Below are positions 1 to 64,000 of a DNA stretch of 64,000 bases, one piece after another. The stretch covers positions 15-64,014 of the forward strand of contig JAFTAM010000016.1 in assembly GCA_017458675.1 (NCBI GenBank). Reading direction: 5' to 3'. Every line of letters starts with the position of its first letter. Positions within the stretch are counted from its first letter, which is position 1. The stretch comes from a bacterium. Its GTDB lineage: Bacteria > Vulcanimicrobiota > Xenobia > Xenobiales > Xenobiaceae. Under the pieces are notes generated by a model, which searched no databases, was not told the origin of the DNA, and saw only the letters and a list, made by a program, of their open reading frames with translations. Position numbers and translations under genes: made by a program.

Positions 1-140
1 TTGCGCTGAAGCGAGCGTCCGAAGCGAAGCGCAGCCGCGGAGCGAAGTGCAGCCGCGGAGCGAAGTGCAAAACAAAACCGACATAGCGAAAACAAGCAAA
101 ACAGACATTTATTCAGATCCTTCGCTCAGGATGACAAAGG
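1..140. repeat. Partial copy (3' portion, cut by window edge) of the dispersed ~178-bp intergenic repeat family; ends ...cgctcaggatgacaaaggg
   Basis: Aligns by eye with 19230-19303 and with revcomp of 28238-28330 (gcagccgcggagcgaagtgcaaaacaaaaccgacatagcgaaaaca...cttcgctcag-atgaca). Confidence 0.5.
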
Positions 141-252
141 GAAAGCTCAGGACGGCAAAGCGCGGCGGCATAAAAAAAATCCTCTCATGCTCAATAAGAA
201 CATAAGAGGATTCTATCTTTGCAGACTCAGGCAAAAGGCGTTATTTGAGGCG

Positions 253-3200
253 TTATTTGATTACAACCTTGACGCCTTCGCTGCGTCCGAAGGTCTCCGG
301 AGAATACATCTCTTCGGCCTTGGCGGGCGGCACGACGAACGTGCCGGGCACCGTGGCTCTGAAGATGAAGGAGTAATCGTACTTGCCTGCGGGCAGAATC
401 AGGCGGAAGGCTTCCGCTCTCTCGTCGCGCAGGTTCTGATGGTCGAACCAGGTGGGTCTCCACCACCACCAGCATCTGAACTTTTGCTTCTCGGTTTCCG
501 GCAGGCTCTCGGTCATCTTCAAAGCGCCGTTGAGTATCTCGCCGCCGGCAGGGATAGGCACAACCAAAGCCACATGAGCGCGGCGGGCGGGAGCGACCAT
601 CTCTGTCTTGCAGCGGATGCGGGCGCCCAGATTGAACTTCCAGCTTCCGTCGGGCTGCTGAACGGCGTCCTTAGGATCGTCGACGCCTTCATAGGTGCGG
701 GCCACCGTGAAGCCGGCCTCCAAAGCCTTGGGCGCCAGATCCTTCAAAGCGTAGCTCAGACCCAGACGGTAATAGAGACGTCCCTGCCCCTGCTTGTCCA
801 GAATCATGTTGACGTTGTCGCCTACATAATTCATGGGCACGAAGGTCTCCTGATTGATATTCTGCCGACCCTTATACTGATGGGAGCCGACATACTGATC
901 GCCCAGCCACATTCTCAAAACGAAGTCGGGCGTCACCGATTCGTAAGTATTGAAATACTTATTTAAAGCCATGATCACATGGGCGTTGTTGTGGGTATTG
1001 CCCCAGTGGCCCCTGCGTCTGCCGCTCTGCAGCGTCTTGACGACCTTGGGAATGATATCGGCCTTGGGATTGTCGGCTATCAGAGCCGAGAGAACCAGAG
1101 CCTCAGACTTCATATCCGATTCCAGAATCAGATAGCCGTCGCTTTCGGTGAATTTTCCGATATTGGCGGTAGAAGCGGTCTCGGAAATGCTGTTGTTGAG
1201 AACCCGGCGTATCTCTTTGGCCAGAGCCTCGTCCTTCTCGCGGATTACCGGCAGATACCAGCCCAGGATATCGATAGGCAGATCGGCTATCTTCTCCCTC
1301 TTAAGCCTGGCGGCAGCCGCGGCGTAATCGACCTTTTCGGCCTGCCAGAGCACGTTGTCGGCATAGGCCTCAATGGTCAGCTTATAGAGGTGAGAATATC
1401 TGGAAGGGATATGCCTGTCAATGCTGCGCAGGTAGTCCATAGCCCGATCATAATTTTTCTGAGGCACATTATAGCCGTGCTTTTTGGCTATAATCAAAGA
1501 CTGCGCGCAGTGGACGGTGATATAAGGCAGAACGTCCTTGCCCTCGACCCAGATGCCGAAGCCGCCGGAACGGTCCTGACGGGTCAGCATTCTGTCGATA
1601 TCGCGCTGAGTCTGAGCTCTGACGTCCTTGGCAGAAGGCAGGTCCTTGGTCTTGAACTGGTCCAGCACCTCAAAGAGCTCTGAAGTGGCGATAATCTTGG
1701 AAGCCAGCTGCTCGGAACATTCAAAGGGATACTCGTAGAGGTAGATAACCGCGTCGACCAGTTCCTGCAGAGCCGTTGAGGACGTGGTGATCTCCATACC
1801 GCCGAACTGGGTATAGGCGTCCTTGGGACGGGATACCGGCTGCACCAGAGTCTTAGTACCGTCGCAGACGCCGTAAGTTGCAAAGCCTTCGGTGGTGCAG
1901 GGAGTATATACGGGAATCGTGCACTTGTGACTGTCGGCATAGCTTCCCGATACCGCGGCAATCTGAACCATGCCCTTGCCGACCTGATCGGCCTCCATGG
2001 GCAGACGCACCTCGCGGCGGCTGTCGGCGGGGATCTCGCAGACTACGCCGTTACCGGCGCAGAACTTAAGGTTGGAAGCGGCGGCGGCCACCTCGACCTG
2101 CATAGGCTTGTTGGTCTGGTTGTGGAGAATGACCGGCAGATCAAATTTGTCGCCGAAATTGAGGAATCGGGGCGCGTTGGGACGTACCATCAGAGGCAGA
2201 CAGGCGGTCAGAGAACTTTCGTCCTTGCCGAAGCGCGTCTCCTTGTCGGCGGCCACGGCCACGATCCGATAGCGGGTCAGATTGTCGGGCAGCTTGACGC
2301 TGAGACTTACTCTGCCGGCGCTGTCAGTTATGCCGGCCGCTTCAAACAGAGCCAGCGCGTCGAAATTGGAGCGCACCGCGATCGGAGCGCCGGGCCTCTG
2401 AGCTGCGGGAGCGGCCGCCGACTTCATAACGGCGCTTCTTTCTGCCTGCGGCATTGCCATGCCCTTAGCCGCGGGAGCGGCGTTCATCGCCATTCTCGGA
2501 GCTTCCATCGGCACGGCGCCGGCGCAGCATTCGTCCTCAACCATGTCGGCCGAATAGTTGGCGCCGCCCATCATGCTGTACATTCTGCGTTCAGAACCGA
2601 AGTTTAACCGGGAATTCTTTTCGCGCTTAGGCTTCTGATTGTTGAGAAGAACGGTCGATCTCAACAGGCCGGTACTGATGCTTCCGCTGCGGCTCAAATA
2701 GAAGCTGGGCAGAGGATCTGCAATCGCGTGGCCGCACAGAGCCCATACGGAATCGTCAACCACCACTACGGCTGTCTGAACGTCGGGAACGGGCTTGCCG
2801 CTGCAGTCCTTAACCTCGACGCTGATCTTTGCCGTATCGCCGGGACGCAGCTTGTCGTTGTCGGGGCGAACCTTTACATCGAGCTTCTTCTCTTTAAGAG
2901 AGACCTTAAGGTTCAGAGTACCTCTGGCGCAGGCCGGACGCACCGTGCCCTTAACAGGCTTGCCCTCCGCATCCAGACGCTCGCTCTGTCCGTTTACCGT
3001 TACGGTCAGATTGACGTTGGGAAGCCACTTGGGATCGATGGGAATCTGCAGCTCGGCGGTGCTGTCACTGATGCTCAGGGGCTCGTTTTTGACAAAGCCG
3101 TCGCGGGCCAGAGAGTACATTCCGCTCACGCCCTTGAAAGGCGACTGCACCAAGATCTTAGCGGTTTCGCCGGGTTCGTATTCGTCCTTATCGGGTATCA

Positions 3201-6200
3201 GAGTCAATTCTTCAATGGTGTTTCTGACATTTAAGGGCGAGGCAAAATTGCCTACGCAAAAGGTCCTGACCGTACGGTTGCGACGGCCGTCCTTGTCCTG
3301 AGTTTCCGCGGTCAGACGCCACAGGCCGGCCTTCGGGAAGGTGACGCTGCGCTTGATGGCCTTCGTCTCGGAAACGGCATTGTCCAGGAAGGACTCCATA
3401 ATCCTCTTGGCCAGCTTGCCTTCTCTGTCGTAGGAATATTCAAGGCGATCCCATTTCAGCCTGACGGGACGTCCCGCCGCCGCCTTGCCGCCGATATCGG
3501 CCACGATATATTCAATATCGTAGGGTTTATTTTCCGAATACCGGTAAATATCGGACTTGACGCCGATATAGACTTCGGAAGGATGGACCAGAATCGTCTT
3601 ATTGCAGGCCCAGCGCTGACGGTTGAGATCGGAAACGGCTCCCTCTATCTTTATATTCACCGGAGCCGGAGGCTCGCAGGTACCGAAGCTGATATTGAGG
3701 GTCGATTTGCCCATAGCGTCAGTGGCGCTGTTCAGAGAGTGGGAAACGCCTTCAAATTCTTCTTCCTCGATCCACCAGCAGCGCCAGATCGGCCGCCAGA
3801 TTCCGAAGGTAAAGCCGCGCCAGCCCGGAGGAGAGAAATACGCCTTGCCGGACTTAGCGTTCCAGGCGATCTCGGCATTGGAAACGCTGCCGCCGGAGAA
3901 ATAGGAAGCCTTAGCCGTAACCGAACCTTCCTTGCCCATAATGTTGTCGGGCTCCGAAGCGGTCGCGGTCACTTCAAATTCAGGCCGGCGGAATTCCTGA
4001 ACGTCAAAGCTGTGAGTATAGGAGTAATTGTTTACGCCGTTATCGCGGGGCAGCTCAAAGGTAACCCGGCTGGAGCCCAGATTGATGTTGTCCGGCAGAG
4101 CCAGTTCCAGAGAGAAGCCGCCATAAGCGTCGGTAGTCAGGCTGCCTTCGCTTATCTTGGCATATCGGGAGTCTTTCAATTCCCAGCGAACGCTCTGAGA
4201 CTCGCGCACCAGCCTGGCATTGTTTTCAGGACCGTAATTCAGACGGCCCAGCCAGCCCTTGATGCTGACCTTCTCATTGGGGCGGTAAAGACCGCGGTCG
4301 TTAAAGACGTACCAGAGGAAGCGGTCATTGGGGTCCTGTCTGGTAATACGATCGACGTTATAAACCGTATCTCCGTTATATGAAGCTTCGGCATAATAAT
4401 TGCGTCTGCCGTCGGCGCGGTTGTCCAAAACCGCTGCGCCGGTTTTATCGGTGACGGCCTTCTGTCCGGCCAGGCGGACTTCAGCGCCGGCCTGAGGCAG
4501 ACCGGTCTTTAAATTGGTGACGACGCCGTAAACATGGTCTCTGTCAACATAAGTGTCCAAAGCCAGGTTTGAAGACTGCAGCCAGAGACTCTTGCTGATC
4601 GTGCCGCCGCCGTCGCTGTCATACTCCAAAGCCAGCAGGGCCAGACTGCGGCCGTCCTTAACGGCTTCGGAAACATCGATCTCGGTCTGAGTCAGCTCGC
4701 CGGGTTTGCCGTCAATGCTAATAGTTTTGTACCAGACCTCTTTGCCTACGCCGGCATAATCCTTGAGCTTCTTAAACGAGCGCAGACGCCATTCATCGTT
4801 ATACTTTTCCCAATCGCTTATATCGGCCTTGAACAGCTTGGCTCTCAGCTTTTTAATATTGGCAGTATAGACGGAATAGACCTTATTGTTGTCGGGATCG
4901 AGCATATTGACGCCCGAGCCGGGAGCATACATATAAGGCTCCGGCGGTCCGACCTTAAACGTGAAGGAGCCGGACTTGCCTAACTTCTGACCGTAAATAT
5001 CGGTAATTCCCGGATTTAAGCGGACCGTGTAAGTCGTATTGCACTTAGTGTCGGCGTTAATAATAAATGTGCTGCCGGAGGCAGAGGGAACGACTTCTTT
5101 AGCCTCGGGCTTTATGGAAGCGACGTATTTGTCGGCAGGGAACTTGCTGATATCGAGCTGATTGTTGAATCTGAAGGCAAAACTGTCGTTTTCGCTCAGA
5201 TAATCTCTGCCCCAGCGCCCGCTGCCGTTGGTGTCGACAACCTCCAGAGGAGGATAGGTAGAGAAGGTATAGGACTGATCGGCCGCCGTTTTCCGCGGGC
5301 CCTCCGCCGATACCGCTCCGGCCTGCACTACTACGCTGTATTTGGTGTCAGGCTCCATGTCGGAGTCAAGCTTAAAGATAATATAGCGATCCGCCGGAAC
5401 GTCCTTCAGCTTGGATTTAATGGCGGAGGCTCCTTCAGCCTTGGAATCATCCAGATCCGCCAGTTTAAGCGCGCTGACCGCAAACTTCTTTTCTTTCAGG
5501 AAGCCGCTCTTGCCGACATAGACAAAGGGCTGCAGCTTTTTAGCGTCGACCCTTTGATTGAAAACCAGAGCAAAGACAGGACTCACTCCCGTGATCTGTC
5601 CCGCGGCAGGATACCTGTCAATGATCTTCAGAGTTTCGGTAGAGAAACTGAAGCTGTAGGCTTTATCTATCTTTTTGCCCAAGGCGTCCTGCAGATCGGC
5701 GTCTACGCTGACCGTATACTCGGTGGACATGGGCAGATACTGCCCCTCGGGATCAAATATCGCCGTCTTTGTGCCTAACCAGCGCCAGGTTCCTTTTACC
5801 TCGGGCTTAATCGAGGCCGGAGCATGAGCGCGGCTCTCCGCCACGCCCTGCAGGCTGATCATGGGCTTGCTGAAGGAGAGCGTCATTCCCTGAACCATGC
5901 CGACCTCGCCCTCGGGGCTGTAGCGTATCAGCGAAGAAGGTTCGCTGTCTCCCGCCGCAGCTTCGGGCAGAGCGTTGATGGCCTTCAGCTCTTCGGGATC
6001 CGGAAAAGGAACCTTGACGGTCTCGCCTCCCCGGGGAGCGGGCAGACTCTTTTCACGGACGTTGAAATCTTTGCTCAGGTCCTCGCTCGGAGGCAGAGGC
6101 GGCAGACGGTGCAGAATTTCTTCCGCCCTGCTGCCGGAAAGCTTCTGAGCGGCAGCCAGCTGAGTAAGCTTAGAAGTCGATCCGGCTTCCTCGCCCACAG

Positions 6201-6402
6201 AGAGAGTAAAATCGAACTGCTGTTCCTTTTCTTCCTCGATCTGGCCGTTTCCGCCGGTCTTTGATTTGTTGTCTTCCATTGATACCTCACCGCCGGAACC
6301 GGGTCCGGGCTCTTTTGAAAAAACCTTATGTACGTTAAGGCAGATTACCAGTACAAATACTGCCAATACTGCACATAAACCGTATATCAAACCGGATTTC
6401 AT
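253..6402 (-). CDS. Alpha-2-macroglobulin family protein (2049 aa), N-terminal signal/anchor, CxEQ thioester-type motif (YPFECSEQ)
   Basis: Six-frame ORF; size and domain order typical of bacterial A2M (MG domains; thioester-like CSEQ; C-terminal receptor-binding-like region); hydrophobic N-terminus MKSGLIYGLCAVLAVFVLVI; AAGGGGG RBS 8 nt upstream of ATG. Confidence 0.85.
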   Translation of the reverse strand: MKSGLIYGLCAVLAVFVLVICLNVHKVFSKEPGPGSGGEVSMEDNKSKTGGNGQIEEEKEQQFDFTLSVGEEAGSTSKLTQLAAAQKLSGSRAEEILHRLPPLPPSEDLSKDFNVREKSLPAPRGGETVKVPFPDPEELKAINALPEAAAGDSEPSSLIRYSPEGEVGMVQGMTLSFSKPMISLQGVAESRAHAPASIKPEVKGTWRWLGTKTAIFDPEGQYLPMSTEYTVSVDADLQDALGKKIDKAYSFSFSTETLKIIDRYPAAGQITGVSPVFALVFNQRVDAKKLQPFVYVGKSGFLKEKKFAVSALKLADLDDSKAEGASAIKSKLKDVPADRYIIFKLDSDMEPDTKYSVVVQAGAVSAEGPRKTAADQSYTFSTYPPLEVVDTNGSGRWGRDYLSENDSFAFRFNNQLDISKFPADKYVASIKPEAKEVVPSASGSTFIINADTKCNTTYTVRLNPGITDIYGQKLGKSGSFTFKVGPPEPYMYAPGSGVNMLDPDNNKVYSVYTANIKKLRAKLFKADISDWEKYNDEWRLRSFKKLKDYAGVGKEVWYKTISIDGKPGELTQTEIDVSEAVKDGRSLALLALEYDSDGGGTISKSLWLQSSNLALDTYVDRDHVYGVVTNLKTGLPQAGAEVRLAGQKAVTDKTGAAVLDNRADGRRNYYAEASYNGDTVYNVDRITRQDPNDRFLWYVFNDRGLYRPNEKVSIKGWLGRLNYGPENNARLVRESQSVRWELKDSRYAKISEGSLTTDAYGGFSLELALPDNINLGSSRVTFELPRDNGVNNYSYTHSFDVQEFRRPEFEVTATASEPDNIMGKEGSVTAKASYFSGGSVSNAEIAWNAKSGKAYFSPPGWRGFTFGIWRPIWRCWWIEEEEFEGVSHSLNSATDAMGKSTLNISFGTCEPPAPVNIKIEGAVSDLNRQRWACNKTILVHPSEVYIGVKSDIYRYSENKPYDIEYIVADIGGKAAAGRPVRLKWDRLEYSYDREGKLAKRIMESFLDNAVSETKAIKRSVTFPKAGLWRLTAETQDKDGRRNRTVRTFCVGNFASPLNVRNTIEELTLIPDKDEYEPGETAKILVQSPFKGVSGMYSLARDGFVKNEPLSISDSTAELQIPIDPKWLPNVNLTVTVNGQSERLDAEGKPVKGTVRPACARGTLNLKVSLKEKKLDVKVRPDNDKLRPGDTAKISVEVKDCSGKPVPDVQTAVVVVDDSVWALCGHAIADPLPSFYLSRSGSISTGLLRSTVLLNNQKPKREKNSRLNFGSERRMYSMMGGANYSADMVEDECCAGAVPMEAPRMAMNAAPAAKGMAMPQAERSAVMKSAAAPAAQRPGAPIAVRSNFDALALFEAAGITDSAGRVSLSVKLPDNLTRYRIVAVAADKETRFGKDESSLTACLPLMVRPNAPRFLNFGDKFDLPVILHNQTNKPMQVEVAAAASNLKFCAGNGVVCEIPADSRREVRLPMEADQVGKGMVQIAAVSGSYADSHKCTIPVYTPCTTEGFATYGVCDGTKTLVQPVSRPKDAYTQFGGMEITTSSTALQELVDAVIYLYEYPFECSEQLASKIIATSELFEVLDQFKTKDLPSAKDVRAQTQRDIDRMLTRQDRSGGFGIWVEGKDVLPYITVHCAQSLIIAKKHGYNVPQKNYDRAMDYLRSIDRHIPSRYSHLYKLTIEAYADNVLWQAEKVDYAAAAARLKREKIADLPIDILGWYLPVIREKDEALAKEIRRVLNNSISETASTANIGKFTESDGYLILESDMKSEALVLSALIADNPKADIIPKVVKTLQSGRRRGHWGNTHNNAHVIMALNKYFNTYESVTPDFVLRMWLGDQYVGSHQYKGRQNINQETFVPMNYVGDNVNMILDKQGQGRLYYRLGLSYALKDLAPKALEAGFTVARTYEGVDDPKDAVQQPDGSWKFNLGARIRCKTEMVAPARRAHVALVVPIPAGGEILNGALKMTESLPETEKQKFRCWWWWRPTWFDHQNLRDERAEAFRLILPAGKYDYSFIFRATVPGTFVVPPAKAEEMYSPETFGRSEGVKVVIK

Positions 6403-6527
6403 AGTATTCCCCCTTTCTTATAAAAATAGTTTTACAGCTATTAAATACAATTTAAAGCAATAATTCCTTAAAATTTTAAGAAAAGCATTTAAAATGCTCA
6501 CTATAGTTTATTTTAACATAAAATGGC

Positions 6528-6590
6528 GCGCTTATGCGAAAAACAGCAGAATGCGGAGGCAAGATTCAACCCTGCGCTCAGAATGACATT
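6528..6590. repeat. Short fragment (3' ~60 bp) of the intergenic repeat family upstream of the A2M gene
   Basis: gcgaaaaacagcagaatgcgg...cctgcgctcagaatgacatt matches 3' end of element at 19245-19303. Confidence 0.35.
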
Positions 6591-6675
6591 AAGCCGGCTT
6601 GGAACGGCATCGGCCGGGCCAAGACTTTAAGTGAGAATCCGAGAATGAGCAGCCGCTTCAAAACACCGCAAATGT

Positions 6676-6707
6676 AAAAAGGCTGCCGCATATCCGCCGC
6701 GGCAGCC
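6676..6707 (-). terminator. Rho-independent terminator of the TGS/uridine-kinase-like gene
   Basis: Perfect 9-bp stem ggctgccgc/gcggcagcc (6681-6689 / 6699-6707) followed on minus strand by TTTTTAC. Confidence 0.6.
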
Positions 6708-6727
6708 TTAAAAGCTCAGATCAACAA

Positions 6728-8410
6728 CTAATATTTGTAGATGCTTCCGCCCAGGAATTCGCGCAGAACCGAATTTTTAGGAATCCATTCGTCGCTCATG
6801 GGCACCACCAGTGAGAGGAAGCGGAGCATATCCCGAGCCATGAGATAGGCCGGGCTGTCCTCATTAACTTCCATAAGATACTGCCAGCCGAAGACGCGGA
6901 ATACGGCTAATTCATAAGGCAGGGCCGAATTGAACATGGCGTCGGCCAGATGCTGATAGGGGAAGATATATTTATTCTCGCCCTTGCGTACGCTGGGCCA
7001 GCGTTTAATAGTGCTTTCCGCACTGACGCCGCGGTAGCGCCGGTCGCGGATAATTCTGCGCAGCAGACGGGCATAGGTGGTCGGCACGCGGGCGCCGAAG
7101 TCCAGATTTACCTGGGGCAGAGCGCTGACGAAAACAGAATAGGCGTTGGCCTTATCCACCGCCCCGGTTATTGCAGGATTAAGACCGTGAATTCCCTCAA
7201 TGAGCAAAATCTGATCCTCGCCGATCTGCATTTCGGTTTCCTGCTCCTTGGGAACGGGGCGCTGAGTCACAAAATCATAGTGAGGAATCGACGTAACTTT
7301 CCCTTCCACCAGAGAGCGCAGATCGCGTTTAATGCGCTCTACGTCCAGAGCCTCCAGAGCTTCGAAATCGTATTCGCCGTTTTCATCCTTGGGGCACTGT
7401 TCGGCGGGAATGTAGTAATCGTCCAGACCTACATAAATGGTTTCTTTGCCCATGGCCTTCAGATGAGTGGAAAGACGCCGGACCGTACTGGTCTTGCCTG
7501 AGCTGGAAGGACCGGAAACGAAAACGACCTTGACCGTTTCCCGTTTGATAATTTCAGAAGCGATCTGGGCAATGCAGATCTCCTGCAGGGTTTCAGACAC
7601 CTGTACCAGATCCTGGCCGCCTCCGTCTAAAATAACCTTGTTCAGCTTGCCGACCGTGCCCACCGACATGCGCTTATTCCAAGTTCTAGCCTGTTTGGCC
7701 GCTCCCAGCATAAAGTCCTTAAGCTCCTTTGCGGGCAGTTCTTTGCCTTCTTCGGTTATCAATATGCCTTCGGGAATGCCGACAATTTTAATTCCCTTCA
7801 GGAAACCGGCGTTAGGAACAAAGGGACCGTAAGCTAAATCGGTATAATCGCCGATGGTCACCGTGCCAAAGCTGTCGCCTACCCAGCCGTGCATGAGCTG
7901 ACGCCGATCGCCTTCAGGATCCTCAACCATACGCAGCGCAGCGGCGGCAGAAATAGCATGAGTCACCATAGGAACGCACTGAAAGATCATCTGCTGATAC
8001 TGCTCGTTAAGCTTTTCACCTAAAGCTACCGTATCGCCGCCGCCTTTTACCTCAAAGAAAAGCTGACTGTGCAGAGACTGGCCGACCTCCAGGCGCATAT
8101 TGGGATCGACCGCCTTAGCCGCGGCAAAAAGCAGAGCAGATGCGCTGCGCGTGATGATATGGCGTCCAAAATAATTATCTTTCAAAATCGGCTTGGCGAC
8201 GCAGCTGCAGACTACCCTATGAGTGAGATTTACCACCTGGTGGTCGACAACGGCTCCGACTATTCCCTTTTGAGCGGCAGCTTTAAAATAATCCTGCTGA
8301 GAGCTGTCAGGCCCAAGTTCGGCTCCGGTCTCAGCTATCAGAGGCATGTATATACCCCTTCCGTATTCTATTTCCCGGATACCGTTGGGTAAGGTCACTT
8401 GGCATAACAT
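6728..8410 (-). CDS. Uridine kinase/phosphoribulokinase-family P-loop nucleoside kinase with N-terminal TGS-like domain
   Basis: Walker A FVSGPSSSGKTST; N-terminal QVTLPNGIREIEYGRG resembles ThrRS/TGS fold; 560 aa as in the known TGS+PRK fusion family. Confidence 0.7.
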   Translation of the reverse strand: MLCQVTLPNGIREIEYGRGIYMPLIAETGAELGPDSSQQDYFKAAAQKGIVGAVVDHQVVNLTHRVVCSCVAKPILKDNYFGRHIITRSASALLFAAAKAVDPNMRLEVGQSLHSQLFFEVKGGGDTVALGEKLNEQYQQMIFQCVPMVTHAISAAAALRMVEDPEGDRRQLMHGWVGDSFGTVTIGDYTDLAYGPFVPNAGFLKGIKIVGIPEGILITEEGKELPAKELKDFMLGAAKQARTWNKRMSVGTVGKLNKVILDGGGQDLVQVSETLQEICIAQIASEIIKRETVKVVFVSGPSSSGKTSTVRRLSTHLKAMGKETIYVGLDDYYIPAEQCPKDENGEYDFEALEALDVERIKRDLRSLVEGKVTSIPHYDFVTQRPVPKEQETEMQIGEDQILLIEGIHGLNPAITGAVDKANAYSVFVSALPQVNLDFGARVPTTYARLLRRIIRDRRYRGVSAESTIKRWPSVRKGENKYIFPYQHLADAMFNSALPYELAVFRVFGWQYLMEVNEDSPAYLMARDMLRFLSLVVPMSDEWIPKNSVLREFLGGSIYKY

Positions 8411-8441
8411 ATCGGCTCACCTCGCTGATTAAAAGATATCT

Positions 8442-10385
8442 TTAAGGGGTTCTTCGCCTTCCTCTCCTCCCCCTTGCACTATCTGCAATTTTTGCAGTTT
8501 TCCGTTCCTTCCCCTGAGCGAAGGAGCGCTTAGCTCTGCGTTCGCTCAAAAAACCTGAATTTTTACGGCGTCTTTCAGAAGCGCCGTTTTTCGCCTTAAC
8601 GCGTCCCTTATGCTCTCTGCCGCCCGGAGTATTGCTTCGCTCCCGGCTTTCCTCGTTTTTTTTAGCTTTATTGCCTCCGACGGAACCTTTTCCGTCCTCC
8701 AACGACATAACTTTGGCTTTAGCGGGAGAAATCAACCGCGCCTTTATCGGTTTTCCGCCGCCGCGGCTGTTCTTCAGTCCCTCCAAAACCGCGGCGGCCG
8801 CGTCTGTGGGGACCTCTGCGAAGGAGGTATGACTGCGGATTTCAATTTCGCCTATATCCGCCTTGGCCAGACCGGCAGCCTCGCTGCAGAGCTTCAGAAC
8901 CGAACCGACCGTGCAGCCGTCGTGCTTTCCGACGCTCAGCTGAATAAAGCTCATGCCCAGGCTTTCCGAAGCGGCAATTTTATCGGCCAGCCTGCGCAGC
9001 AGTTTATTGCTTTCTGCTTTAGATTCCCTTCTGCGTTCCGGGACAGGCACGTCCCAGCCGGATTCAAACACCGCCCGGGCCTGAGGCAGCAGGCTCAAAG
9101 CTGCGGCCAGCGCCTCATTGGGGCCCAGATAGGCCAGCAGTTCCGAAGCCAAAAGCACATATTTATCGTTTTCGTCGTAGGAAATATGCTCGCTCACATA
9201 TTTATGAAACTGTTCCCTGAGCCTGCGGCGAACGTCTTCGGCTTGGGGCAGAGTGCAGAACTGCGGACGCAGGCCGGCCCGGCTGAGCAGACGCTGCAGA
9301 TGAAGCGTCTCTCTTCCGGAGGCAAAGGTTATAGCCTTGCCGGTCCGGCCGGCCCGACCGGTGCGCCCGACCCTATGGATATAGGTCTCCGTATTCTGAG
9401 GAACGCCCATGTTGAATACATGGGTGACGCCCTGCACGTCCAATCCCCGGGCCGCCACATCGGTTGCAATTAAATATTTAAAATTGCCGGACCGGAAACA
9501 GTTTAAGGTTCTGGTACGCTCCGCCTGAGCCATATCTCCGTGCAGAGACAGTACATTTACGCCCATCCCGATAAGCTCCTGTGCCGTTTCATCGGTTTCA
9601 GCTTTCGTGTGACAAAAAATAATCGCCGACTGAGGTTCTTCGACGCAGAGCAGATTGGCCAGCGCCTTGAGCCGATAGGGCTTGGCGACCTCATAAGCTT
9701 CATGCCTGATATCCTTGGCCGCCGCCAGACCGATACTGACAGAGATGCGCCTGCTGTTATGCAGGGTTTTCGAGGCCAGCTCCTCCATTTCCGGCGGCAG
9801 CGTCGCCGAAAACAGCAGACTCTGACGTCCCTCCGGCAGGGCGGCTAAAATTCTGTCGAGTTCCTCGGCAAAGCCCATATCCAGAATTTCATCGGCCTCA
9901 TCCAGTACTAAAACCCGGCACTCGGACAGGTCCAGGCTGCCGCGCTCCAGATGATCGAGCAGACGTCCGGGAGTGCCCACAATTATCGCTGGTTCCGCCT
10001 TCAGGGCCCGCAGCTGCTCGGCATAGCCGCCGCCTCCGTAAAGCAGAGCGGTCCTTGCCTCCAGGGAGACAAAGACCTTGGCCACCTGCATGGCCAGCTC
10101 TCGGGTAGGCAGTACTATCAGAACCGACCCCGGTCTTTCATTGCGCTCATCGTTGAGCAGCGGCAGGGCAAAAGCCAGCGTTTTTCCCGTACCCGTACAG
10201 GACTGCACCAGCAAATCGCGTCCGCTCACAATATCTTCCCAGCAGTCTTGCTGCACCTGGGTGGGCATTCTGTAGTCCAGAGCGCCCAGACGTTCCTGCA
10301 GCCTGCCGCGCAGAGGCCACTCTGTAAAAGGAATCAAATCCATAAAATACTCCGCTGAACACAAAAACGGCGTCCGAGTCAGCAT
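8442..10385 (-). CDS. DEAD-box ATP-dependent RNA helicase (DeaD/CsdA-like) with C-terminal DbpA-type RNA-binding domain and basic RG-rich tail
   Basis: Motifs PTQVQ (Q), CTGTGKT (I), VLDEAD (II), SAT (III), HRVGRTGRAGRTG (VI); alternative start at M15 (10343) also has GGAG RBS. Confidence 0.9.
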   Translation of the reverse strand: MLTRTPFLCSAEYFMDLIPFTEWPLRGRLQERLGALDYRMPTQVQQDCWEDIVSGRDLLVQSCTGTGKTLAFALPLLNDERNERPGSVLIVLPTRELAMQVAKVFVSLEARTALLYGGGGYAEQLRALKAEPAIIVGTPGRLLDHLERGSLDLSECRVLVLDEADEILDMGFAEELDRILAALPEGRQSLLFSATLPPEMEELASKTLHNSRRISVSIGLAAAKDIRHEAYEVAKPYRLKALANLLCVEEPQSAIIFCHTKAETDETAQELIGMGVNVLSLHGDMAQAERTRTLNCFRSGNFKYLIATDVAARGLDVQGVTHVFNMGVPQNTETYIHRVGRTGRAGRTGKAITFASGRETLHLQRLLSRAGLRPQFCTLPQAEDVRRRLREQFHKYVSEHISYDENDKYVLLASELLAYLGPNEALAAALSLLPQARAVFESGWDVPVPERRRESKAESNKLLRRLADKIAASESLGMSFIQLSVGKHDGCTVGSVLKLCSEAAGLAKADIGEIEIRSHTSFAEVPTDAAAAVLEGLKNSRGGGKPIKARLISPAKAKVMSLEDGKGSVGGNKAKKNEESRERSNTPGGREHKGRVKAKNGASERRRKNSGFLSERRAKRSFAQGKERKTAKIADSARGRRGRRRTP

Positions 10386-10474
10386 ATGCAGCTCCGCCGC
10401 CGTCTCAATTATTTATACGTTTAAAAGCAGGCCCGCTTCAAAACGCGGGCAGACCGCCGCACGGAAACCCGCCG

Positions 10475-12298
10475 TCAGTTGCCGTTCAAATAATATTCCA
10501 ATAAGGCCTCTCTGAAGGACGGACGCTGCAGCTTTCTCAAAGCCTTGGCTTCAATCTGGCGGCTGCGCTCTCTGGTAACATGGAAGATATGACCGACTTC
10601 CTCCAGAGTGCGGGTATGTCCGTCCAAAAGTCCGAACCTAAGCACAATAACCTGCTTCTCACGCTCGGATAAGCAGCCTAAAGCCTCGTTGAGCTTTTCC
10701 CTGAGACAGACGCTGGAAGCGGCCTCCTCAGGAGAAACAGCGCCTTCATCCTCGATGAAATCGCCCAGGTGAGAATCTTCCTCTTCTCCTATAGGAGTTT
10801 CCAGAGAAATAGGCTCCTGCGCGATCTTCTGAATCTCTCTGACCTTGGCTTCTGCCGCAGCCATTCTCCGGCCGTATTCCTCCTTGTAGCGGTTATCGTC
10901 CACGGTGATCTTTCTGTTGAAAGTTTCTGAAAGCTCAGCGCAAAGCTGTTCCGGCTCGACAGGATACATTCTGGCCGCAATTTCTTCAATGGTTGGATCA
11001 CGGCCGTTCTCCTGAACCAAAGCCCGCATGACCTTAGTCAAACTGCTGATCTTCTCTACCATATGCACGGGAATGCGGATGGTTCTGGCCTGATCGGCCA
11101 AAGCTCTGGTAATAGCCTGTCTGATCCACCAGGTTGCATAAGTGCTGAACTTATAGCCCTTGTGATAATCAAACTTTTCTACGGCGCGTATGAGTCCCAG
11201 ATTGCCCTCCTGGATCAAATCCAGAAACAGCATGCCGCGGCTTATGTACTTTTTGGCAATGCTGACTACCAGGCGCAGATTGGCTTCCGTAAGCTCCCCC
11301 TTTGCATCCGAGCCTTTGCGTATGACGGAGTCTATGCGCTCAAACTCCTCTTTGCGCGCAATATCCTCACTGTTCCCGCTCTCGGCGGCGGTCTTCAGCT
11401 TTTCGTAATATTTGCGCCGAGCCTGCTTCCAGCAGCTTTCTACAAACTTCTGACGGTCTATCAGCTCCTTAAAGCCGCTGATCCACACATCGGTTCCGCA
11501 GCTTCGCAGCTTATTGACCAAATCGCTGACAGAATAGATATTATTGCCGCTTCCGCCTACCAGATCCAAATCGTCTTCTTCATCAATATTTAAAGCGACA
11601 GAAGTGATCTCTCTCGCTTTAGCCTCTTCGATTAAGGTATCCAAAACTAAATTTCTGAAGTCATCCTGCTTTAAAATCTCTTCCGAAGCGTCAAAGCCTG
11701 CCTCAATAAGCTTGCCAAGCTCATTTTCACGTTCCTGATTGAGCAGAGAAACCTGGCCGATCTCCTTAAGATATTGGCGAACCGGATCTTCAACGTTGAT
11801 ATCTACGGTACTGGAAGGCACATATTTCTTTTTGCGCCGTCCGGACCCGCTTAAAACAGCGTTCTGATGGCTGCGCTTTTTTCCTGAGCGCGCCTTTTTA
11901 TCCTCAGTGTGCGCATTTTTTAAGGCAGCTTCTTTTTTTATAACCGCAGAGGGAGCTTCAGAAGCGGCAGAAATGATATCAGAGGGGATATCGGAGATAT
12001 AAGAAGACACTGCGTCCCTGCTTTTATCATAGGCTACGGCGTCTAAATCCTCAAAAATGTCGCCGCCTGCAGCATCCGGCTCAAAACTCGGAACAGTTTC
12101 TTCAAAATCAGAATAGAAATCACTGCCCAAAACTTCAGGCACAGCCTTTGGCTTAGGCGCGCGTCTGTTTACAGCCCTACCGGCAGCCTTAACCGACTCA
12201 GGTGCTGCTTTGGTTGCCGAATGCCGCCTGACATCAGCGGAAGCTTCCTGACTTCCGCCATCCTGACGCCTTTCATATTTTTCGTTATACTCAACCAT
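10475..12298 (-). CDS. rpoD: RNA polymerase primary sigma factor sigma-70
   Basis: Region 2 signature [40 protein letters not shown]; region 4 [30 protein letters not shown]; classic dnaG-rpoD neighbourhood. Confidence 0.95.
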
Positions 12299-12818
12299 AA
12301 CAAACCCTATCTTTTAAAAGAACAAAAAAACTAACCTGATCTAATTTCACGCAGAACCGCTCCGGGACAACGCCGTTCCCGGGAGCATACGCCGGTTGTT
12401 CAGCTCGCTGGATGGCCTATATAAAAGCTATCAGCAAAGCTTAATAAGAGAAGCTGCATTCTCTTTACATTTTCTTTAGACTAAATATATAAAAGTCTTT
12501 TCGTTTATCGTTAAAAATATGTAAAAAAAGTAATATAAGTGTATCGCAAACAGATAAAAGATGATATAATGTTTTATTTTGCCTATTTTAGCTCTGAAAA
12601 TCTATCTAAAAACCGCTTCTTACTCAAAGCGCTGCCTGAGCATAGGCCGAGTATTCCGGGCGCAGCATTGCCGACAAAAGCTATCGGAAAAACGCCGCTC
12701 TTTCTTTAGATAAAAACGCTCTAAACCTTTGTTTGTTTTGTAAAAGAAATGTAAACAATAGCTGCTTAACTATTCCTTTAAAGGCTATAATAATGATATA
12801 ATCAAAAGGTTACGATTA
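12299..12818 (-). promoter_or_regulatory. Unusually long (~520 bp) AT-rich intergenic/leader region upstream of rpoD with several TATAAT-like boxes
   Basis: Local AT-richness in a GC-rich genome; gatgatataatg and ggctataataatgatataatc motifs; no ORF. Confidence 0.3.
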
Positions 12819-13607
12819 TTATTCTGTTTTGAGTTCCTCGATCTGAAGACCTTTTTCCGAATTATAGGTAAAATTTCCCAGGCCGTGTCCGTTGGGAGAG
12901 GGACAGGAAATCGTATAGCCGCCCTTATTTAAAATATAAACATAGGGCTTGCCGTCAACCGGGCAAAACAGCTCTCTGGGCATATATACAGGCTTCAGAG
13001 CTGCCAGATTCGCAGGATAAGCCTTGTTATGATCCTTGGCATACAGTTCACAGCGCGTCGCCAAAGCTTCAATGTTTTCCGTACACTGAACTGCCAGGCG
13101 TTCAACCCTCTTGCCCTCGGCCGCAAAGCGCAGCCAAGCCCAGTCTATATTGGAGAGAGCAGGCAAATATTCGGCATAAAGCTCCGGCTTAGGCATTTTT
13201 AAAGTATAAGAGCAGTAATCGCGGACAGGCTCATAAATAAACGGCAGACCGCTCGCGGGTTCATTTCCCAAAGCCACTCTGGGCGCATCTTTCGGAAGTC
13301 CGGCATTAAAGCTCTTTTCCAGGCTTTCCAGACTGTGAGGATAGCGTCCGCTCTGCATAAAATAATATTCGATCAAAACCTGCAGACGTGCATAGGCCTT
13401 TATTCCCTCCGCCCTGAGAGAGCGGAGATCCTTAGTTTGCCCGGCGCTTCCGGACGCATCCGCCATATAAGCGCCGCCCCCGTTCAGACAGCCGCTGCCG
13501 CCGCTTTCAGAAAGTTCAGCCCGCAGCGGAGCCGCAAGAGCCGCCGCCGCCCCCAGCCCCAGACAGACAGTTCTGAAAGCCTTAAATAATCTGCAATTAA
13601 AAAACAT
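12819..13607 (-). CDS. Hypothetical secreted protein (signal peptide, Cys-containing)
   Basis: ORF between dnaG and rpoD; N-terminal hydrophobic AAAALAAPLRA signal-like segment; no recognisable domain. Confidence 0.5.
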   Translation of the reverse strand: MFFNCRLFKAFRTVCLGLGAAAALAAPLRAELSESGGSGCLNGGGAYMADASGSAGQTKDLRSLRAEGIKAYARLQVLIEYYFMQSGRYPHSLESLEKSFNAGLPKDAPRVALGNEPASGLPFIYEPVRDYCSYTLKMPKPELYAEYLPALSNIDWAWLRFAAEGKRVERLAVQCTENIEALATRCELYAKDHNKAYPANLAALKPVYMPRELFCPVDGKPYVYILNKGGYTISCPSPNGHGLGNFTYNSEKGLQIEELKTE

Positions 13608-13820
13608 TACGCTTCATCCTTAAAACTGTAAAATGTTAACCAAAATATTACAAAAGAGCCGTTTGTTCCTTCGTTATATCGCTCCAGACAGGTATCGTCT
13701 TTATAATTATCGGAACCCGATCTTGAATTATAAACCTTTCTCTTGAGCAGACTGAGCAGCCCGCTCTGTAGTTTTCGGCCAGGCGGAAACTATCTCGGCT
13801 TATCGGCGCAGCAGGCGGCT

Positions 13821-15566
13821 TCAGGATTCTGAAAGCAGTCTTTTATACTCCTCAAAGTTTGGGACCTGATCCGGCGGAGTTCCCTTTTTTAGCGCCAAAA
13901 GCACCTGCGGGCGCAGAATAGCAAGACGCTTTTTTCTGTATTTATCGACTATATCCAGAGCTAATTTTTTGGCGTCGTCAAGTTCCGATTCAGGCGCCTC
14001 GACAGCAAAAAGCCGATAGACTCGCTCCTGCAGACTCATAGGATCTTCGGCTCCGAAAAGTTCTACGGTCATAATCGGCTTATGTCTGTCTTTCATAGCC
14101 CAAATCCTGCCGAATATTTCCGCCAGTTCCGCATCCTCTATTAAACTGATATCTAAAAGATTCTGCAAATCCGCCGCCCACTCCGGATGCAAGCTGCAAA
14201 GGCTTAAAAGTCTTTCCTCAGAGCTCAGATCTATCCACCTGCGGGCGGAGCTCAAGCTTATTCCCGCCGGCGAAGAGACGCCCTGACCGTTTGGAGCGGC
14301 CTTCTGCAGGCTGCGGCGCAGAGCGGAGAGGGACAGCTCGCCGACATAATATTCAAGCTCGCGCAGATAAGCCTCTCTGCGCACGGGATTGCGTATTTTT
14401 GCGATAAAGGGCATAACGGCTTTTACAAACCCTTCCTTGCCCTCAGGAGTAGAAACGTCAAATTTATTCAGCTGATGATTCATCTCAAATTTGACGATGC
14501 CGCAGCTTTCGGCCAATACTTTTTCTATCGCTTCACGTCCGCCCTTGCGGGCCAGGGAATCGGGATCCTCGCCTTCAGGGAAGGAAACCGTCATAACCTG
14601 CAGCCCGGCTTCCTCCAAAACGGCATTGCCCTTAATAACGGCATTTATTCCCGCATCATCGCCGTCGTAAGCCAATATAACCTGACCGGTATATTTTTTG
14701 CAGAGGTCCGCCTGCTCCGGCGTCAAGGCTGTCCCCAAAGTGGCCACGCAGCAGCCTATGCCGACCTGATGCATGGCAATCACATCCAGATAACCTTCTG
14801 TTACGATCGCTCGGTTTTCCCGGGATATCTGACCTCTGGCGACATTAAGGCCGTAAAGGTGATGTCTTTTGGAATACCATTTAGTTTCCGGAAAATTGAT
14901 ATATTTTGGGGAATTGTCCTCAACGATCCGCCGTCCCCCCATAGCAATGACCCTGCCTCTGAAATCGCAAATGGGAAAGATGAGACGACCTCCCAGAAGC
15001 TCTCTGGATCTCTGGTTGAGCACTCCGCACCGCTGCGCTTCCGCTTCCGAAAAGCCCGCCTCCTTCAGAGTTTTCCAAAAGGCCGCCCCGTTCGGAGGAG
15101 CGTAACCCAAGCGGAATTTTTCGGCTATGCTTCTGGAAATGCGCCTTTTTTTCAAATACTCCCGCCCTGCGCCGCCTTCTTCGCCCGCAAGCAGAATTTT
15201 GCCATAAAGCTCGCAAACGCGGTTCAAAAGCTCATAGCCGCGTTTTTTTTCGGTATCCTGCGAGGGAGCGTATTCAAGAGGAAGTTCTACCCCTACCTCA
15301 GCGGCCAGCTTCTGCACGGCTTCATAGAAGCCCATGCCTTCAGATTTCATTAAAAAAGAAAAGATGTTCCCGGACTCCTTGCAGCCGAAGCAGTGCCAGA
15401 AGCCCCGATCCGGATCCACATGGAAAGACGGCGTCCTTTCATTATGAAAGGGGCAGCTGGCAACATAACGGCTGCCTACGCGCCGTAACTGCAGATAGCG
15501 GCTCATTATTGCGATCATGTCCGCTCGCTCGGCAATTTCATTGATGGTGCTTTCAGGAATTCTCAT
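13821..15566 (-). CDS. dnaG: DNA primase
   Basis: CHC2 zinc finger CPFHNERTPSFHVDPDRGFWHCFGCKESGN; TOPRIM region (EGYLDVIAMHQ...YDGDDAG); upstream of rpoD. Confidence 0.9.
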   Translation of the reverse strand: MRIPESTINEIAERADMIAIMSRYLQLRRVGSRYVASCPFHNERTPSFHVDPDRGFWHCFGCKESGNIFSFLMKSEGMGFYEAVQKLAAEVGVELPLEYAPSQDTEKKRGYELLNRVCELYGKILLAGEEGGAGREYLKKRRISRSIAEKFRLGYAPPNGAAFWKTLKEAGFSEAEAQRCGVLNQRSRELLGGRLIFPICDFRGRVIAMGGRRIVEDNSPKYINFPETKWYSKRHHLYGLNVARGQISRENRAIVTEGYLDVIAMHQVGIGCCVATLGTALTPEQADLCKKYTGQVILAYDGDDAGINAVIKGNAVLEEAGLQVMTVSFPEGEDPDSLARKGGREAIEKVLAESCGIVKFEMNHQLNKFDVSTPEGKEGFVKAVMPFIAKIRNPVRREAYLRELEYYVGELSLSALRRSLQKAAPNGQGVSSPAGISLSSARRWIDLSSEERLLSLCSLHPEWAADLQNLLDISLIEDAELAEIFGRIWAMKDRHKPIMTVELFGAEDPMSLQERVYRLFAVEAPESELDDAKKLALDIVDKYRKKRLAILRPQVLLALKKGTPPDQVPNFEEYKRLLSES

Positions 15567-15723
15567 TTTCTATCCCGCTGAATTGTATACATATCTAAGT
15601 CTAAGCAATATACGGTCAAAAAAAAATGGATTTACAAAGGTTTAATACAGAAAAATTCAGAATTTATAAAAGAGGCTTTTTGTCTGAATTATATGAGGTC
15701 ATAAAAGAGGCTGATAAAATATA

Positions 15724-16284
15724 ATGAAAAAAGAAGACTTTAATATAGATAAAGAAAAAACCTACAGCGTTTCGCTATCAAAATTTTATATGCTGTCGCT
15801 GTTCGGCGTCATTGCCAGCTGCCTGTTTTGCTGGCAGGGCATAAGACTTATGAGCGGGCGCGGCGACGACATGGATCCGCTGGTGATATTGATGGCTTCG
15901 GTTCCTATACTGGCAGGAATCGGCATAATAATAATTATTGTCATGATATATATAACTTACCAGGGACGCAAAGTAACCATATCCAATAAAGCCGTAACCT
16001 ATCAGCGCAACAATAAGGAGCCGGTCGTACTGAACTGGCGCAACGTCAGATTCGTGACCCGCAAGACTACCGACAAAAGCATGCTGGACAGAACCAGCGT
16101 AACCGACGGAGAATTTACTTTCCAGATTGAGCGCTTTTTCTTCCCCGATTACGATAAAATGACGATCGCGCTGAGAAAGATTAAAGAAAAGAGAAAGAAG
16201 GATTCTGATACCATCAGTATCAGAGCCACATCGAGCAACGACGACCTCAAAGCTTTAGGCATAATCAGAACAAACTATCAATAA
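15724..16284 (+). CDS. Hypothetical membrane protein (two N-terminal TM helices, small cytoplasmic domain)
   Basis: ORF with strong terminator downstream; hydrophobic segments LSLFGVIASCLFCW and ILAGIGIIIIIVMIYI. Confidence 0.5.
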   Translation: MKKEDFNIDKEKTYSVSLSKFYMLSLFGVIASCLFCWQGIRLMSGRGDDMDPLVILMASVPILAGIGIIIIIVMIYITYQGRKVTISNKAVTYQRNNKEPVVLNWRNVRFVTRKTTDKSMLDRTSVTDGEFTFQIERFFFPDYDKMTIALRKIKEKRKKDSDTISIRATSSNDDLKALGIIRTNYQ

Positions 16285-16306
16285 CTAAAGCTCAAAAAAC
16301 AGAAAA

Positions 16307-16342
16307 ACAAGGCTTTCAGCAATTGCGAAGCCTTGTTTTTTT
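16307..16342 (+). terminator. Rho-independent terminator after 15724-16284
   Basis: Stem acaaggctt/aagccttgt with 12-nt loop followed by TTTTTTT. Confidence 0.6.
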
Positions 16343-16412
16343 CTCGTCAGCCGCAGAACGGGAAGCTGCCGAACAGTTAAATACTCCCTGAACAGAGCAT
16401 TCAAAATACTTG

Positions 16413-17120
16413 TCAAAATCCCGTAAGCTCTTTAACTTCCCTGTCGCTCAAAAAACGGTATCTGCCTCTGGGAAGATTTCCTAAAGACAGAGAGCCGAAG
16501 CGAATCCGCTTTAAAGCGGAGACTCTGCAGCCTACTGCCGCCAGCATGCGTTTAACCTGATGCTTGCGTCCCTCATGAATAGTCAGCTCTACTTGTCCCT
16601 CAGATAAAATTTTGACCTTAGCCGGAGCGGTCCAGCCGTCATCGAGACACACGCCCTCTTCCAGAAATTTAATTTCTCTTTCTCCGGGAAGAGAATCAAC
16701 ATCAGCAATATAAACTTTATCTACTAAATGACTGGGATGCAGCAAACGCTGAACAAAACCTCCGTCATTAGTAAACAGCAGCAGGCCTTCCGTATCGCGA
16801 TCCAAACGCCCTATCGGGTAGATGCGCTGCCTGATATCTTTAACAAACTCCATAACCGTACGGCGGCCGGCTTCATCTCTGACTGTCGTCACAAAACCTT
16901 TGGGTTTATTGAGCATGAGGTAAATTTTTTCAGGCTCGGCGCCGCCCAGGCGTCCCCAACCTTCTATCTCAATACAGTCACAGACCGAATCGACTTTACT
17001 GCCAAGTTCTGCAACGCAGCCGTTTACCTTTACTGCGCCAGCGGATATAAGCTCCTCGCAGCGCCGCCGGGAAGCGACTCCGTAAGAGGCCATAACCTTT
17101 TGCAGACGTTCCGGAGCCAT
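16413..17120 (-). CDS. rRNA pseudouridine synthase, RsuA/RluB family (S4 domain + catalytic domain)
   Basis: S4-like N-terminus (LQKVMASYGVASRRRCEELISAGAVKVNG); catalytic motif PIGRLDRDTEGLLLFTNDG with conserved Asp. Confidence 0.85.
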   Translation of the reverse strand: MAPERLQKVMASYGVASRRRCEELISAGAVKVNGCVAELGSKVDSVCDCIEIEGWGRLGGAEPEKIYLMLNKPKGFVTTVRDEAGRRTVMEFVKDIRQRIYPIGRLDRDTEGLLLFTNDGGFVQRLLHPSHLVDKVYIADVDSLPGEREIKFLEEGVCLDDGWTAPAKVKILSEGQVELTIHEGRKHQVKRMLAAVGCRVSALKRIRFGSLSLGNLPRGRYRFLSDREVKELTGF

Positions 17121-17144
17121 ACCTGATACAGCTGCAGAGAATAA

Positions 17145-17576
17145 TTAAAATACCGTTACGCGCAGACTGCGTTTTAAAGGATTGTCGCGGTGCTCCCAAA
17201 GATAAATTCCCTGCCACCGACCCATAGCCAATTTGCCGTCGATCACAGGAATGCTTAAGCTTACATTGTTCAAGGCCGCTTTAATGTGAGAAGGCATATC
17301 GTCTTTGCCCTCCTCAACGTGCCTGAACCATTCCTGGAAAGGAACCATGCAGTTCATGAAAGTCTCTAAATCGTGAGCCGCGTCAGGGTCATGATTTTCC
17401 TGTATGCAAAGACTGCAGGAGGTGTGCAGAACAAAAAGATTGCACATGCCGTCTTTTACACCGCTATTAGAAACGATTTCTTGAATCTTATCGGTGATGT
17501 TGTTCAGGCCCTGGCTGGCGCCATTGCCTTTATTCGTATCGAAGGTAATAATTTCAGAAAACATAGTGCCTGCCAT
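17145..17576 (-). CDS. YjbQ/UPF0047 family protein (secondary thiamine-phosphate synthase enzyme family)
   Basis: 143 aa; family-typical segments LFVLHTSCSLCIQENHDPD and GRWQGIYLWEHRD. Confidence 0.8.
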   Translation of the reverse strand: MAGTMFSEIITFDTNKGNGASQGLNNITDKIQEIVSNSGVKDGMCNLFVLHTSCSLCIQENHDPDAAHDLETFMNCMVPFQEWFRHVEEGKDDMPSHIKAALNNVSLSIPVIDGKLAMGRWQGIYLWEHRDNPLKRSLRVTVF

Positions 17577-17762
17577 GTTCTAATTGTCGAGGCAATTTCC
17601 TTCTGCGCTTTTCAAGCAATTTAGGCAAGAGCAGCAAAAATAGATTCATACAGACTTACTGTATTAGCAGGATTGCCGCCCCCTCGGCAAGCATGAGAAG
17701 GACTAGAAAAGGCTGTATAGAAGGCGTCTTTTTATCCTAAAACTAACGGAATAATTTAGCTT

Positions 17763-19010
17763 ATGTCTTTTGCTGCAAGCAGTGATCTGCATAAAAAAAA
17801 CAGCATCACCCGCTGGGATTTATTTGCCTGTGTCGCCGGACGTCCGGAGGGCATAGCTTTAACCAGGCTGGCTCACGTACTCCATGTGGAAAGAGAACGG
17901 TCCCTGATTGTTCCCCTGGGCGAGCTGGAGGACGAAGAGCTTATCGTCTGCGACAGCAGAGATCACTATATACTAAGCAGCAAAGAGGCAGCAAAGAAAC
18001 TGCGCTATACGATAGCTTACGCGCTGGCTTACGACTACGACTACAACGCCTACTTCAGCGAAGACATGGTGGCCTTCCTGAAAAAAGCCTACCGCAGCGA
18101 TCATTTCAGCACCGGCGATGTTTCCGAAAAGCTTATGAAGCCGGAGCTTATCACCAGGCTGGTTCATAACGACCTGCTTTTAATTTATAAATACGAACCT
18201 TTTACTGGACGTATAGTTGAAAATCCGTTTTTAGACGGCTTATGCGACTATCTGAAAATTAAGCGCGCCAAAGCCTTTTTCTTCCGCAAAAAGATCTCCA
18301 TGGGGAGCGTTTTGGAGGGGCGCAGGGAACAGCTCGACAGCAGCGACAGTCAGAACCTCTCCGCCGCCCGTAAATTTTTCTCCGGCCGCAATTTTAAAAA
18401 TGTCAACTGGGGGTTAACAGATAACGGAAAGTATATCAAGGAGAGCGTCGAGCGCGAGGATTCGGAGTTATTTGACCCCGAATCGAGCGCTTGCTTCCAG
18501 AAGGCCTGGAACGCAATGCAGGCCAACGTCAGCCGCTCGTCCAAGCTGAGCGTAGACGCTATAAAGCTTTACCATAAGCTGACCATGGCCAACACCGATA
18601 TCCCCAGCACTTATCGCGACCATGACGTAATGATCGGCAACAACCCCAATTTTAAAGCAGCCGTACCTTCGGAAATTCCCTATAAGCTGTCGAACCTGGT
18701 AAATTATCTGGCCGCTGCCAGCCCCTCGGACTTTGAATCGGTTCTGGACGTCTGCGCCTACGCCTACAATGAGTTCATCCATATTCATCCCTTCTCCGAC
18801 GGCAACAGCCGCACCGCCAGAATAGTCCTGGCCCATATCCTCAATCTCTTCCATATGCCGTTTGAAAAGATCCCTCACAGCTTCGAGGTGAGGTTCTTAA
18901 TCGTTACCAAGGGTTTAAAAACCAGAGACGACAACGAACTGAAGTATGTTTTGGAAGAGATATATTTAAACTGCATGAACCGCCTGGAGTTGGAAAAGGT
19001 GATGGGCTGA
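17763..19010 (+). CDS. Fic/DOC family protein with slightly degenerate Fic motif (HPFSDGNSRTAR)
   Basis: Fic core HPFxDGNxR at residues ~340-350; 415 aa. Confidence 0.85.
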   Translation: MSFAASSDLHKKNSITRWDLFACVAGRPEGIALTRLAHVLHVERERSLIVPLGELEDEELIVCDSRDHYILSSKEAAKKLRYTIAYALAYDYDYNAYFSEDMVAFLKKAYRSDHFSTGDVSEKLMKPELITRLVHNDLLLIYKYEPFTGRIVENPFLDGLCDYLKIKRAKAFFFRKKISMGSVLEGRREQLDSSDSQNLSAARKFFSGRNFKNVNWGLTDNGKYIKESVEREDSELFDPESSACFQKAWNAMQANVSRSSKLSVDAIKLYHKLTMANTDIPSTYRDHDVMIGNNPNFKAAVPSEIPYKLSNLVNYLAAASPSDFESVLDVCAYAYNEFIHIHPFSDGNSRTARIVLAHILNLFHMPFEKIPHSFEVRFLIVTKGLKTRDDNELKYVLEEIYLNCMNRLELEKVMG

Positions 19011-19107
19011 AGCGTTCTTCACTCCGCAGAGCAAACCTACGCGCCCCCCTCCTCCCCTATGCCGCAGGAGCTGCAGCCGGGCCTTAAAAACCAAAAACCT
19101 CCTTATG

Positions 19108-19390
19108 CTGTCAGCGCAAATGCAATGTCGGTAAGTTAAGCAAAAACAAGCTTTTAGCATACATTCTTAATAAAGGTTTTCTTTGACGCGTACGCGGAGA
19201 TTCGAGCGTAAGCGAGCGCGGAGCGGTAGCGACAAAGAAAACCGGCATAGCGAAAACATGCAGAACATGATCTAAAGATTCTTCGCTGCGCTCAGAATGA
19301 CAGAGGAAACATTTACAAGCCTAATGCAGAAATGCTATTGTGCCATTTTTAGCAAGTTATTGCCTTAACTTTATGACATTGGCGCAAAGG
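19108..19390. repeat. Copy A of dispersed intergenic repeat (core ~19127-19303, 177 bp, termini tgtcgg...gaatgacag) plus ~85 bp extension shared with copy B
   Basis: ~85% identity by eye with 22607-22875; core matches revcomp of 28238-28415 and partial copies at 1-140 and 6528-6590. Confidence 0.6.
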
Positions 19391-19412
19391 AGGTCTTTTA
19401 TTTTCCGAGCTT

Positions 19413-21398
19413 TCAGCTCCTATGAAACAGCCGCTCCAGCATGCTCTGTTCCAATATAATGCGGGTGGGACGGCCGTGAGGACAGTAGCGGGAATGTTCG
19501 ACCCTGAGCATATCGTTGACCAAAGCGCTCATAGCCTCCATGGACAGGACCTCGCCGGCCCTTACCGAGGCCTTGCAGCTGGCCATAGCCCTGACCTTTT
19601 CCCTGAGATTTTCTGCCGCCGTTCTTCTTACCGACAGCTTTTCCTGAGCCAGTTCCTCGATAAGCTCCTTAAAAGCGGCGGCCGCCTTCTTAAAGGGCAG
19701 CGCTGCCGGGACGCCTCTGACGATAACTTTGCCCCGGCCAAAGCCTTCGGCTTCATAACCGAACTCCTTGAAAAGCTGCGCATTTTCTTCCAGAAAGGCT
19801 TCTGCAGACGGAGTAATTTCAAAAATTTCCGGGATCAAAAGTCCCTGCGAACGCTCGCTCAAAATGCGGATATCCCGAAAGCGCTCATAATTAATGCGCT
19901 CCTGAGCGGTGTGCTGATCGACGAGCCAGAGTTTTCCTTCCATTATGCCTACTATGAAGGTCCGATAAACTTGACCCAACACCTTAAAAGGCGCCCCAGA
20001 GCTTTCATTAAAGCCCTCCAGCAAGGATTGACCGGCAGCGCGGGAGGCGGTGGAAAAGACCGCGCTCACATCGGCCAAAGCGGCGGAATTTCTTTCCGCA
20101 GAACCGGCGGCGCATTTTTCCGGCCCTTCAGCATTATTTTCCCTGAAACCGTCTTCGCTTAGAGAAATATCTTCAGAACAGCTCCGATCTTCCGAAACGC
20201 CGTCCAAGCTCCGGACGTCGGGCTCGGCAGTTCTCGGCTCAGGAACTCCTATACCGGCAAAAACCGGGCCGTCTGATTTCTGTTCCGCAGCCTCTGTAAA
20301 GCTCTCAACTTCAGATTCAAAGCCAGCGGCTTCAGAGTTCGGCCTCGAATTCTCCGTCTCATGACTGCGCTTTTCCAGAAAAGCAAAATGCTTTTCCAAT
20401 ACGCTGTCAGCGCCGGCATTTTCCAGAGCTTCGCGAACCGCGTGATAAACCGCCGAAAAGACCGGACGGGGATCGGCAAAGCGCACCTCGAGCTTAGTGG
20501 GATGGACGTTGACGTCGACAAAAGCAGGATCTACGCTCAGACGAATCATCCCCATAGGGAAGCGTCCGCGCTCGATCAGAGGCTCAAAAGCCTCGGAAAG
20601 CGCCTGAGAAAGATTCTGAGAACGAATAATTCTCCCGTTCATAACAAAAAGCTGACAGCTGCGCGTCGTCCTGCTGAACTGAGGACGCACTATAAAGCCG
20701 TCTGCACTCACTCCGCCGCCGCGTCCCATAACCGGAATAAAGGCGCCTGCTTCCAGCTTCCACAAAACGGCCAGACGTCGGTCCGAAGTCATGCCGGAGC
20801 TGAAATTAAATACTTCTTTATCATTGGAAAGCAGCTGAAAAGCCACTTCGGGCCAAGCGGCGGCCATGCGTCCGACCAGCTCGGTAATCTGCGCCGCTTC
20901 GGCGCCGGCAGAGCGCAGAAACTTCAGACGCGCCGGAGTATTGAAAAAGAGATCTCTAACTGTAATGCTCGTTCCCGGAGCCGCCGCAGCCGGAACGATG
21001 CGGGGCTCTTCCGGGCCCGCCATAGTCAGCTTATGACCTTCCAAGGCGCCGGCAAGCGAGCTTTTGATTTCCAGGCGGGAAACCGCCGCGATGCTGGGCA
21101 GAGCCTCGCCGCGAAAGCCCAGCGTGTAGAGATTATCCAAATCCTCCCAGGCGGCAATTTTGGAAGTTGCAAAGCGCTGCACGGCCATCTGCATATCGTC
21201 CGCGCTCATTCCGCAGCCGTCATCGGCGACTTTGATATAAGTCCTGCCGCCCTCGCGGATAGAAACGGAAATGCGGCCGGCGGCGGCGTCCAACGCGTTT
21301 TCCAAAAGTTCCTTGACGACAGACGCGGGACGGTCAACAACCTCGCCGGCGGCTATGCGTTCCGCCACCTTCTTATCTAAAAGACGAACCTTATTCAA
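19413..21398 (-). CDS. mutL: DNA mismatch repair protein MutL
   Basis: N-terminal GHKL ATPase signature KIAAGEVVDRPASVVKELLENALDA; 661 aa with C-terminal dimerisation domain. Confidence 0.9.
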   Translation of the reverse strand: MNKVRLLDKKVAERIAAGEVVDRPASVVKELLENALDAAAGRISVSIREGGRTYIKVADDGCGMSADDMQMAVQRFATSKIAAWEDLDNLYTLGFRGEALPSIAAVSRLEIKSSLAGALEGHKLTMAGPEEPRIVPAAAAPGTSITVRDLFFNTPARLKFLRSAGAEAAQITELVGRMAAAWPEVAFQLLSNDKEVFNFSSGMTSDRRLAVLWKLEAGAFIPVMGRGGGVSADGFIVRPQFSRTTRSCQLFVMNGRIIRSQNLSQALSEAFEPLIERGRFPMGMIRLSVDPAFVDVNVHPTKLEVRFADPRPVFSAVYHAVREALENAGADSVLEKHFAFLEKRSHETENSRPNSEAAGFESEVESFTEAAEQKSDGPVFAGIGVPEPRTAEPDVRSLDGVSEDRSCSEDISLSEDGFRENNAEGPEKCAAGSAERNSAALADVSAVFSTASRAAGQSLLEGFNESSGAPFKVLGQVYRTFIVGIMEGKLWLVDQHTAQERINYERFRDIRILSERSQGLLIPEIFEITPSAEAFLEENAQLFKEFGYEAEGFGRGKVIVRGVPAALPFKKAAAAFKELIEELAQEKLSVRRTAAENLREKVRAMASCKASVRAGEVLSMEAMSALVNDMLRVEHSRYCPHGRPTRIILEQSMLERLFHRS

Positions 21399-21410
21399 TT
21401 CTTACTGCCT

Positions 21411-22232
21411 TTACTCCGACTGCAATTCATCGACGCGCACAAAGCTGAAGCCGCGCTCTCTGAGCTTTTCAATAATGACCGGCAGAGCCAAAACCGTCTG
21501 CGTACGGTCTCCGCCGCCGTCGTGCAGAAGCACGATATCGCCGTACTGGGCGTCATTGACTACCCGCTCGATAATGACCTCTTCTCCGGGGAGCTGCCAG
21601 TCGCGGGGCCAGTTAGACCAGAGCACTACCTGCTGTCCCAGGCTGTAGGCCTGGCGCAGGGTCCAGGGATAACGCATTCCGTAAGGAGGGCGGATAAAGC
21701 GGCAGGGCTCGCCGGAAACGCGGCTCACCGCCTCAATGCCGCGGCGTATCTGATCCAGCGATTCAGCCGGGGTACAAGCCATGAGATTTTTGTGGGAAAA
21801 GCTGTGGCTGCCCAGCAGGTGGCCTTCAGCTTTAATTCTGCAGATAAGCTCCGGATAAAGCAGAGCGTTTTCGCCCACGCAGAAAAAAGTGGCCTTAATA
21901 TTTTCCCGAGCCAAAATATCCAGAATTTTCGGAGTATTGTCGGGATGAGGGCCGTCGTCGAAGGTAAAGGCAAATTTCGGCTCGCTGCGGCTTCCGTGCG
22001 AAATAACTGGACCGTATAAGGAGGAGCGGAAATTGACGCAGGGCTCCAGCGCCGCCCCCAAAGCCAGACAAGCCGCATATCCGCCGCCCAAGAGCTTCAA
22101 GGTTCTAAATTTTGAAGGCAGCAGAGACCAAAGGCCCAAGGCTATGGCGCCCGTTCCCAAAACATAAGCCGTATGATAGTTTTCATGAACCCAATTGCGG
22201 AGCTTGTCATAACCGAAATCCATACTTTGCAT
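21411..22232 (-). CDS. Polysaccharide deacetylase (NodB homology domain) family protein, membrane-anchored
   Basis: NodB motif FTFDDGPHPDNTPKILDIL...ATFFCVG; N-terminal TM helices. Confidence 0.85.
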   Translation of the reverse strand: MQSMDFGYDKLRNWVHENYHTAYVLGTGAIALGLWSLLPSKFRTLKLLGGGYAACLALGAALEPCVNFRSSLYGPVISHGSRSEPKFAFTFDDGPHPDNTPKILDILARENIKATFFCVGENALLYPELICRIKAEGHLLGSHSFSHKNLMACTPAESLDQIRRGIEAVSRVSGEPCRFIRPPYGMRYPWTLRQAYSLGQQVVLWSNWPRDWQLPGEEVIIERVVNDAQYGDIVLLHDGGGDRTQTVLALPVIIEKLRERGFSFVRVDELQSE

Positions 22233-22471
22233 CCTTCCGTTTCCCGTTCGTCACTTTTGAAAATTAAACCAGCCCTTACATATCTCCGCACAATAGCCGT
22301 ACAGACAGAGAAAGCGCCGAGTCAATGGCTATTATACAAAAATACGCGCAAAAAATACAGGCAGAGCAGCCAATCTAAGCTGCCTTCAGCCTGTTTTGCA
22401 GAAATAATCGGGACGCCAAAAATGCGCTGCAGCTTTAAGCTCCGCTGAAGGCGCGGTCATCATACGCCTCA

Positions 22472-22875
22472 CTGCCGGCAAATTAAGCAAAAACAGCTTT
22501 AAGCATACACGCTTTACACAGGTTCTGTTCTGCACAGGAGCGAGCGTCTTAGCTAAATGCAGCCGCGGAACGAAGCGCAGAACAAAATCGACATAACAAA
22601 AAACTACTGTCGGTAAGTAAAGGAAAAACAAGCTTTTTGCGTACATGCTTAATAAAGGTTTTCTTTGACGCGTACGCGGAGATTCGAGCACAGCTTCGCG
22701 CGGAGCGGCAGCGACAAGAAAACCGGCATAGCGAAACAAGCAGAACATGATTGATAGATTCTTCGCAGCGCTCCCTGCGGCAGGAGAAGCGTTTACAAGC
22801 ATAATGCAGAGATGCTGCCGTGCCATATTCGGCGAAAGACAGTCTTAACTTAAGAATATTGTCATACGCCGCTGC
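22472..22875. repeat. Tandem pair of intergenic repeat elements (copy C 22472-22606, copy B 22607-22875)
   Basis: ctgccggcaaattaagcaaaaacagcttt and ctgtcggtaagtaaaggaaaaacaagcttttt both resemble the copy A 5' end; B is ~85% identical to A over ~260 bp. Confidence 0.6.
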
Positions 22876-22968
22876 GCCCATGTTAATCCTGAGCGCTCGT
22901 ATTATGAGCAGGAGAAAATACCGACCTGCCCCGCTGACCGTCAAACGAAGGCAATGATATAAACCGGC

Positions 22969-23955
22969 TCAGGAAGAGCAACCCTTCCAAAGGCGCCGAT
23001 AAAGCTGACGGTGCGGCGGGGCCAGCTCTGCCAAAACCCGATTTTCAGCCTGAAAGCGGGCCAGAGCATATCTGTCCATACAGAGCTCTCTTTCTCTCCC
23101 TGTATCGGTCCCGCTTTCCGCTGTAAGACGCGCCTCGGCGGCATGGGCAAAATCCTCCTGGCATATCCGTCCGCTGCGGACTCCGAAATAGAATTGAGAA
23201 AAATCTGTTTCATTGAGCGGCGAAGCGTATTTATAGCCTCTGCCCACGTACATGGGAGCCGCTCTGAGGCCGCAGTCCAGCTGAGCGTCCAGAAGCTCGT
23301 ACCAGACCGCAAGGCTTTGCATATCGACGCTGCAGCCGCCCCGCTGCAGCAAATAGAAGCGTTCAAGATATTCAATTCTCTTCCATAGAGCCAAAGCCTG
23401 ACTGCGGCAGCACTGAGGACTCTGAAAATAGCGGTAGGCCTTCTCAGTTACCGTGAGGCGCAGACCTGACGCCCTGTCGGCAGGAACGCTTATCAGCCCT
23501 TTCCGCTGCAGCCAGGCGGAAGCCTCGGCGCATAAATTGCCGATTTTCGCTTTAAATAACCGATTATACATACCTTCAGCCATATTTCTGAGCTTCTGCA
23601 GCGTCAGGAAATAGATAATTTTATTGACGACATATGAGATTCTGCACGGCTTAAGGATGCAGAAATCAATATGCTGAAATTTGTGTTTCAGTTCGCCCGG
23701 AGACGTGGAAGCCGTCAAAACTAAGTTCCTGCGCCGAGGATATTTTCGGCCGCTTTCCTCCAGCAGCCGCAGCTGCGAAAGTCCCCTGCAGGCTAAATCC
23801 CATAAAACCAGAGTGTAGCTTTTTTGAAAAAGATGCTTTTTTAAGGACGCTGAATCGCAGCCGGAAACGGCCGCGCGCACTCCCCTGCCTTGCAGAGCTC
23901 TGCAGAGCATAGAGTTAAAAAGTTCATCTTCGCTGAACAGACATACTGAAAACAT
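22969..23955 (-). CDS. Hypothetical protein with N-terminal receiver(REC)-like domain and uncharacterised C-terminal domain
   Basis: REC-like landmarks SED (acidic pocket), LVLWD (phospho-Asp position), VLTAS (Thr), ILKP (Lys); no known output domain recognised. Confidence 0.5.
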   Translation of the reverse strand: MFSVCLFSEDELFNSMLCRALQGRGVRAAVSGCDSASLKKHLFQKSYTLVLWDLACRGLSQLRLLEESGRKYPRRRNLVLTASTSPGELKHKFQHIDFCILKPCRISYVVNKIIYFLTLQKLRNMAEGMYNRLFKAKIGNLCAEASAWLQRKGLISVPADRASGLRLTVTEKAYRYFQSPQCCRSQALALWKRIEYLERFYLLQRGGCSVDMQSLAVWYELLDAQLDCGLRAAPMYVGRGYKYASPLNETDFSQFYFGVRSGRICQEDFAHAAEARLTAESGTDTGRERELCMDRYALARFQAENRVLAELAPPHRQLYRRLWKGCSS

Positions 23956-23985
23956 ACCCCTCCTAATAGAGGCCCGTACAGGCCT

Positions 23986-25014
23986 CTATCCGATATTGTT
24001 TATACAACTGTATAAAGGCAGAAAAAGTCCCAGCAGAACCAGACCGATAAAACCGCCCATAACCGTGAGTATCGCCGGTTCCAGACAACTGTAGAGGCTG
24101 TCTATGCTGCAGCGGCTCTGCTCGTTATAGACCTTTGACAAATTTTTCAGCATAGCCTCCAAACTGCTGCTTTCAGAGGCTACCCGCATCGCCGCGATAA
24201 ATTTTACGGAAAAATATCCGGAAAGCTGCATGGCCTCAGGCAGATCGCCGCCTTCCTTCAGCTCCGCCGCCGTCTCCTCCAGGGCCTGCGCCAATGGGTA
24301 ATTGGCCAGGGACATGCCGGTTAAATGCAGAGCCGAGACCAAAGAGAGACCGCTTTTTACCATCAGAGCCAACACCCGGCAGAAGCGCGCCATTACAACC
24401 GCTTTAGCCAGATTGCCTATTACCGGCAGAGTCAAAACGTATTTCTGCAGAGTCCAGACAGACTGCGGAGTCATAAAATAGAATTTAACGCTTATCAGCA
24501 GAACCGCAGAGCAGACAAAAAGCAGCTTTATAAACCAGCCGCTGCGCAGCAGGGATACCGCCGCGATCAGCAGCTTAGTCAAAATCGGCAATTCCTGAGA
24601 AGAAGACTCAAAAATCGGCACAAACGCCGGAAAGACATGAGTTACGGTTAAAATCATCAGAGACAGCATCGCCAGAATCAGAATAATCGGATACTGCAGA
24701 GCCGCTTTCAGACGGCGCTTTAAGTTCAGCTCAAACTCATACAAATCGCCCAGATGGATAAGCAGCTCGGCCAAAGAACACGAGCTCTCCCCGGCCTGCA
24801 TAATTCCTATTTCCAAAAGAGAAAAATCTTCCGGCCAGGCGCTGCAGGCCTGCGAAAGCACGCTTCCTTCAGAAACCGCTCGGCCGACTTCAATCCAAAC
24901 CCGCTTCCTTCTGGATGAAACGCACATCTCAGCCGCAGCCTCTAAAGCTCTGACGATAGGAACGCCTGAATTGAGCATAACTCCCAGTTGACGGTACAAA
25001 AATACACGCTCCAT
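23986..25014 (-). CDS. Type II secretion / type IV pilus platform protein, GspF/PilC family (two T2SSF domains)
   Basis: Polytopic membrane protein with duplicated T2SSF-like segments. Start placed at internal Met (MERVFLYRQLGV) to avoid a 124-bp overlap with the upstream gene; six-frame ORF extends to 25140. Confidence 0.7.
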   Translation of the reverse strand: MERVFLYRQLGVMLNSGVPIVRALEAAAEMCVSSRRKRVWIEVGRAVSEGSVLSQACSAWPEDFSLLEIGIMQAGESSCSLAELLIHLGDLYEFELNLKRRLKAALQYPIILILAMLSLMILTVTHVFPAFVPIFESSSQELPILTKLLIAAVSLLRSGWFIKLLFVCSAVLLISVKFYFMTPQSVWTLQKYVLTLPVIGNLAKAVVMARFCRVLALMVKSGLSLVSALHLTGMSLANYPLAQALEETAAELKEGGDLPEAMQLSGYFSVKFIAAMRVASESSSLEAMLKNLSKVYNEQSRCSIDSLYSCLEPAILTVMGGFIGLVLLGLFLPLYSCINNIG

Positions 25015-25016
25015 AC

Positions 25017-26303
25017 CTACCTCCAATCCAGCTCGGAAAGGCAAGCCGCGCTCAGCGTTCCGTCCGCTTTGGGAACGGCCAGCCAAAGGCCGCCGGCAAC
25101 CGTATTGATATACAGCCTGCTGTTGCAGGGATCGACACAAAGTCCTCCGGGCGCAGCCTTTCTCAGCTTCTCGGGAAGCTTTAATCTCTGCCAGACCGGC
25201 TTAACCGAAACGCCGTTATCTTTGTAAATTACACAGTATAAATAGCTGCTGTCAACGGTATAAATTACCGAGCCCCAGCCGTTGACCGCCACGGCTCTCA
25301 GAATTCCGCAGTCCTTGTAGGGACAGACTATTTTTTCTCCCCAATAGCCGCAGGGTCCGAATTTTTCATAGCTGCCGCCGGGGGGAGCTCCGCCCCAGTA
25401 AGCGGCGCGCAGACGGCGCTCCCGGCCTTCGCACAGCCATAACGTACTGCCGTATTGATCGCAGGCGATGCTGGTGAGATCAGCCAAGGGTTCGGATTTG
25501 CATGTAAAAAAGGTACTGTCTGTCCAGAATGCGATTTTGTTGTCGCGGGAATCGTCTAATACCCACAGGGCTCGGTTGGCTTTATCGGCGCAGAAGACGA
25601 AATTGCCCTCCTTATCGGCGGCTATGCCTGCAAAAACAGGACTATAGCCGTTTTTAGGCTGCGGACATTTATATTTGAAGATCATTTTAAATTTGCCGAT
25701 ATCGCTCAGAATTAACTTGGCCAGATAGCCGCGGCCGCCGTCGGCCAGCCACATTAAACCGGTTCCCGGATGGCCCGCCATAGCCGAGGTGTGCCAGTTC
25801 TCGTCAAAAATTACGCTTTTGAAGCTTAGCAAGCCGTCATACCAATAATTGCGGGCCTGCCAGGTTAAAGGGCCTCCGTCGGCAAAATCTACCTCGCTGT
25901 CATAACAATGCAGGCTCACAGGAGCGCTGCGATCCACGGGACAGAGTTTCCTCAGCGAGCATTTGGGAGAATTCGGCGCCCAGGCTGAAACGGTCAGCAG
26001 ACAGAAATCCTCGGAAAAAGGCTGTCGCTCCGCCCGCCATTTATAAGACGAATATACGCCTTTTCCGAAGCCCTCCTGACTGCCGCCCAAGAGTTTTTCC
26101 GCTCCGAATTGCCATTCCTCCATCTTTTCCTGAGCCAAAAAGGCCGCCGTCGTCGCTTCTTTAGTGGTTCGCGCCGCCCTGGTTCCGAAGGCATACAGAC
26201 TGAACAGATGGGCGCAGGCTATAAACAACAGAGCAAATGCAATAATCAGCTCAAGCAGAGAATAGCCTCTCAGACCTACACGGCAACTGCACATTTTATT
26301 CAT
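25017..26303 (-). CDS. Prepilin-type N-terminal cleavage/methylation domain protein (pseudopilin-like, 428 aa) with large C-terminal beta-rich domain
   Basis: Class III signal peptide GLRG-YSLLELIIAFALLFIA with Glu at +5 after the predicted cleavage Gly. Confidence 0.7.
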   Translation of the reverse strand: MNKMCSCRVGLRGYSLLELIIAFALLFIACAHLFSLYAFGTRAARTTKEATTAAFLAQEKMEEWQFGAEKLLGGSQEGFGKGVYSSYKWRAERQPFSEDFCLLTVSAWAPNSPKCSLRKLCPVDRSAPVSLHCYDSEVDFADGGPLTWQARNYWYDGLLSFKSVIFDENWHTSAMAGHPGTGLMWLADGGRGYLAKLILSDIGKFKMIFKYKCPQPKNGYSPVFAGIAADKEGNFVFCADKANRALWVLDDSRDNKIAFWTDSTFFTCKSEPLADLTSIACDQYGSTLWLCEGRERRLRAAYWGGAPPGGSYEKFGPCGYWGEKIVCPYKDCGILRAVAVNGWGSVIYTVDSSYLYCVIYKDNGVSVKPVWQRLKLPEKLRKAAPGGLCVDPCNSRLYINTVAGGLWLAVPKADGTLSAACLSELDWR

Positions 26304-27027
26304 CCCCCTTTACCTGCACCTGCGTGCGCAGTATAACGCCTCCGTCATTGCCGCGGCTTTGACCGCCCTTCAGACTGAAAGCGGCAGAAGCGCCCCGCAA
26401 TTCCAAATCCACATAGAGCCTGCCGCCTCTGGCCATTCGATTCAAAGACGAAATGCCGATATAACTGATATTCCGGCTCAGCAGCCTTTCGGAAGCGACG
26501 CAGTCTTTTCGGTTGAGAGAAGAAGCGCTGGCCTTAAAGCCGGATTTATAAACAACCCTATAAAGACATTTATCTCTGCAGTTCCATTTCAATCCGATTA
26601 CCTGAGGATTTTTGCCATCTGCCGCCCGCCGCTGATAGACAAAATTAAAATTGCTGTCAGGCCTGCTGGCAAAAGAGCAGCCCTCTCCCCATTTCTGAGC
26701 CGTAACCGAAGCGGGCCACAGCACCTTGCCGCACCAGCGCAGCTCACGGCTGAGACGGTCGGCGGCCGAAGCCAAATCGCGAAATTGCTGCGTATCAGAC
26801 ACGCTTTCATTGTTAGTGCGCACCGAAGCGGAGGTCAGCTCTCCCACCAAGCCGGTTATCATTAAAAAAAGGCTGCAGACAATTAAAATCTCAGGAAGGG
26901 TATGGCCTGCAGAATTACGTCCCGACGCAGACAGCAATGCTCTGCGCCCGCAGAATTCTGCAGCTGAACCTCTCAGAATGTTACGGCATAAAATCGTCCT
27001 GATATATTCCATAATCCCACCCCTCAT
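26296..27027 (-). CDS. Prepilin-type N-terminal cleavage/methylation domain protein (pseudopilin-like)
   Basis: SAG-HTLPEILIVCSLFLMITGLV with Glu+5; true start probably an internal non-ATG codon (ORF leader too long). Confidence 0.6.
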   Translation of the reverse strand: MRGGIMEYIRTILCRNILRGSAAEFCGRRALLSASGRNSAGHTLPEILIVCSLFLMITGLVGELTSASVRTNNESVSDTQQFRDLASAADRLSRELRWCGKVLWPASVTAQKWGEGCSFASRPDSNFNFVYQRRAADGKNPQVIGLKWNCRDKCLYRVVYKSGFKASASSLNRKDCVASERLLSRNISYIGISSLNRMARGGRLYVDLELRGASAAFSLKGGQSRGNDGGVILRTQVQVKGDE

Positions 27028-27616
27028 TATTGTCGGCCAACAGGCTTCTCACTATGCAGGAATCGCCCTTAACGCTGCTCAAGGTATTGGGCAGCATGCC
27101 TCTAATCTCGATCTGTCCGTTTCTGTTCTTCAAAATCTCAAAGCAGCCGCTGCCATGCTCAGGCACATAAACTCTGGCCCAAATCCGGCTTCCGTCTTTA
27201 CCTCTTTCGGGCGTCGCCAAAGAGTTGCCGGCGGCCCCCGTCAAAGCGGCCAAATTATCGCATGAACCGTAAAAACGAAGGAAGCTTTCTCCCGATTCAG
27301 CCAGGTACCAGGCCTGCATATCGCGCTCCAAGACTCCGTAAAAGCGCCTGTCGGTATGCAGAAGCAGCAGATAAGACGCGCAGACGGTAAACATAACGGT
27401 TATCATCAGCATGGACATAACCAGCATGCCGCCTCTGATGCCGCGGCCGCGCAGGCGGAAAGAAAAGAACGAAGCTGCGCTTCTTCGGCGCGATTGAAAA
27501 TTAAATAATTCTTCTTTAAGAGGCAGTAAAAAATCGGCTCTATTAAAATCCGAATACAAATATGCTGAAAACATATCCCCCCCCAAATAATAAAAATGTA
27601 TTTTTTTCTTTTCCAT
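26981..27616 (-). CDS. Putative minor pseudopilin, GspK-like (hydrophobic N-terminal helix without Glu+5)
   Basis: RGIRGG-MLVMSMLMITVMFTV; position in pseudopilin cluster; true start probably internal. Confidence 0.35.
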   Translation of the reverse strand: MEKKKIHFYYLGGDMFSAYLYSDFNRADFLLPLKEELFNFQSRRRSAASFFSFRLRGRGIRGGMLVMSMLMITVMFTVCASYLLLLHTDRRFYGVLERDMQAWYLAESGESFLRFYGSCDNLAALTGAAGNSLATPERGKDGSRIWARVYVPEHGSGCFEILKNRNGQIEIRGMLPNTLSSVKGDSCIVRSLLADNNEGWDYGIYQDDFMP

Positions 27617-27655
27617 CTGCAGCCCCGATCCTTTTTTGCAGAAATATTTTTTTTG

Positions 27656-28066
27656 TCAGGCGCCTTTGAGAGAGGAAGGAAAACTCCAGCTGATATGAAG
27701 CCGGTCGGATAGGTCCACCAGAGCTTTAATGCGCCGCCGCCACAGCTCCTCGGCCAGATCCAGCGATTCCCTGGCCATACGCAGATATGCTGAACCGCCT
27801 CGGGCGGCGATCCATTTATTCATGCAGCTCAGCAGAGTCTGCAGCGAATCGGCTTCCTTGCGGTAAACGCCCCTCAAAGTCTTTTCCACCTGCGCCCTGC
27901 GGGTGCGTCCGGAAACCTGAGCATACAAACAGTCAAATTCTCTCTGCAGCGACTGACAGCGCTGCTCTATCTCCTCGCTTATGCTCCCCCAGCGCCGGGA
28001 AAGTTCCAAAGGAGTAATTCTTTTGCAGACGGCTTTCTGCAGTAAAACAGGCAAACAGTTAAGCAT
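27656..28066 (-). CDS. Hypothetical protein (136 aa, Arg/Glu-rich, helical)
   Basis: ORF only; first gene of the apparent minus-strand pseudopilin operon. Confidence 0.35.
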   Translation of the reverse strand: MLNCLPVLLQKAVCKRITPLELSRRWGSISEEIEQRCQSLQREFDCLYAQVSGRTRRAQVEKTLRGVYRKEADSLQTLLSCMNKWIAARGGSAYLRMARESLDLAEELWRRRIKALVDLSDRLHISWSFPSSLKGA

Positions 28067-28237
28067 AACGCACCCCCGTATATTCCGAAACGGATAAAGT
28101 TTATGCTCAATAAATAGCAGCTCGTCTGGAAATTATTTAGAAAAATACTGCTCGGCTGACCGATGTCGTTAAGTTAAGAATAAATTTAGCTGAAAATGCG
28201 CGGCAAAATATCTGCGCTATGCTTGCAAACGTTTGAC

Positions 28238-28415
28238 CTGTCATTGAAAGCGCAGCAAAGAATCTTTCAAACATAGTCCGCATGTTAACGATATGTCGGT
28301 TTTCTTTTGCACTTCACTCCGCGGCTGCATCCGGATCGGACGCTCGCTCTTGAGCAGAACAAAACCTGCGTAAAACAGATTTGCTTAAAGATGCTTTTGC
28401 ATAACTTGCCGACAG
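28238..28415. repeat. Complete 178-bp copy of the intergenic repeat element in inverted orientation, termini CTGTCATTG...CCGACAG
   Basis: Reverse complement matches the copy A core and the window-start partial copy; terminal inverted pentamer CTGTC/GACAG. Confidence 0.6.
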
Positions 28416-28790
28416 CGCTCGGCAGACAGGTCATATTGAACGCTGAAGCGGCAGCGGCCGGCAGCGGTCTTGCATATGCTGCTTTGACTGTTTTTATGAA
28501 AGATATCTCATAACAGCCGCGTTACTGCCGCAGCGCACGGACATACCGCTGCAGCGCGGCGTTTCGGAGCTATCGGCAATACTTGCCTGCATAAACTGCA
28601 GGGCGTTTTGCCAGCGCCGGATATTATATGATTGTCCGCTCAGATTCGCCAATGCCGGAATTACAGAGCCTGACAGCCCGGCGCTGCCGGCGCCGGCCGG
28701 GAAGGGCTGAATTGCTCCGCCGAAAATCTGCAAAAAATTTTTTGTAAGCGGCAGGAAAAATCTCAGTCCGCGTATTAAATTTTATATACC

Positions 28791-31166
28791 GTGATTGAAA
28801 CAGCACACATCCTCGTTCTTGAGGACGACGCTTCACTGCGGGAATTGTTGGTGAGCGTCCTTCAAGATGAAGGTTTTGATGTGGAGGCTGCGGCCGGGGG
28901 GGAAGAAGCTGTTGAAATCGCCTCACGTAAATTACTCGATCTGGTCATTTTAGATATACGCATGGAAGGCCTCGACGGCCTGGAAGCTCTGGCTTTGATG
29001 CGCAGCAATCTGAAAGAGGCGGCGTCTCTGGTAATAACCGGATACGCCAGTGAGGAAGATTCGATACGGGCCCTCCGTCTGGGTGCAGCGGATTATCTGC
29101 ACAAGCCCTTCGAGCTCAATATTTTTCTCGATAAAGTCAGCGAGCTTCTGCAGCTCACCAAAAAGAGACGGCGAATTTCCTATGTAAATGAAAAACTGCA
29201 GACTCTGTTTTCCTATGCCCTGACAACCTTAATTTCCTCTCTCAGCGGCAGAAAGCTGCAGGAGCAAGCGGCCGCCTCGGCGGCTTCCGCCGCCCGAACA
29301 GCCCGCAGTCTGGCTGATTTAATGGGACTTGAACCGCCGGCGATCCAGCAGGCAGAATTTGAAGCGATTCTGAGAGCGCTTTATAAATTAAAGGCTATAA
29401 GCTGCCTGCCCGGAGAACCCGCCGCTTTACGGCAGTCGTTCGCTCAAAGCGCCGGCGACGAATATCAGCAAATCAGCCAGGCGGCCGAAACCGTCCTGCA
29501 GATTCTTTTCAGCTCCGAAAAAAAAACGCTGCAAAGCGGTCTTGAAGGCTGGATAGAATCTCAGTGCGGCGGCGAGACAGCCGAAGTTCTGTTTTCCGAG
29601 CGCTCTTTTAAAGACTCAAAAGGACGCCGATACCTTCCCTGCCTCGCAGAAGAGCAAAACGGCGAAGGCAGCGGAGACTCGGCCGCTCTGAGCATAGCCC
29701 TGACAATGTGGCATACCGGCCGGAAGGAAGAAGCCTGCCAAATCTTCCGCAGGCTCTCTTCATCAGAAAATATCCTTTGCAAAAGTCAGGCCTTTCTATA
29801 TTTAGGTCTCTTCGATCTGCAGAAGCAGCAGACAGACCTGGCAAAAAGCTTCTTTGACAGCGCTATGCGGCAGGCGGTCCGGCTGGGCCCCCTGGCCTTA
29901 GGCAAAAGCGCCCTCCAAATAGGCATTAGCATCGCCGGCGCAAACGATGAACTGAGTCAGAAATATCTTCGTGCCGCTTACAGCATTCTGGATAAGCTGC
30001 AAGCTGCTCCATGGAACGCCTGTGCATTCTTTGCCCTGCTTAACGCCAATCAAGCCGATCCGTCAGCCTGCTGCCTAAATCTGCAGCTTATTATCGAAAA
30101 CGGCGATAATCGGGCCGAAGCCTGTTTCCCCATACTGCTCCGCAAATTAGCTGAGCTGCTGATCTATTGGAAGGAAGCGCCTCCGACGGCTTCAGATTCC
30201 GGATACGGCCTCTTCAGCGAGCTATTGACAAAATTCTTAAAACAGAACATTGCCGCCTGCGTAAAGCTGATAAGCCAAAACCGCCTAGACTCCAAAACCT
30301 GTGCAGCCATATGCCGTTTCATTGAAACTAATCAGCAATACTTTCCCTACCATAAACTGCAGCAGCTTCCCATAACCGTGGCTTGTCCGCCGCCGCCCGG
30401 CTATTCTTTGGCCTGCAGCGAACAGCAAAAAATCTACATCGTCACCATGGGTCAAGTGCTCGTTCGGCTGGGGACGGCTCCGCCTGACAGTAAAATCTGG
30501 CTTACTTCCAAAATAAAGCAGTTATTCGTCCGTCTGGCCTGCGCCGGAGGACCAGTCTCCATTTCGCAGATTATCGAAGAATTCTGGCCCAACGCCGTCA
30601 ATAACGGACAGGCCAGTCTTTGGAAAGCCCTTTCCTCAATCCGCCGCATTTTAAAGCCGCACTGCCGTTTTGACGATCCCATTCTGCGCACGGACGACTG
30701 TCTCACCGTCAGTCCGCGTCTGATTCTGAGCAGCGACGCCGAAGAGCTCGAGCAGAATTGGAAATATTATCGGCAGAATCACCGCCTTCAGCATTTAAAG
30801 CGCATTCTGGAATTGTCCGAAGGGCCTTTTATGCCAGGCCTGGACAGCGAATGGGCCATGGGTAAAAGACAGCGCTTTAATTATCTCTGCAATGAAGCCG
30901 CCCTTAAGCTGTTTGCTCACTATCAGCAGCAGAACGACTGGTCCAGTATCCTGGAACTGAGCCATATATGTCTGCGCCAGGACCCCCTGAACGAATCGGG
31001 CTGTGAAATGCTCATGCGCGCCCATATGGCTCTCGGACAGCCCTCGCAGGCCCTGAGCTGTTACGGACACTTTAAAACCGGACTGAGACTGGCTCTGGAT
31101 ATTGAGCCCGGCAGCGCGCTCAACGCTCTTTTTAAGAAAGCGAAGGCGATGAATGAAAAGCTATAA
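28791..31166 (+). CDS. Response regulator: N-terminal REC + central winged-helix (OmpR/trans_reg_C-like) + C-terminal BTAD (SARP/AfsR-DnrI-type) domain
   Basis: REC motifs ILVLEDD...VILDIRMEG (Asp), VITGY (Thr), LHKPF (Lys); BTAD-like C-terminus (EWAMGKRQRFNYLCNEAALKLF...CLRQDPLNESGCEMLMRAHMALGQ); GTG start; translationally coupled to the downstream kinase. Confidence 0.85.
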   Translation: MIETAHILVLEDDASLRELLVSVLQDEGFDVEAAAGGEEAVEIASRKLLDLVILDIRMEGLDGLEALALMRSNLKEAASLVITGYASEEDSIRALRLGAADYLHKPFELNIFLDKVSELLQLTKKRRRISYVNEKLQTLFSYALTTLISSLSGRKLQEQAAASAASAARTARSLADLMGLEPPAIQQAEFEAILRALYKLKAISCLPGEPAALRQSFAQSAGDEYQQISQAAETVLQILFSSEKKTLQSGLEGWIESQCGGETAEVLFSERSFKDSKGRRYLPCLAEEQNGEGSGDSAALSIALTMWHTGRKEEACQIFRRLSSSENILCKSQAFLYLGLFDLQKQQTDLAKSFFDSAMRQAVRLGPLALGKSALQIGISIAGANDELSQKYLRAAYSILDKLQAAPWNACAFFALLNANQADPSACCLNLQLIIENGDNRAEACFPILLRKLAELLIYWKEAPPTASDSGYGLFSELLTKFLKQNIAACVKLISQNRLDSKTCAAICRFIETNQQYFPYHKLQQLPITVACPPPPGYSLACSEQQKIYIVTMGQVLVRLGTAPPDSKIWLTSKIKQLFVRLACAGGPVSISQIIEEFWPNAVNNGQASLWKALSSIRRILKPHCRFDDPILRTDDCLTVSPRLILSSDAEELEQNWKYYRQNHRLQHLKRILELSEGPFMPGLDSEWAMGKRQRFNYLCNEAALKLFAHYQQQNDWSSILELSHICLRQDPLNESGCEMLMRAHMALGQPSQALSCYGHFKTGLRLALDIEPGSALNALFKKAKAMNEKL

Positions 31167-33855
31167 AATATCTTTAACCGTAATTATCTGCATTGTGGGA
31201 TTTCTTTTACTGACGCAGAACCTGCAGGCCTGCCGGCCGGCCGATTATGCCGACTCCTTCCCCAAAATGCTCCTGCTGATTTTGGGAATTGCGCTGGAAA
31301 CGCACCCTATACGCTTCGTTCCGTTCGGACGCTTCAGCTGCGCCTGGGCCTGCTGGCTGGCCCTGGCTCTGGCCGTTCCCGGCAATATTCCCCTTCTCTG
31401 GGCAGTCATATTTCTATGTATGCTGACAGAGCGCCTGAGATTATATTTTTCAGCGAAACGCTCAGTTCATACCGCAGCCGCCTCCGCTGAAAACGCAGTT
31501 AAATCTGTTTTTACCGCTCCCTATCTGACGGAAACGCCTGAAAAGCAGCGGCAGGAATGCAGGCCGGCTGAAACCGCCCTGCTCCTTTCCGCCTGCAGTC
31601 TGCTGACTCTGACGGTATCTCTCTGGATTCTGGCTCAGAGCGGCTGCTCGCCGGAAACGGCGGCTGACGCAGGCCTCAATGCTCTCCGAGGGGACGTACG
31701 CTTTACCGATGCCGAGCTCTTGCCGCCGGCCGTTATCGGCCTTTATCCGCTGCTCAACACCGTTCTGCCCTTTATATTTATTCCCGGCCTAAAAGCTGCG
31801 GCAGAGCCTGAAGCGGCTATGCGCCGGCAGCGTCTCTCCGTCTGCGAGCTGAGCCTGGGCATTCTGGGGCTGGCCGCCTATAAAAGCCTGAACGGCGATT
31901 TCTGTTTATTTGTTCTGATTACGGTCGCCGTAATCAGCTGCCGCGCCTGGGGCTTTGCCGTCTTTCAGAGCGAAGACTGGCTGCGCAGCCGGCGTCTCAG
32001 CAGAAGCCTGGAGAATAAAGACAAAAAGCTGCTTGCCGTTCAGAAGGACTGCAGCGATCTATCCATACAGCTTCGCAGCGATCGTCAGGAGCGCCAGCTT
32101 GTCAATATTATCGAACAGGAACTGACCCTGAGAAATAACGGAGAGACTTTAAAGACAGCCTTAGAACTTACCGCCAAAATGGTAAATATCGAACAGGCTG
32201 CCATTTTCGGCAGCCGCAGCGGCCGTCTGGTTCCCCGCTTCTATATTAAAGAGGACGAGCTTCTCAAAAACTGGGATCTATTGGACCTTCAGGACCCTCT
32301 CCTGAATATGGCCTGCTGCCGCCGGACGGCTGTTACTCTGCAGGAATTGGCAGAATCAGATCTGCAGCTGCCGCCCGGTCCATTTGCTTATCCCTTTCAG
32401 ATAGCCGTATTTATGGCGGAAGGTTCCGTTCTTTGGCTGGCCCGCTCACATAAAGAATTCAATGACAGAGAAATACGCCTCTTAAAAGAAGCCGCCTTAA
32501 AAATCGGCCTGGCCGACCGTGAATCGCAGCATGCCGAGGATCTGCAAAAGCAGCTGCAGGAGCTGGCTCAAGCCAACGCCTATTTGTCAGCCTGGAATGA
32601 GAGAATCAACGAATTTATGGCCGGCCTTAACCGGGCGCTGGATTTGAGCGGCAGCCGGGCTGCTTTAAATGAAATTGAAAGTCTCGTCAAAACCATTATT
32701 GAAGCAGACTGCGTATGCTTCGTATTCGGCGGAGAAAACGACGGCGAAAAAGAGCAATCCGACTGCGAAAGAGAAGCGGCTCCGCCGCCTCAGCCTGTTT
32801 CAGCGGAAAGCCGCCGCTCGCTTGAGGAACTGCGCCGCTGCGTCTGCCGCAACCGACGTCCCCTGCTCATTGACGATCTCAGAGGAAGCAGATTTAAGCC
32901 TCCCCATCCTGAAATAATTTCGATCCTGGCAGTGCCCGTCATGAGCCGCTATCTGAGCGAAGAGTGCGATTCCGACGAACCTGACAAATGCCGCGCCGTA
33001 AGCGACGCCGTCATCCTGGGCGCCTGCCGAACCGACGCCTTTTCCCGACAGGATCAGGACATTATGCAGCTGCTGGCCGAACGCCTGGACGTTATATTGC
33101 GCAGCCGCCGTCTGCAAATGCAGCTGCAGAGGGCCAATCAGGATCTGAAGAAATCGCAGGCCTCCCTGATCCAGTCCGGCAAAATGGCGGCCATAGGACA
33201 GATGGCCGCAGGTCTGGCCCATGAGCTTAACACCCCTCTGGGTTCGGTAATTCTGGGCATCGATTCCGCCGCTCTCAGTCTGAAGCGTGAAAAGACGCAG
33301 ACCGCCGCCGAAAGGCTGGATACCGCCAAAAAAGCCGCTCAGCACGCGCAGAGCATCATAAAAAATCTGCTCTATTATTCGCGGGAGGAAGCTCAGAAAG
33401 ACCTCCGTCCCATCAATTTAAATCTGATCATAGACGACGCCATCGCTTTAATCGGACACAGGCTCAAAAAATGCGGCCTTACCGTCAGAAAAACTTTGGG
33501 AGAGCTCCCTCTATGCACAGTCAACCGCAGCGAAATGCAGCAGGTCTTTACCAATTTAATACTCAACAGCTGCGACGCCGTAAAGGACAGCCCCGAACCG
33601 CATATTTTGGAAATCAGCTCGCATATAGATTCAAAGGGACTCGTCGAGCTATGCTTTAAGGACAACGGCTGCGGCATAGCCCCCGACCATTTAAAGCGTA
33701 TATTTGAGCCCTTTTTCACCACCAAGGAGCCAGGCTGCGGCACGGGTCTCGGCCTCTCCGTAAGCCGGGAGATTCTCTCCAAACTGAACGGCGAGCTCCT
33801 GGCCGAATCGTGCCCCGGGAGCACCGTATTCACGGTAAAGCTGCCCTGCGGATAA
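31153..33855 (+). CDS. Sensor histidine kinase (multi-TM N-terminus, GAF-like middle region, HisKA + HATPase_c)
   Basis: H-box MAAGLAHELNTPLGSV; N/G boxes FTNLILNSCDAV, DNGCGI, GCGTGLGLSVSREIL; overlaps the RR stop by 14 nt. Confidence 0.9.
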   Translation: MKSYKISLTVIICIVGFLLLTQNLQACRPADYADSFPKMLLLILGIALETHPIRFVPFGRFSCAWACWLALALAVPGNIPLLWAVIFLCMLTERLRLYFSAKRSVHTAAASAENAVKSVFTAPYLTETPEKQRQECRPAETALLLSACSLLTLTVSLWILAQSGCSPETAADAGLNALRGDVRFTDAELLPPAVIGLYPLLNTVLPFIFIPGLKAAAEPEAAMRRQRLSVCELSLGILGLAAYKSLNGDFCLFVLITVAVISCRAWGFAVFQSEDWLRSRRLSRSLENKDKKLLAVQKDCSDLSIQLRSDRQERQLVNIIEQELTLRNNGETLKTALELTAKMVNIEQAAIFGSRSGRLVPRFYIKEDELLKNWDLLDLQDPLLNMACCRRTAVTLQELAESDLQLPPGPFAYPFQIAVFMAEGSVLWLARSHKEFNDREIRLLKEAALKIGLADRESQHAEDLQKQLQELAQANAYLSAWNERINEFMAGLNRALDLSGSRAALNEIESLVKTIIEADCVCFVFGGENDGEKEQSDCEREAAPPPQPVSAESRRSLEELRRCVCRNRRPLLIDDLRGSRFKPPHPEIISILAVPVMSRYLSEECDSDEPDKCRAVSDAVILGACRTDAFSRQDQDIMQLLAERLDVILRSRRLQMQLQRANQDLKKSQASLIQSGKMAAIGQMAAGLAHELNTPLGSVILGIDSAALSLKREKTQTAAERLDTAKKAAQHAQSIIKNLLYYSREEAQKDLRPINLNLIIDDAIALIGHRLKKCGLTVRKTLGELPLCTVNRSEMQQVFTNLILNSCDAVKDSPEPHILEISSHIDSKGLVELCFKDNGCGIAPDHLKRIFEPFFTTKEPGCGTGLGLSVSREILSKLNGELLAESCPGSTVFTVKLPCG

Positions 33856-33976
33856 ATAATAAACCTGCAGAATCTGGCTGCAAGCTGACAGCCTTAACCG
33901 CCCGTTTCTCATTTTTTTCAGGCGGTTCCTCCATAATCAGTATTGTCAAATATTCATTAACGGAGGTGAGAAATCT

Positions 33977-34942
33977 GTGAATGACGCTATCCGCTTGCCT
34001 TTTTACGACAAACAGGAATATCTGAAAAACCTAAGGCCTATCAACGACCTTATGTTTCGCCTCTGCGCTAAATCCAAAAGCTGGTGCGAAGAGCTGCTGC
34101 GCACAGTTTTCGACGACGGTAAACTTACAGTAGAAGAAAACTGCGTTCAGTACGATTTAGCCAATCCCGGCCGCCGTTCCGTCATTCTGGACGCCAAATG
34201 CCGCTTAGGGAACGGCGATCTGGTTAATATCGAAGTTCAAACCGGCGAGCACGGCGATCATCAGAGAAGAGTACGTTTCCATTCTGCCCTGCTGACCGCC
34301 GAATCCAGCCTGCCTCAGATGGATTTTGCGGATATTCCCAATGTCTGCATAATTTATATATGCGAATTTGATATTTTCGGCTACAATAGTCCTATATATA
34401 AGGTTGACCGCGTGCTGCGCGGCTTCGGCGATGTATTGGATAACGGCTGTACGGAAATATACATAAACGCGCTGGCCAGGGACAATTCCAAAATTTCTCG
34501 GTTAATGGAGATTTTCGTAAACCGGGACGCCTATAACTTTGAAGATTTTGCCAATATTTCCACAATCAAACATTACTTTTTCAACTCTCGGAAAGGACAG
34601 GAAGAAATGGACGAAGCTCTGGAAAATTTATTTAAGGGCAGTTTAGCCCAGGTCAAAGCGGAAGCAATAGCTCAAGGTTTAGCTCAAGGCATGGCTCAAG
34701 GCATTGCTCAAGGCAAGGCTCAAGGAATTGCTGAAGGCAAGGCTCAAGGTATTGCTGAAGGTAAGGCTCAAGGTATTGCTCAAGGCAAAAAAGAAGGCAT
34801 AATATCCGTATTTATCAATCTGGTGAAGGACGGATTAATTTCTGTAGGCGAAGCCTGCAGACGCGCTGAGATATCAGAGGAAGCGTTCAAAGCTTTTATG
34901 GAAAAATACAGCCAGGAACAGGCTCAGATACAACATAACTGA
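33977..34942 (+). CDS. Rpn-family recombination-promoting nuclease / putative transposase (PD-(D/E)XK, YhgA-like) with C-terminal (AQGI/AEGK)n repeat
   Basis: N-terminal YhgA-like region (PINDLMFRLC...NIEVQTGEHGDHQRRVRFHSALL); 12-nt periodic gctcaaggxattgctcaaggc repeats encoding AQGLAQGMAQGIAQGKAQGIAEGKAQG; GTG start with GGAGGTG RBS. Confidence 0.8.
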   Translation: MNDAIRLPFYDKQEYLKNLRPINDLMFRLCAKSKSWCEELLRTVFDDGKLTVEENCVQYDLANPGRRSVILDAKCRLGNGDLVNIEVQTGEHGDHQRRVRFHSALLTAESSLPQMDFADIPNVCIIYICEFDIFGYNSPIYKVDRVLRGFGDVLDNGCTEIYINALARDNSKISRLMEIFVNRDAYNFEDFANISTIKHYFFNSRKGQEEMDEALENLFKGSLAQVKAEAIAQGLAQGMAQGIAQGKAQGIAEGKAQGIAEGKAQGIAQGKKEGIISVFINLVKDGLISVGEACRRAEISEEAFKAFMEKYSQEQAQIQHN

Positions 34943-34981
34943 ATACTGCGTTCATACTCCAGACCAATATTGAAATATAAA

Positions 34982-35024
34982 GGCCCGGAATGACAGCTGC
35001 CGTGTCATTCCGGGCCATTTTTTT
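34982..35024 (+). terminator. Rho-independent terminator after the Rpn gene (possibly bidirectional)
   Basis: Perfect 14-bp stem ggcccggaatgaca/tgtcattccgggcc followed by TTTTTTT. Confidence 0.7.
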
Positions 35025-35063
35025 CAGCTGCTCAGCAGCTGCCTTGCAGACAGCTGCTAAGAA

Positions 35064-36752
35064 TTAGAGTCTTGCCTCTTCCGGCTCAGCTGTTTTTTCA
35101 GCTTCAGCGCCTTTGGCGCCGTCAGCTTGAATTTCCGCTGCGGGTACCTCGGGAGAACCTTTCGCTTCAGAGACGTCGGCAGAATCTTCCGCCTTTTCAC
35201 CCTGCTGAGCCTGGGCGGCAAGCACGGCCTGGCTGGTTCCGGTCTTCGACCACCATACCGAATAGGCAAGAATCAGAATTGCCGTCGTAAAGCCAACGCC
35301 GGCCATTACATACCACATGTAGGGCGCGTGATGGCTCTGATACATAATCTGCGTCAGTTCCTGGGGAGTCTGGCCGCTGAGCTCAATTAAACGGCTGAAA
35401 GCTTCGCCGTGAGGAACGGCGGCGGCCTCGTCGGCAGGAAGCAGGTTCATGGAAGCGATCAGTTCCCGGGAGAAATTGTCCTTAGAGGAAAAGAAATCGT
35501 AGAGCCTGGGACCTACAAAGCCCTCCAGAGTAGAGCCGATGGCAAAGGACATCTGAGCCAGACCCAGATACATGGCCTTTTTATCGCTCGAAGCCAGATG
35601 CGTGCCCACGAACTCGCTGAACTTGGGGCTGGAAAGCATTTCGCCTACGCTGAAGACGGCGATGGCCATTAAACAGGTCCAGCCCATATGGGAAAGACCC
35701 AAAAGACACATAGCCAGCGCGGCCAGCGAAGTACCCAGAGCGATGCTGCGCAGGATCTTCATCTTGGAGGAAACCCAGGCAAAGAAGAAACAGGTCGTCA
35801 TAATCAGCGCGCAGTTGAGGTTCATCATGCCCTCTGGCTGCACATAGGACTTGGTCTTGTCCAGGATCATCACAAAGCCTATAATCTTGTTGTCCATGCT
35901 GAAGAACTGCGAAACTGTGCTCACCACGTCCCGGCTGTCCACCCAGTCGCGGATGTACAGCGGCAGAACGTCGAAGAGGCAGTTGAACATGAAGTAAAAG
36001 CCTGTGAAGATTGCCAAAAAGACGCACAGATGGGGACGCTTGAGCTCGTTCCAGGTATCGGCGGCCAGACTGCGCTGCTTGATATTCTTTTCCTTAAGCT
36101 CCTTCTGACGGGCCAGACGCTCCTCCAAACCGGGCTCCTTATAAGTAAGAAGCAGAATGAAGTTGCAGGCGATGATGGCGGCGCAGGCAAAGAAAACGTG
36201 GCTCCACTCCATCTTGCGCAGGAAACCGGCCATCAGGGGACCGATAAAACCTCCGATATTTACGGTCTGATAGAAGACGCCCCAGGCCATGGAGCTGTTC
36301 TCCGGCTTGGTGCTTTTGGCCAATGTGCCCTGAATGCCCGGCTTAAAAATAGCCGTACCGGTGGCCAGACAAATGGCGCCCGCCAAAAATCCGTAAAAGG
36401 TGGGGAAAAAGGCCATTATCAGATAAGCGGTCATCTTGACTACCGTGGAGATGCCGATCATCAGCTTATAGCCGTAACGATCGGCCAGACCGCCCACAAA
36501 GATAGGCACAAACCCCTGGAATCCCGACCACACCATCAAAATGATGCCGAACTTGGCGGCGGTTATGCCCAAGCCGCCCTCAGAGGCCGCGGTGGTGGCA
36601 TAGAGACCGGCCACGGCGCGCACGCCGTAATAGGCCAGTCTTTCTACCATCTCCATGGCGCCGACTATCCAAAATACATAACCCAGGCTCAGGATAGCCG
36701 CAAAAAGCCCTAGCTGCTTTATATCGGTATTGCTGCCTTTAGCTTCCGTCAT
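35064..36752 (-). CDS. Proton-dependent oligopeptide transporter (POT/PTR2 family, DtpT-like) with charged C-terminal tail
   Basis: PTR2 signature GAMEMVERLAYYGVRA (ExxERFxYYG); 12+ TM MFS fold. Confidence 0.85.
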   Translation of the reverse strand: MTEAKGSNTDIKQLGLFAAILSLGYVFWIVGAMEMVERLAYYGVRAVAGLYATTAASEGGLGITAAKFGIILMVWSGFQGFVPIFVGGLADRYGYKLMIGISTVVKMTAYLIMAFFPTFYGFLAGAICLATGTAIFKPGIQGTLAKSTKPENSSMAWGVFYQTVNIGGFIGPLMAGFLRKMEWSHVFFACAAIIACNFILLLTYKEPGLEERLARQKELKEKNIKQRSLAADTWNELKRPHLCVFLAIFTGFYFMFNCLFDVLPLYIRDWVDSRDVVSTVSQFFSMDNKIIGFVMILDKTKSYVQPEGMMNLNCALIMTTCFFFAWVSSKMKILRSIALGTSLAALAMCLLGLSHMGWTCLMAIAVFSVGEMLSSPKFSEFVGTHLASSDKKAMYLGLAQMSFAIGSTLEGFVGPRLYDFFSSKDNFSRELIASMNLLPADEAAAVPHGEAFSRLIELSGQTPQELTQIMYQSHHAPYMWYVMAGVGFTTAILILAYSVWWSKTGTSQAVLAAQAQQGEKAEDSADVSEAKGSPEVPAAEIQADGAKGAEAEKTAEPEEARL

Positions 36753-36769
36753 ACTTATTTAACCTCAAA

Positions 36770-38503
36770 TTATTTTTTGCTCTCTTCGCCCCCGCCTTTA
36801 GCCTTATCAGTCCCGCCGTCTGCTTCCGCTGTTCCGACGGCGCCCTTATCTGCCTTAACCTCTGCTCCGGTTTCTTTCTGCGCTTCCGCAGTTTCGGGAG
36901 CAACCTTAAAATCTTCCGCATCCCTTTTCGAATCGGCCTCAGACGCAGCGGCTTCTGCAGGTTCCCCGGTCTTTACAGCCTTATCCCCGGCATGGCGTCC
37001 GTACCACACTGAATAAGCAAACATCGCCAAAGCCGTAAGCAGACCGATAGCTCCGAAGAAGAACCAGACATTGGCTACGGCAAAATCGCTGTACATCTGC
37101 CTGGTCAGCACGTCGGCAGAAATACCGCTGACCTCCGTTAAACGCTCAAAGGCTTCTCCGGGAGGTATAGCCTCCAGCTGGTCGGCGTTCATATTGTAGG
37201 CTTCGCCCAGCAGCTTTCGGGCAAAAGTATCTTTAGAGGAAAAGATCTCGTAAATAAACGGTCCGAAATAACCCTCGAGGGTGGCGCTCACCGCATAAGA
37301 GACCTGAGCGATGCCCAGATAGGTGGCCTTTTTATCGTCAGGGGCCAAATAGTTGCCCACAAATTCACTGAATTTAACATTGGAAAACATCTCGCCCAGA
37401 GTAAAGACTACTACGGCCAGGGCGCAGATCCAGCCCATATGGGATACGCCCAGCAGAGCCATGGAAGCGGCCACAAAGACGAAACCCAGGGAGATACTGT
37501 GCAGAATCTTCATCTTAGATGACAGATAAGCAAAGATAAAGCAGACCGTCATAATGATGGCGCAGTTTATGTTGAGCATTCCCTCAGGCTGAACAAAGCT
37601 GCCGGTTTTATCCAGAACCATGATGAAGCTGATTATCTTATTCTTAACGTCAATATGCCAGGAGGTCAGAGTATTGACAATATCGGTGCTGTTGACCCAG
37701 TCGTTGATGTGCAGGGGCAGAATATCGAACATATAGCTGTACAGCAGATAAAAGCCCGAAAATATAAACAGGAACAAATACATTTTCGGGTCCTTAATTA
37801 CTTCAGCGCCGTTTTTCAGCAACGCTCCGAAGCCCTGACGCTTCTTCTCGTTCTCAGCCTTCAGCTGCTCGCGCTCCTCGCGGCCGGGCTCCTTATAGGT
37901 AAGCAGAATCAGCAAATTAACGCTGCCGACAATGGCGCAGGCCAGAAAGACGTAATCCCAGGACATCTTTCGCAGATAGCCAGCCACCAAAGGAGAAAGG
38001 AAAGCTCCTAAATTTACGGCCTGATAAAAAAGTCCCCAGCCCAGAGAGGAGTTTTCCGGATTTGTGGCCTTTGCTACCGCTCCCTGAACGCTTGGGACCC
38101 AGAAGGAGGTTCCTACCGCCAAAACGACTACGCTCACCAAAAAGCTCCAAAAATCGTGGCAGAAGATCATCATGACAAACGAGGCGGTCTTCAGAAGGGT
38201 TGAAACGCCCATCATCAGCTTATAGCCGTATTTATCGGCTAAGCCGCCTATAAAAAACGGCAGAAAGCCCTGCAGCGCAGACCATACCGCCAGGATAACT
38301 CCCAGCCGGGCGACAGTTATGCCCAAGCCGCCTTCAGCCGAGGGAATTACCGCATACAGCATAACCAGCGAGCGAAGGCCGTAAAAGGCCAGGCGCTCCA
38401 CCATTTCCATTCCCCCCAGACACCAAAACATGTAGCCCAAACTGGCCAAAGCGGCCCATAGACCTAAATTACCGGAATTTTCCTTAACTTTGTCCTGCGG
38501 CAT
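36770..38503 (-). CDS. Proton-dependent oligopeptide transporter (POT/PTR2 family), tandem paralogue
   Basis: GGMEMVERLAFYGLRS; collinear similarity to 35064-36752; acidic/Lys-rich C-terminal tail. Confidence 0.85.
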   Translation of the reverse strand: MPQDKVKENSGNLGLWAALASLGYMFWCLGGMEMVERLAFYGLRSLVMLYAVIPSAEGGLGITVARLGVILAVWSALQGFLPFFIGGLADKYGYKLMMGVSTLLKTASFVMMIFCHDFWSFLVSVVVLAVGTSFWVPSVQGAVAKATNPENSSLGWGLFYQAVNLGAFLSPLVAGYLRKMSWDYVFLACAIVGSVNLLILLTYKEPGREEREQLKAENEKKRQGFGALLKNGAEVIKDPKMYLFLFIFSGFYLLYSYMFDILPLHINDWVNSTDIVNTLTSWHIDVKNKIISFIMVLDKTGSFVQPEGMLNINCAIIMTVCFIFAYLSSKMKILHSISLGFVFVAASMALLGVSHMGWICALAVVVFTLGEMFSNVKFSEFVGNYLAPDDKKATYLGIAQVSYAVSATLEGYFGPFIYEIFSSKDTFARKLLGEAYNMNADQLEAIPPGEAFERLTEVSGISADVLTRQMYSDFAVANVWFFFGAIGLLTALAMFAYSVWYGRHAGDKAVKTGEPAEAAASEADSKRDAEDFKVAPETAEAQKETGAEVKADKGAVGTAEADGGTDKAKGGGEESKK

Positions 38504-38650
38504 ACCGACCTGCTTTCTCTAAATAATAATTATGAACGAACCGGCCCGCCTCAGCCGAAGGCATGAAGGCATCCGCCGAAAAATAAAAGCCGCCCGCATA
38601 AAATATTCATTTATCCTGCGGCGGCTTTTAAATGCAAAATTTAAAGCATA

Positions 38651-41323
38651 TTATAAATTGCTGCTGCGGTTCTTAAAGAGACGGAAACCTCCCCTGGCGC
38701 TGTCCTGCGAAGTCGTAACCTCCTCGCCGCGGACCTGCTTTTTAACTATCTCCGACCACTCCTTATGCTCGCGCTCATACAGCTGCTGCTGCTCAAAGAG
38801 AGCCTTCTTGAGACGGTCCAGCTCTTCGCGCAGCCCGGAGGTTTCCTGTCTGGCGTCTTCAAGCATGCGGTCTTTGACCTCAGTCTCGGCCTCGAGAGCC
38901 TGCAGCTCGGCCATGAGATCCTCGGGAGCGTCAAAACCTGCAGCGGCGTCTTTATTATCCAGCTCATAGCGCAAAGCTTCGATCTCCTCTCGGAGTTCCT
39001 CATTCTGAGCCGTCAGCTCGTCCAGTTCGCCGCCGACCGGCTCCTCAGCCAACTGACGTTCCGCTTCCTGAAGCTTATCTTTAGCGTCCTGAAGCTCGTT
39101 CTGCAGATTCCGAATCATTTGCTCGGCCGCTTCTATTGCTCCGTCTGAATTCTTAGAGCCGGAATTGCCGAGCTGAGCCGTCAGATCCTCATTCTTAGCC
39201 TGCAGACTGCTTACAAGTCTGAGCAGCTTAGTTTTTTCAGCTTCCATATTGCTGCTGAAGAGAGCGCTCTCAGAACTTATCTGAGCCACTATCTCTCTCT
39301 GCTGCTGAAGCTGATCCTGCAGAGACACGATCTCCTTCTGCGCTTCCTGCAGGGCTTGGTCATTGGCGGAAGCAGAATCGCTCTGCTCTTCCTCCAAAAC
39401 TTTCAAACGGGCGCGGCATTCTTCAAGTTCTTCTTTAAATTGCTCGTTCTCAGCCTCCGCCTTCTCCAAAGCCGCTTCAGCCTCGGCGGCCTTGGCTTCG
39501 TTAGCCTCATTGGCTTCACTGAGCTCAGCCAGCTGATTTTCCAGTTCTTCAGCTTTAGCTAAAGCCTCTTGCTCGCTGCGGGCGGCTTCCTCCACCATGG
39601 ATTCCAACTCGTCCATCTGAGCGCCTGAAGAAGTAGAAGCTGTGCGCACGGCGACAAGCTCCTCCTGAAGGCGCTCAGCCTCAGCCTCTTTTTCACTCTG
39701 CAGCGCCGTCAGAGCCTGCACCTCATCGCTGAGTTCCTGATTGCGATCCTTGATAACCAGATACTGCTCCTGTAATTTGAGATAAGTCTCCTTGGCGGTA
39801 TCTGAAGCTTCCTTCAGCTCGTCATATTCCGCCTTAAGTTTATCATAAGCTTTATCTGAAGATCCCAGCTGGTCAATCTGCTCGCTGAAATTCTTATTCT
39901 CTTCCTTCAGGCGGCCGTTCTCGCTCTGGAGCTTATCAACCATAAGCTGAAGCGTCGAAGTTTCCTCTTCGCAGGCTTCATAACGGCCTTCCAGAGTTTC
40001 TATATATATCTTTAATTCTTCGACATGCTCGACTATCTTCTGAGCAAAATCCTCATTGCTCAGACTGTGCGCGTCAAGAGGCTCGCGCAGAGCTTCCAGA
40101 CGGTCCAGAATGGCTGCGACATTGTTCTTAGCCGCATATTCGGCATGCTCCGCCACAAAGCGCTCATGTTCAATGCGGACGTTATTGTATTTTTGCAGCA
40201 GAAGATCGTATTTTTTCTGAAGCCCGTCTAAATTTGTTTCCAGTTCTTTGAATCTTTCGGCGTTTTCTTCCCCGCCTAAAGAAATTGTATTGACGTCGGA
40301 TCGTATAGCGTCTAAGTCCTTCTGCAGAGTTTCCCGCAGAGTTTCCAGGTCTGTTTTGCTGATCCCGACGGCGGTCTCCTTATCAGGAGCGGCCTCGGCA
40401 GACTCTCTTTTGGCTAAGCTTGCTTCAATAAAATCCCGCAGCGACGCAAGTTCTTCTCTGACTCCGCCATCAGTGCGGACGGCTTCCGCGTCCGTTTTCA
40501 AGGCGTTCAGCTTTTCTTCTATGCGCGAAAGCATCTTATCGGAGCTGTTGGGAGCGGGAATAGGCAGAGAAGCCACGGGAGCTTCCCGCCGCGATTCGTT
40601 CAGCAGCTTAATAACCCGGGCCTGAGCGCGCATAACCGGCTCCATAACCTTATTAAGGGCCTTTTCAAAATCGGACGTATCGCTTTTTCTGTTCTCGCCG
40701 CCCTTGCCCCCATAACCTTTGATACCGACAAAATTGCCGCAGATTTCCGACTTTTCCGCCAGAGGCTTTTCCATCATGCTGAAGCGCTTCTGAAGCTCGT
40801 ATTCATCGGCGTCCATATCGTAAAGCGAGTCATAATCCAAAGAGATATCGGCGTTTCCGCCGTTCTGGCTGACTACGTCAAACTTGGAGCGCACAACGTT
40901 GGGCGTTCTTTCAGGCATAAACTCCTGGGCTTCGGTCCCCTCGTTCACGTTTTCCTCAGCCATGGAGGCGGCTATCGCCTTAGCGCCGGCCTTGGCGGCG
41001 ATATTAGGAGGCGCAAACGCAGGCGTCTCATTCTCATAGCCGAAATTTTCATATCCGTAATAGCTGGCAGGATCCTCGCCCGTCTCGGAAGGAGACCCGC
41101 CCAAATAACCTCCCTGCGCTGCGCCGGACTTAGCGCCGGACCTCCCTTCTTCATGAGGAACGGAATACTTATCCAGCAGCTTCTGCACCTCTGCGCTGCG
41201 CAGAACCATTTCGCCGGCTCTCCTGGAAGCGGTTAATTTCCCCTCCGATATCCATTCTCTGATAGTATCGGCAGATACGGAAATTAAATCGGCAACTTCA
41301 TCAATAGACAAAAACTTAGACAT
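38651..41323 (-). CDS. Large N-terminal HTH (MerR/excisionase-like) + ~600-aa coiled-coil protein
   Basis: HTH LSIDEVADLISVSADTIREWISEGKL; long E/Q/L/A/K-rich heptad region; start chosen at internal Met (six-frame ORF extends to 41401). Confidence 0.6.
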   Translation of the reverse strand: MSKFLSIDEVADLISVSADTIREWISEGKLTASRRAGEMVLRSAEVQKLLDKYSVPHEEGRSGAKSGAAQGGYLGGSPSETGEDPASYYGYENFGYENETPAFAPPNIAAKAGAKAIAASMAEENVNEGTEAQEFMPERTPNVVRSKFDVVSQNGGNADISLDYDSLYDMDADEYELQKRFSMMEKPLAEKSEICGNFVGIKGYGGKGGENRKSDTSDFEKALNKVMEPVMRAQARVIKLLNESRREAPVASLPIPAPNSSDKMLSRIEEKLNALKTDAEAVRTDGGVREELASLRDFIEASLAKRESAEAAPDKETAVGISKTDLETLRETLQKDLDAIRSDVNTISLGGEENAERFKELETNLDGLQKKYDLLLQKYNNVRIEHERFVAEHAEYAAKNNVAAILDRLEALREPLDAHSLSNEDFAQKIVEHVEELKIYIETLEGRYEACEEETSTLQLMVDKLQSENGRLKEENKNFSEQIDQLGSSDKAYDKLKAEYDELKEASDTAKETYLKLQEQYLVIKDRNQELSDEVQALTALQSEKEAEAERLQEELVAVRTASTSSGAQMDELESMVEEAARSEQEALAKAEELENQLAELSEANEANEAKAAEAEAALEKAEAENEQFKEELEECRARLKVLEEEQSDSASANDQALQEAQKEIVSLQDQLQQQREIVAQISSESALFSSNMEAEKTKLLRLVSSLQAKNEDLTAQLGNSGSKNSDGAIEAAEQMIRNLQNELQDAKDKLQEAERQLAEEPVGGELDELTAQNEELREEIEALRYELDNKDAAAGFDAPEDLMAELQALEAETEVKDRMLEDARQETSGLREELDRLKKALFEQQQLYEREHKEWSEIVKKQVRGEEVTTSQDSARGGFRLFKNRSSNL

Positions 41324-41479
41324 GACTTTTTTATTTTCTAGATAAGCTCCTTGTTTCCTATTCGGCAGAGATACAACTCCCCAATTACAATATTGCGTCA
41401 AGCGCCGACTTCAACCAGGAACGAACAAATTCAATTCAGAAATAGCGAAGGAGCAAAGTTCTGCAAATATGATCTGCAA

Positions 41480-42373
41480 ATGAGGTCTTTAAATATGAAT
41501 TTCAAAAAGAGTTATATTTCTTTGTTAACCGCCGCGCTGCTCTTATCCGGCTCCATAGCCTGCGATCGGCAGCCTGCCAGATCGGACGCTCCGAAAAATA
41601 TAGTTTCCAATACCGGCTTCCAATCCGAAGGTCTGGCGGCCGAGCGCTATGAATCGGTTACGGGACTGGCGGTTTACGGCTCCGCCGGGGATATCAAAGT
41701 GCATTTGGCCGCTCTGGCCGAAAAAGCCCCGGATAATATAGACAGATTCTTTCTGCTGCTCAATTCCAAAGCCCCCAACCAGGCTATTTTAGTACAGGCG
41801 CCTGATGTAATTCCGGCTCAGGCGATAGAAAAGCAGATTAGCAGCAAAGTTACCGTAACCGGCAGCGTTAAATCGGTTAACTGTCCGGACTTGGACAGTT
41901 TCATCAGCAAAAACTTCGGCACCGATTTAGCTAAAACCGCCCAAGGCGAGTTAGCCTACATTGCTGCGGAAGCTCCCTTTGACTTTAATCTGGAGCCCGC
42001 TTCGGAAAAGAAGCAGCAGAAGGTAGAGATTTCTCTCGAAGGCACGCCTCTGGGAGCTCCCGCCAAGCCGGAGACAGAATCCGAAAAGCCGCAGCCCCCC
42101 GCCGCTGAAAATGCCGAATCCGACGGTGCGGCCGTTCCTGCGCAGACTCCCGACAAACCGGTTTCCGCCACCGAACAGATAAAAACCATAGAACCTCCGC
42201 CGGTCTCTCAGGGACACACCGTGCAGGCCAAAGCGCTCCCCAAAGCTGACGCAGGCAGCCGCCAGCCGGAAGCGCAGGCTCCGCAGGAAGCGCCTCCCGC
42301 CGAACCTGCGCCCACACCCATAGCTTCGGAAGCGGACCGTCCTTCCGATCTGCCCACTCCCGTACAGTATTAG
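41480..42373 (+). CDS. Secreted/lipoprotein-like protein with Pro/Ala/Glu-rich low-complexity C-terminus
   Basis: Signal peptide MNFKKSYISLLTAALLLSGSIAC; start moved to an internal Met to remove overlap with the divergent upstream gene. Confidence 0.5.
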   Translation: MRSLNMNFKKSYISLLTAALLLSGSIACDRQPARSDAPKNIVSNTGFQSEGLAAERYESVTGLAVYGSAGDIKVHLAALAEKAPDNIDRFFLLLNSKAPNQAILVQAPDVIPAQAIEKQISSKVTVTGSVKSVNCPDLDSFISKNFGTDLAKTAQGELAYIAAEAPFDFNLEPASEKKQQKVEISLEGTPLGAPAKPETESEKPQPPAAENAESDGAAVPAQTPDKPVSATEQIKTIEPPPVSQGHTVQAKALPKADAGSRQPEAQAPQEAPPAEPAPTPIASEADRPSDLPTPVQY

Positions 42374-42424
42374 CGCGCCGATTCCGAAACCGCCGCAATT
42401 TTCACATGACGAAAGAGGATAAAA

Positions 42425-44083
42425 ATGGCACTTCCTAAGATAGATGAATTCAAGGTTAATCTGCAGATTTTTAATACCGAAGCCCTGCATGCGGACTTTG
42501 CTCCCTGGAAGCGCAGCGAACGCGGTCAGCAGGTTTATATAAAGCTGCTTAAAGACGATCAGACCGCCCTGCTTTACGTAGGTGAAAATTGCGTTTTGGA
42601 CGCTCAGATGCAGCAAATTCTTATGCGTCTGGTCAACGACGGCTGGAGCGTAGCCGGCGAAATGACCGTCAGCTTTGACGGCAACAGCGATCCCGGCATC
42701 GATCCTTACGTCTATCAGGACCCCATAGTCGTAGAGCTGGGACGCGGCCTGCTGCCTCTGGTAGACCCCCAGTGCGGAGCTCCCTTAGTGCAGGCGATGC
42801 CCCATCTGCGCGACGAAATTGCCAGAGAATCCGGCTTAGTCCCCGCCGGCATCAGAATCAAAGACAACTTAAAGTTAGATCAGTATCAGTATAAAATTTT
42901 GCTGAAAAACTCTCCCCTGACCGACGGAGAAATATTCCTGGACCGCTTTTTGGCCATAGGCTCCTTTGACCAGCTTTCTTCCCTTGAAGGCTGGAGCGCC
43001 GTCGAGCCCACCTATCGCATGAAAGCCAAATGGATTCTGGAGAATCAGAGAGAAAAGGCAGAGAAGCTCGGCTGCGTCCTGGTAGGCCCCCTCCAGGTGC
43101 TGCTGACCCATATCAAGGGGCTGATGCTGGAATCTGCGCCCGAGCTGCTCGGTCTGCAGGATACCTTCAACCTTATCTCCCGCCTGCAGATAACTCATCC
43201 GGTCGTAGTCGAAGAATTTATCACCAATTACAAAAATCTGCGGGCTCTGCGCAAGATCCTCCAGAACCTGCTGAGGGAGCGCGTAGCTCTCAGCAATCTG
43301 GTGACTATTCTGGAAACCGTAGGCGACAATCTTGACAATATTCAGGAGACGGAAATCGTGGTTGAGGCCTGCCGCCAGGCCCTGGCCAGACAGATCTGCA
43401 GCGCCAACCTCAATCAGAACAACGAATTGCTGGCCATCATCACCGGTCCGGAAATCGAGGGTTTAATTGCCGAGCTGAAGGAAATGAATTACATCAACCC
43501 CATCGGCAGCACCGACTTTGAAGAAAAAGCCGACATTGTGGCCTACGCTCTGAAATCAGGTTTGGAGGAAGCCGGAAATCCGCCCGTAGTCGTAACCGAC
43601 GGCAGACTGCGCAACTTCCTCTCCCGCCTCATCGCTTCCGACCTTCCCGGCTTATGCGTTCTCTCCACTCAGGAAGTGACTCTGGGCCACGTTAAATTGA
43701 TCGTCAACGGCGTAGCCGATCTCAAGGACAATAAAATTCAGAGCGAGCCTCAAAGCTTCGAGGGAGACGAAGTCGAAAGCGTCGACAGCGAATTTATCGA
43801 CGAAAACGGCGAAGAGGCTGCCTCCGAATTGATACCCGAAGCCGACGAAGAGCAGGTTGAAGAGATAAAAGAGGAAGAGCTTAACAGCATACCGGAGGAC
43901 CTGAGCTCAGAAAGCGGCGACGATCCCAAAGTCCCGGAAGCGGACAAAACCGCCGAACTGGAACAGGCAGAAGCTGAAAAAGAGAGTCAGCCAGCCGATA
44001 CGGAAGAACAGGAAGCCAAAGACGCTCCCGAAGATAAAAGCGCCATAAAGGTGGATAATATTCTGAGCTTCCTCAAAAAATAG
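42425..44083 (+). CDS. Standalone FlhA/SctV (FHIPEP) cytoplasmic-domain homologue lacking the transmembrane export-gate domain; acidic C-terminal tail
   Basis: Collinear match to the FlhA linker + cytoplasmic domain: DPIVVELGRGLLPLVD...LRDEIARESGLVPAGIRIKDNLKLDQYQYKILLKN (cf. FlhA DPLELEVGYRLIPMVD...IRDNMDLQPARYRILMKG); ILQNLLRERVALSNLVTILETV (cf. VLQNLLDEKVPIRDMRTILETL); PPVVVTDGRLRNFLSRLI...LCVLSTQEV (cf. PVLLVNHALRPLLSRFL...VVLSNLEL). No TM helices in the ORF; AAGAGGA RBS. Confidence 0.75.
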   Translation: MALPKIDEFKVNLQIFNTEALHADFAPWKRSERGQQVYIKLLKDDQTALLYVGENCVLDAQMQQILMRLVNDGWSVAGEMTVSFDGNSDPGIDPYVYQDPIVVELGRGLLPLVDPQCGAPLVQAMPHLRDEIARESGLVPAGIRIKDNLKLDQYQYKILLKNSPLTDGEIFLDRFLAIGSFDQLSSLEGWSAVEPTYRMKAKWILENQREKAEKLGCVLVGPLQVLLTHIKGLMLESAPELLGLQDTFNLISRLQITHPVVVEEFITNYKNLRALRKILQNLLRERVALSNLVTILETVGDNLDNIQETEIVVEACRQALARQICSANLNQNNELLAIITGPEIEGLIAELKEMNYINPIGSTDFEEKADIVAYALKSGLEEAGNPPVVVTDGRLRNFLSRLIASDLPGLCVLSTQEVTLGHVKLIVNGVADLKDNKIQSEPQSFEGDEVESVDSEFIDENGEEAASELIPEADEEQVEEIKEEELNSIPEDLSSESGDDPKVPEADKTAELEQAEAEKESQPADTEEQEAKDAPEDKSAIKVDNILSFLKK

Positions 44084-44085
44084 CG

Positions 44086-45213
44086 ATGAAGAAGAGCGCC
44101 GTCTATATTCTGCTTAACCTGCTGGCCTGTTTTGCCGCCGCTTTTGCTCTGTCGACCTGGACTCTGCCCGATCTGGGCGATTCAAACCTGCTGCCGGTTC
44201 TGATGTCCTTCTGCGGTTTGGCTCTACCTCTGCCGTTGGGCGTTCTGGCCGATAAATTCGATCACAACGCCGCCGTAACCGCCGCAGGCTGTCTGGTCAT
44301 ATCCCTGGCCTTTGCCTTTGACGGCATGTCCATTCCGGTCGCCGCGCTCAGCGGGCTGGGGATAGCCCTGCTGCAGGCGGGAACGGCGGCGGAGATTTTA
44401 GGCGTCTGGCCGGAGCGGATAACGCCGGTGGGACTTTTCATGGGAGGCAGCCTTTTAGGTTTTGCTTTGGGTATGTACGCAGGCGGCCCAGCTAAAGAGA
44501 TATCCTACGCGGCGCCTCTGTTTTCGCTCTTTTTGTTTACCGTTTTGTTTGTAATTTTCAATTACAAAACCAATCCCCAGTTTGTTTCGGAAAATCCTGA
44601 TTTTAAATTAACTAAAATTCCCAAAAAGGCTTTTATCGCACTGATTTTGATATCAGCCGCAGCCGCTCTGCATCTGTATGTAAAAATAACCACCTCGGAG
44701 GCTCTGTGGCTTAACAGCTACAGGCTTTATGCCGCCTTTGCCGGCGCCTTCGGCCTGGCCCTGGGCGCCTTTCTGGCCGATCGCTTCGGATTGATGAAGA
44801 CGACGCTTTTCAGCACCCTGTCAGCCGCTCTGCTGTTCATGTTCTTCGATAAACCGCTCTGCGGCCTGCTGGCTCTGCTGGCTTTCCACTGCACAGTTCC
44901 TGTTTTAGTGTGGGTCTGCGGAAAACTTTGGAAAGATAAAAGAGCGGCCTCCTTCGGAGTATTCTCCCTGGGCGCTTTTTTCGGAGCCCTTCCTCTCTGC
45001 TTCGGCTGGCGGCCCTTGACTTCGCATACCGTGTGCGCCGCTGTCTTTTTAGGCTGCGCTTACGCCGCTCTGCGGCTGGCATACGATATGCTTCATCCCA
45101 TCGATCAGACCTCGCCCAAGGCCATGCAGACCGCCATAATCGAACGTCATAACCCCTTAAAAGTCGCCGCCAAAGAAAAAGAGCCGCTCCCGCCGGAGCA
45201 GCCCGAATCATAA
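44086..45213 (+). CDS. MFS-type membrane transporter (12 TM)
   Basis: MFS motif-A-like GVLADKFD and LGAFLADRFG in each half; highly hydrophobic; starts 3 nt after the FlhA-C-like stop. Confidence 0.65.
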   Translation: MKKSAVYILLNLLACFAAAFALSTWTLPDLGDSNLLPVLMSFCGLALPLPLGVLADKFDHNAAVTAAGCLVISLAFAFDGMSIPVAALSGLGIALLQAGTAAEILGVWPERITPVGLFMGGSLLGFALGMYAGGPAKEISYAAPLFSLFLFTVLFVIFNYKTNPQFVSENPDFKLTKIPKKAFIALILISAAAALHLYVKITTSEALWLNSYRLYAAFAGAFGLALGAFLADRFGLMKTTLFSTLSAALLFMFFDKPLCGLLALLAFHCTVPVLVWVCGKLWKDKRAASFGVFSLGAFFGALPLCFGWRPLTSHTVCAAVFLGCAYAALRLAYDMLHPIDQTSPKAMQTAIIERHNPLKVAAKEKEPLPPEQPES

Positions 45214-45251
45214 TATTTATTTACCGCCTGATTATCACTCAGCGGAACCGT

Positions 45252-46496
45252 CTATAAGTCCAGAGGGCAGCCCATTGCTCCCTCCTTGTAGACGGGCGCC
45301 TGAAGCTGCTTATGCTCGGCGTGATCGCCCATCCATTTAATTTCAATAACCTCGGCGTTTTTTACCGCTTGAGCCTCCAGTTCCTCAAGCTCCATGGCGC
45401 TCTCCAGATCCAGAACATCCTTGAGACGGGCTTTGGTGCAGGGATGCTTGGCCAGCATCAAGGAACAGCAGTCTTCGTAGGGACGGGCGGAAAGCTCATA
45501 AGCACCGATCTCGCGGGATAATTTAATTATATCGTCTTTGTCGGTTCCGACTAAAGGACGCAGCATTGGCAGCTCGGCGGCTTCATCTATTACCCGCATA
45601 TTGGGCAGCGTCTGCGAAGCCACCTGTCCCAGGCTTTCGCCGGTAACCAAAGCTAAAGCGCCTTCGCGCTCAGCCACCTTGGAGGCTATGCGCACCATAG
45701 AGCGGCGGTAGAGGATCATGCGCATATCGGCAGGAGTCATGCTCAGAAGCTCCTCCTGCACCGGCGCGAAGCTGACCAGATACAGCTTGGTCTTATACTG
45801 GTAACGGGTGAGCAGATCCGCCAGAAGCGTGCAGTTTTCCAGACTGGCTTTATTGGTAAAGGGATAGGAATGAAAGTGGCACATAATGACGTCGGCGCCG
45901 CGCTTCATCAGCTGCCAGCAGGCTATGGGCGAATCGAAGCCGGAACTAAGCATACCGACGACCTTTCCGGCCGTACCGCTGGGGAGTCCACCCGGTCCCT
46001 GACGGCGCTCGCCGGAAATAAGAGCCAGCTTTCCCACAAGCTCCAGACGCACGGTAATATCCGGATTAGTTAAGTCTACCTTAATATCGCGTCCGGAAGA
46101 GAGACATTTATCAAATATATAGCCGCCTATCTCTCTTTCTATTTCTCCCGAGCGCATGGGGAAACTCTTATCGGCGCGGCGGCAGCGCACGGCAAAGGTG
46201 CGCCCCTGAGTCTCCTGAAAACATTTCCAGGCAGTCTCTTTCATTGTCTCAAAATCCTGGGGAACCTCGTAAGCGACGGCGTAGTTGGCAACTCCGAAGA
46301 CGCCGCGCATGCGCCGATGCACCTCTTCAATATTATCCGTATCCAGCTCAAAGGTCACGCGTCCAAAGAGTGAACGGGCGGAAATTTTGCCGAAATCCTG
46401 AAAAGCGCGGCGCAGGTTTCTGATAAGCTGCTTGACAAAGAGATTGCGGTTATTGCCCTTTAGGGCTATTTCATGATAATGAACAACTATCTGCAT
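45252..46496 (-). CDS. thiI: tRNA 4-thiouridine(8) synthase (THUMP + PP-loop)
   Basis: N-terminal MQIVVHYHEIALKGNNRNLF (ThiI/THUMP); PP-loop LSSGFDSPIA. Confidence 0.9.
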   Translation of the reverse strand: MQIVVHYHEIALKGNNRNLFVKQLIRNLRRAFQDFGKISARSLFGRVTFELDTDNIEEVHRRMRGVFGVANYAVAYEVPQDFETMKETAWKCFQETQGRTFAVRCRRADKSFPMRSGEIEREIGGYIFDKCLSSGRDIKVDLTNPDITVRLELVGKLALISGERRQGPGGLPSGTAGKVVGMLSSGFDSPIACWQLMKRGADVIMCHFHSYPFTNKASLENCTLLADLLTRYQYKTKLYLVSFAPVQEELLSMTPADMRMILYRRSMVRIASKVAEREGALALVTGESLGQVASQTLPNMRVIDEAAELPMLRPLVGTDKDDIIKLSREIGAYELSARPYEDCCSLMLAKHPCTKARLKDVLDLESAMELEELEAQAVKNAEVIEIKWMGDHAEHKQLQAPVYKEGAMGCPLDL

Positions 46497-46560
46497 AACA
46501 ATTAATCCTCAATTTTCAGCCGACATAATCTGGAGAAGCGGACGGTCTCTCAGCTCGCTC

Positions 46561-47130
46561 TCACTCGCCGGCAGCCTCGACGGTCAGACCTTGGCTCTTA
46601 AGCAGCGCGCAGGCTACGCCGTCGGCAGTCAGGCGCGTTCCCTGAACGCCGCCCGTACTGCCGCAGCCGCAGGAGGGACTGTGCTGCTTCAAAACGGCCC
46701 GGCAAACTTTAAACCGTTCAGCTGTACGGTAAGCTATCTCTGCTCCTTTAATAAAATAAAACGAAACATCCTCGCCTTGTCGGTTAATCACTCTGCCGCA
46801 TCCATCCAGGACCGCCTGTCCGCTCTCGGTAACCCCGGAGGGCGTTCTGGGTGTGGGAAGGCCGCCCTGTACTTCGGGACAGACCGGGATCAGCTCCCCC
46901 GCATTAAAGCGTCCGCATAAGCTCAAGTCCGGCTTTGATTTGCCGTCATAGCGGCAGGGAACGCCCAGCAGACAGGCTGAAACCAGCGCCTGCGGCTGCG
47001 CGGATTTTTCCAATTCGGCATAGATATCTTCAAAAAGAAGCTTAAGCCGCCGCGAACGCTCCATAGGATCCGGCTCACGGGCGGCTTCTTCAGAGCGTCG
47101 GCGCAAAAACTCGCTCAATTTATCTGACAT
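46561..47130 (-). CDS. DUF523 / TudS-like [4Fe-4S] thiouracil desulfidase family protein
   Basis: Family hallmark ACLLGVPCRYDG plus downstream Cys residues (VCPEVQGG, SPSCGCG). Confidence 0.7.
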   Translation of the reverse strand: MSDKLSEFLRRRSEEAAREPDPMERSRRLKLLFEDIYAELEKSAQPQALVSACLLGVPCRYDGKSKPDLSLCGRFNAGELIPVCPEVQGGLPTPRTPSGVTESGQAVLDGCGRVINRQGEDVSFYFIKGAEIAYRTAERFKVCRAVLKQHSPSCGCGSTGGVQGTRLTADGVACALLKSQGLTVEAAGE

Positions 47131-47135
47131 GCTCT

Positions 47136-48347
47136 TTATATCCTGCGCCTCACCAGTTGGCAGCTCGGCCCCTGACTGGCATAAATATATACATAATCAT
47201 TCAGAACGGCTATGCTGAAACCGGTGCAGCCGATGAGGGGCTTGAGCTTCATAGCCGCTTCAGGCTCGGAAAAGCGTCCGTCCTTCAACGCTGAATAATA
47301 AATTGTCTGACCGTCCTTGCTGAGAGAAGCCACATAAAGGCTGCCGTCCTTATCCTGGCAGGAGCTCAGACTCGCCCCCAAGGGCGCCTCGCCCTTGGCC
47401 GGAGGCGCCGCTTCTACATTCTGCCAGCCGCCGTCCTTCCAAAGACGTACCTGACGGCGGGCGTTCTCGCCCTTGCGCAGGCGGGGCAGATCGTAAACCA
47501 AAAGGGCGTGTCTGCCGCTGCCGTTGTTGCTTACGGAAAAATTGAGGCCGAACTTGCCGGAAGCCACTTTAACAGGTTCCTCATTGGTCCCAATAAGCGG
47601 CTTTATATAAGAGCTGAGCAGACCGCTGCCGTCGTTCCAAACACAGACAAAGCCGCCGTTTTCCTCTCCGCCCATCTCGATGCGTTCTCCGCCGGCGGCA
47701 TAGCGTCCCAGATTGTTGGCTCTGGGGCGATCTGCTCTCAAGGTGGGGTCGAAAAGAGCCGCCTTCACCTTGAAGCCCTCCGCCAGCCAGCCGAAGCAGA
47801 GAGCCGGCTTTCTTCCGGAGACTCCGGCTATATTGACCGCGGTTTCGGAAACGCTGTCGGAGACAAAGCTGTCGCAGACGGCCGGCTTGCTGAAGCTCCA
47901 GCCGCTGTCGCCGGAATAAGCGTACATGACTTCAAAGGCGTTAGGCCCCTGATCGACAATATTGTGCTGAAAAATAATGCCGACCGTCTTTTTGGCCAAA
48001 GCGCAGGATACTTTGCGCACGCCCGGCATGTTGTAGCCAAAGAAGGGAGACTTGACGTCGGTCCACTTTTTTCCGTCGTCGGAAACCGAGAAAGCAAATT
48101 CCGGAGCCTTTATCTTATTGTTGGGATTGCTGCAGCCGAAAAATACCTGCAGCTTGTTGAGATTCATCAAATGGGGATCGACCACCAGGCCGCCGGAGGT
48201 ATCGGGAACGCCCATGCTCTCCCATTTGGGAGCTTCGGCCCAGGCTGCGTTTTCAGCCTTAAAGGCAAAATGCAGCACGCCGCCCAGCAGCGTCAAAGCG
48301 GCCGCTCCCAACGCGGCCTTTTTTCTTAAACCGTTTAATATACCCAT
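47136..48347 (-). CDS. Secreted BNR-repeat / sialidase-like beta-propeller protein
   Basis: Signal peptide; BNR (SxDxGxxW) motifs SVSDDGKKWT and YSGDSGWSF. Confidence 0.65.
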   Translation of the reverse strand: MGILNGLRKKAALGAAALTLLGGVLHFAFKAENAAWAEAPKWESMGVPDTSGGLVVDPHLMNLNKLQVFFGCSNPNNKIKAPEFAFSVSDDGKKWTDVKSPFFGYNMPGVRKVSCALAKKTVGIIFQHNIVDQGPNAFEVMYAYSGDSGWSFSKPAVCDSFVSDSVSETAVNIAGVSGRKPALCFGWLAEGFKVKAALFDPTLRADRPRANNLGRYAAGGERIEMGGEENGGFVCVWNDGSGLLSSYIKPLIGTNEEPVKVASGKFGLNFSVSNNGSGRHALLVYDLPRLRKGENARRQVRLWKDGGWQNVEAAPPAKGEAPLGASLSSCQDKDGSLYVASLSKDGQTIYYSALKDGRFSEPEAAMKLKPLIGCTGFSIAVLNDYVYIYASQGPSCQLVRRRI

Positions 48348-48542
48348 TAAAAATCACCTTAATAATAAAACTCAGCTTTATATTTTCCCTATCTGAACAA
48401 GCTTTCATTTTTATACAAAATATGCCTGCCTGGATATTTATGCAGTTCAATAATAAAAATGAGCGTTTATCGCAGCCGCAGGCATTTTCGCCGCCAAGCT
48501 GCAGGCGGGAGAAAAACAATTTCTATAGAAACGCCTTGACTT

Positions 48543-49598
48543 ATGATTCCCAAAAACTACCGCACCCCGGCCGCTCAGGAGGCCCTAAACCGAATATTGA
48601 AGGAAGCCTTTACGGCCGGCGATATCGCCAATTTGATGGCTTCCGTAGATTCAGAAGCCAAGCCGGAAAAGGCCCTGCAGTTCTTTGACGCCTCCGCCGT
48701 TCAGGCCGTAGCCGTAAGAACTGAAGGCCGCTGCGCCGGCTGGCTCAAGCGAGAGGACTGCCTGAATTCGGAAGCTTCCTCGTGTGCGGAAATTATGCGT
48801 CCCTTCTCGGAGCATCCGGTCATAAGCGACCGCGCGCCCCTGCAGGAGGTCATTCTGAGCCTGGCCAAGGCCTCTCCCGTCTTTGTCAAAATTCTGGGCG
48901 AGACGGCCGCCTGCATAACTCTGCGCGACATCCAGGACGCCCCGGTGCGCATGTGGCTGTTCGGCCTGATCTCCTTAATGGAAATGCTCATGTACCGAGG
49001 CGTGGTCAGTCAGATGCCCGGCGATACCTGGAAGGAATTTATTTCCCCGGGACGTCTGGCCCGAACCGAGGCTCTCTGGGAAGAGAGGCTCAGACGCGGA
49101 GAAAAGATCGCGCTGATTGACTGCCTGCAGTTTGCCGACAAGGCCGATATACTGCTGCGCAACCCCAAGACCGCCGACGCTCTCCACTTCGCCTCGCGCC
49201 GCAAAGGTCAGGAATACTTTTCGGAGCTGGAAAACCTGCGCAACAACTTAGTCCATTCCCAGCTTTTAACCGAGGAGAATATGCCTACCATCACTTCCCT
49301 GGCTCTGACCATGGACATACTGCTGATGGTAGAAAGCACCCCGCTCATGCCTAACTCCGACAAGCCCATACAGGACTTCAACAACCTGGCCGAGCTCATA
49401 CAAAAGCACCGCGGCGATTTCCCGGCCCTGGCCTCCCTGCCCGGCATCGTCATTCCCCCGCCCACTCCCAAGGGGAAGCTCCCTCCCCAGCGCAAAGCGC
49501 CCAAGCCGCCCAAAACTCCCCAGACTCCGGAGGCCGCCAAGGCGGCTGAAGAAGCGGCTCTGCGGCGCCGGCAGCGCCTGGAAAGCCAAAACTCGTAA
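48543..49598 (+). CDS. Hypothetical protein with Pro-rich basic C-terminal tail; contains an Rx4H (HEPN-like) motif ENLRNNLVHS
   Basis: ORF with terminator downstream; motif observation only. Confidence 0.5.
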   Translation: MIPKNYRTPAAQEALNRILKEAFTAGDIANLMASVDSEAKPEKALQFFDASAVQAVAVRTEGRCAGWLKREDCLNSEASSCAEIMRPFSEHPVISDRAPLQEVILSLAKASPVFVKILGETAACITLRDIQDAPVRMWLFGLISLMEMLMYRGVVSQMPGDTWKEFISPGRLARTEALWEERLRRGEKIALIDCLQFADKADILLRNPKTADALHFASRRKGQEYFSELENLRNNLVHSQLLTEENMPTITSLALTMDILLMVESTPLMPNSDKPIQDFNNLAELIQKHRGDFPALASLPGIVIPPPTPKGKLPPQRKAPKPPKTPQTPEAAKAAEEAALRRRQRLESQNS

Positions 49599-49623
49599 TT
49601 ATTTGTCTCTATTCATTTTCAGA

Positions 49624-49657
49624 CTGCGGCAATTGATTATTCCGCAGTTTTTTTTTG
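49624..49657 (+). terminator. Rho-independent terminator after 48543-49598
   Basis: Stem ctgcgg/ccgcag with 12-nt loop then T9. Confidence 0.6.
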
Positions 49658-49745
49658 CCCAGACCGGCTGCCCGTACAAGGGAAGTTTTTAAATATTTTT
49701 TTACTTTAATAGCTTTCCCGACGGGAGGAAAGCAAGCCTCAGCCT

Positions 49746-51596
49746 TTGAAAACGCAGACCACTATGACAAACACCACCTGCAAAAATCAAAAGCTTGTAG
49801 CCTGGGTCGAGAAGATCGCCCAGCTTTGCACTCCGGACAAGATTCACTGGTGCGACGGCAGCCAGGAAGAGTATGACCGCCTCTGCCAGGAAATGGTCGA
49901 ATCCGGAACCTTTATCAGATTAAACCCCGAAAAGCGTCCCAACAGCTTTTTGGCCCGTTCCGACCCCGGAGATGTAGACCGAGTCGAAGACCGCACCTTC
50001 ATCTGCACGACCAAGCGTGAAGACGCCGGCCCCACCAACAACTGGATGGCCCCCGACAAGATGAAGGAAATCCTGCGCGGCCACTTCAAGGGCTCCATGA
50101 AGGGCCGTACCATGTACGTCATTCCCTTCAGCATGGGTCCCTTAGGCTCGCACATCGCCCAGATCGGCGTCGAAATCACCGACAGTCCTTACGTTGTCTG
50201 CAACATGCGCATTATGACCCGCATGGGCGCCAAGGTTCTGGACATCCTCGGCGAAGACGGCGAGTTCGTCCCCTGCCTGCACAGCGTCGGCGCTCCCCTT
50301 GAGCCCGGACAGAAAGACGTCGCCTGGCCCTGCGACGCCGACAATAAGTACATCGTTCACTTCCCCGAAGAGAACTCCATCGTATCCTACGGCTCCGGCT
50401 ACGGCGGCAACGCTCTGCTCGGCAAGAAGTGCCTGGCTCTGCGCATCGCCACCAACATGGCCCACCGCGAGGGCTGGCTGGCCGAGCACATGCTCATCCT
50501 GGGCGCCGAGTCTCCCGAAGGCGAAACCACCTATGTGGCCGCCGCTTTCCCCAGCGCCTGCGGAAAGACCAACTTCGCCATGCTCATTCCTCCCGAGAGC
50601 TTTAAAGCCAAAGGCTGGAAGATCTGGACCATCGGCGACGACATCGCCTGGATCAAGCCCGGCAAAGACGGACGCTTCTACGCCATCAACCCTGAAAACG
50701 GCTTCTTCGGCGTAGCTCCCGGAACCTCCGAAAAGTCCAACTACAACGCCATGGCCAGCTGCCGCGCCAACACCATCTTCACCAACGTGGCTCTGACCGA
50801 CGACGGCGACGTCTGGTGGGAAGGCATGACCAAAGAGGCTCCCGCTCACCTGATCGACTGGCAGGGCGCCGACTGGACGCCTGACTGCGGACGTCCCGCC
50901 GCTCACCCCAACTCCCGCTTCACCGCGCCCATTCATCAGTGCCCTTCGATCTCTCCCGAGACCGAAAACAGCAACGGCGTGCCCATCTCCGCCTTCATCT
51001 TCGGAGGCCGCATGAGCACCACCATGCCTCTGGTATATCAGGCCTTTAACTGGGCTCACGGCGTTTATATGGCAGCCACCGTCGGTTCCGAAAAGACCGC
51101 CGCGGCCAACGGCAAGATCGGCGAAGTCCGCCGCGACCCGTTCGCCATGCTGCCCTTCTGCGGCTACAACATGGGCGACTACTTCGATCACTGGTTCAAT
51201 ATGGGCCGCAAGAATACCATGCCCATTCCCATCTTCCGCGTCAACTGGTTCCTCAAGAAGGACGGCAAGTTCTTATGGCCCGGCTTCGGCGACAATATGC
51301 GCGTCCTGAAGTGGATCATCGACAGAGTTCACGGCCGCGCCAAGGCGATCGAGAGCCCCGTCGGCTTAATGCCCACCTATGAGGACATCGACTGGACCGG
51401 CCTCGACATCACCAGAGAAGACTTCGACGTCCTGATGACCGTCGACAAGAAAGCCTGGAAGAATGAGCTGCTGCTTCAGGAAGAGCTCTTCATGCGCCTC
51501 AGCGAGCGTCTGCCCCGCGAGATGATCATGGAGCGCCAGCAGTTCCTCAGCCGCCTCAACCGTTCCAACGACGTCTGGACTCCTCCTCACAACTAA
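49746..51596 (+). CDS. pckG: Phosphoenolpyruvate carboxykinase (GTP-dependent)
   Basis: Characteristic GTP-PEPCK sequence throughout (FPSACGKTN kinase-1a P-loop, [36 protein letters not shown]). Confidence 0.95.
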
Positions 51597-51621
51597 GGAC
51601 AGAGGTCTCTGAGTGAATAAA

Positions 51622-51656
51622 ACGCCTGTCTTAAAACAAAGGCAGGCGTTTTTTTT
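51622..51656 (+). terminator. pckG rho-independent terminator (island-proximal copy)
   Basis: acgcctgtctt/aaggcaggcgt stem followed by T8. Confidence 0.7.
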
Positions 51657-51746
51657 GCAGAAGGCGGATTCTCCGCCGCCGTTCAGAAAGGCGGCAAAAT
51701 TTCACCGGCCGCCCGAAGCTGTACTCATACGGCAGACACACGGCGG

Positions 51747-52121
51747 TTATTCAGCTTCAGCAATATCATACGGGAATTCCGGTTCTGTTCTGAAGTCCGC
51801 TCCGAATTCAGAAAAAGCTCTGACATACTTTATTATCTCTTTCGCCTTCCCGCTTATGACAAAATCCGAACTTTGCAGCAGGGATTTTGCCTCAAGATAA
51901 TTGCACTGCCTGAGCTTAGCCAGGCACTTGATCACATTGAGCTGCGGGCGGTCCGTTTTTGGAATGGTTACCGTATAAACGGTTTTATCAGCTTTAATCG
52001 GCGAAAAATATGTTGTCGCCCAACCCCATCCACACTTAGGACAAAGCATCCCACAGGAGCCAGACTCATGATAATATTCCATCAATTCACCGCATTTTTC
52101 ACAACAAGTAGTTTCAGTCAC
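51747..52121 (-). CDS. Small zinc-ribbon protein with C-terminal domain resembling ribosomal protein L7/L12 C-terminal fold
   Basis: CxxC...CxxC (CEKCG...CPKCG); C-terminal NVIKCLAKLRQCNYLEAKSLLQSSDFVISGKAKEIIKYVRAFSEFGADF patterns like L7/L12 CTD (NVIKvvRe.tGLgLKEAKdLVe.aP.vvKegvsKeEAeeiKkkLEeaGAkV). Confidence 0.5.
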   Translation of the reverse strand: MTETTCCEKCGELMEYYHESGSCGMLCPKCGWGWATTYFSPIKADKTVYTVTIPKTDRPQLNVIKCLAKLRQCNYLEAKSLLQSSDFVISGKAKEIIKYVRAFSEFGADFRTEPEFPYDIAEAE

Positions 52122-52633
52122 TGCTTTCCTCCTGGATAAAATTTTTTAAAACATCCTCTATTACTATAATCTGGCTTCTTAGGTGCATCTTGCCTACTTC
52201 CGGCTACGAAATACCTACCATTTGGATAAACCCACACTTTTTTTGTAGGTGCTTCAACGATAACGTTTAGTTTGTTAGCAAGATTTTGAGCAAAACCTTC
52301 AGATTCTGCACCAGTGTCACAAGAGAACAAACGAATTGATTTGTTTTTTAAATCTGAGTTTTTCTTAAATATCTTAGAGGCCATTCGATGATCAATTTCA
52401 ATAGAAATGCCATTATTCTGAATCTCAATAGTAGTAGAAGTTCCATGAGCAATAACATCATAAAATCCGTTTCTGTCAATATCTTTGCGTTTACGGATAA
52501 ATTTACTGAAATTATCATTAAAAGACATATAATCTACACTACCAGGAACAGCCAAACTACCATATGTGTTTGAATAAATTCCACTTTTTCCAGCTCCCAT
52601 TTTTACATCCGCCTCTTTCTGCAAGAAATCCAA
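52118..52633 (-). CDS. Hypothetical 171-aa protein with His...Cys dyad arrangement (VIAHGT ... RLFSCDTGA) suggestive of a caspase-like (clan CD) peptidase/toxin domain
   Basis: Conserved-looking HG then xCxxG spacing typical of the caspase/gingipain/CPD fold; overlaps neighbours by 4 and 31 nt (operon). Confidence 0.45.
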   Translation of the reverse strand: MDFLQKEADVKMGAGKSGIYSNTYGSLAVPGSVDYMSFNDNFSKFIRKRKDIDRNGFYDVIAHGTSTTIEIQNNGISIEIDHRMASKIFKKNSDLKNKSIRLFSCDTGAESEGFAQNLANKLNVIVEAPTKKVWVYPNGRYFVAGSRQDAPKKPDYSNRGCFKKFYPGGKQ

Positions 52634-53277
52634 TCAGGATAATGCACAAATTTAGTTTTGTTAATAACATCTGCAAAAATGGAATCAGGCATTGCACCAT
52701 ATACAAGTACAACTTCTGGCAGTAATTCTTCTAACATTGCCTTAAGACCATGTTTAAAAAAATACTTATCTTCTCTGCTACGAATTCCTCCATAAGTGCC
52801 TATAGACACAATACTATGCTTCGGAATTCCAAGGAATGCGAATTTTTCTGGAAGTATTTTTGTAGTATAACTACGTTCATCACCCCAGCGAATATTCGGT
52901 ATTACATAAACGCCACGTTTTTGATAATAATAGCCCACTGCACGATTTCTATAAGTATTTGACATCTGTGCTTGCAGAGGCATGTCACGATACAAAGAAT
53001 TATCTAATGTAACAATACCTGCAAAAGTTTTTATCAATTCATAGTACTTCTCAGGATTTTTTAAAATATCACTAAACTCAATATCATATTCATAAAACGT
53101 GACAAATTCAGAATGATCGCCACTTTGAGAAATTTTAGAAAATGGAATCACACGTTTAGGGATAATAATTTCCGATGGTTTCTCAATACAAGGCATTTCA
53201 AGAATACCATCAAACTTTGCGCCTTCAACAAATTCAGGATTAAAGCCATCATCAATTATAATTTTATGTTTAGGCAT
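52603..53277 (-). CDS. Hypothetical 224-aa protein (island cargo, first gene of three-gene operon)
   Basis: AT-rich ORF; no domain confidently recognised. Confidence 0.5.
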   Translation of the reverse strand: MPKHKIIIDDGFNPEFVEGAKFDGILEMPCIEKPSEIIIPKRVIPFSKISQSGDHSEFVTFYEYDIEFSDILKNPEKYYELIKTFAGIVTLDNSLYRDMPLQAQMSNTYRNRAVGYYYQKRGVYVIPNIRWGDERSYTTKILPEKFAFLGIPKHSIVSIGTYGGIRSREDKYFFKHGLKAMLEELLPEVVLVYGAMPDSIFADVINKTKFVHYPDWISCRKRRM

Positions 53278-53499
53278 AATAGCTCCATTCTACTTAAAAA
53301 CGCAACATAAAACCGTATCAATCAATAAAGTACACAGATTATTAATTGACAAAATAATATAAATGTGCTATTATGCAATATAGTTATATGTGTTCAATAG
53401 CACTTAACATTAAAACGCATGTTTTTACTGCGGCAACAGTTAATTCGTGCGTTTTTCTATTTTACAGGTAAAACATTGCAATTTAAGTATAGATAATAA

Positions 53500-54597
53500 T
53501 TAATCTCTAAATAAAGAAAGAAGATCGTAGTAAAAATACAAACGATTTCTTTTTTTACCATCTGTAAATAATAACCCCCTTTCAACCATAATATTCAAAT
53601 ATCTATTAATTGTCGCTAAAGGAATGCCTGTGAATTCATGTAAAAGTCTAGCATCAAATATCGGCATCTGATATATCCCATCAATGATTTTAACTATACT
53701 GCTAGATGATTTAATAAGTCCACATGCTATTTCCATATGCTTTGAATATAACTCATTAACATTAGAAATTATTTGAACATATTTTTTACATTGCTTTGCG
53801 ATAATATCTAAAAAAAATTTAATCCAATCATTCCATTTTTCAGGCAAACGCGTATCATTCAACATTTTGTAATATTTAAGTTGATCTCTTTCAAGCGCCT
53901 CACTAATAAAGAAATAAGGAAGTTCTAACTGTGATTGAAAATAAAGATATAAAGGAATCAAAATCCTGCCAACACGTCCATTTCCATCACTAAAAGGATG
54001 AATAGTTTCAAATTGCGCATGAACAATAGCAACTCTAATCAATGGATGAATTCTATCTGTAGGTGAATTTAAATATTGAATAAAATCTTTCATTAGCTGT
54101 GATACTCGTTCTGGCTCTGGTGGAATATAAACAAGTGTTCCATCATTTTTTCCAACATAATTTTGATGATCTCTATATTCGCCTACAGAATTTTCATTTT
54201 TTCTTACTTTTCCACTCATTAATTGTTTATGTATAATCTTAAAAAAATCATCAGAAAAATCCCCTCTTTTAAGCATATGAAACCCAATTTGCGTAGCTGT
54301 AAAATAATTATCTACTTCATTTAAATTTTTATTATCCTCATCACGTACAATTTTATTAATTAATACACCATCTAAAGTAGCTTGAGTTCCTTCCATCATA
54401 GAAGATTTCATAGCTTCTTTTTGTTGTAAAGTTGGCATAAACCAATTTGGATTAACTTTACTGTCTTTAATTTTTTCCTTATAAACTTCAAACATCGATA
54501 CTGCCTGAATTAATTCATCAAGAAATACACTATAATCCAGAATTCCATAGGCTTCCGGTAATGGTTTTGGCGCATAAGGTTTTTTCATATTACTCAA
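53500..54597 (-). CDS. Fic family protein, class II-like (canonical HPFSDGNGRVGR motif plus N-terminal inhibitory SxxxEG motif SSMMEG)
   Basis: HPFxDGNGRxxR at ~res 200; [ST]xxxE[GN] at ~res 65; AT-rich codon usage unlike the host genes. Confidence 0.85.
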   Translation of the reverse strand: MSNMKKPYAPKPLPEAYGILDYSVFLDELIQAVSMFEVYKEKIKDSKVNPNWFMPTLQQKEAMKSSMMEGTQATLDGVLINKIVRDEDNKNLNEVDNYFTATQIGFHMLKRGDFSDDFFKIIHKQLMSGKVRKNENSVGEYRDHQNYVGKNDGTLVYIPPEPERVSQLMKDFIQYLNSPTDRIHPLIRVAIVHAQFETIHPFSDGNGRVGRILIPLYLYFQSQLELPYFFISEALERDQLKYYKMLNDTRLPEKWNDWIKFFLDIIAKQCKKYVQIISNVNELYSKHMEIACGLIKSSSSIVKIIDGIYQMPIFDARLLHEFTGIPLATINRYLNIMVERGLLFTDGKKRNRLYFYYDLLSLFRD

Positions 54598-54720
54598 TAT
54601 TTTATCTCCTAAATCATAGAATACTCTAATATAGAATCATTGTCAATAGTTTTTGAGCGGGATTTTCTTTTTTTTTATTTATAAAGTCAATATCAATACA
54701 TTATTGTCATAAAATATTCT

Positions 54721-55233
54721 GTCGGTTCCGAAAAGACCGCCGCGGCCAACGGCAAGATCGGCGAAGTCCGCCGCGATCCGTTCGTCATGCTGCCTTTCTG
54801 CGGCTACAACATGGGCGACTACTTCGACCACTGGTTCAATATGGGCCGCAAGAATACCATGCCCGTTCCCATCTTCCGCGTCAACTGGTTCCTCAAGAAG
54901 GACGGCAAGTTCTTATGGCCCGGCTTCGGCGACAATATGCGCGTCCTGAAGTGGATCATCTACAGAGTTCACGGTCGCGCCAAAGCTGTTGAGAGCCCCG
55001 TCGGCTTAATGCCCACCTATGAAGACATTGACTGGACCGGCCTCGACATCACCAGAGAAGACTTCGACATACGGATGACCGTCGACAAGAAGGCCTGGAA
55101 GAATGAGCTGCTTCAGGAAGAGCTCTTCATGCGCCACAGCGAGCGTCTCCCCTGCGAGATGATCATGGAACGCCAGCAGTTCCTCAGCCGCCTCAATCGT
55201 TCCAACGACCTCTGGACTCCTCCTCACAACTAA
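54721..55233 (+). pseudogene. Displaced, decaying duplicate of the pckG 3' end (encodes only the last 148 codons)
   Basis: ~97% nt identity to 51081-51596, with a 3-bp deletion and several nonsynonymous changes (IDRVHG to IYRVHG, VLMTV to [15 protein letters not shown] to [10 protein letters not shown]). Confidence 0.8.
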
Positions 55234-55258
55234 GGACAGAGGTCTCTGAGTAAATAGA

Positions 55259-55293
55259 ACGCCTGTCTTCAAATCGAGGCAGGCGTTTTTTTT
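55259..55293 (+). terminator. Duplicated pckG terminator (distal copy)
   Basis: acgcctgtctt/gaggcaggcgt stem followed by T8. Confidence 0.6.
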
Positions 55294-55429
55294 ATCGACA
55301 AAAATTTATGTTTTGGCAAAAGATCTTTAGAGCACGCTAAGAAATGACAATTCGTTAAGCTGGACGTTTATCGTTTTCACTCTATAATGCATTCATTCTT
55401 CAGATTTTGCATTATATAACTAAATCAAA

Positions 55430-56038
55430 ATGACCTCTGCAGACTTAAGTACAAACAGTCCGCCGCCCGTCACCCTCTGGCGGCTCTTTCGGGAAATGCT
55501 GCTGATCAGCTCCTGCACCTTCGGCGGCGGCTTTGTCATTGTGGCCTTTATCCAGGAAAAATTCGTGGATAAACTCAAATGGCTGGAGACCGAGGAGATG
55601 CTCGACATAATATCGGCCGCCCAGTCCGCGCCCGGACCGGTGGCCGCCAACACCTCGGTCATGCTGGGCTATAAGCTGGCCGGCATTCCCGGCGCGCTGC
55701 TGTCTCTGCTGGCGACCTCGCTGCCGCCGCTGCTCATCATGATCCTGGCCGCCGAATTTTTCGACAGACTCAGCGACAACCGCTTCTGCCAGATCTTTTT
55801 CAAATACTCCCGCCTGGCCATTGCCGCCGTTACGATCAACGTAACTTGGAACCTGGTCCTGACCGTAAAAAGCAAGCTGGGCGCCTCCGCGCTCTTTGCC
55901 GGGGCCGTAATCGCTCTGATGATGGTATTCTTAAAAATACCTACGGCATATTATATCGTCTTCGGAGGCCTTTTCGGATACTGCTTCTATAAAAATCCGC
56001 CGTCCAAGGACCAAAAAGCCGAAGGAGTTCAGCCATGA
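55430..56038 (+). CDS. Chromate transporter (CHR family) short-chain subunit 1
   Basis: FGGGFVIVAFIQEKFV...SAAQSAPGPVAANTS CHR signature; 202 aa; 4-nt overlap with partner. Confidence 0.8.
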   Translation: MTSADLSTNSPPPVTLWRLFREMLLISSCTFGGGFVIVAFIQEKFVDKLKWLETEEMLDIISAAQSAPGPVAANTSVMLGYKLAGIPGALLSLLATSLPPLLIMILAAEFFDRLSDNRFCQIFFKYSRLAIAAVTINVTWNLVLTVKSKLGASALFAGAVIALMMVFLKIPTAYYIVFGGLFGYCFYKNPPSKDQKAEGVQP

Positions 56039-56643
56039 TCGCTCTGAGCACCCTGCTGAATCTGTATTACACCTTCTTCTGCATCGGCATCGTCTGCTTC
56101 GGAGGCGGATACGCCGCCGTCAAGCTGACCCAGGAGCAGGTCGTCTCCGTCAACGGCTGGCTGACCTTCGACCAGTTTTCCCAGATTCTGGCCATCTCGG
56201 AAATGACTCCCGGACCTCTGGCTCTCAATGCGGCCAGCTTCGTGGGGACAAAATTAGCCGGCTGGCCGGGCGCGGTTTTCGCCACTCTGGGCCTGCTGAC
56301 CGCCCCCGCCCTGATAACCGGCGGCCTGGCCTGGCTCTACGGCCGCTATAAGGAGTGTCAGAGCGTCGAGGCAGTTCTCAATGGCATAAAACCGGTCGTC
56401 ATCGGCATGCTGGCCTCCGTGGCCGTCTCCTTTACGGCCAGGGGCGTAAATATCTGTCAGGACTTCAGCGACATGGAGGCCCTAAAAGAAAGCCTGCCTG
56501 ATTTTTCATGGCCGTCGGTCTTTTTTATCGCTCTGCTCCTCTGCGGGCTCAGGTTCAAAAAGTTCAACTCCATAAGCGCCATTCTCGGCATTGGACTTTT
56601 CGGCATTCTCCTGGAGCTCATTATCCCGCAGTTTCATTTATAA
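56035..56643 (+). CDS. Chromate transporter (CHR family) short-chain subunit 2
   Basis: FGGGYAAVKLTQEQVV...EMTPGPLALNAASFVG; paired with upstream half as in split ChrA systems. Confidence 0.8.
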   Translation: MIALSTLLNLYYTFFCIGIVCFGGGYAAVKLTQEQVVSVNGWLTFDQFSQILAISEMTPGPLALNAASFVGTKLAGWPGAVFATLGLLTAPALITGGLAWLYGRYKECQSVEAVLNGIKPVVIGMLASVAVSFTARGVNICQDFSDMEALKESLPDFSWPSVFFIALLLCGLRFKKFNSISAILGIGLFGILLELIIPQFHL

Positions 56644-56653
56644 ATCTGCCCCG

Positions 56654-57574
56654 CTACCAATCGTCCGGCAGAAAGAAACCGTCTTCGCCGAAAGGGTCGC
56701 CGCCTCTGCTGAATACCATCTGCCTGGACCAGCTTTTCATAAGCGGATTTCCGGCAAAGCCGTCCGCTCCGGCGGGCAAAGTGAAAGTACATTCCCTCCC
56801 CTTATATGCGGCAATTTCAAAGATTAACTCAAAACGGTCCGCCAAAAACTCATCAAAAAAGCCTTCTTCTCCCTCTAAGGCGTAGCCGATTAGTTCATGC
56901 CTGCCATTATACAAACCATAAGCCCGGCCGCAGCTCTGCAGCTTCCATTCCATATCAGACACGGAGCGGGCCAGAAAACCGTTCTGCACAAAACCAGCAT
57001 AGCACGAACAAAGAGCGGAAGCCTCAGCCGGGCCGACCTCTTTAAGGCGCGCTCTGCTTCCCTCCGCCGGCGGAGAAGAAACTGTCAAAAGACAATGGCC
57101 CCCTTTAACTTCAAAGCCGAATCGCTCATAAAATTCCGGGATAAAAGTAGAAAGGACCAGAACCTGCCAGCCATTTGCGGCCATATCGGCCTGAATCCGC
57201 CGCAAAATACTTCCGCTCAGCCCCAAGCCCCGCCATTCTTTGTCGGTGCATACTCCGACAATAAAGCCGCAGGGGATAAAAGTACCCGTCTTTTGGGCAA
57301 AAATCTCCCGCGTAAACACCGCGGCCATACTGATCAGCCTGTCGCCGCAAGCTATTCCGTATACGGCGGCTTTTTCAAGATAGTGCAGAATTAAGTTCTC
57401 GTTCCCGGCGTCCTCGGGAAAGCAGGCGCCCCAAAGCGCAAAGATCTGTTTCCCCGACCGGCATAATCCGGCAGTAAACCGGCTGTTTCCGAGAGTAATG
57501 CTCCCCTGTGCAAAAAGCGAAGCGGGATTCTGCTTCATAACGCTCTTTAAAGCGCCGACCGGCGACAAATCCAC
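56654..57574 (-). CDS. GNAT family N-acetyltransferase (with C-terminal extension)
   Basis: Acetyl-CoA-binding motif VCTDKEWRGLGLSGSILRRI. Confidence 0.65.
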   Translation of the reverse strand: MDLSPVGALKSVMKQNPASLFAQGSITLGNSRFTAGLCRSGKQIFALWGACFPEDAGNENLILHYLEKAAVYGIACGDRLISMAAVFTREIFAQKTGTFIPCGFIVGVCTDKEWRGLGLSGSILRRIQADMAANGWQVLVLSTFIPEFYERFGFEVKGGHCLLTVSSPPAEGSRARLKEVGPAEASALCSCYAGFVQNGFLARSVSDMEWKLQSCGRAYGLYNGRHELIGYALEGEEGFFDEFLADRFELIFEIAAYKGRECTFTLPAGADGFAGNPLMKSWSRQMVFSRGGDPFGEDGFFLPDDW

Positions 57575-57575
57575 G

Positions 57576-58499
57576 CTACAAAAGCCTTCCCATATAAATC
57601 TTATTGAAGCGGCAGGGCAGCCAGGAAAGCTTGGAAGTGCGCAGTCCCTGATCGCCCATATCTTCCTCGCGGTTTACATAGGCGGCATCGCTCCATTCGC
57701 GGAGCAGAAATTCATGGGCCAGCCAGGCGTACATATCGCGGTATTCGGGAATGCACTTTTCAAAATGGACGCTGACCATATCCGAGCCATTGCATTTACT
57801 GGCAATAGAAAAGCCGACCGGACGGCCCTTATCGAAGATCACGCAGCCCTTGGCGCCGACCTTTGTGCAGGCTTCCAGAGCTCTGCGCACGGCATAGCAT
57901 TCCAGAACCCGCATCCTGGTTTCTTTGATATCCTCGCCGATACCGGCTTTTTTGTCCTTGTACCAAGCCTCGTAGACTTCCAGACAGCTGGCCAAATCGC
58001 CATCATCGTAGCTCTTATATTCCACATCGGGAAAGCGGCGCAGAAAGCTGCGGATCCGGTTGCGCTTGCCCCGGTAATCGTGACCGTCCAGCGCAATCAT
58101 CGCCGAAGTTTCGTAAATATACTCAAAACTGTCCCGATCTTCTTCTATCTGGACCGAACCGGCGAAATCCGTTTCAAGCTGATCCTTAACAGCCTCCGGA
58201 ATCCAAAGCTTAAAGTTTTCCTTGCGGTTTCCCGCCCTGTCAAATGCTTTCAGAACCGTCTCCCGGTAAGCTCCCGCACTCCAGACGCCGGACTTTAAAA
58301 AGGGAATCATGCAGTAAAAACTGCCAGCGGCATTGCCGCCCAAAAGATAGACGGCCAGCTCGTCCTCGGCCATTAAAATATTGTTTTCAGATCCCCAGCA
58401 GTACCAATATAAAAAACAGTCGCAGGCCCCGTTTCTGCTTTTGACAAAGCGATCGAAAAGGGGCTTGTCTTCTAAGACAATAGTTCTAAAATTCAGCAT
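57576..58499 (-). CDS. DUF2156-like protein (phosphatidylglycerol lysyltransferase C-terminal / FemAB-like fold), adjacent to GNAT
   Basis: ~300 aa; N-terminal L.DKPLFD...FLYWYCW pattern and common GNAT+DUF2156 adjacency; recalled from memory, not verified. Confidence 0.5.
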   Translation of the reverse strand: MLNFRTIVLEDKPLFDRFVKSRNGACDCFLYWYCWGSENNILMAEDELAVYLLGGNAAGSFYCMIPFLKSGVWSAGAYRETVLKAFDRAGNRKENFKLWIPEAVKDQLETDFAGSVQIEEDRDSFEYIYETSAMIALDGHDYRGKRNRIRSFLRRFPDVEYKSYDDGDLASCLEVYEAWYKDKKAGIGEDIKETRMRVLECYAVRRALEACTKVGAKGCVIFDKGRPVGFSIASKCNGSDMVSVHFEKCIPEYRDMYAWLAHEFLLREWSDAAYVNREEDMGDQGLRTSKLSWLPCRFNKIYMGRLL

Positions 58500-58611
58500 A
58501 CAGATTTAATTATACATAAGATACAATTATTTGACAAACGGCCCGCAAAGAGCGAAAACGTCTGCGAGAGTATATTGCCGCATCATGCGGCGGCTGCTCA
58601 GCAAGCGCGCT

Positions 58612-60378
58612 TCAGCGCTTGGGGCGCTTTTTGACTTTAAGCTGTACTTTATTGCGCTCATCCTGCCGCTCCAAATCCTCTTTCTTGTGGCGCTTCACTT
58701 CATTCTTCAGCATTGAAACGCGTTCCGCAAAATCCGCTTCTGATTTCTGGTAATCCGCAAAGGGAATTTCCAGCCAAGCCGGAGCTCTGTCCTTAATTTC
58801 CAGAACTTTAATCTGCAGCACCGATTTATATACTACCGTATCATCGGGAGCAGGAAGCCTGCCCAGCAGGGACATGACCAAGCCGCCGATAGTCTCGGCC
58901 TCCTCATCCTCAAAGGAGAGCTCCAACTCTCTGGCCGACATCACTTTCATAGCCTCGTCAGCCATAGCTTCGGCGACGTCCTGAATCCAGTCGTCCACAT
59001 TCCAGCGAGCCGCCCGTTCCTTAGTCAGCTCCCTTATGCGCTTTTCCACCAATTCCTCGCCGGCCTGACGGCAGATGTCCGCGCCGTATCCGTCATACAT
59101 CTCCTGCTCTAAGTCCTCATGCAGTTCTTCCTCCAAAATGCTGTGCAGAGCTTCAGAGACCGCCTCCGCAAAAGCTTCGTGCATCAAATCTGAAAGATCG
59201 CTTAAAGCCACCGTATGCTCAACCTCCCAAATATTGCACACTCTGTCAAAACTGATGGGAGGACGTTCTTCTTCCTCAAACTCGTCATACACCTCGCCGA
59301 CAATCTCTTCTACCAAATCTTCCATGGTGACGATGCCGGCTATGCCGCCCTTCTCATCGACGACGGCGGCCATATGCACCGACTTTTCACACATTTCCAA
59401 AAAAGCGGCTTCCAAAGTGACCAGCTCATGGATAATCGGATAAGGCTGGGCATGGAGCTTTACCGGATCGTCGGCGCGCCCTTCGCGGACGGCCTTATAG
59501 AGATCGCGCACCAAAACCATGCTTTTGGTATCGTCCAAATCCTTGTTAAAAATAGGATAGCGGCTGCAGCGGTAGCGCTGGAGCATACAGAGGGCTTCCC
59601 GCACCTTAGTATCGGCCTGAAAGGCCATGACTTCGGTGCGCGGCACTATTACGTTGCGAACAATCTCCTTGTCAAAGTACAAAATTTCCTGCGCCCATTC
59701 GCCGGTCTCATCGTCTACCAGATCGGCGTTGATGCTGTTTTCCAATGCGCTGCTCAAAACTTCGCGCGAAACCGGCTTTTCTAAATTCTGGTAAATAGGC
59801 AGCCCCAAAACGCGCAGTCCGAACCGGGTCAATCCGTTCAGAATATTGGCCAGAGGGCGCAGAACTACGCCGCTGATCTGCATGGGACGGTGAACGAATC
59901 TTGCCACTCGCTCCGGATGATGCAGCGCCAAACTTTTAGGTACCATTTCGCCGGTAACGACATGAATATAAGTTAAAATCGCCAGCGCTAAAAATATCGA
60001 AATAGCGTGGACCGTGCTTTTGCCCAAAACAGAGGTAGCCGTCAGGCCGAAGTCCGAGGCCAGCTTAAAAAAGATTGTGGCCAGAGCATCCTCGCTGTAA
60101 ACGCCCAGGCCCAGACTGGCAAAGGTTATGCCTAACTGAACAATCGTAAAATAATTGTCAAAACTGACCGTATTAGTTTTAATGGCCAGAAAATCCTTAG
60201 CCCATTTTACATTTTTTCCGTCTTTTTCACCGGTTTTAATTATGGTATCCAGCTGAACGTTATTAAAACTCAGCAAAGCATACTCGGCGGCCACATAAAA
60301 TGCGTTGATCAGGATTAAAACTATCAAAACGCCTGCCTGCATTAAGGATTCCTGCAGAACCTCGGTATCTATACTCAT
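58612..60378 (-). CDS. CNNM/CorC/TlyC-family protein (DUF21 + CBS pair + CorC_HlyC) with long acidic/basic C-terminal extension
   Basis: DUF21 N-terminus (LINAFYVAAEYALLS), CBS region, transporter-associated domain. Confidence 0.85.
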   Translation of the reverse strand: MSIDTEVLQESLMQAGVLIVLILINAFYVAAEYALLSFNNVQLDTIIKTGEKDGKNVKWAKDFLAIKTNTVSFDNYFTIVQLGITFASLGLGVYSEDALATIFFKLASDFGLTATSVLGKSTVHAISIFLALAILTYIHVVTGEMVPKSLALHHPERVARFVHRPMQISGVVLRPLANILNGLTRFGLRVLGLPIYQNLEKPVSREVLSSALENSINADLVDDETGEWAQEILYFDKEIVRNVIVPRTEVMAFQADTKVREALCMLQRYRCSRYPIFNKDLDDTKSMVLVRDLYKAVREGRADDPVKLHAQPYPIIHELVTLEAAFLEMCEKSVHMAAVVDEKGGIAGIVTMEDLVEEIVGEVYDEFEEEERPPISFDRVCNIWEVEHTVALSDLSDLMHEAFAEAVSEALHSILEEELHEDLEQEMYDGYGADICRQAGEELVEKRIRELTKERAARWNVDDWIQDVAEAMADEAMKVMSARELELSFEDEEAETIGGLVMSLLGRLPAPDDTVVYKSVLQIKVLEIKDRAPAWLEIPFADYQKSEADFAERVSMLKNEVKRHKKEDLERQDERNKVQLKVKKRPKR

Positions 60379-60383
60379 AAAGT

Positions 60384-62000
60384 TCAGCGTCCTCCCTTGC
60401 CGGCTTTCATAAATTTATCTTCTTTAGAAATATTTATCGTTTTCCGGACTCCGGCGGCAGTCTTGCCGCGTTTGCGGTCTACAGCCTTGCGAGCGTGCTT
60501 TTTGTCAGTTTCATCAACAATATTGTTGCCCAGCATCACCTCCAGAAGATCCTCAGAGGTCAGAATACCCAAAACGTCGTGTTTTTCATCCTGAACAACA
60601 GCCAAAGAAGCATAATGAGAGTTTAAATTGTCTCTGACGTCGGCTAAATCATCCTGCAGGCTGCAGTAGACCAGCAGATCGCGCTTCAAAAATCCGTGCT
60701 GGAAGAGCAGTTCGCCGCCCATGCGCTCGCCGGCCCGATTCTCCGCCATTCGCACCGCTCTGTGCCTGGCTCGCTCTAAAATGCGCGCGCTGCCTGAACT
60801 CCTGCGCAGATCTTCGGAAATGTGCCCTTCAGCCGCTCCCAGAGACTGCGTAAGCTTGTCCAGTTCGCTCAGATATTTGTCCTCGGCTCTCTTTATGGAC
60901 TCCTGTTTTTCTCTTTCAATATCGTCAAGCACCGCTTTATCGATCTCTGCGCAGGCCGAAGCAAATTCCTCCAAACTCAGCTCCGAAAGATCCTTGTAGC
61001 CCAGCTTTTGGCAGACCTCTTCCGTAAGCCCCTTGGCCACGACAAAGCAGACGTCTTTAATGTGAACTAAGCCGATAATGCGCTTGCCGCCCTTGTTTTT
61101 TCCGTAAACAGGCAGGCGGCTGTAGGGAGAAGCGTCAAAGCGCTTCAGCACGCTTTCCATATCTTCGTCCAGGCGCAGAGAAACCAGAGTGCGCACTTTT
61201 TCATCTTCGCCGCCGGCAGTTTCATCGTCGCTTTTGGAAGCGTGCGCAGCTTTGCCTTCTTTTAAATTGCGTATCTTGACCACAAAGCGCACCGGATCGG
61301 AATCGGGGATCGGCGAAAAAATATCTTCTACCTTTAAATTGACAAAGCCCAGAGCGGAAGTCATGCGCTTGCGATCCTCGGTATTGAGATCCTTCACGCC
61401 GCTCACCATCGTTAAAATTTCATCTAAATTGTTGGCTGAATTTTCGTCCTCATCAGTTGCAATACGCAGAAGCTTTAAAATGAAAAGGCCCGAACCGTTG
61501 AGAATTTTAATGAGCGGGCGAAATACTTTCATCGCCCAATCAACCAATACTACCAGCGTAAAGGCGGTCTTTTCCTTGCGCCGGTTGGCTATGGCCTTAG
61601 GCAGCAGTTCGCCCAAAAGCACCTGCAGCAGAGTAAAAAAAACTATCAAAGATACCTTAGTTATATGGGCGGCCACCTCCGGGGAAACAGACAAAATACT
61701 GCTGACGCCGGGGATAAACAAATGAGCCATACAGCGTTCGCCGATTATGCCCAGCAGCAGACTGGAAACTGTAATGACCACCTGGCATCCGGAGGCGCAT
61801 TCGTCCAGCGCGGTTTTAGTCTGAATATGTTTCAGCAGGCGCTCTGCCGATTCTCTGTCGCTGCTGCGCTTGCCCGAAGCCAAAAACTTTATATGCTCTT
61901 TATCGGCGTCTACTATCGCCAGTTCGGCGGCGGATGCCAAAGCCGTAACCATTATCAAAACGGCGGTTAATACTACAGCCGATACCAATTCTATACTCAT
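60384..62000 (-). CDS. CNNM/CorC/TlyC-family protein, tandem paralogue
   Basis: DUF21 (TALASAAELAIVDAD), CBS pair (RIIGLVHIKD...), CorC-like C-terminus. Confidence 0.85.
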   Translation of the reverse strand: MSIELVSAVVLTAVLIMVTALASAAELAIVDADKEHIKFLASGKRSSDRESAERLLKHIQTKTALDECASGCQVVITVSSLLLGIIGERCMAHLFIPGVSSILSVSPEVAAHITKVSLIVFFTLLQVLLGELLPKAIANRRKEKTAFTLVVLVDWAMKVFRPLIKILNGSGLFILKLLRIATDEDENSANNLDEILTMVSGVKDLNTEDRKRMTSALGFVNLKVEDIFSPIPDSDPVRFVVKIRNLKEGKAAHASKSDDETAGGEDEKVRTLVSLRLDEDMESVLKRFDASPYSRLPVYGKNKGGKRIIGLVHIKDVCFVVAKGLTEEVCQKLGYKDLSELSLEEFASACAEIDKAVLDDIEREKQESIKRAEDKYLSELDKLTQSLGAAEGHISEDLRRSSGSARILERARHRAVRMAENRAGERMGGELLFQHGFLKRDLLVYCSLQDDLADVRDNLNSHYASLAVVQDEKHDVLGILTSEDLLEVMLGNNIVDETDKKHARKAVDRKRGKTAAGVRKTINISKEDKFMKAGKGGR

Positions 62001-62275
62001 AGAAATATGTATATGTTACCGTAACGGTGAATTTTCAGATTAAATACGCCGAGCGATCGTCAGGACGGGCGTAAATGCTTTAAGCGAAGTTTATTCTTCT
62101 GAAAAAATCTCTGAAAACTTCTTTTGCGCGCCTAAACTGCTGAAAGCTCTGAAAACTTTTTATACTCTTTAAGCTGCCTGCCGATCTGCGCCGCTGCGCC
62201 TGTAAAGGGGGAAGTTTTTAGGACAAAAGCGAATTATTAAGATATTTTATGCTCAGGCAGCTTAAGGAGTATTTT

Positions 62276-62800
62276 ATGACAGAGAGCACAGCCGCTCAGG
62301 CGACGGTAGGCAAGGACTGCGTTGTAGGTATACATTACAAACTTACCAATCCCGAAGGAATAATTCTCGATCAGTCTGACGGCGAACCGCTGGAATACCT
62401 GCAGGGACATCACAATCTTATCATCGGCCTGGAAGAAGCCATGGAAGGGCGCAAAGTCGGCGACAAGTTTAAGGTAACGATCCCTGCCGAAAAGGCCTAC
62501 GGAAAATATGACCCCAAATCCCGCTTTTCCGTCAAGCGCGAAGATATGGGTTTAGAGAATCAAGTAGCTGTGGGAATGCCGGTAAGACTCACTACCGACA
62601 ATGGCATTATCTTTGCCCACATCGTCGAAATCAGCGCCGACAAAATCGTTTTTGACAGCAACCATCATTTAGCAGGCGTCGACTTGACCTTTGACGTCGA
62701 AGTGGTTTCGCTGCGTCCGGCAACAAAAGAGGAAATAGCCAACGGGGGACTGCACACCGGCTGCGGAGGCAACTGTCATTCGTGCAGCGGCTGCTGCTGA
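62276..62800 (+). CDS. slyD: FKBP-type peptidyl-prolyl cis-trans isomerase SlyD with Cys/His-rich metal-binding tail
   Basis: VGIHYKLTNPEGIILDQSDGEPLEYLQGHHNLIIGLEEAMEG; C-terminal CGGNCHSCSGCC; start taken at second Met. Confidence 0.85.
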   Translation: MTESTAAQATVGKDCVVGIHYKLTNPEGIILDQSDGEPLEYLQGHHNLIIGLEEAMEGRKVGDKFKVTIPAEKAYGKYDPKSRFSVKREDMGLENQVAVGMPVRLTTDNGIIFAHIVEISADKIVFDSNHHLAGVDLTFDVEVVSLRPATKEEIANGGLHTGCGGNCHSCSGCC

Positions 62801-63026
62801 AAAGCTCTTTAAAAGATTAGCTCGGGTCCTCTTTCAAAGGACTGAGTCTTTAAGATTTTTGGCCTGATTTCATTCCTGCGGCGCAGCGAGCGCCTTCCTG
62901 CAGCAGAACATAGGCCAGCCGCTTTGATTCGCAGGCAAAAGCTCTCCTGAAGCCGATCACATTATGCGGCCTGCTCAGCAATAATGACAGACATATTTTG
63001 CCAGTATGAGGGAAAGGTCCCGGATT

Positions 63027-64000
63027 ATGGATTCAAACAAACAAGATAACCTAAATAACGAGCTTAACGCCGCTCGCTTAAAATCCAGACCTCAGCCCGG
63101 CCAATTATCAGCTGCCAGCAGAGAATCTGTTCCGGCTTCCCAGATTAGTTCGGAAGGCCGTCTGAGCTTAAATGCTCCGGTTCATAACGGACAAGCCGCG
63201 GCAGCGCCGCTTGTGATGCGCCAGCGCAGCGGAGGGCTCGGAAGCTTACAGCAAAAAGTCCAGCAAGGACTCAATTCCGGCGCAGTTCATAATACAAGAG
63301 TATACGCTTCCGCAAATACAGCCCCTTCGTCGTCAGCCGGACCGCAGAATCTGCAGCCGGGCGCCGCTGCGATGCGAACCGGTTCTGTTCAGAGACCGGC
63401 CGGGACGTCTGCCGATTCTGTAAACAGCGGCGCAGTGCATTCTGCCCAGCCTCAGCGTCCTGTCTCCGCCGTCCCCGTACAGGGCGCGCGCACAGCCTCT
63501 ATGGCCGCCCCCGCGCCGCAAAGAACCGCCGCTCAGCCTGCCGGTTCTTCAGGCAATTCTGCGATACGCGCCGCTTCGCCCGCTCAGCGGCCCGCCGCGG
63601 CCGCACCCGTACAGGGCGCGCGCACAGCCTCTATGGCCGCTCCCGCGCCGCAAAGAACCGCCGCTCAGCCAGCCGGGACTTTAGGCAATTCTGCGATACG
63701 CGCCGCCTCGCCGGCTCAGCGGCCCGCCGCGGCCGCACCCGTACAGGGCGCGCGCACAGCCTCTATGGCCGCTCCCGCGCCGCAAAGAACCGCCGCTCAG
63801 CCCGCCGGGACTTTAGGCAATTCTGCGATACGCGCCGCTTCGCCGGCTCAGCGGCCCGCCGCGGCCGCACCCGTACAGGGCTCGCGCACAGCCTCTATGA
63901 CCGCTCCCGCGCTGCAAAGAACCGCCGCTCAGCCAGCCGGGACTTTAGGCAATTCTGCGATACGCGCCGCCTCGCCGGCTCAGCGGCCCGCCGCGGCCGC
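63027..64000 (+). CDS. Partial (3' beyond window) ORF encoding a low-complexity Ala/Pro/Gln-rich protein with near-perfect 44-aa tandem repeats
   Basis: ATG preceded by GGAAAGG RBS; open frame to window end (absent from the supplied track, apparently because it has no stop in the window); repeat PVQGARTASMAAPAPQRTAAQPAGTLGNSAIRAASPAQRPAAAA. Confidence 0.6.
   Translation, partial: MDSNKQDNLNNELNAARLKSRPQPGQLSAASRESVPASQISSEGRLSLNAPVHNGQAAAAPLVMRQRSGGLGSLQQKVQQGLNSGAVHNTRVYASANTAPSSSAGPQNLQPGAAAMRTGSVQRPAGTSADSVNSGAVHSAQPQRPVSAVPVQGARTASMAAPAPQRTAAQPAGSSGNSAIRAASPAQRPAAAAPVQGARTASMAAPAPQRTAAQPAGTLGNSAIRAASPAQRPAAAAPVQGARTASMAAPAPQRTAAQPAGTLGNSAIRAASPAQRPAAAAPVQGSRTASMTAPALQRTAAQPAGTLGNSAIRAASPAQRPAAA
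63474..64000 (+). repeat. 132-bp tandem repeat array (at least 4 units, continuing past window end) inside the partial ORF
   Basis: cccgtacagggcgcgcgcacagcc recurs at 63474, 63606, 63738, 63870; units ~97-100% identical. Confidence 0.8.

Follow-up and report, generated by a model that had tools for sequence, protein, structure and literature searches.

A probable family of miniature inverted-repeat transposable elements with a covarying central hairpin in an uncultured bacterium of the class Xenobia

The intergenic region between a Fic-domain gene and the convergent mutL gene contains a non-coding sequence that recurs at several other places of the same contig. What kind of element is it, and how did it spread? 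The first-pass annotation described a MITE or REP-like family rather than a coding sequence. We analysed the window, that is, the whole stretch of 64,000 nucleotides, which covers nearly all of a 64,026-bp contig, together with related contigs and public sequence collections. The repeats very probably constitute a family of non-autonomous DNA transposons (MITEs) that are moved in trans. The host, an uncultured bacterium from the ruminant gut, is placed near Candidatus Bruticola (Vulcanimicrobiota, class Xenobia). The nearest GTDB genomes are Candidatus Bruticola MAGs (59% identity of MutL, query MBQ7501217.1), and near-identical contigs, all with the same insertions, are present in ruminant-gut ENA assemblies and one Logan run.

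The repeat occurs at all five places named in the first-pass annotation, well above chance. In the self-BLAST comparison, region 19126-19381 matches 22608-22861 (80.9% identity over 256 nt) and, in inverted orientation, 28414-28160 (68.8% over 260 nt). Further matches were found between 22472-22595 and 28415-28292 (79%), between 40-143 and 19204-19309 (73.9%), and, weakly, between 6536-6588 and 19250-19302 (73.6% over 53 nt, E 5e-5). An nhmmer profile built from the three full copies (c19, c22b and c28) recovers these copies with E-values of 1e-79 to 1e-86 and two partial copies with 2.7e-22 and 1e-11; the segment 6536-6588 reaches only E ~0.1 and is a weak member. A 25-position core pattern has five matches in the window and none in 100 shuffled sequences. 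The following copies and parts of copies were delineated.

1-143, plus strand: copy c1, subfamily A, truncated on its 5' side at the contig and window start; its right end is the short-form right end GGATGACA, with the REP-like module at 116-136
6536-6588, plus strand: weak, degenerate 3' fragment, mainly the REP-like module (6563-6588, CTGCGCTCAGAATGACA)
19123-19381, plus strand: copy c19, full long-form element of subfamily B, 259 bp
19123-19140 and 19364-19381: left and right terminal inverted repeats (TIRs) of c19
19175-19189 and 19229-19243: arms of the central stem of c19
19277-19303: TGTC-headed REP-like module of c19
22469-22604, plus strand: c22a, 5' half of a subfamily-A copy (model positions ~3-137) with its own left TIR
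22605-22861, plus strand: c22b, full subfamily-B copy, its right end directly adjoining the right target duplication
28160-28417, minus strand: copy c28, full long form with a subfamily-A core, 258 bp, inverted
28352-28366 and 28298-28312: arms of the central stem of c28
28238-28264: degenerate REP-like module of c28

These boundaries modify the original description in several respects. The unit is longer than the proposed ~178 bp, as c19 shows, and identities within the window are 65-81% rather than 80-90%. What had been read at 22472-22875 as two tandem copies is a subfamily-A half-copy adjoining a full subfamily-B copy. The sequence at 28238-28415 is inverted, as stated, but is not complete, being a part of the 258-bp copy c28. 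The 3'-only fragment is upheld, although it is weak and degenerate. As noted originally, every copy in the window is intergenic and both orientations are represented. We observed no consistency in the position of the copies relative to gene ends or in their orientation relative to genes. Copy sizes range from 180 to 393 bp, and stops occur in all six frames of every copy. A small-protein reading was rejected: the single frame that stays open for longer lacks a consistent start and crosses the covarying hairpin described below. Likewise rejected was the idea that the 3' extension preserves a relic of a transposase C-terminus, as the peptide search returned only more spurious open reading frames from the same MAG.

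The long form (~259 bp) is bounded by imperfect TIRs of ~18 bp, CAATGTCGGTAAGTTAAG on the left and CTTAACTTTATGACATTG on the right. In c19, the left TIR and the reverse complement of the right end (CAATGTCATAAAGTTAAG) are identical at 15 of 18 positions. Every full copy has TIRs; they are also found in c28, in the composite formed by c22a and c22b, and in a nested subfamily-B copy on another contig (L008B). A conserved TGTC lies in each TIR, 3-4 nt inside the tip. The first-pass annotation placed the termini at CTGTC...GACAG. For c19 this does not hold: GACAG (19299-19303) lies within the element, whose actual right end is GACATTG (19375-19381). It does hold for a shorter form of ~180 bp on contig L008, with ends CTGTCATTC...GAATGACAG.

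The flanks of the insertions were scanned for direct repeats, as had been proposed originally, with offsets of 0-8 nt allowed and 2000 flank shuffles per insertion. Direct repeats of 9 bp flank four of the five testable long-form insertions, and the flanking 9-mer differs at each of them. Each match was equalled by 0-13 of the 2000 shuffles. The three duplications in the window are as follows.

19114-19122: left duplication of c19, GCGCAAATG
19382-19390: right duplication of c19, GCGCAAAGG, 8/9 identical to the left one
22460-22468: left duplication of the c22 composite (22469-22861), TCATACGCC
22862-22870: right duplication of the c22 composite, TCATACGCC, 9/9
28151-28159: first duplication of c28, CTCGGCTGA on the plus strand
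28418-28426: second duplication of c28, CTCGGCAGA, 8/9

The fourth insertion is the nested copy L008B, which has a perfect 9/9 duplication, (T)GGCTAAGAC. The long copy L009b has no flanking duplication, and for the short form none was found in three cases. The range 19108-19390 given in the first-pass annotation happens to cover c19 together with both of its duplications. An empty site was not seen in any strain: c19 is present in each of the four other assemblies of the locus, contigs L001, L005 and L006 being among the carriers. The partly syntenic loci of Candidatus Bruticola contain no copy, but are too rearranged to act as an empty site. A filled and an empty state can be compared between paralogues, as the subfamily-A copy on L008 is interrupted by a B copy, whereas c1, L010_2 and L016_5 are uninterrupted at this position.

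Copies outside the window were reached by a protein-library search with a spurious open reading frame that runs through c22 (22386-22826, minus strand). This search retrieved five other 'proteins' and then three more, all of which are translations of further copies of the repeat. These copies lie on seven or more additional contigs, which belong either to the same MAG or to assemblies of related samples (L007/L008, L009 with two copies, L010, L011, L016 with five units, P0126, P0130 and P0131). Contigs L007-L011 and L016 carry full, partial and arrayed copies; P0126, P0130 and P0131 belong to the same NCBI MAG (locus tag IJT93) and are annotated as 'partial' at contig ends. The tetranucleotide signatures of L016 and L009 correlate with that of the window (r 0.95 and 0.89, respectively). 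The contig of the window and several others terminate within a repeat copy. Copies on so many contigs, several of which end inside them, indicate that the family is spread over the whole genome and disrupts assemblies. Spurious open reading frames that are translations of the repeat have entered public protein collections, NCBI nr among them ('hypothetical protein IJT93_...', P0123-P0131).

Beyond these contigs, GTDB species genomes, JGI metagenomes and IMG/VR were scanned with the core pattern, which identified no family member. A scan of the latter two collections with the TIR pattern returned just four 22-nt matches, all of them chance hits whose similarity does not extend outside the pattern itself. 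In plasmid and phage collections, the only match was a module of 23-31 nt. The Rfam search suggested by the first-pass annotation yielded no window match at gathering thresholds, and the copies themselves gave only chance-level matches (E above 1).

Could the copies be simple segmental duplications or recombination products of this region, with no mobility? All five window copies fall within its first 29 kb, and tandem or chimeric arrays occur, as such an origin would predict. The first-pass annotation had reserved this reading for copies confined to the window, with neither flanking duplications nor covariation; instead, copies are found on many other contigs, a different 9-bp repeat flanks each insertion, both orientations are represented, divergence between copies is 6-35%, and a central stem covaries. 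The dispersed copies and the site-specific flanking duplications refute local duplication, and we assign it a negligible probability. The TIRs, the 9-bp duplications at four independent insertions, the nesting, the dispersed copies and the lack of coding capacity all support the MITE interpretation.

The 17 aligned units form two subfamilies that are ~60-70% identical to each other and up to 94-96% identical within.

Subfamily A: c28, c22a, c1, L008A, L010_2, L016_1/3/5
Subfamily B: c19, c22b, L008B, L009a/b, L010_1, L011, L016_2/4

Since c19 and L008B are 94% identical, some of the transposition was fairly recent. The short form is seen cleanly only as L008A, where it is bounded by a 13-bp perfect inverted repeat, CTTACTGTCATTC...GAATGACAGTAAG. 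Its right end is the REP-like hairpin module that lies in the interior of the long form; the latter has an extra 75 bp bearing the second TIR. An ancient internal tandem duplication was tested as a possible origin and rejected, the first and second halves of the element showing no significant similarity.

On L008 the B copy lies within the A copy, and the A sequence continues after the duplication; this nested junction is identical in two independent assemblies (L007 and L008). The half-copy c22a ends at the same internal site, so that the A/B junction in c22 is the same as on L008. An intact, clean nested insertion at c22 was nevertheless rejected: the displaced 3' half of c22a gave no significant match after c22b (score 9-11, compared with ~10 +/- 1.6 in shuffles). 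The perfect outer duplication combined with the absence of the A remainder indicates that the chimera moved as a unit. Contig L016 contains a tandem duplication of a unit made of an A half and a B part. Many loci are chimeric, which weighs somewhat against the MITE interpretation, as it may also be a product of recombination or, on short metagenomic contigs, of misassembly. Contig L010 (ENA k141_22652) has an Illumina adapter (GTGACTGGAGTTCAGACGTGTGCTCTTCCGATCT) fused to a repeat copy at ~806-853, at the start of the reverse strand, which points to adapter contamination or chimerism in the public assembly; L010 may be partly misassembled.

The site occupied by c19 deserves a separate description. 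When c19 is removed together with one duplication, the convergent Fic-domain gene and mutL are again separated by a canonical bidirectional intrinsic terminator. Its arms, now separated by the insertion, are located as follows.

19097-19108: left arm of the terminator, between the Fic gene (plus strand) and mutL (minus strand)
19384-19394: partner arm, followed by a T-run

The restored terminator, ACCTCCTT(A)TGC-TGTCAGC-GCAAAGGAGGT, has T-runs on both strands, and the reconstructed empty site folds with z -3.9 and -6.2. With c19 in place, the RNA of either strand is predicted in silico to re-form the terminator stem around the folded element. A general preference for hairpin targets was considered and rejected: only the c19 site is a significant hairpin, while the empty sites of c22 and c28 are not, and we therefore make no claim of hairpin targeting.

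Inside the element lies a 15-bp central stem, which was predicted independently by RNAalifold. In the alignment, 91% of its cells are paired, compared with 41-54% when the partners are slid by 1-3 columns. At least five compensatory events were found in this stem, and five pairs show double changes; these include C-G to G-C and G-C to U-A replacements between the subfamilies and separate events in c22a, L010_1 and L016_2/4. Covariation, another test proposed in the first-pass annotation, was thus detected. The apex region of the hairpin is variable: c1 has an 18-bp tandem duplication there (AGCGAAGTGCAGCCGCGG, 2.6 copies, at 23-69), which suggests that the apex tolerates length change. The compensatory changes in these sequences argue for constraint on the hairpin, which may act as DNA or as RNA.

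The covarying stem raises the possibility that the repeats are structured non-coding RNA genes or cis-regulatory RNA elements, perhaps derived from MITEs, which would function through their transcribed hairpins, with mobility secondary or extinct. Small RNAs derived from MITEs are known in Coxiella (PMC10969869), and c19 taken with its flanks folds better than shuffled sequences on both strands (z -3.1 and -4.3). Among whole elements, however, only c19 exceeds its shuffles (z -2.8 and -3.3); the other two of the three full window copies, c28 and c22b, do not (z -0.9 and -0.2). Neither a conserved promoter nor a terminator was found within the element, Rfam gives no match, the orientation of copies relative to genes is inconsistent, and the compensatory changes fit a DNA structure equally well. 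We regard an RNA gene or RNA regulatory element as quite improbable. The conserved covarying stem is still not required by a purely selfish transposon, and in this respect it counts against the MITE interpretation. Our guess is that the internal structures descend from a palindromic ancestor, serve in recognition or as structural features, and would fold a transcribed element back on itself.

The second internal structure is the module GATTCTTCGCTGCGCTCAGAATGACAG (19277-19303 in c19), which has 87-100% identity over 23-31 nt to plasmids of several unrelated bacteria.

Cyanobacteria: Calothrix, Planktothrix, Oscillatoria
Bacteroidota: Hymenobacter, Phocaeicola
Acidobacteriota: Granulicella
Gammaproteobacteria: Aquicella

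Its consensus is GTCAT[TGC]CTGAGCG..AGCGAAG[ACG]ATC. In those plasmids, the module constitutes one arm of 70-100-bp palindromic intergenic elements with CTGTCAT...ATGACAG ends, some of which are arranged in tandem arrays (three ~98-bp units in Planktothrix). Read on the reverse strand, it is a TGTC-headed hairpin with a stem that covaries among taxa (ATTCT/AGAAT, ATGCT/AGCAT, ATCCT/AGGAT). The unpaired TGTC head followed by a stem starting with A-T and T-A pairs (CTGTC-AT... on the reverse strand of 19277-19303) is common to the elements of Calothrix, Planktothrix, Oscillatoria and Hymenobacter. In the predicted structure, 5 bp are followed by G.A/A.G and a further 2 bp; the loop has 3 nt and the tail is CTT/CTC. 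A literature search with strings of the module sequence identified no paper showing that sequence.

This module invites a second alternative, namely a REP/REPIN-like palindromic family, spread by a tyrosine/HUH (RAYT-type) enzyme or by some other route and retained because it serves the host, for example in mRNA stabilisation, termination or binding of nucleoid proteins. Its 3' hairpin covaries across phyla, the central stem is maintained by compensatory changes, the short form lacks target duplications, and the loci form mosaic clusters resembling bacterial interspersed mosaic elements. Such an enzyme would not explain the 9-bp duplications at the long-form copies: HUH/Y1 enzymes (IS200/IS605, RAYT) are not known to make target duplications. 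REPIN/RAYT systems, with their GTAG-headed REP doublets, a RAYT gene and no target duplication, also differ from the present family in the head sequence, TGTC, and no RAYT or Y1 gene was found in the window. A closer likeness exists with the CGTC/TGTC-tagged REPs (Di Nocera et al. 2013, PMC3733652), which are ~30 nt long, occur in several phyla, have no associated transposase, and have an unpaired CGTC (or TGTC/CCTC) head, a stem starting with A-T and then T-A, and a short tail, to which the reverse complement of the 3' module (CTGTC-ATTCTGAGC-GCA-GCGAAGAAT-CTT) can be likened. Here, however, the tail is CTT/CTC and not CCA, and the predicted stem has a 3-nt loop and two G.A mismatches, while published stems have 8-9 clean pairs and a 4-5-nt loop. 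Published families are mostly head-to-head dimers of 20-40-bp units with 20-100-bp spacers; in our case the heads point outward, the spacer is ~120-200 bp and has its own conserved hairpin, and the module is only a part of a 180-260-bp element with 9-bp duplications. As tail, loop, stem quality and dimer orientation all depart from the definitions of PMC3733652, we describe this as a resemblance and not as membership. Given also the inconsistent placement relative to gene ends, a REP-type origin of the family is improbable. We speculate, with little confidence, that the module is the recognition end of a widespread mobilisation system, in which CGTC/TGTC repeats would be moved by a DDE-type enzyme that cuts with a 9-nt stagger.

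Returning to the MITE interpretation, the anatomy of the element suggests the following scheme. A transposase encoded elsewhere would bind both inverted ends, excise or copy the element, and insert it at a target site cleaved with a 9-nt stagger; once the staggered ends are repaired, the 9-bp direct repeats would remain. The elements have landed in intergenic DNA, once in the stem-loop of a bidirectional terminator and repeatedly in other copies of the family, giving nested and chimeric arrays; the chimera of an A 5' half and a full B copy has itself transposed as a unit. We infer the action of the transposase from the element itself, and the mobilising enzyme would, by analogy, be of the DDE type. 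No transposase was found in the window, and no autonomous element with matching ends in the window or in the public pattern scans. The only window match named 'transposase' is the open reading frame 33977-34942, with a PDDEXK_2 (Rpn/YhgA-like) score of 28.0 bits at a cut-off of 27.4. The same open reading frame contains a 12/24-bp tandem repeat (34670-34788) that encodes about ten A-Q-G-x repeats.

Other observations in the window concern loci outside the repeat family. A low-GC island lies within 51081-55293 (32% GC at 52-54 kb, compared with ~52% elsewhere) and contains genes for a Fic/DOC protein (53500-54597) and a DUF4417 protein (52603-53277) and a small open reading frame. It is bracketed by a ~490-bp direct duplication of the 3' end of the PEPCK gene (51081-51656 and 54721-55293), which consists of two blocks of 300 and 187 bp with 94-96% identity. 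The island has the appearance of an integrated element with the 3' end of pckA as its target, for which it brings a replacement end; no integrase was seen. A GC-rich 132-bp tandem repeat (four copies, 96% identity) occupies 63474-64000 (and 63319-63978), reaching the end of the window and contig. For the open reading frame 42425-44083, the match to the FHIPEP (FlhA/type III export) profile is restricted to the C-terminal half of that profile (positions 327-653), and another open reading frame in an overlapping frame, 41351-42373, is located just upstream; together, 41351-44083 may be a frameshifted or split flhA-like gene.

How does the family compare with characterized mobile elements? IS50/Tn5 (IS4 family) generates a 9-bp target duplication, and the Tn5 inside/mosaic end begins with CTGTCTCTT. 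The CTGTC near the tip in most copies and the 9-bp duplication resemble these ends, which we treat as a lead only: the true tips lie 3-4 nt outside TGTC, the remaining TIR sequence is unrelated, and no IS4-type transposase was found. Bacterial MITEs with 9-bp duplications are documented, as in MITEAba12 of Acinetobacter, which is mobilised by ISAba12 (PMC6382973). Like the Xenobia elements, it is small and non-coding, has TIRs of ~16-18 bp and 9-bp duplications that are kept by only a fraction of copies, and is mobilised in trans, as the Xenobia elements probably are. Its TIR sequence (GGCTTTGTTGCACAAA) is unrelated, its length is 113 bp instead of 180-260 bp, its parent insertion sequence is known while none was found for the Xenobia family, and neither a covarying internal stem nor subfamily chimeras have been reported for it. 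QMITE2 of Coxiella burnetii (PMC10969869) is similar in its 7-9-bp direct repeats, 23-29-bp TIRs, 113-145-bp core and strongly folded transcript. Insertion of MITEs into one another is also documented, and the clustering and mutual insertion of the pneumococcal BOX, RUP and SPRITE elements (PMC10969869) parallel the nested A/B arrays described here. These elements belong to other phyla and share no sequence similarity with the family; transcription and MITE-derived small RNAs are documented in Coxiella, whereas the Xenobia family is described here from DNA sequence.

In sum, the kind of element is known; new are the MITE family and the lineage that hosts it, and the current understanding of such elements is not overturned. 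The interpretation in the first-pass annotation is supported, with its unit length, termini and identities corrected. The covarying central hairpin and the REP-like module common to several phyla are mildly unusual traits. The family provides a defined, annotatable repeat for a poorly known gut lineage (Xenobia/Vulcanimicrobiota), in which such repeats break MAG assemblies and yield spurious 'hypothetical proteins' in public databases. It also points to active or recent transposition in the Xenobia lineage, including insertion into a terminator and self-nesting. The link of the module to cross-phylum REP-like hairpins offers a concrete place to seek the mobilisation mechanism of CGTC/TGTC REPs. 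If the module is indeed the recognition end of a shared mobilisation system, the long form with its clean 9-bp duplications would give a first point of access to the movement of the 'transposase-less' repeats of the CGTC/TGTC type.

Follow-up and report, generated by a model that had tools for sequence, protein, structure and literature searches.

Gut and rumen Xenobia share a conserved six-gene operon for three minor pilins, one with a predicted beta-propeller, and a PilC/GspF-type platform

Results

A conserved operon in Ca. Xenobia

Positions 22969-28066 of the window (the whole 64-kb stretch of contig analysed here) hold six tightly packed genes, g1 to g6, and inspection of the open reading frames places all six on the minus strand, co-directional, just where the initial annotation had them. 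Their spacing is operon-like: neighbouring genes either overlap (by 32 or 8 nt) or lie 39, 2 or 30 nt apart. The same synteny is common to about 11 species of the class Ca. Xenobia (Vulcanimicrobiota), as counted in 10 species-representative genomes, from a scan of genome contigs, together with metagenome contigs, and dN/dS lies at 0.03-0.16 for each of the six genes. The operon of gut and rumen Xenobia is real and conserved, and no chance pattern. Its products are three minor pilins, a platform of PilC/GspF type, and two cytoplasmic proteins that are specific to the lineage; two further genes, on the plus strand, encode a two-component system (hyphens in the motifs mark predicted cleavage):

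27656-28066, minus strand: g1, cytoplasmic helical orphan of 136 aa, first gene of the operon (conservation; no hydrophobic segment)
26981-27616, minus strand: g2, minor pilin without Glu+5, probably of PilX_N/GspK/ComGG type (orthologue profiles, motif conservation)
26296-27012, minus strand: g3, prepilin-type minor pilin, G-HTLPE, Glu+5, about 200 mature residues (invariant site)
25017-26303, minus strand: g4, modular minor pilin, GspI/XpsI-like with a C-terminal beta-propeller (profiles, AlphaFold2 model)
23986-25014, minus strand: g5, PilC/GspF-family inner-membrane platform, 342 aa (T2SSF twice)
22969-23955, minus strand: g6, cytoplasmic, N-terminal REC (about 1-125) and orphan helical C-terminal domain (family profile)
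28791-31166, plus strand: response regulator, REC and BTAD, divergent from the operon (Response_reg 1.1e-24, BTAD 1.6e-13)
31153-33855, plus strand: sensor histidine kinase, GAF-HisKA-HATPase, the regulator's partner (HisKA, HATPase_c and GAF domains)

Three minor pilins

Within the window, class III motifs are confined to g3 and g4. Both combine Gly or Ala at -1, Glu+5 and a hydrophobic alpha1-N, in proteins with one N-terminal hydrophobic segment apiece, and against N_methyl (PF07963) the window copies reach 14.6-15.2 bits, below the gathering cut-off of 21.2, with best orthologue E-values of 3.7e-4 and 1.6e-3. The motif positions are kept among orthologues sharing only about 25-45% identity: 10 of 10 g3 orthologues retain G36 (-1) and E41 (+5), and E18 (Glu+5) is invariant across those of g4, in which -1 is Gly or Ala, and Ala in most. 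The two Glu+5 prepilins that had been recognised from the letters alone are in this way borne out, and both carry conserved, predicted prepilin-peptidase sites. Their leaders had been thought unusual; this stands for g3 in the window genome (36 aa, versus 16 aa in relatives) and not for g4, whose leader, with the signal LRG-YSLLE, is an ordinary one of 10-13 aa, so that the impression is largely genome-specific or a matter of start-codon choice. The g3 reading frame spans 26296-27027, with 27012 as its likely start, and its 32-nt overlap with g2 is identical in locus L001.

The protein g3 is possibly GspJ/PilW-like, to judge from its sequence, and no similarity of its globular part to GspJ was detectable. 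N_methyl is matched by seven of the 10 orthologues (best E 3.7e-4, under the Pfam cut-off), the g3 profile matches the geopilin N-terminus at E 0.01, and other matches are weak and confined to the N-terminus (Verru_Chthon protein C in 8/10, gspJ in 1/10 and ComGF in 1/10 orthologues). The likeness to Verru_Chthon proteins B, C and D (TIGR02598, TIGR02599, TIGR02596) consists of these eight g3 orthologues and one of g4. However, the match of the window g3 is confined to the N-terminal helix of the pilin, model positions up to ~58, the best E-value is 1e-4 where the cut-offs exceed 250 bits, and no homologue of protein A was seen. The analogy once drawn with expanded pseudopilin repertoires of PVC-group bacteria comes down to these weak N-terminal-helix matches. 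The host lineage is Ca. Xenobia, outside the PVC group.

The GspK-like protein without Glu+5 is g2: nine of 10 orthologues match PilX_N (PF14341; best E 7.4e-7), whereas the window copy has no PilX_N match at E <= 1 and by itself weakly matches ComGG_2 (E 0.15). Its start codon is ambiguous, a 12-aa leader being possible in L009, and the conserved core begins at RGG-MLVMSMLM, near position 27457. An RG(G/S) motif, a hydrophobic helix and ERRFSGVQERNLQAWYLAxSG are kept in the orthologue alignment, and the single hydrophobic segment lies at residues 60-88. No similarity of the globular part to GspK could be detected. Together, g2 (probably PilX/GspK-type), g3 and g4 (GspI-type) are minor pilins.

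The profile matches of g4 are to XpsI (3.5e-11, matched by 8/11 orthologues), ComGE (6e-5) and GspI (2.9e-4). This was the 428-aa pseudopilin credited with a big C-terminal domain, and structure prediction resolves that domain into a beta-propeller. The AlphaFold2 model (overall pLDDT 72.6, propeller 80-94) comprises a pilin module with a long alpha1 helix and a beta-sheet (residues 16-122, about 14-125), a flexible linker (127-163) and the propeller (174-425, about 170-428). The top Foldseek matches in the PDB are WD40, YVTN and 6-phosphogluconolactonase propellers (E about 1e-9), and the NHL-like repeat matches the 'Pizza' designer propeller (E 7e-4). In the model, then, g4 bears a beta-propeller on a flexible linker.

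A shortened platform

Profile search finds T2SSF (PF00482) twice in g5 (E 8.6e-45; 152 bits versus a cut-off of 25.2), in agreement with its first description as GspF-like. The N-terminal ~70 residues (T2SSF_N) are missing, and the protein aligns to residues 74-411 of an Eremiobacteraceae PilC at 31% identity. A 384-aa reading frame from a TTG codon is over-extended; the NCBI call is 342 aa. The curated subfamily models all score below their cut-offs: GspF (TIGR02120) 221.9 bits, E 1.7e-65, against 424; XpsF 157.7 against 650; two PilC models 201 and 172 against 700; and ComGB 106 against 240, which is also below the GspF and PilC scores. Leaving orthologues aside, the closest relatives of g5 are PilC proteins from within the phylum, with genes beside PilT or PilB-PilT. 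From its sequence, g5 is assigned to the PilC/GspF family of platforms.

Two cytoplasmic proteins and a two-component system

Searches of Pfam, NCBIfam and the PDB with g1 gave no match, and no hydrophobic segment was found in it. The gene is present in all Xenobia loci (dN/dS as given above), is preceded by a Shine-Dalgarno-like GGGGGTG 5' of its ATG, and is joined to g2 as an in-frame fusion in loci L015 and L024. At the distal end, the receiver-like N-terminus noted for g6 is indeed a predicted receiver domain: the family profile matches PDB response regulators across the whole REC (~120 residues, E 2e-7), and PF00072 is weakly matched by seven of 11 orthologues, with zero Pfam matches for the window copy by itself. 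K102-P103 is invariant and T81-A82 nearly so, and the phospho-acceptor Asp53 is retained in the window and L009 and is Asn in most relatives. For the C-terminal domain, a search of 1.84 billion proteins returned no relatives past about six cluster representatives. The predicted structure of g6 is unusable (pLDDT 42).

The divergent BTAD regulator lies beside g1 in synteny in L001, L009 and L010-L013, with a version devoid of evident REC at the same position in L015 and probably in L016 and L017. The REC-BTAD regulator is a probable transcriptional activator of the operon. The kinase adjoins the operon region only in the window and L009/L018. As a separate observation, the lineages with an adjacent kinase are those in which g6 retains the phospho-acceptor Asp.

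Missing machine parts and a sublineage without platform

The absence of ATPase, secretin and prepilin peptidase nearby, noted at the outset, extends to the whole 64-kb contig, where profile searches of all window ORFs of at least 150 aa found no T2SSE, secretin or peptidase A24, and for the ATPase to all relatives, since tblastn gave zero PilB or PilT matches in the window and in the 10-kb flanks of every one. The contig also yielded no major pilin, and PilM, PilN, PilO and secretin domains are absent from the window. Platform and ATPase genes of type IV filament systems are usually neighbours, which counts against a motor encoded elsewhere. In a rumen sublineage (L015/L024, two independent assemblies), g5 and g6 are lost and g2-g4 are retained under purifying selection (dN/dS 0.07-0.10); in L015, an extra classical pilin gene adjoins the locus. 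Because this sublineage keeps the pilins and not g5, they are independent of a linked platform, which argues that the machine serving them is encoded elsewhere. The initial annotation had left two options, parts borrowed from elsewhere or a distinct system, and the same retention of pilins in one sublineage favours borrowing. Vulcanimicrobium, a cultured member of the phylum, is a diderm and makes type IV pili (PMC9758169).

Discussion

We consider it rather probable that the operon serves a type IV filament (type IV pilus-like) machine as a regulated accessory module. Against this count the N_methyl scores under the gathering cut-off, the globular parts of g2 and g3 with their lack of detectable likeness to GspK and GspJ, and the failure to find an ATPase in the contig and the 10-kb flanks, or a peptidase, secretin or major pilin in the contig. 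The best reading, which we hold with moderate confidence, is a tip-complex and adhesin module with its own platform, regulated by a signal, whose motor is encoded elsewhere. The two-component system would activate the operon, after which a prepilin peptidase encoded elsewhere would process g2, g3 and g4. With g5 as their platform, these would form a priming complex like GspK-J-I or PilX-W-V, to be extended into a filament by a PilB-type ATPase and a major pilin, each encoded elsewhere. The propeller of g4 would then be exposed at the tip of the filament and act there as an adhesin or ligand-binding head, comparable to PilY1 or to the modules grafted onto other pili. Finally, g6 and perhaps g1 might be cytoplasmic adaptors or regulators, a purely conjectural role in which they may connect the shared motor, or the kinase signal, with the shortened g5 or the g2 precursor.

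Several known arrangements resemble this module. First, the minor-pilin/PilY1 tip complex of T4aP (PMC7541494; PMC8179133) has a PilX_N-type member among its minor pilins, as the operon probably does with g2; in both, a beta-propeller protein is placed at the filament tip, by inference for g4, and the closest relatives of the g5 platform are PilC. Unlike the separate, non-pilin PilY1, the Xenobia propeller is covalently fused to a pilin and has NHL-like repeats, with PilY1 absent among the 50 Foldseek matches listed. The operon further differs from T4aP in having only three pilins, in the unlinked PilMNOPQ, PilB and PilT, and in its PilC scores under the cut-off. Second, g4 joins a pilin module to an extra domain that is not pilus-specific, the composition by which modular pilins are defined in the available text of PMC8179133, and its succession of small pilin module, linker and bulky functional module agrees exactly with that definition, of which PilB and PilC of S. 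sanguinis are examples (Raynaud et al. 2021). In contrast, the pairing of a GspI-type pilin with a beta-propeller does not figure among the frequent architectures named in that text, which treats the display of modular pilins at pilus tips as an established principle.

It is unlikely, in our assessment, that the operon instead encodes a T2SS-like secretion pseudopilus, in which g2-g4 would be a GspK-J-I tip on g5, substrates would be pushed through a secretin, and the propeller would be a substrate-recognition head and no adhesin. The resemblance to the GspI-GspJ-GspK tip with GspF is considerable: the minor (pseudo)pilins number three, one of them (here probably g2) of K type without Glu+5, and a GspH-like fourth is missing, the GspI/XpsI-like g4 shares its operon with a T2SSF platform, the top curated matches are T2SS models (GspF for g5, XpsI and GspI for g4), the phylum is diderm, and other phyla have short T2SSF proteins clustered with T2SSJ- and T2SSK-like genes. 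However, every T2SS model scores far under its equivalog cut-off, and GspC, D, E, G, H, L and M are unlinked to the operon, with no T2SSG, GspC, GspD, GspE, GspL or GspM in the contig. The gene order is K-J-I-F instead of F...I-J-K, g5 is devoid of T2SSF_N, and the GspI-like g4 carries ~250 aa of propeller. The closest relatives of g5 are annotated PilC and lie beside PilT, an ATPase for retraction and as such typical of pili. The PilX_N matches, and the Ala found at -1 in the majority of g4 orthologues, suggest pilins of pilus or Com type.

The module could also be a motor-less, repurposed remnant that lost its ATPase and peptidase and forms no filament, its proteins being membrane-anchored at the surface or in the periplasm (e.g., a tethered propeller receptor signalling via g6). 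We regard this as very unlikely. ATPase, peptidase, secretin and major pilin were indeed not found in the 64 kb, nor the ATPase in the 10-kb flanks searched in about 11 relatives; the operon includes a receiver domain and two orphan cytoplasmic proteins, and one lineage has dropped the platform entirely. Yet the strictly conserved Gly/Ala at -1 and Glu+5 matter only where a peptidase cleaves and a filament is assembled, purifying selection on g5 is strong wherever the gene is present, the phylum has type IV pilus genes, and L015 bears its additional classical pilin gene.

We give little credence to a Com-like DNA-uptake pilus for natural transformation, with g5 as ComGB and g2, g3 and g4 as ComGG, ComGF and ComGE. 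The short platform without T2SSF_N, as in other short T2SSF proteins, has the length of ComGB, and Ala at -1, found in most g4 orthologues, occurs in Firmicute Com pilins. The matches to ComGE (23 bits in the window, cut-off 49), ComGG_2 (12.8, cut-off 40), ComGF and ComGB are all weak, though, and ComGB ranks under GspF and PilC. Relative to the ComGA-GG operon, the locus is missing the ComGA ATPase and the ComGC major pilin; the contig holds no ComGA, ComGC, ComEA or ComEC, and known Com pili have no beta-propeller pilin. It is barely credible that Xenobia genomes are devoid of any T2SSE-family ATPase or prepilin peptidase and that the cassette works on its own as a pseudopilus or tip-display system, without a motor or with another source of energy, in which the orphans g1 and g6 replace T2SSF_N and ATPase coupling.

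As a tip-complex and adhesin module, the operon would add several elements to the known repertoire: 1) a new type of modular pilin, GspI-type with a beta-propeller, as the fused counterpart of the minor-pilin/PilY1 tip; 2) a dedicated platform, shortened at its N-terminus and with no ATPase gene coupled to it; and 3) a pseudo-receiver partner protein, g6. Two natural variants, the loss of the platform and the in-frame fusion of g1 and g2, hint at which parts cooperate. This is a lineage-specific variant and no new kind of system, and the general picture of such machines is unchanged. Ca. Xenobia are, to our knowledge, uncultured bacteria of gut and rumen for which there are no functional data; in them, this conserved, signal-regulated surface-filament module probably mediates attachment in the gut.

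An operon of type IV filament parts

The six co-directional minus-strand genes reported in the initial annotation are borne out by the ORF coordinates, and they have an operon-like arrangement at 22969-28066, with intergenic gaps of 39, 2, and 30 nt and overlaps of 32 and 8 nt.

Genes of the operon, first to last
27656-28066, minus strand: g1, 136 aa
26981-27616, minus strand: g2, 211-aa ORF
26296-27027 (probable start 27012), minus strand: g3, 238 aa
25017-26303, minus strand: g4, 428 aa (annotated as 425 aa, starting at Met4)
23986-25014, minus strand: g5, 342 aa
22969-23955, minus strand: g6, 328 aa

A 384-aa ORF with a TTG start was considered for g5 and rejected as an over-extension. An Rfam scan of 21500-29500 gave no structured RNA at E 0.1 or better. 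The window is nearly the entire 64,026-bp contig of a MAG named "bacterium" at NCBI, and the relatives carrying the operon are gut and rumen MAGs of the class Ca. Xenobia (formerly UBP9; phylum Vulcanimicrobiota/Eremiobacterota), Ca. Bruticola among them. The host is not one of the PVC-group bacteria to which the module was first compared. The components of the operon are clearly those of type IV filaments. Identical order of g1-g6 is seen in 10 species-representative genomes and on several metagenome contigs, and every gene has a pairwise dN/dS of 0.03-0.16.

The pilins and the platform

Two of the genes had been described as prepilins with Glu at +5, and their class III signal motifs (G/HTLPE in g3 and G/YSLLE in g4, the slash marking the cleavage site) recur throughout the orthologues: Glu+5 is invariant in both even though these are only 25-45% identical, as is the residue at -1 (Gly in g3, Gly or Ala in g4). 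As sequence evidence for putative prepilins, this invariance is better than the N_methyl scores of g3 and g4, which are sub-threshold. The leaders had also been called unusual. This is wrong for g4, where they have an ordinary length of 10-13 aa, and right for g3 in the window genome only, where a specific 20-residue insertion brings the leader to 36 aa (16 aa in relatives). The third pilin, g2, has no Glu+5 and bears the signature RGG, hydrophobic helix, ERRFSGVQERNLQAWYLAxSG; PilX_N is matched by nine of its ten orthologues (best E 7.4e-7), in keeping with the GspK-like helix first proposed. Its long N-terminus is poorly conserved, and the ORF of one relative (L009) leaves room for only a 12-aa leader. 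Profile searches of g1, g2, and g3 against the PDB returned nothing significant beyond the pilin N-terminal helix.

The big C-terminal domain noted in g4 is predicted to be a beta-propeller. The first ~100 residues match XpsI (3.5e-11), ComGE, and GspI, and an AlphaFold2 model from 11 sequences (mean pLDDT 72.6, 80-94 in the C-terminal domain) consists of a long alpha1 helix and a sheet of four strands, then a disordered linker (127-163) and the propeller (174-425). Foldseek places this model with WD40, YVTN, and 6-phosphogluconolactonase propellers (E ~1e-9), and an NHL-like blade repeat emerges from a profile search. The protein fits the definition of a modular pilin (PMC8179133).

The platform g5 belongs, as anticipated, to the T2SSF family, with two PF00482 domains (E 8.6e-45). 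It scores best with GspF (221.9 bits), followed by PilC (201) and ComGB (106), all under curated cut-offs, and it aligns with residues 74-411 of canonical PilC and therefore lacks the T2SSF_N region. Its nearest non-orthologous relatives are Eremiobacteraceae PilC proteins encoded beside PilT or PilB-PilT. Three of the nearest matches to g5 were rejected as canonical Xenobia PilC/PilB, none of them being a Xenobia protein: P0054 comes from an unrelated MAG with 60% GC; P0020 is from Eremiobacteraceae; and P0016 has 64% GC, versus 41-57% in Xenobia loci.

Cytoplasmic proteins and regulators

No hydrophobic segment was found in g1 or g6. The receiver-like N-terminus ascribed to g6 is confirmed by its family profile, which matches PDB response-regulator receiver domains over ~120 residues (E 2e-7). 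The family retains the conserved Thr and Lys, but only the window genome, its close relative, and L009 have Asp as the phospho-acceptor; elsewhere the residue is Asn. The C-terminal ~200 residues of g6 and the whole of g1 are orphans, and an AlphaFold2 model of g6 from two sequences (pLDDT 42) was discarded. A BTAD response regulator is always divergent from g1; it is of the REC-BTAD type, except in L015, a locus of the rumen sublineage, and probably in L016 and L017, where no REC domain is evident. Only in the window genome and L009/L018 is it followed by a GAF histidine kinase. The coincidence of this kinase with lineages where g6 keeps the Asp is suggestive and involves very few independent events. 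In the two rumen loci (L015 8577-9407; L024 2-529), g1 and the g2 precursor form one in-frame fusion, with g1 immediately ahead of the RGS/ILIM site, which in Rosetta-stone manner hints that g1 may act on the cytoplasmic N-terminus of g2.

No motor gene nearby, and a lost platform

The initial annotation listed ATPase, secretin, and prepilin peptidase as missing nearby, and indeed the ORFs of at least 150 aa in the 64-kb contig contain no domain of a T2SSE ATPase, a secretin, or an A24 peptidase. The contig has no class III pilin motif beyond g3 and g4. By tblastn, PilB and PilT queries had no match in the window, nor in any relative up to 10 kb from the operon, and the separation of platform and motor genes is therefore conserved rather than an accident of assembly. 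Most informative is a rumen sublineage represented by two independent assemblies, L015 and L024, in which the genes directly after g4 are those for polysaccharide deacetylase and mutL: no remnant of g5 or g6 is left, yet g2, g3, and g4 are retained with dN/dS of 0.07-0.10. The pilin trio can therefore work without a linked platform, and these sequences point to a machine encoded elsewhere that would serve the pilins. In L015, an extra classical type IV pilin gene (6874-7446, minus strand; RKLLA/FSLMEVLIVIAIIAIL; N_methyl 20.9 bits, E 2.5e-4) stands beside the operon and adjoins the BTAD regulator that lacks REC; neither the window nor any other locus has a homologue of this pilin gene.

Two comparison loci from outside Xenobia (L021 6774-17053 and L022 7034-17065; Omnitrophica and another MAG) encode a short T2SSF protein of 350-354 aa without T2SSF_N. 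Before its gene lies one for a coiled-coil protein (309-357 aa); after it come a small pilin-like gene, a T2SSJ-like gene, and genes for a ~1000-aa T2SSK/LTD protein and a PilN-like protein. No ATPase gene is present in the 8 kb upstream, nor among the listed downstream genes. Xenobia are therefore not alone in having a platform and pseudopilins without a linked motor. Verru_Chthon cassette proteins are matched only weakly, and the match of the g3 in the window spans only the N-terminal helix.

Repeats and other features

A dispersed intergenic repeat that looks MITE/REP-like has at least four copies in the 64 kb (74-88% identity).

Copies of the dispersed repeat
22472-22853: bracketing the operon
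28169-28415 (inverted): bracketing the operon
19126-19349: further copy
2-125: at the contig start

Its presence explains the g1-regulator spacer of 724 bp, versus ~128 bp in L001, a relative. A mobile or invertible cassette, suggested by a 124-nt inverted repeat around the operon, was rejected because further copies of this repeat lie at 19126-19349 and at the contig start, as expected of a dispersed intergenic element. Just downstream of g6, most relatives have a convergent gene for a conserved zinc-ribbon protein of 126-130 aa (Zn_ribbon_TFIIB, E 3.7e-5; L001 13405-13797, minus strand, with equivalents in L010-L013, L016, L017, and L019); the window lacks this gene and has a repeat copy in its place.

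Other features of the window
253-6402, minus strand: bacterial alpha-2-macroglobulin, 2049 aa (Big_5, MG2, A2M, and bMG10 domains)
17763-19010: second Fic gene
33977-34942, plus strand: PD-(D/E)XK transposase-family (PDDEXK_2) protein, AQGxAQGIAEGK repeats at the C-terminus
41351-42373 and 42425-44083, plus strand: 340-aa ORF without Pfam match, then FHIPEP/FlhA-like gene
52000-54600: low-GC island (0.32 versus ~0.52 elsewhere) with DUF4417 and Fic/DOC genes, probably horizontally acquired

The FHIPEP/FlhA-like gene matches its profile at positions 327-653 only, which is the C-terminal, cytoplasmic half, and may encode an independent FlhA C-domain protein or belong to a split gene; relatives have a similar pair of genes, of 277 aa and 489 aa.

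A putative priming module and its alternatives

We consider it fairly probable that the operon encodes a regulated priming or tip module on g5, extended by a shared motor encoded elsewhere. In this process 1) the two-component system would turn the operon on; 2) the three pilins would be processed and then assembled on g5 into a priming complex of the GspK-J-I or PilX-W-V type; 3) a shared PilB-type motor and major pilin would extend the filament; and 4) the tip would carry the g4 propeller as a binding head, in analogy with PilY1 or with the grafted modules of modular pilins (PMC7541494; PMC8179133). The proteins g6 and g1 may be cytoplasmic adaptors or regulators. The analysis shows the domain identities, the conservation, and the synteny; from these we infer the complex, the position at the tip, the external motor, and what g1 and g6 do. 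A T2SS-like secretion pseudopilus would agree with the Gsp/Xps names of the best-scoring models, but it appears unlikely, since the remaining Gsp parts are all missing from the 64-kb contig, the motor also from the flanks of relatives, and the closest relatives are PilC proteins. That the operon is a repurposed remnant without a motor is quite improbable given the conserved cleavage site and Glu+5, a strictness that implies a peptidase and a filament partner. A Com-like DNA-uptake module seems very improbable.

We found nothing relevant in the literature on Xenobia/UBP9 pilus biology; a cultured member of the phylum is diderm and piliated (PMC9758169). At equivalog level, the operon belongs to none of T2SS, T4aP, and Com. 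The initial observation is confirmed and its interpretation supported: the operon is a lineage-specific variant of a known machine type, the details of note being a pilin fused to a propeller, a pseudo-receiver as partner protein, a platform that one sublineage has naturally lost, and the joining of g1 to g2.

Follow-up and report, generated by a model that had tools for sequence, protein, structure and literature searches.

A soluble FlhA_C protein family of uncultured Xenobia with its own N-terminal domain and a non-flagellar gene neighbourhood

FlhA/SctV is regarded as an obligate integral-membrane component of type III export machines, and to our knowledge its cytoplasmic ring is known only as a platform that sorts substrates and chaperones below the gate. 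A 552-residue open reading frame in the Xenobia contig stretch analysed here (64 kb, hereafter the window) raises the question of what the cytoplasmic half of such a protein could be doing when the gate itself is missing. An earlier note, made from the sequence alone, had described it as an orphan FlhA/FHIPEP cytoplasmic domain, and had proposed either a docking platform repurposed for another system or a relic of lost flagella. The gene and its parts are as follows.

42425..44083, + strand: FlhA_C family protein gene, 552 aa (MBQ7501232.1; NCBI annotation 'FHIPEP family type III secretion protein')
42425..42682, + strand: family-specific N-terminal alpha/beta domain, residues 1-86, strand-strand-helix-strand
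42683..42721, + strand: linker equivalent to FlhA_L, residues 87-99, consensus E-P-G-x-D-P-Y-V-Y-x-D
42722..43714, + strand: FlhA_C fold with subdomains D1-D4, residues 100-430, from Pfam, TIGR, PDB, Foldseek and dN/dS
43715..44044, + strand: disordered acidic tail, residues 431-540, varying in length and sequence across the family
44045..44080, + strand: conserved C-terminal hydrophobic-basic motif, residues 541-552, IKVDNILSFLKK

The frame matched the Pfam FHIPEP profile PF00771 with E=1.4e-65 and 222.5 bits, passing the gathering score of 29.1 bits, and because its residues 95-419 correspond to profile positions 327-653 of 657, the match is limited to the linker and the cytoplasmic half. 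The TIGR01398 FlhA model gave 239 bits over positions 338-667, not reaching its equivalog cut-off of 772, and the cut-offs of all SctV equivalogs in NCBIfam were likewise not reached. By these scores the domain is a member of the FHIPEP family, whereas the whole protein does not qualify as an FlhA equivalog. In phmmer searches of the PDB it aligned collinearly with FlhA_C of B. subtilis (3MIX, 1.3e-48) and Salmonella (6AI0/3A5I, ~4e-36), alignments that reproduce the sequence blocks quoted in the earlier note; SctV homologues also aligned collinearly, more weakly (E=1e-26 to 1e-9; 18-23% identity). The AlphaFold model has a pLDDT >90 across residues 100-430, and Foldseek matched it to 6CH1 with E=5.9e-28 and a TM-score of 0.89, which together with the profile and PDB matches bears out the identification of the cytoplasmic domain.

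Linker and subdomains D1-D4 are collinear in FlhA (PF00771, TIGR01398; FlhA_C in 3A5I, 6CH1, 3MIX and 7AMY) and in the present protein, which shares 27-28% identity with Salmonella FlhA_C and superposes on its structures with TM-scores of 0.82-0.90. The structural signatures of FlhA (G368, D376, R391, D409-N410, R436, W465, H491 and the GxQ motif) are conserved in the family. SctV (InvA, YscV, MxiA, EscV, CdsV) has the same cytoplasmic fold and would be expected to share the nonameric ring architecture, but is more distant than FlhA and has a membrane domain. Across 94 members, the chaperone-binding dimple has D or E at the equivalent of Salmonella D456 in all 94, Y, H or F at that of F459 in 87, and T at that of T490 in 70. 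The equivalents of H491, G368, R391 and R436 are invariant or almost so, and that of V404 is G, P or S instead. As read from these residues, the chemistry of the Salmonella dimple appears to be largely kept. Conservation is alike in D1a, D2 and D3 (0.63-0.65) and lowest in D4 (0.49), and in the linker, 88 of the 94 members have E or D at position 89 and 86 have D at position 93. The acidic-aromatic character of this linker motif, and the similarity of D3 to D1a and D2 in conservation, are indirect hints bearing on a candidate ring.

In place of the eight-helix, ~330-aa export-gate membrane domain of FlhA, the protein has a small alpha/beta domain specific to the lineage. The most hydrophobic Kyte-Doolittle window of 19 residues reaches 1.61 and lies within a buried helix of the FlhA_C fold, against 66-99 windows >1.6 in the canonical FlhA matches, so that the earlier claim of a missing membrane domain stands. 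Hydrophobicity windows revealed no transmembrane segment in any of the ~100 family members, and the six-frame translations of the window and of all family loci contain no FHIPEP membrane domain. Neither finding that the earlier note named as fatal to its reading was therefore made, since FlhA_C scores strongly in the profile search and a membrane domain is encoded neither upstream nor behind a frameshift. Residues 1-86, missed in the earlier note, are no spacer but form a conserved folded domain, unique to the family, with near-invariant F25, P27, W28, G34, Q36, K40, G53, L69, N71, G73, W74, G78, F84 and G86 and a dN/dS of 0.14. Among 1.84 billion proteins this domain was found in just 16 clusters, each time at the N terminus of an FlhA_C family member, and structure comparison yielded no known fold relative.

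Also in contrast to FlhA, the chain closes with a disordered stretch whose last residues form a hydrophobic-basic motif. Residues 420-552 are 32% D/E with a net charge of -31 and are predicted to be disordered, the tail having a pLDDT <50 in the AlphaFold model. The highly acidic tail of ~130 aa described in the earlier note is thus present, but does not define the family, in which tails range from 4 to 122 aa: those of ~120 residues occur only in the present species, its closest relative (P0002) and P0020, and the others comprise 4-75 residues. Compared with an 85%-identical orthologue, 51 of 105 tail residues are identical, and 11 of the last 12 are retained although the tail before them has diverged. 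The motif formed by these last residues, (K/R)(K/R)EG-h-h-G-F-L-K-G, occurs in ~70 of the 94 members and is absent from a subclade of ~24, and its hydrophobic moments (0.31-0.72) are unremarkable. From its sequence, we regard the peptide at residues 541-552 as a candidate for amphipathic membrane targeting or partner binding. It resembles the terminus of E. coli MinD (EEEKKGFLKRLFGG), a short, low-information likeness without homology: family and MinD motifs would share a position at the extreme C terminus, after acidic and basic residues, and a short G-hydrophobic-hydrophobic-x-x-hydrophobic-K/R core, as in the examples EEKKEAKGFFGFLK and KEKKEGVLGFLKGG, which may be likened to the MinD membrane-targeting sequence. 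FtsZ, whose disordered linker leads into a conserved partner-binding peptide, might serve equally well as an analogue of the tail.

The surroundings of the gene are the following.

38651..41323, - strand: divergent HTH/coiled-coil gene, 890 aa from ATG; Pfam HTH_17, E=5.3e-07
41324..41494, no strand: intergenic region between the divergent units, with promoters presumed by geometry only
41495..42373, + strand: upstream operon gene, lipoprotein, 292 aa (locus tag IJT93_00750, annotated hypothetical)
44086..45213, + strand: downstream polytopic membrane protein, 375 aa, starting 3 bp past the FlhA_C stop codon

In the product of the upstream gene, a signal peptide (...LLLSGSIAC) precedes a conserved domain of ~150 aa, and a Pro-rich tail comes last; inspected by eye, signal peptide and lipobox Cys recur in four divergent orthologues (...LLLSGSIAC, ...LLTSAC, ...TMVGC and ...LFSGC). 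It has no relatives in Pfam, NCBIfam or the PDB, and a homologue search returned only four close 'hypothetical' relatives, the gene call being upheld. A homologue lies directly upstream of the FlhA_C gene in most loci, and in several the two genes adjoin or overlap by 4 bp. The divergent gene encodes, in order, an HTH_17/MerR-like N-terminal DNA-binding domain, a long coiled coil, a conserved C-terminal block (LYEREHKEWSEIV) for which a homologue search returned nothing, and a GGFRLFKNR terminus that resembles the C-terminal motif of the FlhA_C protein. Its homologues keep the divergent position in 24 distinct loci, and 24 of ~29 distinct loci contain all three genes (HTH/coiled-coil, lipoprotein and FlhA_C), the five most distant family members being without the trio. 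The gene is therefore no orphan, but part of a conserved three-gene module. A promoter scan of the intergenic region found sites no more frequent than in shuffled sequence, and tRNA, Rfam and terminator scans gave nothing informative.

Of the neighbours named previously, a secreted Pro-rich protein and an MFS transporter, the first keeps its Pro-rich tail but is a lipoprotein; the protein immediately downstream has no Pfam match at E<=1, and the clear MFS genes of the window lie farther off, at 35064-36752 and 36770-38503. This downstream protein is conserved in the gut/rumen clade only, and a faint precomputed MFS match was seen only in one orthologue (L001). Six-frame searches for FliP/Q/R, FlhB, the FlhA membrane domain, FliM/N, MotA/B and FlhF/G found none in the window or the family loci, in agreement with the earlier note, and the canonical FlhA operons of two positive controls (L038 and L039, both fliOPQR-flhB-flhA-flhF-flhG) were fully detected. 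Injectisome genes are likewise absent from the vicinity of the FlhA_C gene. A connection with the type II secretion/type IV pilus-like cluster at ~23-27.6 kb was rejected because the cluster is not beside the module in other loci. A role in anti-phage defence was also set aside: PADLOC matched neither the FlhA_C protein nor the lipoprotein nor the membrane protein, and returned only HTH and coiled-coil noise for the HTH/coiled-coil protein.

Some 100 orthologues of 430-550 aa have the same architecture, and the family is sharply bounded, with members at E=1e-70 to 0 followed by canonical FlhAs of 700 aa at E~1e-50 and <=37% identity. The FlhA_C part evolves with a dN/dS of 0.023, under purifying selection. 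These proteins, as judged from their sequences, are a conserved, selected family of uncultured Xenobia, and this, together with the new N-terminal domain, makes it probable that part of the flagellar apparatus has been put to a different use. Literature searches turned up no described FlhA without transmembrane segments.

We favour, with a probability of about 0.5, a neofunctionalised FlhA_C paralogue that serves as a docking hub at the membrane surface, a scaffold or regulatory hub and not an export gate; among the earlier proposals, a docking platform repurposed for another system would fit best. The FlhA_C part would assemble into a ring or another oligomeric platform, which the flexible C-terminal tail with its MinD-like amphipathic peptide would anchor to the cytoplasmic side of the membrane in place of an integral membrane domain. 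Its retained docking surface would bind helical partner proteins, of which the most likely may be the divergently encoded, co-conserved HTH/coiled-coil protein with its similar terminal motif, and the co-transcribed lipoprotein would be a component on the envelope side. Platform, tether and partners together would make the module a membrane-associated hub for scaffolding or regulation. What we infer here is that the protein oligomerises, that it is tethered to the membrane, which protein is its partner, and that its function is not export. Because lipoproteins have no direct contact with the proteins of the cytoplasm, the model lacks a membrane-spanning link outside the gut clade.

The retained chaperone-binding residues, as far as sequence can tell, would fit a flagellum-linked role equally well, and a flagellar accessory is the alternative that calls for the closest weighing. 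Flagella would still be built with a canonical FlhA encoded elsewhere. The soluble FlhA_C would engage the ligands of that canonical protein, either FliJ or complexes of a substrate with the chaperone FliS, FlgN or FliT; as a buffer, decoy or checkpoint sensor in the cytoplasm, it would adjust the order of export or the expression of flagellar genes. The family is indeed nearest to flagellar FlhA and not to SctV (E-values of 1.3e-48 for 3MIX and ~4e-36 for Salmonella, against 1e-26 or weaker), and a relative, Ca. Eudoremicrobium taraoceanii (Eremiobacterota, order UBP9), carries flhA, fliP, fliI, fliS, fliD and flaB and expresses its flagellar genes; such genes were also reported for the old WPS-2 bin CARN1. 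Carriers of the family may also have a full flagellum, the flagellar search having covered the window and the family loci. A canonical FlhA was sought from the assemblies that contain family members, and the closest ones came from other assemblies. Canonical FlhA, however, sits in fliOPQR-flhBA-flhFG operons, whereas the FlhA_C gene adjoins no flagellar gene in ~30 loci and has a lipoprotein and an HTH/coiled-coil protein as its conserved partners. Furthermore, the sole cultured member of the phylum has neither flagella nor a flagellin gene, and among the entries listed for Ca. E. taraoceanii K02400 flhA appears once (that is, at least one copy). On balance, we consider an accessory role of this kind rather doubtful.

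Two further explanations keep the protein closer to a complete FlhA. In a split export gate, a separate membrane protein would supply the FHIPEP transmembrane part and the N-terminal domain would dock onto it, rebuilding a working gate, as might be suggested by the intact, strongly conserved linker and four subdomains and by the polytopic protein encoded 3 bp downstream in the gut clade. Yet that protein has no FHIPEP similarity and is absent outside this clade, no frame of the window or the family loci encodes the missing domain, FliPQR and FlhB were not found nearby, and a membrane-targeting-like peptide at the C terminus would be needless on a protein docked to a membrane domain, all of which makes such a gate very unlikely. 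Still less credible is the idea that a formerly complete flhA has decayed to this remnant, or was cut short by a frameshift or assembly error. A match confined to the C-terminal half of FHIPEP and a TIGR01398 score far under its cut-off are what such a remnant would leave, but the dN/dS of 0.023 rejects a pseudogene, and the same start, N-terminal domain and length recur in ~100 clusters from independent NCBI, ENA, JGI and Logan assemblies. A ribosome-binding site (AAAGAGGA) just before the ATG, and an upstream frame that encodes a conserved lipoprotein and no membrane-domain remnant, speak against an assembly error as well. The relic of lost flagella thus fails, as far as sequence can tell, on selection, on the ~100 orthologues of the same architecture and on conserved gene order, and the loss itself is not established for the lineage, given the expressed flagellar genes of its relative in the order UBP9.

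A family that keeps the ring domain and drops the gate would show that FlhA_C can work as a stand-alone module, providing a natural experiment on ring assembly, ligand docking and signalling by FlhA_C alone and a further example of flagellum parts put to new use. Labels such as 'FHIPEP family type III secretion protein' or 'FlhA', as assigned by annotation and secretion-system finders, can mislead, and can falsely imply flagella or a T3SS in gut, rumen and soil Xenobia genomes.

Soluble C-terminal domains of type III components are also made by internal translation, as in the SctQ-C/FliN-type products. The concept of an export-apparatus cytoplasmic domain as its own polypeptide is similar, but those products come from the same gene and serve the same secretion machine, whereas the present family is a separate, diverged gene with new termini and non-flagellar neighbours. 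More tentatively, we put forward a new cytoplasmic machine of Xenobia (Vulcanimicrobiota), in which an FlhA ring domain taken off the membrane and out of secretion, with a new N-terminal domain and an amphipathic-tail tether, would join a DNA-binding coiled-coil protein and a lipoprotein and so connect the cell envelope with the chromosome or with gene regulation. Such a machine would be the first in which an FlhA/SctV cytoplasmic ring does something other than export. Tandem double-FlhA_C proteins of 'Candidatus Eremiobacterota bacterium' in the same phylum (P0063, 913 aa; P0098 and P0134, 925-931 aa) might then represent a second offshoot. Like the family, they are built from FlhA_C, have no transmembrane segment and lie outside flagellar operons; unlike it, they carry two FlhA_C copies per chain, no N-terminal domain and different neighbours, and P0098 has HEAT-like segments.

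The gene at 42425–44083 (+ strand, 552 aa; ATG start preceded by AAAGAGGA) encodes a protein that belongs to FHIPEP at the domain level, and NCBI carries it as MBQ7501232.1, 'FHIPEP family type III secretion protein [bacterium]'. Residues 95–419 match Pfam FHIPEP (PF00771) with E=1.4e-65, covering only positions 327–653 of the 657 in the profile. Searches of all PDB chains with phmmer matched FlhA_C from B. subtilis (3MIX, 1.3e-48) and Salmonella (6AI0/3A5I, ~4e-36), and likewise H. pylori, Vibrio and SctV proteins, in collinear, gap-poor alignments, and recovered the sequence blocks quoted in the earlier note. An AlphaFold2 model computed from 94 family sequences has high confidence across residues 1–435 (pLDDT mostly >90), with disorder from 439 on, and superposes in Foldseek on Salmonella FlhA_C with a TM-score of up to 0.90 (6CH1, E=5.9e-28). 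The FlhA cytoplasmic domain proposed in that note is thus confirmed, and the profile search it suggested aligns residues 95–419.

The export-gate membrane domain is indeed lacking, as had been claimed. A Kyte-Doolittle scan found no transmembrane-like segment in the protein (the sole window, at 1.61, falls in a helix buried within the FlhA_C fold) as against 66–99 windows >1.6 in canonical FlhA matches, and none of the family's short proteins has a hydrophobic segment. Six-frame translations of the 64-kb window and of every family locus contained no FHIPEP membrane domain; as controls served two flagellar operons of the canonical type, both recovered in full. TIGR01398, the FlhA equivalog model, aligns over positions 338–667 at 239 bits, below its cut-off of 772, and SctV models score far lower. 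The protein is neither an FlhA nor an SctV equivalog, because it falls below the equivalog cut-off and has neither the membrane domain that defines canonical FlhA nor its fliO-P-Q-R-flhB operon context.

In place of the membrane domain stands an N-terminal domain that the first reading overlooked. Conserved within its residues 1–86 are F25, P27, W28, G34, Q36, K40, G53, L69, N71, G73, W74, G78, F84 and G86, and a strand-strand-helix-strand unit is predicted with high confidence. Its profile matched only 16 clusters among 1.84 billion representative proteins, always at positions 1–92 of 427–496-aa proteins or in short fragments, so that the domain is confined to this family. Neither family nor domain has a dedicated model in Pfam (2025 copy) or NCBIfam release 20, and full-text literature searches turned up no account of an FlhA family lacking TM segments. 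A second TM-less architecture occurs in the same phylum, as tandem double-FlhA_C proteins of 913–931 aa (P0063, L034 10001–12742; P0098, L035 922–3699) that lack the N-terminal domain, P0098 having HEAT-like segments. One of them bears the label Candidatus Eremiobacterota. None has flagellar neighbours; at the L034 locus the neighbours include ATPases of the T2SSE and AAA types.

The linker retains an acidic-aromatic motif, E-P-G-x-D-P-Y-V-Y, which recalls the E351/W354/D356 segment of Salmonella FlhA_L.

Conservation of FlhA_C residues over 94 aligned family members (Salmonella FlhA number = query number + 262)
E366, D376, D409, R436, W465, H491: invariant
G368, R391: 93/94
N410: 89/94
D456 (chaperone dimple): D/E in 94/94
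F459 (chaperone dimple): Y/H/F in 87/94
T490 (chaperone dimple): T in 70/94
V404: G, P or S

Residues 420–552 form a flexible tail with 32% D/E and a net charge of −31. The highly acidic tail described earlier therefore stands for this protein and fails as a family trait, since tails range from 4 to 122 residues with varying charge, and those of ~120 residues occur only in this species, in P0002, which is its closest relative, and in one further member (P0020). The extreme C terminus is conserved in ~70/94 members as (K/R)(K/R)-E-G-hydrophobic-hydrophobic-G-F-L-K-G and variants (for example ILSFLKK, EGFMGIFKK, KEGVFGFLKG, KGFFSFLK and KFWxK). Its resemblance to MinD-type membrane-targeting peptides is real at the level of a short motif, because E. 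coli MinD, fetched for comparison, ends in ...RFIEEEKKGFLKRLFGG; hydrophobic moments are not decisive.

The gene lies in a three-gene module, complete in 24 of ~29 distinct loci from NCBI, ENA and Logan assemblies (iterated HMM searches):
38651–41323, − strand, HTH/coiled-coil gene
41495–42373, + strand, lipoprotein gene
42425–44083, + strand, FlhA_C gene

The FlhA_C gene directly follows the lipoprotein gene, 51 bp away here and with a 2-bp gap or 4-bp overlap in several loci. The divergently transcribed partner encodes proteins of 326 to 1011 aa in which an HTH_17/MerR-like domain at the N terminus is combined with a long coiled coil and, C-terminally, a conserved block, a layout we take to be reminiscent of chromosome-anchoring proteins such as RacA. 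They share the HTH and the very conserved LYE(R/K)E.KEWSE(I/V), as well as a terminal motif, GG(F/W)xLF(K/R), resembling the FlhA_C protein's own terminus; the protein here ends in GGFRLFKNRSSNL, likewise hydrophobic-basic, and orthologues in GGFKLFRNR, GGWGLFRPK and KGWNPFRREK. Some UBP9 loci carry a further, diverged lipoprotein paralogue just 3′ of the FlhA_C gene (L014 7760–8506; L016 7585–8505; L017 7701–8510; L029 5457–6209), the sole copy detected in L029. A 375-aa polytopic membrane protein occupies the 3′ side in the gut/rumen clade only. In basal loci the module adjoins DUF423, polysaccharide deacetylase, mutL, miaA and hfq; mutL and the deacetylase persist ~17 kb from it here, which suggests vertical inheritance with later insertions.

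That the gene is a relic or artefact of a complete flhA can hardly be upheld. It is under strong purifying selection: against an 85%-identical orthologue (L036), Nei-Gojobori dN/dS is 0.023 for linker plus FlhA_C, 0.14 for the N-terminal domain and 0.19 for the tail, whose last 12 residues are 11/12 identical. Among 5.8 billion protein clusters, ~100 proteins of 423–553 aa share the identical architecture (37–87% identity, E from 0 to ~1e-70), after which scores fall abruptly to canonical ~700-aa FlhA (≤37% identity, E ~1e-50). The 'relic of lost flagella' reading thus finds no support, and the frameshift or assembly error also considered left no trace, no membrane domain appearing in any frame of the window or family loci. 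A split gate with its membrane half encoded elsewhere might also be envisaged; given that same six-frame result, we regard it as highly improbable.

That the protein serves a canonical flagellum as a soluble accessory, in the role of decoy, buffer or checkpoint sensor, is a less remote alternative, if still an unlikely one. The family is nearer to flagellar FlhA than to SctV among PDB chains, and very likely arose from an ancestral flagellar FlhA. Carriers include Candidatus Bruticola (Vulcanimicrobiota, class Xenobia), UBP9 bins and Vulcanimicrobiota or Eremiobacterota MAGs, a few under other submitter labels, from sources such as Hadza gut and goat rumen. The phylum is mixed for flagella, since its only cultured member, Vulcanimicrobium alpinus, lacks both flagella and a flagellin gene and relies on type IV pili for movement (PMC9758169), whereas the supplements of PMC9259500 include, for Ca. 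Eudoremicrobium taraoceanii (Eremiobacterota, order UBP9), expressed flagellar genes (flgG, fliI, fliP, flhA, fliS, fliD, flaB), with one K02400 entry for flhA among the matches listed. The canonical FlhAs nearest to the family are encoded in fliO-P-Q-R-flhB-flhA-flhF-flhG operons. The earlier note saw no flagellar or T3SS genes among the neighbours; the 64-kb window has no flagellar or injectisome gene, the family loci, covered with 10-kb flanks, have no flagellar core gene, and the five most distant members have different neighbours, none flagellar.

With a probability of about 0.5 we favour a membrane-surface scaffold or regulatory hub over an export gate; in this picture the architecture is near certain, the mechanism much less so. 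The protein would oligomerise through FlhA_C, by analogy with FlhA and SctV, and may be held at the inner face of the membrane by its candidate amphipathic terminal peptide. The retained D1-D2 docking surface could bind a helical ligand, for which the HTH/coiled-coil protein's conserved C-terminal block is the best candidate. The finding holds and has more structure than first described, with N-terminal domain, C-terminal motif and gene module; for work on type III secretion it is moderately surprising. It concerns uncultured organisms, and the function is one that we infer.

The window is ordinary chromosome, running from alpha-2-macroglobulin through rpoD, dnaG, mutL, polysaccharide deacetylase and a pilus-like cluster to a response regulator and kinase, two MFS genes, thiI, PEPCK and others:
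253–6402, − strand, giant bacterial alpha-2-macroglobulin (2049 aa; MG2, bait-region, A2M, bMG10 and Big_5 Ig-like domains)
17763–19010, + strand, second Fic-domain protein (415 aa)
22969–27616, − strand, type II secretion/type IV pilus-like cluster
23986–25140, PilC/GspF-family protein in that cluster (T2SSF E=8.6e-45)
28791–33855, + strand, response regulator with BTAD domain (791 aa), then GAF-HisKA-HATPase kinase (900 aa)
33977–34942, + strand, PD-(D/E)XK family transposase-like ORF, between histidine kinase and MFS genes
35064–36752 and 36770–38503, − strand, tandem paralogous MFS transporters (562 and 577 aa)
52001–54600, sharp low-GC island (GC 0.32 vs ~0.52–0.55 around)
52603–53277, DUF4417 protein in the island
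53500–54597, Fic/DOC protein with Fic_N domain in the island

The pilus-like cluster, in which ORFs with weak N-terminal methylation (pseudopilin) motifs follow the PilC/GspF gene, separates the mutL-deacetylase pair from the module and looks like an insertion, as these two regions are adjacent in basal relatives. The low-GC island was probably acquired horizontally. The 577-aa MFS transporter has an acidic, Lys-rich, low-complexity C-terminal tail; upstream of the HTH/coiled-coil gene the closest relative (L036) has two MFS genes and a Hadza gut relative (L001) one, the latter with the same response regulator-BTAD gene upstream of its MFS and module genes.

Follow-up and report, generated by a model that had tools for sequence, protein, structure and literature searches.

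The pckG tail is duplicated around an AT-rich insert

How does a block of AT-rich DNA come to lie directly behind a housekeeping gene, with the end of that gene on both of its sides and no mobility gene inside it? The locus that raises this question belongs to an uncultured gut bacterium related to UBP9 / 'Candidatus Bruticola', and we analysed it within a 64-kb stretch of DNA, referred to here as the window. The host gene, the repeats and the edges of the insert are as follows.

49746–51596, plus strand: pckG, intact, encoding a GTP-dependent PEP carboxykinase (Pfam PEPCK_N, E = 1e-106; PEPCK_GTP, E = 3e-166)
51079–51656, plus strand: proximal repeat copy, comprising PckG codons 446–616, the stop codon and the terminator (from alignment; conserved relative to outgroups)
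51620–51656, plus strand: intrinsic terminator of pckG, with a 12-bp stem, a 7-nt loop and T8 (from reading of the sequence and alignment)
51657–51746, no strand assigned: GC-rich (62%) spacer of 90 bp at the pckG-proximal end of the insert (from composition and BLAST)
54598–54718, minus strand: AT-rich 'leader' and Fic promoter region adjoining the distal repeat, homologous to its diverged counterpart at locus L183
54719–55293, plus strand: distal repeat copy, a displaced pckG tail and pseudogene fragment with its own terminator (55256–55293)
55430–56643, plus strand: chrA pair, chromate transporter genes (from Pfam and synteny with the empty sites L001 and L193–195)

PckG is 616 aa long from its TTG start (610 aa as annotated) and matches NCBI MBQ7501238.1 at 100%. 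An earlier note on this DNA had described a direct repeat of the pckG tail and terminator around an AT-rich segment, and our alignment within the window confirmed it, with sharp edges at 51081–51656 and 54721–55293. Comparison with L183, a locus from a lineage 13% diverged, showed that the homology originally started 2 nt earlier (51079/54719), giving a 578-bp repeat. The final T of the terminator T-run is exactly where the repeat stops, and the terminator of the distal copy was also called as such by prediction. Over 576 aligned columns we counted 29 substitutions and one in-frame 3-bp deletion between the two copies, which puts their identity at about 95% rather than the ~97% first given.

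The search for an empty site in relatives, which the same note had proposed, was successful. In two more distant relatives (L001 and L193–195) a single pckG tail is followed directly by chrA; these genomes are of other species, with ~75% nucleotide identity in the pckG tail. On synteny, the chrA pair is the ancestral 3′ neighbour of pckG. The empty sites with their single tail support the view that the segment between the repeats is of foreign origin and came to rest at the 3′ end of the gene.

The same 14.5-kb structure was found in two further assemblies (L081 and L082) at 99.93–99.97% identity to the window, with different assemblers used across the three. The independence of L081 and L082 is limited, since they may come from the same study, one of goat gut metagenomes. 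At L183, leader and tail meet at the identical junction nucleotide and the contig breaks exactly at the end of the repeat. In the distal copy of L081, the first five variable sites carry the proximal allele and thus differ from the window, a possible conversion tract between the repeat copies that could instead be an assembly chimera. An assembly or binning artefact, that is, a chimeric contig with AT-rich foreign DNA between collapsed or mis-joined pckG copies, is hardly credible: the window is a metagenome-assembled contig, the GC content of the island is very different from that of the host and L081 and the window differ within the distal copy, but the other assemblies reproduce the arrangement and the 29 differing sites allowed the copies to be assembled separately rather than collapsed, the junction of AT-rich DNA with the tail recurs on one contig of the diverged L183 lineage, and the distal copy carries pseudogene-type damage.

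The proximal tail is kept and the distal tail decays

We polarized the differences between the copies with L183 as the outgroup. The distal copy has 21 derived substitutions and the codon deletion, compared with 6 derived substitutions in the proximal copy, where only four derived changes are coding (three synonymous and one V to I). Among the derived changes of the distal copy are A467V, D526Y, L563R, L585H, R591C and the loss of one codon. The deletion, D526Y, L585H and R591C are the changes that the earlier note had pointed out, and its statement that this copy is accumulating damage holds; GC-to-AT changes outnumber AT-to-GC changes in it by 13 to 3. As read from the sequence, the proximal copy is the functional tail of a working pckG and is kept under selection, while the distal copy decays.

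On the distal lineage, 11 of 19 changes were synonymous, compared with the 6.7 ± 1.8 expected under neutral decay (P = 0.016), and the distal copy retains V494, the state of the more distant relatives. Because of this synonymous excess and the retained ancestral residue, the distal tail possibly derives from a diverged allele, and part of its divergence may predate the displacement, coming from the working tail of another allele. The excess is a single test at that significance, and mutational hot spots could also give it. The predominance of distal-derived differences fits a true duplication of one resident target; the synonymous excess and V494 suggest a diverged allele.

The insert carries an intact four-gene module

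The segment between the repeat copies is 3.06 kb long and mostly 26–36% GC. Within the window, GC content lies at 0.26–0.36 from about 52100 to 54700 and at 0.45–0.62 elsewhere. The collapse from ~58% to ~30% GC described earlier therefore stands for the interior of the island, but the genome background is nearer 52–55% (pckG itself has 59.5%) and the drop is not uniform, with 62% at 51657–51746 and 44% in the first island gene (51747–52121). By BLAST, the GC-rich spacer matched only itself and L081/L082, and it could not be aligned to the intergenic regions of the empty sites. The earlier note had held that its reading would fail if related strains showed the same arrangement with uniform GC and no empty-site allele; three assemblies and a diverged lineage do carry the island, but GC is non-uniform and empty sites exist. 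At the other edge, a promoter-like site (54646–54618) lies in the leader ahead of the first of four genes, all of which are transcribed towards pckG.

53500–54597, minus strand: Fic_N and Fic AMPylase of the SoFic type, 365 aa (Pfam; PADLOC SoFic)
52603–53277, minus strand: DUF4417 protein of 224 aa, conserved as the core of the module (Pfam PF14386)
52118–52633, minus strand: toxin-type domain with a clan-CD cysteine-protease fold, 171 aa, or 160 aa from the ATG at 52600
51747–52121, minus strand: zinc-ribbon protein (CxxC...CxxC), 124 aa, 44% GC (open reading frame)

The Fic protein matches PADLOC model PDLC03963 over residues 5–364 of 365 (E = 4e-99). We looked in its translation for the SoFic motifs HxFx(D/E)GNGRxxR and (S/T)xxxE(G/N), and read an active-site motif, HPFSDGNGRVGR, and an inhibitory motif, SSMMEG. 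Against the NCBIfam protein adenylyltransferase SoFic model it scored 132 bits, below the 550-bit equivalog cut-off. The dN/dS value relative to L183 is about 0.06 and the gene is therefore under purifying selection. Other SoFic proteins give phage resistance by abortive infection (PMC12249575); judged purely by homology, the island Fic would be an abortive-infection toxin of this kind, with known anti-phage activity.

The DUF4417 protein scored 158.3 bits against PF14386 (gathering threshold 28.9), covering profile positions 2–182 of 183. Its structure is predicted to be a TIM barrel resembling the tRNA/DNA-guanine transglycosylases and not a recombinase fold. The neighbouring toxin may be a target of the transglycosylase-like DUF4417, by analogy with CBASS, where Cap10 modifies a partner enzyme. 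The start of the toxin ORF overlaps the end of the DUF4417 gene; toxin ORFs beside DUF4417 overlap its stop codon, and often start with MGGRG or MGAGK. The toxin domain has the clan-CD fold with the conserved His...Cys dyad of the Peptidase C80 / DUF4347 type, and its score against DUF4347 was 18.9 bits, below the 24.6-bit cut-off. The 124-aa zinc-ribbon protein had no match in any family library searched. Its gene is the fourth of the module, in the place taken at other loci by small variable ORFs that come after the toxin ORF, and by this positional analogy it is a putative immunity gene; on homology only, the toxin domain and the zinc-ribbon protein would form a toxin/immunity-like pair.

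A Fic gene heads the four-gene module here and in several other genomes. Since this complete layout matches other genomes and the Fic dN/dS is so low, the cargo is an intact four-gene module and not a remnant, contrary to one of the options originally raised. Our literature search found no description of a four-gene module of Fic, DUF4417 and a toxin/immunity-like pair. As first reported, none of the four island ORFs is an integrase, recombinase or transposase, according to Pfam, PADLOC, PHROGs, NCBIfam and two structure models, and we found no integrase, recombinase or transposase among 33 further non-overlapping ORFs of 150 aa or more that the 64-kb window contains.

Homologous modules lie between duplicated gene ends at other loci

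Homologous DUF4417 modules in unrelated phyla have duplicated 3′ ends of different host genes on both sides, usually with the terminator. Bracketing repeats were present at 4 of 11 loci, compared with 2–5% of control anchors; counting only repeats of 100 nt or longer gave 3 of 11 loci and 0 of 980 controls. The duplicated unit is a SpoIVB-like peptidase tail with its terminator at L167, an MmeI-like tail at L173 and a terminator at L083.

Two of these loci, L167 and L173, are serial arrays of displaced tails. The L167 repeat likewise ends exactly at the terminator T-run. Its two newer tails have a common terminator. The oldest displaced tail, copy 3, has a different terminator of its own and is a functional allele of orthologue-like type; a 40-nt leader is common to both displaced tails. 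From this pattern of alleles, terminators and leaders, the segments inserted at L167 bring a tail with its terminator on one side and a leader on the opposite side. At L173, the boundary of one fragment differs. The idea, raised earlier for the window, that a replacement tail came with the incoming DNA has clear evidence at L167 and modest backing in the window itself (P = 0.016, above). No integrase was found at roughly ten other loci with a homologous module, nor in the six cargo segments of three repeat-flanked arrays, and the window and L167 junctions have no conserved site in common.

Possible origins of the insert

Our best reading, to which we give slightly less than an even chance, is a recombinase-less cassette of low-GC origin that bears the tail of a host gene and enters by host recombination. 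The incoming DNA would carry the pckG tail and terminator at one end of its cargo, and this tail would recombine with the resident one through host recombination functions, in a single crossover of the Campbell type. Such a crossover would keep the gene whole, place the cargo behind the terminator and push a second copy of the tail to the far side. After entry, the repeats appear to go on exchanging sequence by gene conversion, for which there is partial evidence. The repeats could also release the cassette as a circle with one tail, which could enter a naive relative in the same way; this would account for the junction common to diverged lineages.

A tail-bearing cassette is supported by the arrangement in three assemblies, the empty sites, the junction found again in the L183 lineage, the derived state of the distal copy, its synonymous excess and V494, the possible conversion tract in L081, the absence of a recombinase from the island and from the window ORFs of 150 aa or more, the bracketed DUF4417 modules elsewhere and the make-up of the L167 segments. 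Against it, we saw no circular form, same-species empty-site allele or donor. It does not account for the first formation of a tail-bearing circle or for a leader common to different cargo. A site-specific recombinase acting in trans would equally produce the shared boundaries and conserved leaders of L167 and L173, and a target duplication made de novo and followed by conversion fits the window almost as well.

We regard the latter, an 'insertion with long target duplication', as unlikely on balance although a serious contender. Non-homologous foreign DNA would have been joined just after the pckG terminator with 578 bp of the target copied on both sides, for instance when replication changes template at a stalled fork or when two illegitimate joins link sister chromosomes; the tails would have been identical at birth, later conversion and decay making the differences. 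Furuta, Abe and Kobayashi (2010; PMC2853133) recognized such events by an insert below 20 kb, no mobility-related gene and a direct repeat above 30 bp that occurs once in the empty site. Here, the insert is 3.06 kb with four genes, none of them mobility-related, and the repeat is 578 bp, its pckG tail being single and followed by chrA in L001 and L193–195; the cargo consists of Fic, DUF4417, a protease-fold toxin domain and a small protein in place of restriction/modification genes. The lack of a recombinase, the excess of distal-derived differences and the end of the repeat at the terminator T-run in both the window and L167 all agree with a duplication of this type. It leaves unexplained, however, the shared leaders and the reused boundary in the displaced tails of L167 and L173, the orthologue-like allele and different terminator of L167 copy 3, the synonymous excess on the distal lineage of the window and the 62% GC spacer beside an otherwise ~30% GC insert. 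The mechanism of the class has itself never been demonstrated.

Site-specific integration, the process invoked in the earlier note, was not borne out and is less probable again. It would call for a lost or trans-acting tyrosine or serine recombinase and a CIME-like element whose attP held a long pckG 3′ end. The reconstituted gene end with the old end displaced is what elements integrating at 3′ ends produce, tandem arrays in which att-like junctions recur and members have decayed are familiar (PMC5704250), L167 and L173 reuse a boundary and share leaders as P-arms would, and the junction is identical in a diverged lineage. But although pckG is reconstituted and empty sites exist, we found neither a recombinase, in the island, among the window ORFs of 150 aa or more or in the cargo segments of the arrays described above, nor a short att block: identity blocks are taken to be tens of bp, rarely about 200, and 578 bp at about 95% identity far exceeds usual att cores and would need host-lineage specificity. 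The different boundary of one L173 fragment, the lack of a conserved site common to the window and L167, and a cargo that is a complete, selected module and not a decayed element also count against it. A CIME, by definition, has kept the attL and attR of a parent ICE or IME but no longer has its genes for integration and transfer (PMC5704250); the architecture is compatible with this, and no parent element, integrase or att core was identified.

Implications

A broader proposal, which we put forward as a speculative one, is that modules consisting of a Fic or HTH/ImmA-like gene, DUF4417, a variable toxin and a variable small ORF form an undescribed family of recombinase-less mobile defence cassettes that travel as units with a host 3′ end and terminator, use host recombination to enter, displace resident tails and build arrays of fossil tails. 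If true, this would be a general, integrase-independent route of island accretion at the ends of housekeeping genes, and would explain in concrete terms how insertion with long target duplication, long a puzzle, comes about. Methods and theory for genomic islands mostly presuppose an integrase or transposase, and the module here has no mobility gene. The duplicated host gene tail, which homologous modules in unrelated phyla show as well, links a new type of cargo to a class of insertion that was described for restriction-modification genes in 2000–2010 and whose mechanism was never resolved. The arrays of displaced tails, some clearly foreign alleles, are natural material for testing the mechanism, and the tails are datable 'fossils' of earlier alleles of essential genes. 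The undescribed four-gene module around DUF4417 is itself a candidate defence or toxin system.

Comparison with known systems

Campbell-type single crossover, or 'insertion-duplication' with suicide plasmids, is textbook knowledge, known mainly as a laboratory tool. It has the same topology of homology, insert and homology with a duplicated gene 3′ end, needs only host homologous recombination and leaves repeats that permit pop-out and gene conversion; the difference is that no natural circular vehicle with a pckG tail was seen here. In the polymorphic toxin loci of Rhs and CDI, a resident gene receives a new 3′ end from DNA that enters, its former C-terminal tip comes to lie downstream, and serial orphan arrays build up. 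The serial displaced tails of L167 and L173 are alike in this respect, but in Rhs and CDI the toxin domains are the displaced tips themselves and recombination uses the conserved gene body as its arm, whereas the genes affected here are ordinary ones, with housekeeping or enzyme functions, and the toxins lie between the tails. Accretion of integrative elements at a 3′ end is exemplified by fda (ICESt1/ICESt3).

CIMEs and tandem accretion (PMC5704250) likewise keep the target gene intact and give tandem arrays of units. Their repeats, however, are short att sites of a known parent ICE or IME integrase, whereas ours are hundreds of bp long, with neither integrase nor parent element seen at any locus and a complete small module as cargo. 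The island Fic resembles SoFic defence proteins (PADLOC model; PMC12249575; bioRxiv 10.64898/2026.07.09.737422) in its full-length match, motifs and domain layout, and differs in falling under the equivalog cut-off and in being the first gene of a four-gene module.

Of the classes described so far, insertion with long target duplication, as known for restriction-modification genes, comes closest (Nobusato et al. 2000; PMC2853133). There too, a short stretch of defence genes that includes no mobility gene, often of deviant GC, lies between long direct repeats that are single in empty-site genomes and often overlie a gene 3′ end; the published repeats are 45–423 bp (the longest 370–423 bp), several overlapping a gene 3′ end. 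The locus described here differs in its Fic/DUF4417/toxin cargo, in its longer repeat, in tails that can be different alleles brought with the insert (at L167 and, weakly, in the window) and in arrays that share leaders.

The duplicated pckG 3′ end and the island between its copies

The direct repeat reported in the earlier note was borne out, with sharp edges. Between the copies there are 29 substitutions and an in-frame deletion of 3 bp, which puts identity at about 95% rather than the ~97% given there. Each contains PckG codons 446–616, the stop codon and an intrinsic terminator, and the 3′ limit is exactly the last T of the terminator T-run.

51081–51656, proximal copy of the pckG 3′ end
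51657–51746, GC-rich spacer of 90 bp (62% GC) between the proximal terminator and the AT-rich insert
51747–52121, minus strand, 124-aa zinc-ribbon protein with no family match
53500–54597, minus strand, Fic protein (Fic_N and Fic) with an intact HPFSDGNGRVGR motif and an SSMMEG inhibitory motif; full-length PADLOC match to SoFic, E = 4e-99
54721–55293, distal copy of the pckG 3′ end

All four island genes lie on the minus strand. GC content is 0.26–0.36 at about 52.1–54.7 kb against a background of 0.45–0.62 in the 64-kb window profile, with no second segment of such low GC in the window. The collapse in GC noted previously is uneven, with the GC-rich spacer and the 124-aa gene at one end. The latter has 44% GC and a GC3 of 0.43; the remaining three genes have 29–34% GC and a GC3 of about 0.2. 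The spacer had no match in the sequences compared and could not be aligned to the intergenic regions of empty sites.

Two other metagenome assemblies of this locus (L081 and L082) carry the 14.5 kb around the island at 99.93–99.97% identity with identical gene order; they may share a goat gut study with the window as their source, which limits their independence. The arrangement is real, and the chance that this shared structure is an assembly artefact is extremely small.

The host is uncultured and related to UBP9/‘Candidatus Bruticola’; database PckG proteins show a gap in identity to that of the window from 100% down to about 86%. The insertion proposed earlier is supported by the empty site in both nearest relatives examined, L001 (a goat rumen MAG) and L193–195 (a common lineage). 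Here, a single pckG end directly precedes two chrA genes and a GNAT gene, followed in L193–195 by LPG_synthase_C, in full synteny with the flanks of the window. No empty-site allele of the same species was found among the available contigs.

The loops of the two terminators (51632–51640 and 55268–55276) differ at 4 of 7 bases and both 12-bp stems are identical; the loop differs in L183, the contig of a diverged relative, and varies in all lineages. We rejected the intact stems as a sign of selection or functional divergence, since ~3.7% divergence predicts only about one stem change and the stems are thus uninformative. A weak terminator-like hairpin on the minus strand a little way inside the left boundary of the repeat (51097–51115 and 54737–54755) is within the chance number from shuffled sequence.

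Divergence of the two tail copies

Compared with PckG relatives of about 85% identity, the distal copy has the derived changes A467V, D526Y, L563R and L585H and one deleted leucine, all at conserved positions; R591C is probably derived too. The proximal copy shows only two conservative V to I changes against the same relatives. A much closer outgroup was L183, a 1166-bp contig from another sample that holds a pckG tail, the 5′ portion of a diverged Fic gene and the region upstream of Fic. Its junction lies at the very same nucleotide as that of the window, at 87% identity overall. The comparison also places the original start of homology 2 bases further out, at 51079/54719, one of these bases having since mutated in the distal copy of the window.

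Changes in the two tail copies with L183 as outgroup
Distal lineage: 21 substitutions (11 third-position, 8 first/second-position, 2 noncoding) plus a codon deletion
Proximal lineage: 6 changes (3 synonymous, one V to I, 2 noncoding)
Unpolarised: 3 alignment columns

This imbalance supports the earlier view of the distal copy as a displaced tail without function. Purely neutral decay in situ is compatible with the data only in part: in a simulation conditioned on the mutation spectrum, 6.7 ± 1.8 of the 19 coding changes on the distal lineage were expected to be synonymous and 11 were observed (P = 0.016). Residue 494 is valine in the distal copy and in more distant relatives, and isoleucine in the proximal copy and L183. 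The synonymous excess and the retained V494 hint at separate alleles as the possible sources of the two tails, with part of the distal divergence arising while that tail was still in a working gene.

The distal copy of L081 has the proximal allele at the first five variable sites, in the equivalent of 54777–54865, with the rest of the 14.5 kb nearly identical; this stretch is the product either of gene conversion between the repeats or of chimeric assembly. The distal tail of L183 is undamaged and its contig stops exactly at the repeat end, as would be expected if its two copies were nearly identical. From these comparisons, the two repeat copies appear to exchange sequence.

Island genes and the search for mobility functions

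Judged by its domains and motifs, the Fic protein is a SoFic-type, predicted defence protein; it scores below the NCBIfam equivalog cut-off for SoFic. SoFic is known as a defence protein (PMC12249575). Between the window and L183 (2–454), the Fic gene has a dS of 0.63, a dN of 0.039 and a dN/dS of 0.06. The gene is thus kept by selection and the island is no decaying remnant, contradicting one of the two options previously offered. At the neighbouring pckG tail dS is 0.18, about 3.5-fold lower than at Fic; either codon-bias constraint on pckG or an independent history of the island could explain the gap. A second, unrelated Fic-domain gene (415 aa, 17763–19010) has surroundings of host-like GC. 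The 160-aa domain encoded in the island also occurs as a stand-alone protein, in repeated form within giant proteins, and at the very C-terminal end of many larger proteins, a distribution typical of polymorphic-toxin domains.

None of the four island proteins matched an integrase, resolvase or transposase in any family library searched, and neither did the other 33 non-overlapping window ORFs of at least 150 aa; the absence of such genes noted earlier holds for this set. The sole mobility-flavoured match in the window was a borderline one to PDDEXK_2 (Rpn/YhgA-like ‘transposase’; 28 bits against a 27.4-bit cut-off) in a 321-aa ORF 17 kb away (33977–34942). DUF4417 was rejected as the missing recombinase, its model being a TIM barrel nearest tRNA/DNA-guanine transglycosylases. 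The window contains no tRNA gene or Rfam family, so an RNA gene as att target was also rejected. An RNA-mediated origin, suggested by the repeat ending at a transcript 3′ end, was set aside: no reverse transcriptase was detected in the island or window, and the boundary at another DUF4417 locus, L083, precedes the T-run.

No further AT-rich islets or tail duplications were found in the window. The only other repeat pair from that search was a noncoding, intergenic element of about 270 nt (19120–19390 and 22600–22870; about 85% identity; no Rfam match) flanking mutL and a deacetylase gene. A GC-rich tandem repeat with a 132-bp period (63319–63978) lies at the window end.

Homologous modules in other bacteria

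The closest homologues of the Fic (about 56% identity) and DUF4417 (57–71%) proteins are in unrelated bacteria with the same layout, including an Oscillospiraceae-like Clostridia genome (L167) and a Lentisphaeria MAG (L163–165). The order begins with Fic, or with HTH plus Peptidase_M78, upstream of DUF4417, and continues with a locus-variable small ORF and a small variable ORF; the third-slot ORF encodes a toxin domain where identifiable (EndoU_bacteria, PBECR1). No integrase was found within or adjoining the module at any of these loci. Direct repeats of a host gene 3′ end bracket the module at four of 11 independent loci.

Repeats bracketing DUF4417 modules
Window: pckG, 578 bp
L167: SpoIVB-like peptidase tail plus terminator, about 170–200 bp
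L173–175: MmeI-like gene tail, about 200 bp
L083: terminator hairpin, 50–60 nt, cut by the contig end

As a control, random anchor points in 98 unrelated loci were put through the identical test.

Flanking repeats at DUF4417 loci and control anchors
At least 40 nt, 80% identity, copies at most 8 kb apart: DUF4417 4/11; controls 26/490 (5.3%); Fisher P = 0.003
At least 40 nt, 80% identity, copies at most 6 kb apart: DUF4417 4/11; controls 35/980 (3.6%); Fisher P = 6e-4
At least 50 nt, 85% identity: DUF4417 4/11; controls 19/980 (1.9%); Fisher P = 7e-5
At least 100 nt, 85% identity: DUF4417 3/11; controls 0/980; Fisher P = 1e-6

Phages and plasmids were rejected as vehicles: stand-alone DUF4417 is rare in phage, plasmid and viral-contig collections, with no strong flanking repeats there.

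At two of the four repeat-bracketed loci, the tails form arrays.

Tail copies at L167 and L173
L167, SpoIVB-like peptidase tail, three copies: 6384–6581, 9575–9744, 14032–14155
L173, MmeI-like restriction gene 3′ tail, four copies with different small cargo between them: 8574–8793, 5418–5637, 4267–4486, 3483–3702

In L167, copies 1 and 2 enclose the Fic–DUF4417 module, and copies 2 and 3 enclose LysR, ADH, aminotransferase and transporter genes. These metabolic-type genes indicate a process that also takes in cargo other than DUF4417 modules. The two displaced copies have in common a left boundary, the ending ...EKIK* and a 40-nt leader (the stretch adjoining a displaced tail) that is not at the intact gene, where the current ending is ...EKISD*. 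The terminator of the current tail is that of copy 2, and copy 3 has a different one. Most orthologues of the peptidase end ...AEKIK, and the other amino-acid differences of copy 3 are natural orthologue states. Copy 3 is thus the displaced tail of a different functional allele rather than a decayed current tail. The inserted segments at L167 have a leader at one of their ends and a tail plus terminator at the opposite one.

At L173, the intact MmeI-like gene differs in its last ~45 nt and has its own hairpin. Fragments 1 and 3 have a roughly 50-nt leader in common, and one fragment has a different boundary. Leaders of unrelated loci show no significant similarity and so give no evidence of a common recognition site. 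A candidate left-edge recombination motif (GTCGGTTC in the window, GTCGGGTTC in L167, with TATTG[A/T]CAT upstream) was attributed to chance, local alignments between unrelated loci being not significant against shuffled controls.

Mode of insertion and comparison with known systems

We favour entry by host homologous recombination, with a confidence a little short of even. Four observations argue for it: the long homology (124–578 bp), the lack of a recombinase across the three arrays, with their six cargo segments, the differing boundary of one L173 fragment and the signs of sequence exchange between copies. A single crossover between the resident gene tail and an incoming molecule with a homologous tail would produce the observed topology. 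Later recombination between the repeats could convert one copy, delete the island or free a circle with one tail, and such a circle could re-enter a relative. Pop-out and re-entry would explain why a diverged lineage has the identical junction and why different alleles lie side by side.

De novo long target duplication in the sense of Furuta and Kobayashi, followed by conversion, is in our view rather doubtful as the origin of the island. Insertion with long target duplication was described for restriction-modification genes, as small defence inserts with no mobility gene and a mechanism left open (PMC2853133). Its repeats are 45–423 bp long and single-copy in empty-site genomes, and several overlap a gene 3′ end (PMC2853133). 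The island has the same structural features and a different cargo. Considered alongside L167, the island suggests that a true duplication of a single target need not be the source of the tails.

The site-specific integration first proposed fits the topology, since an attP including the gene end would yield the same arrangement, but the missing recombinase in all six cargo segments does not favour it. A CIME-like (cis-mobilizable) element, using a trans-acting or lost site-specific recombinase, is an unlikely source. CIMEs at gene 3′ ends and the island have their architecture in common; CIMEs, however, are defined by a parent integrase system (PMC5704250), and none is seen here.

We found no description of the four-gene module in the literature searched, where few papers mention DUF4417 and one treats it solely as a domain of unknown function in a phage ParB fusion; the island points to a candidate toxin or defence module not yet described. 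Insertion with long target duplication is the closest described phenomenon, and the island provides natural material for studying how such insertions arise.
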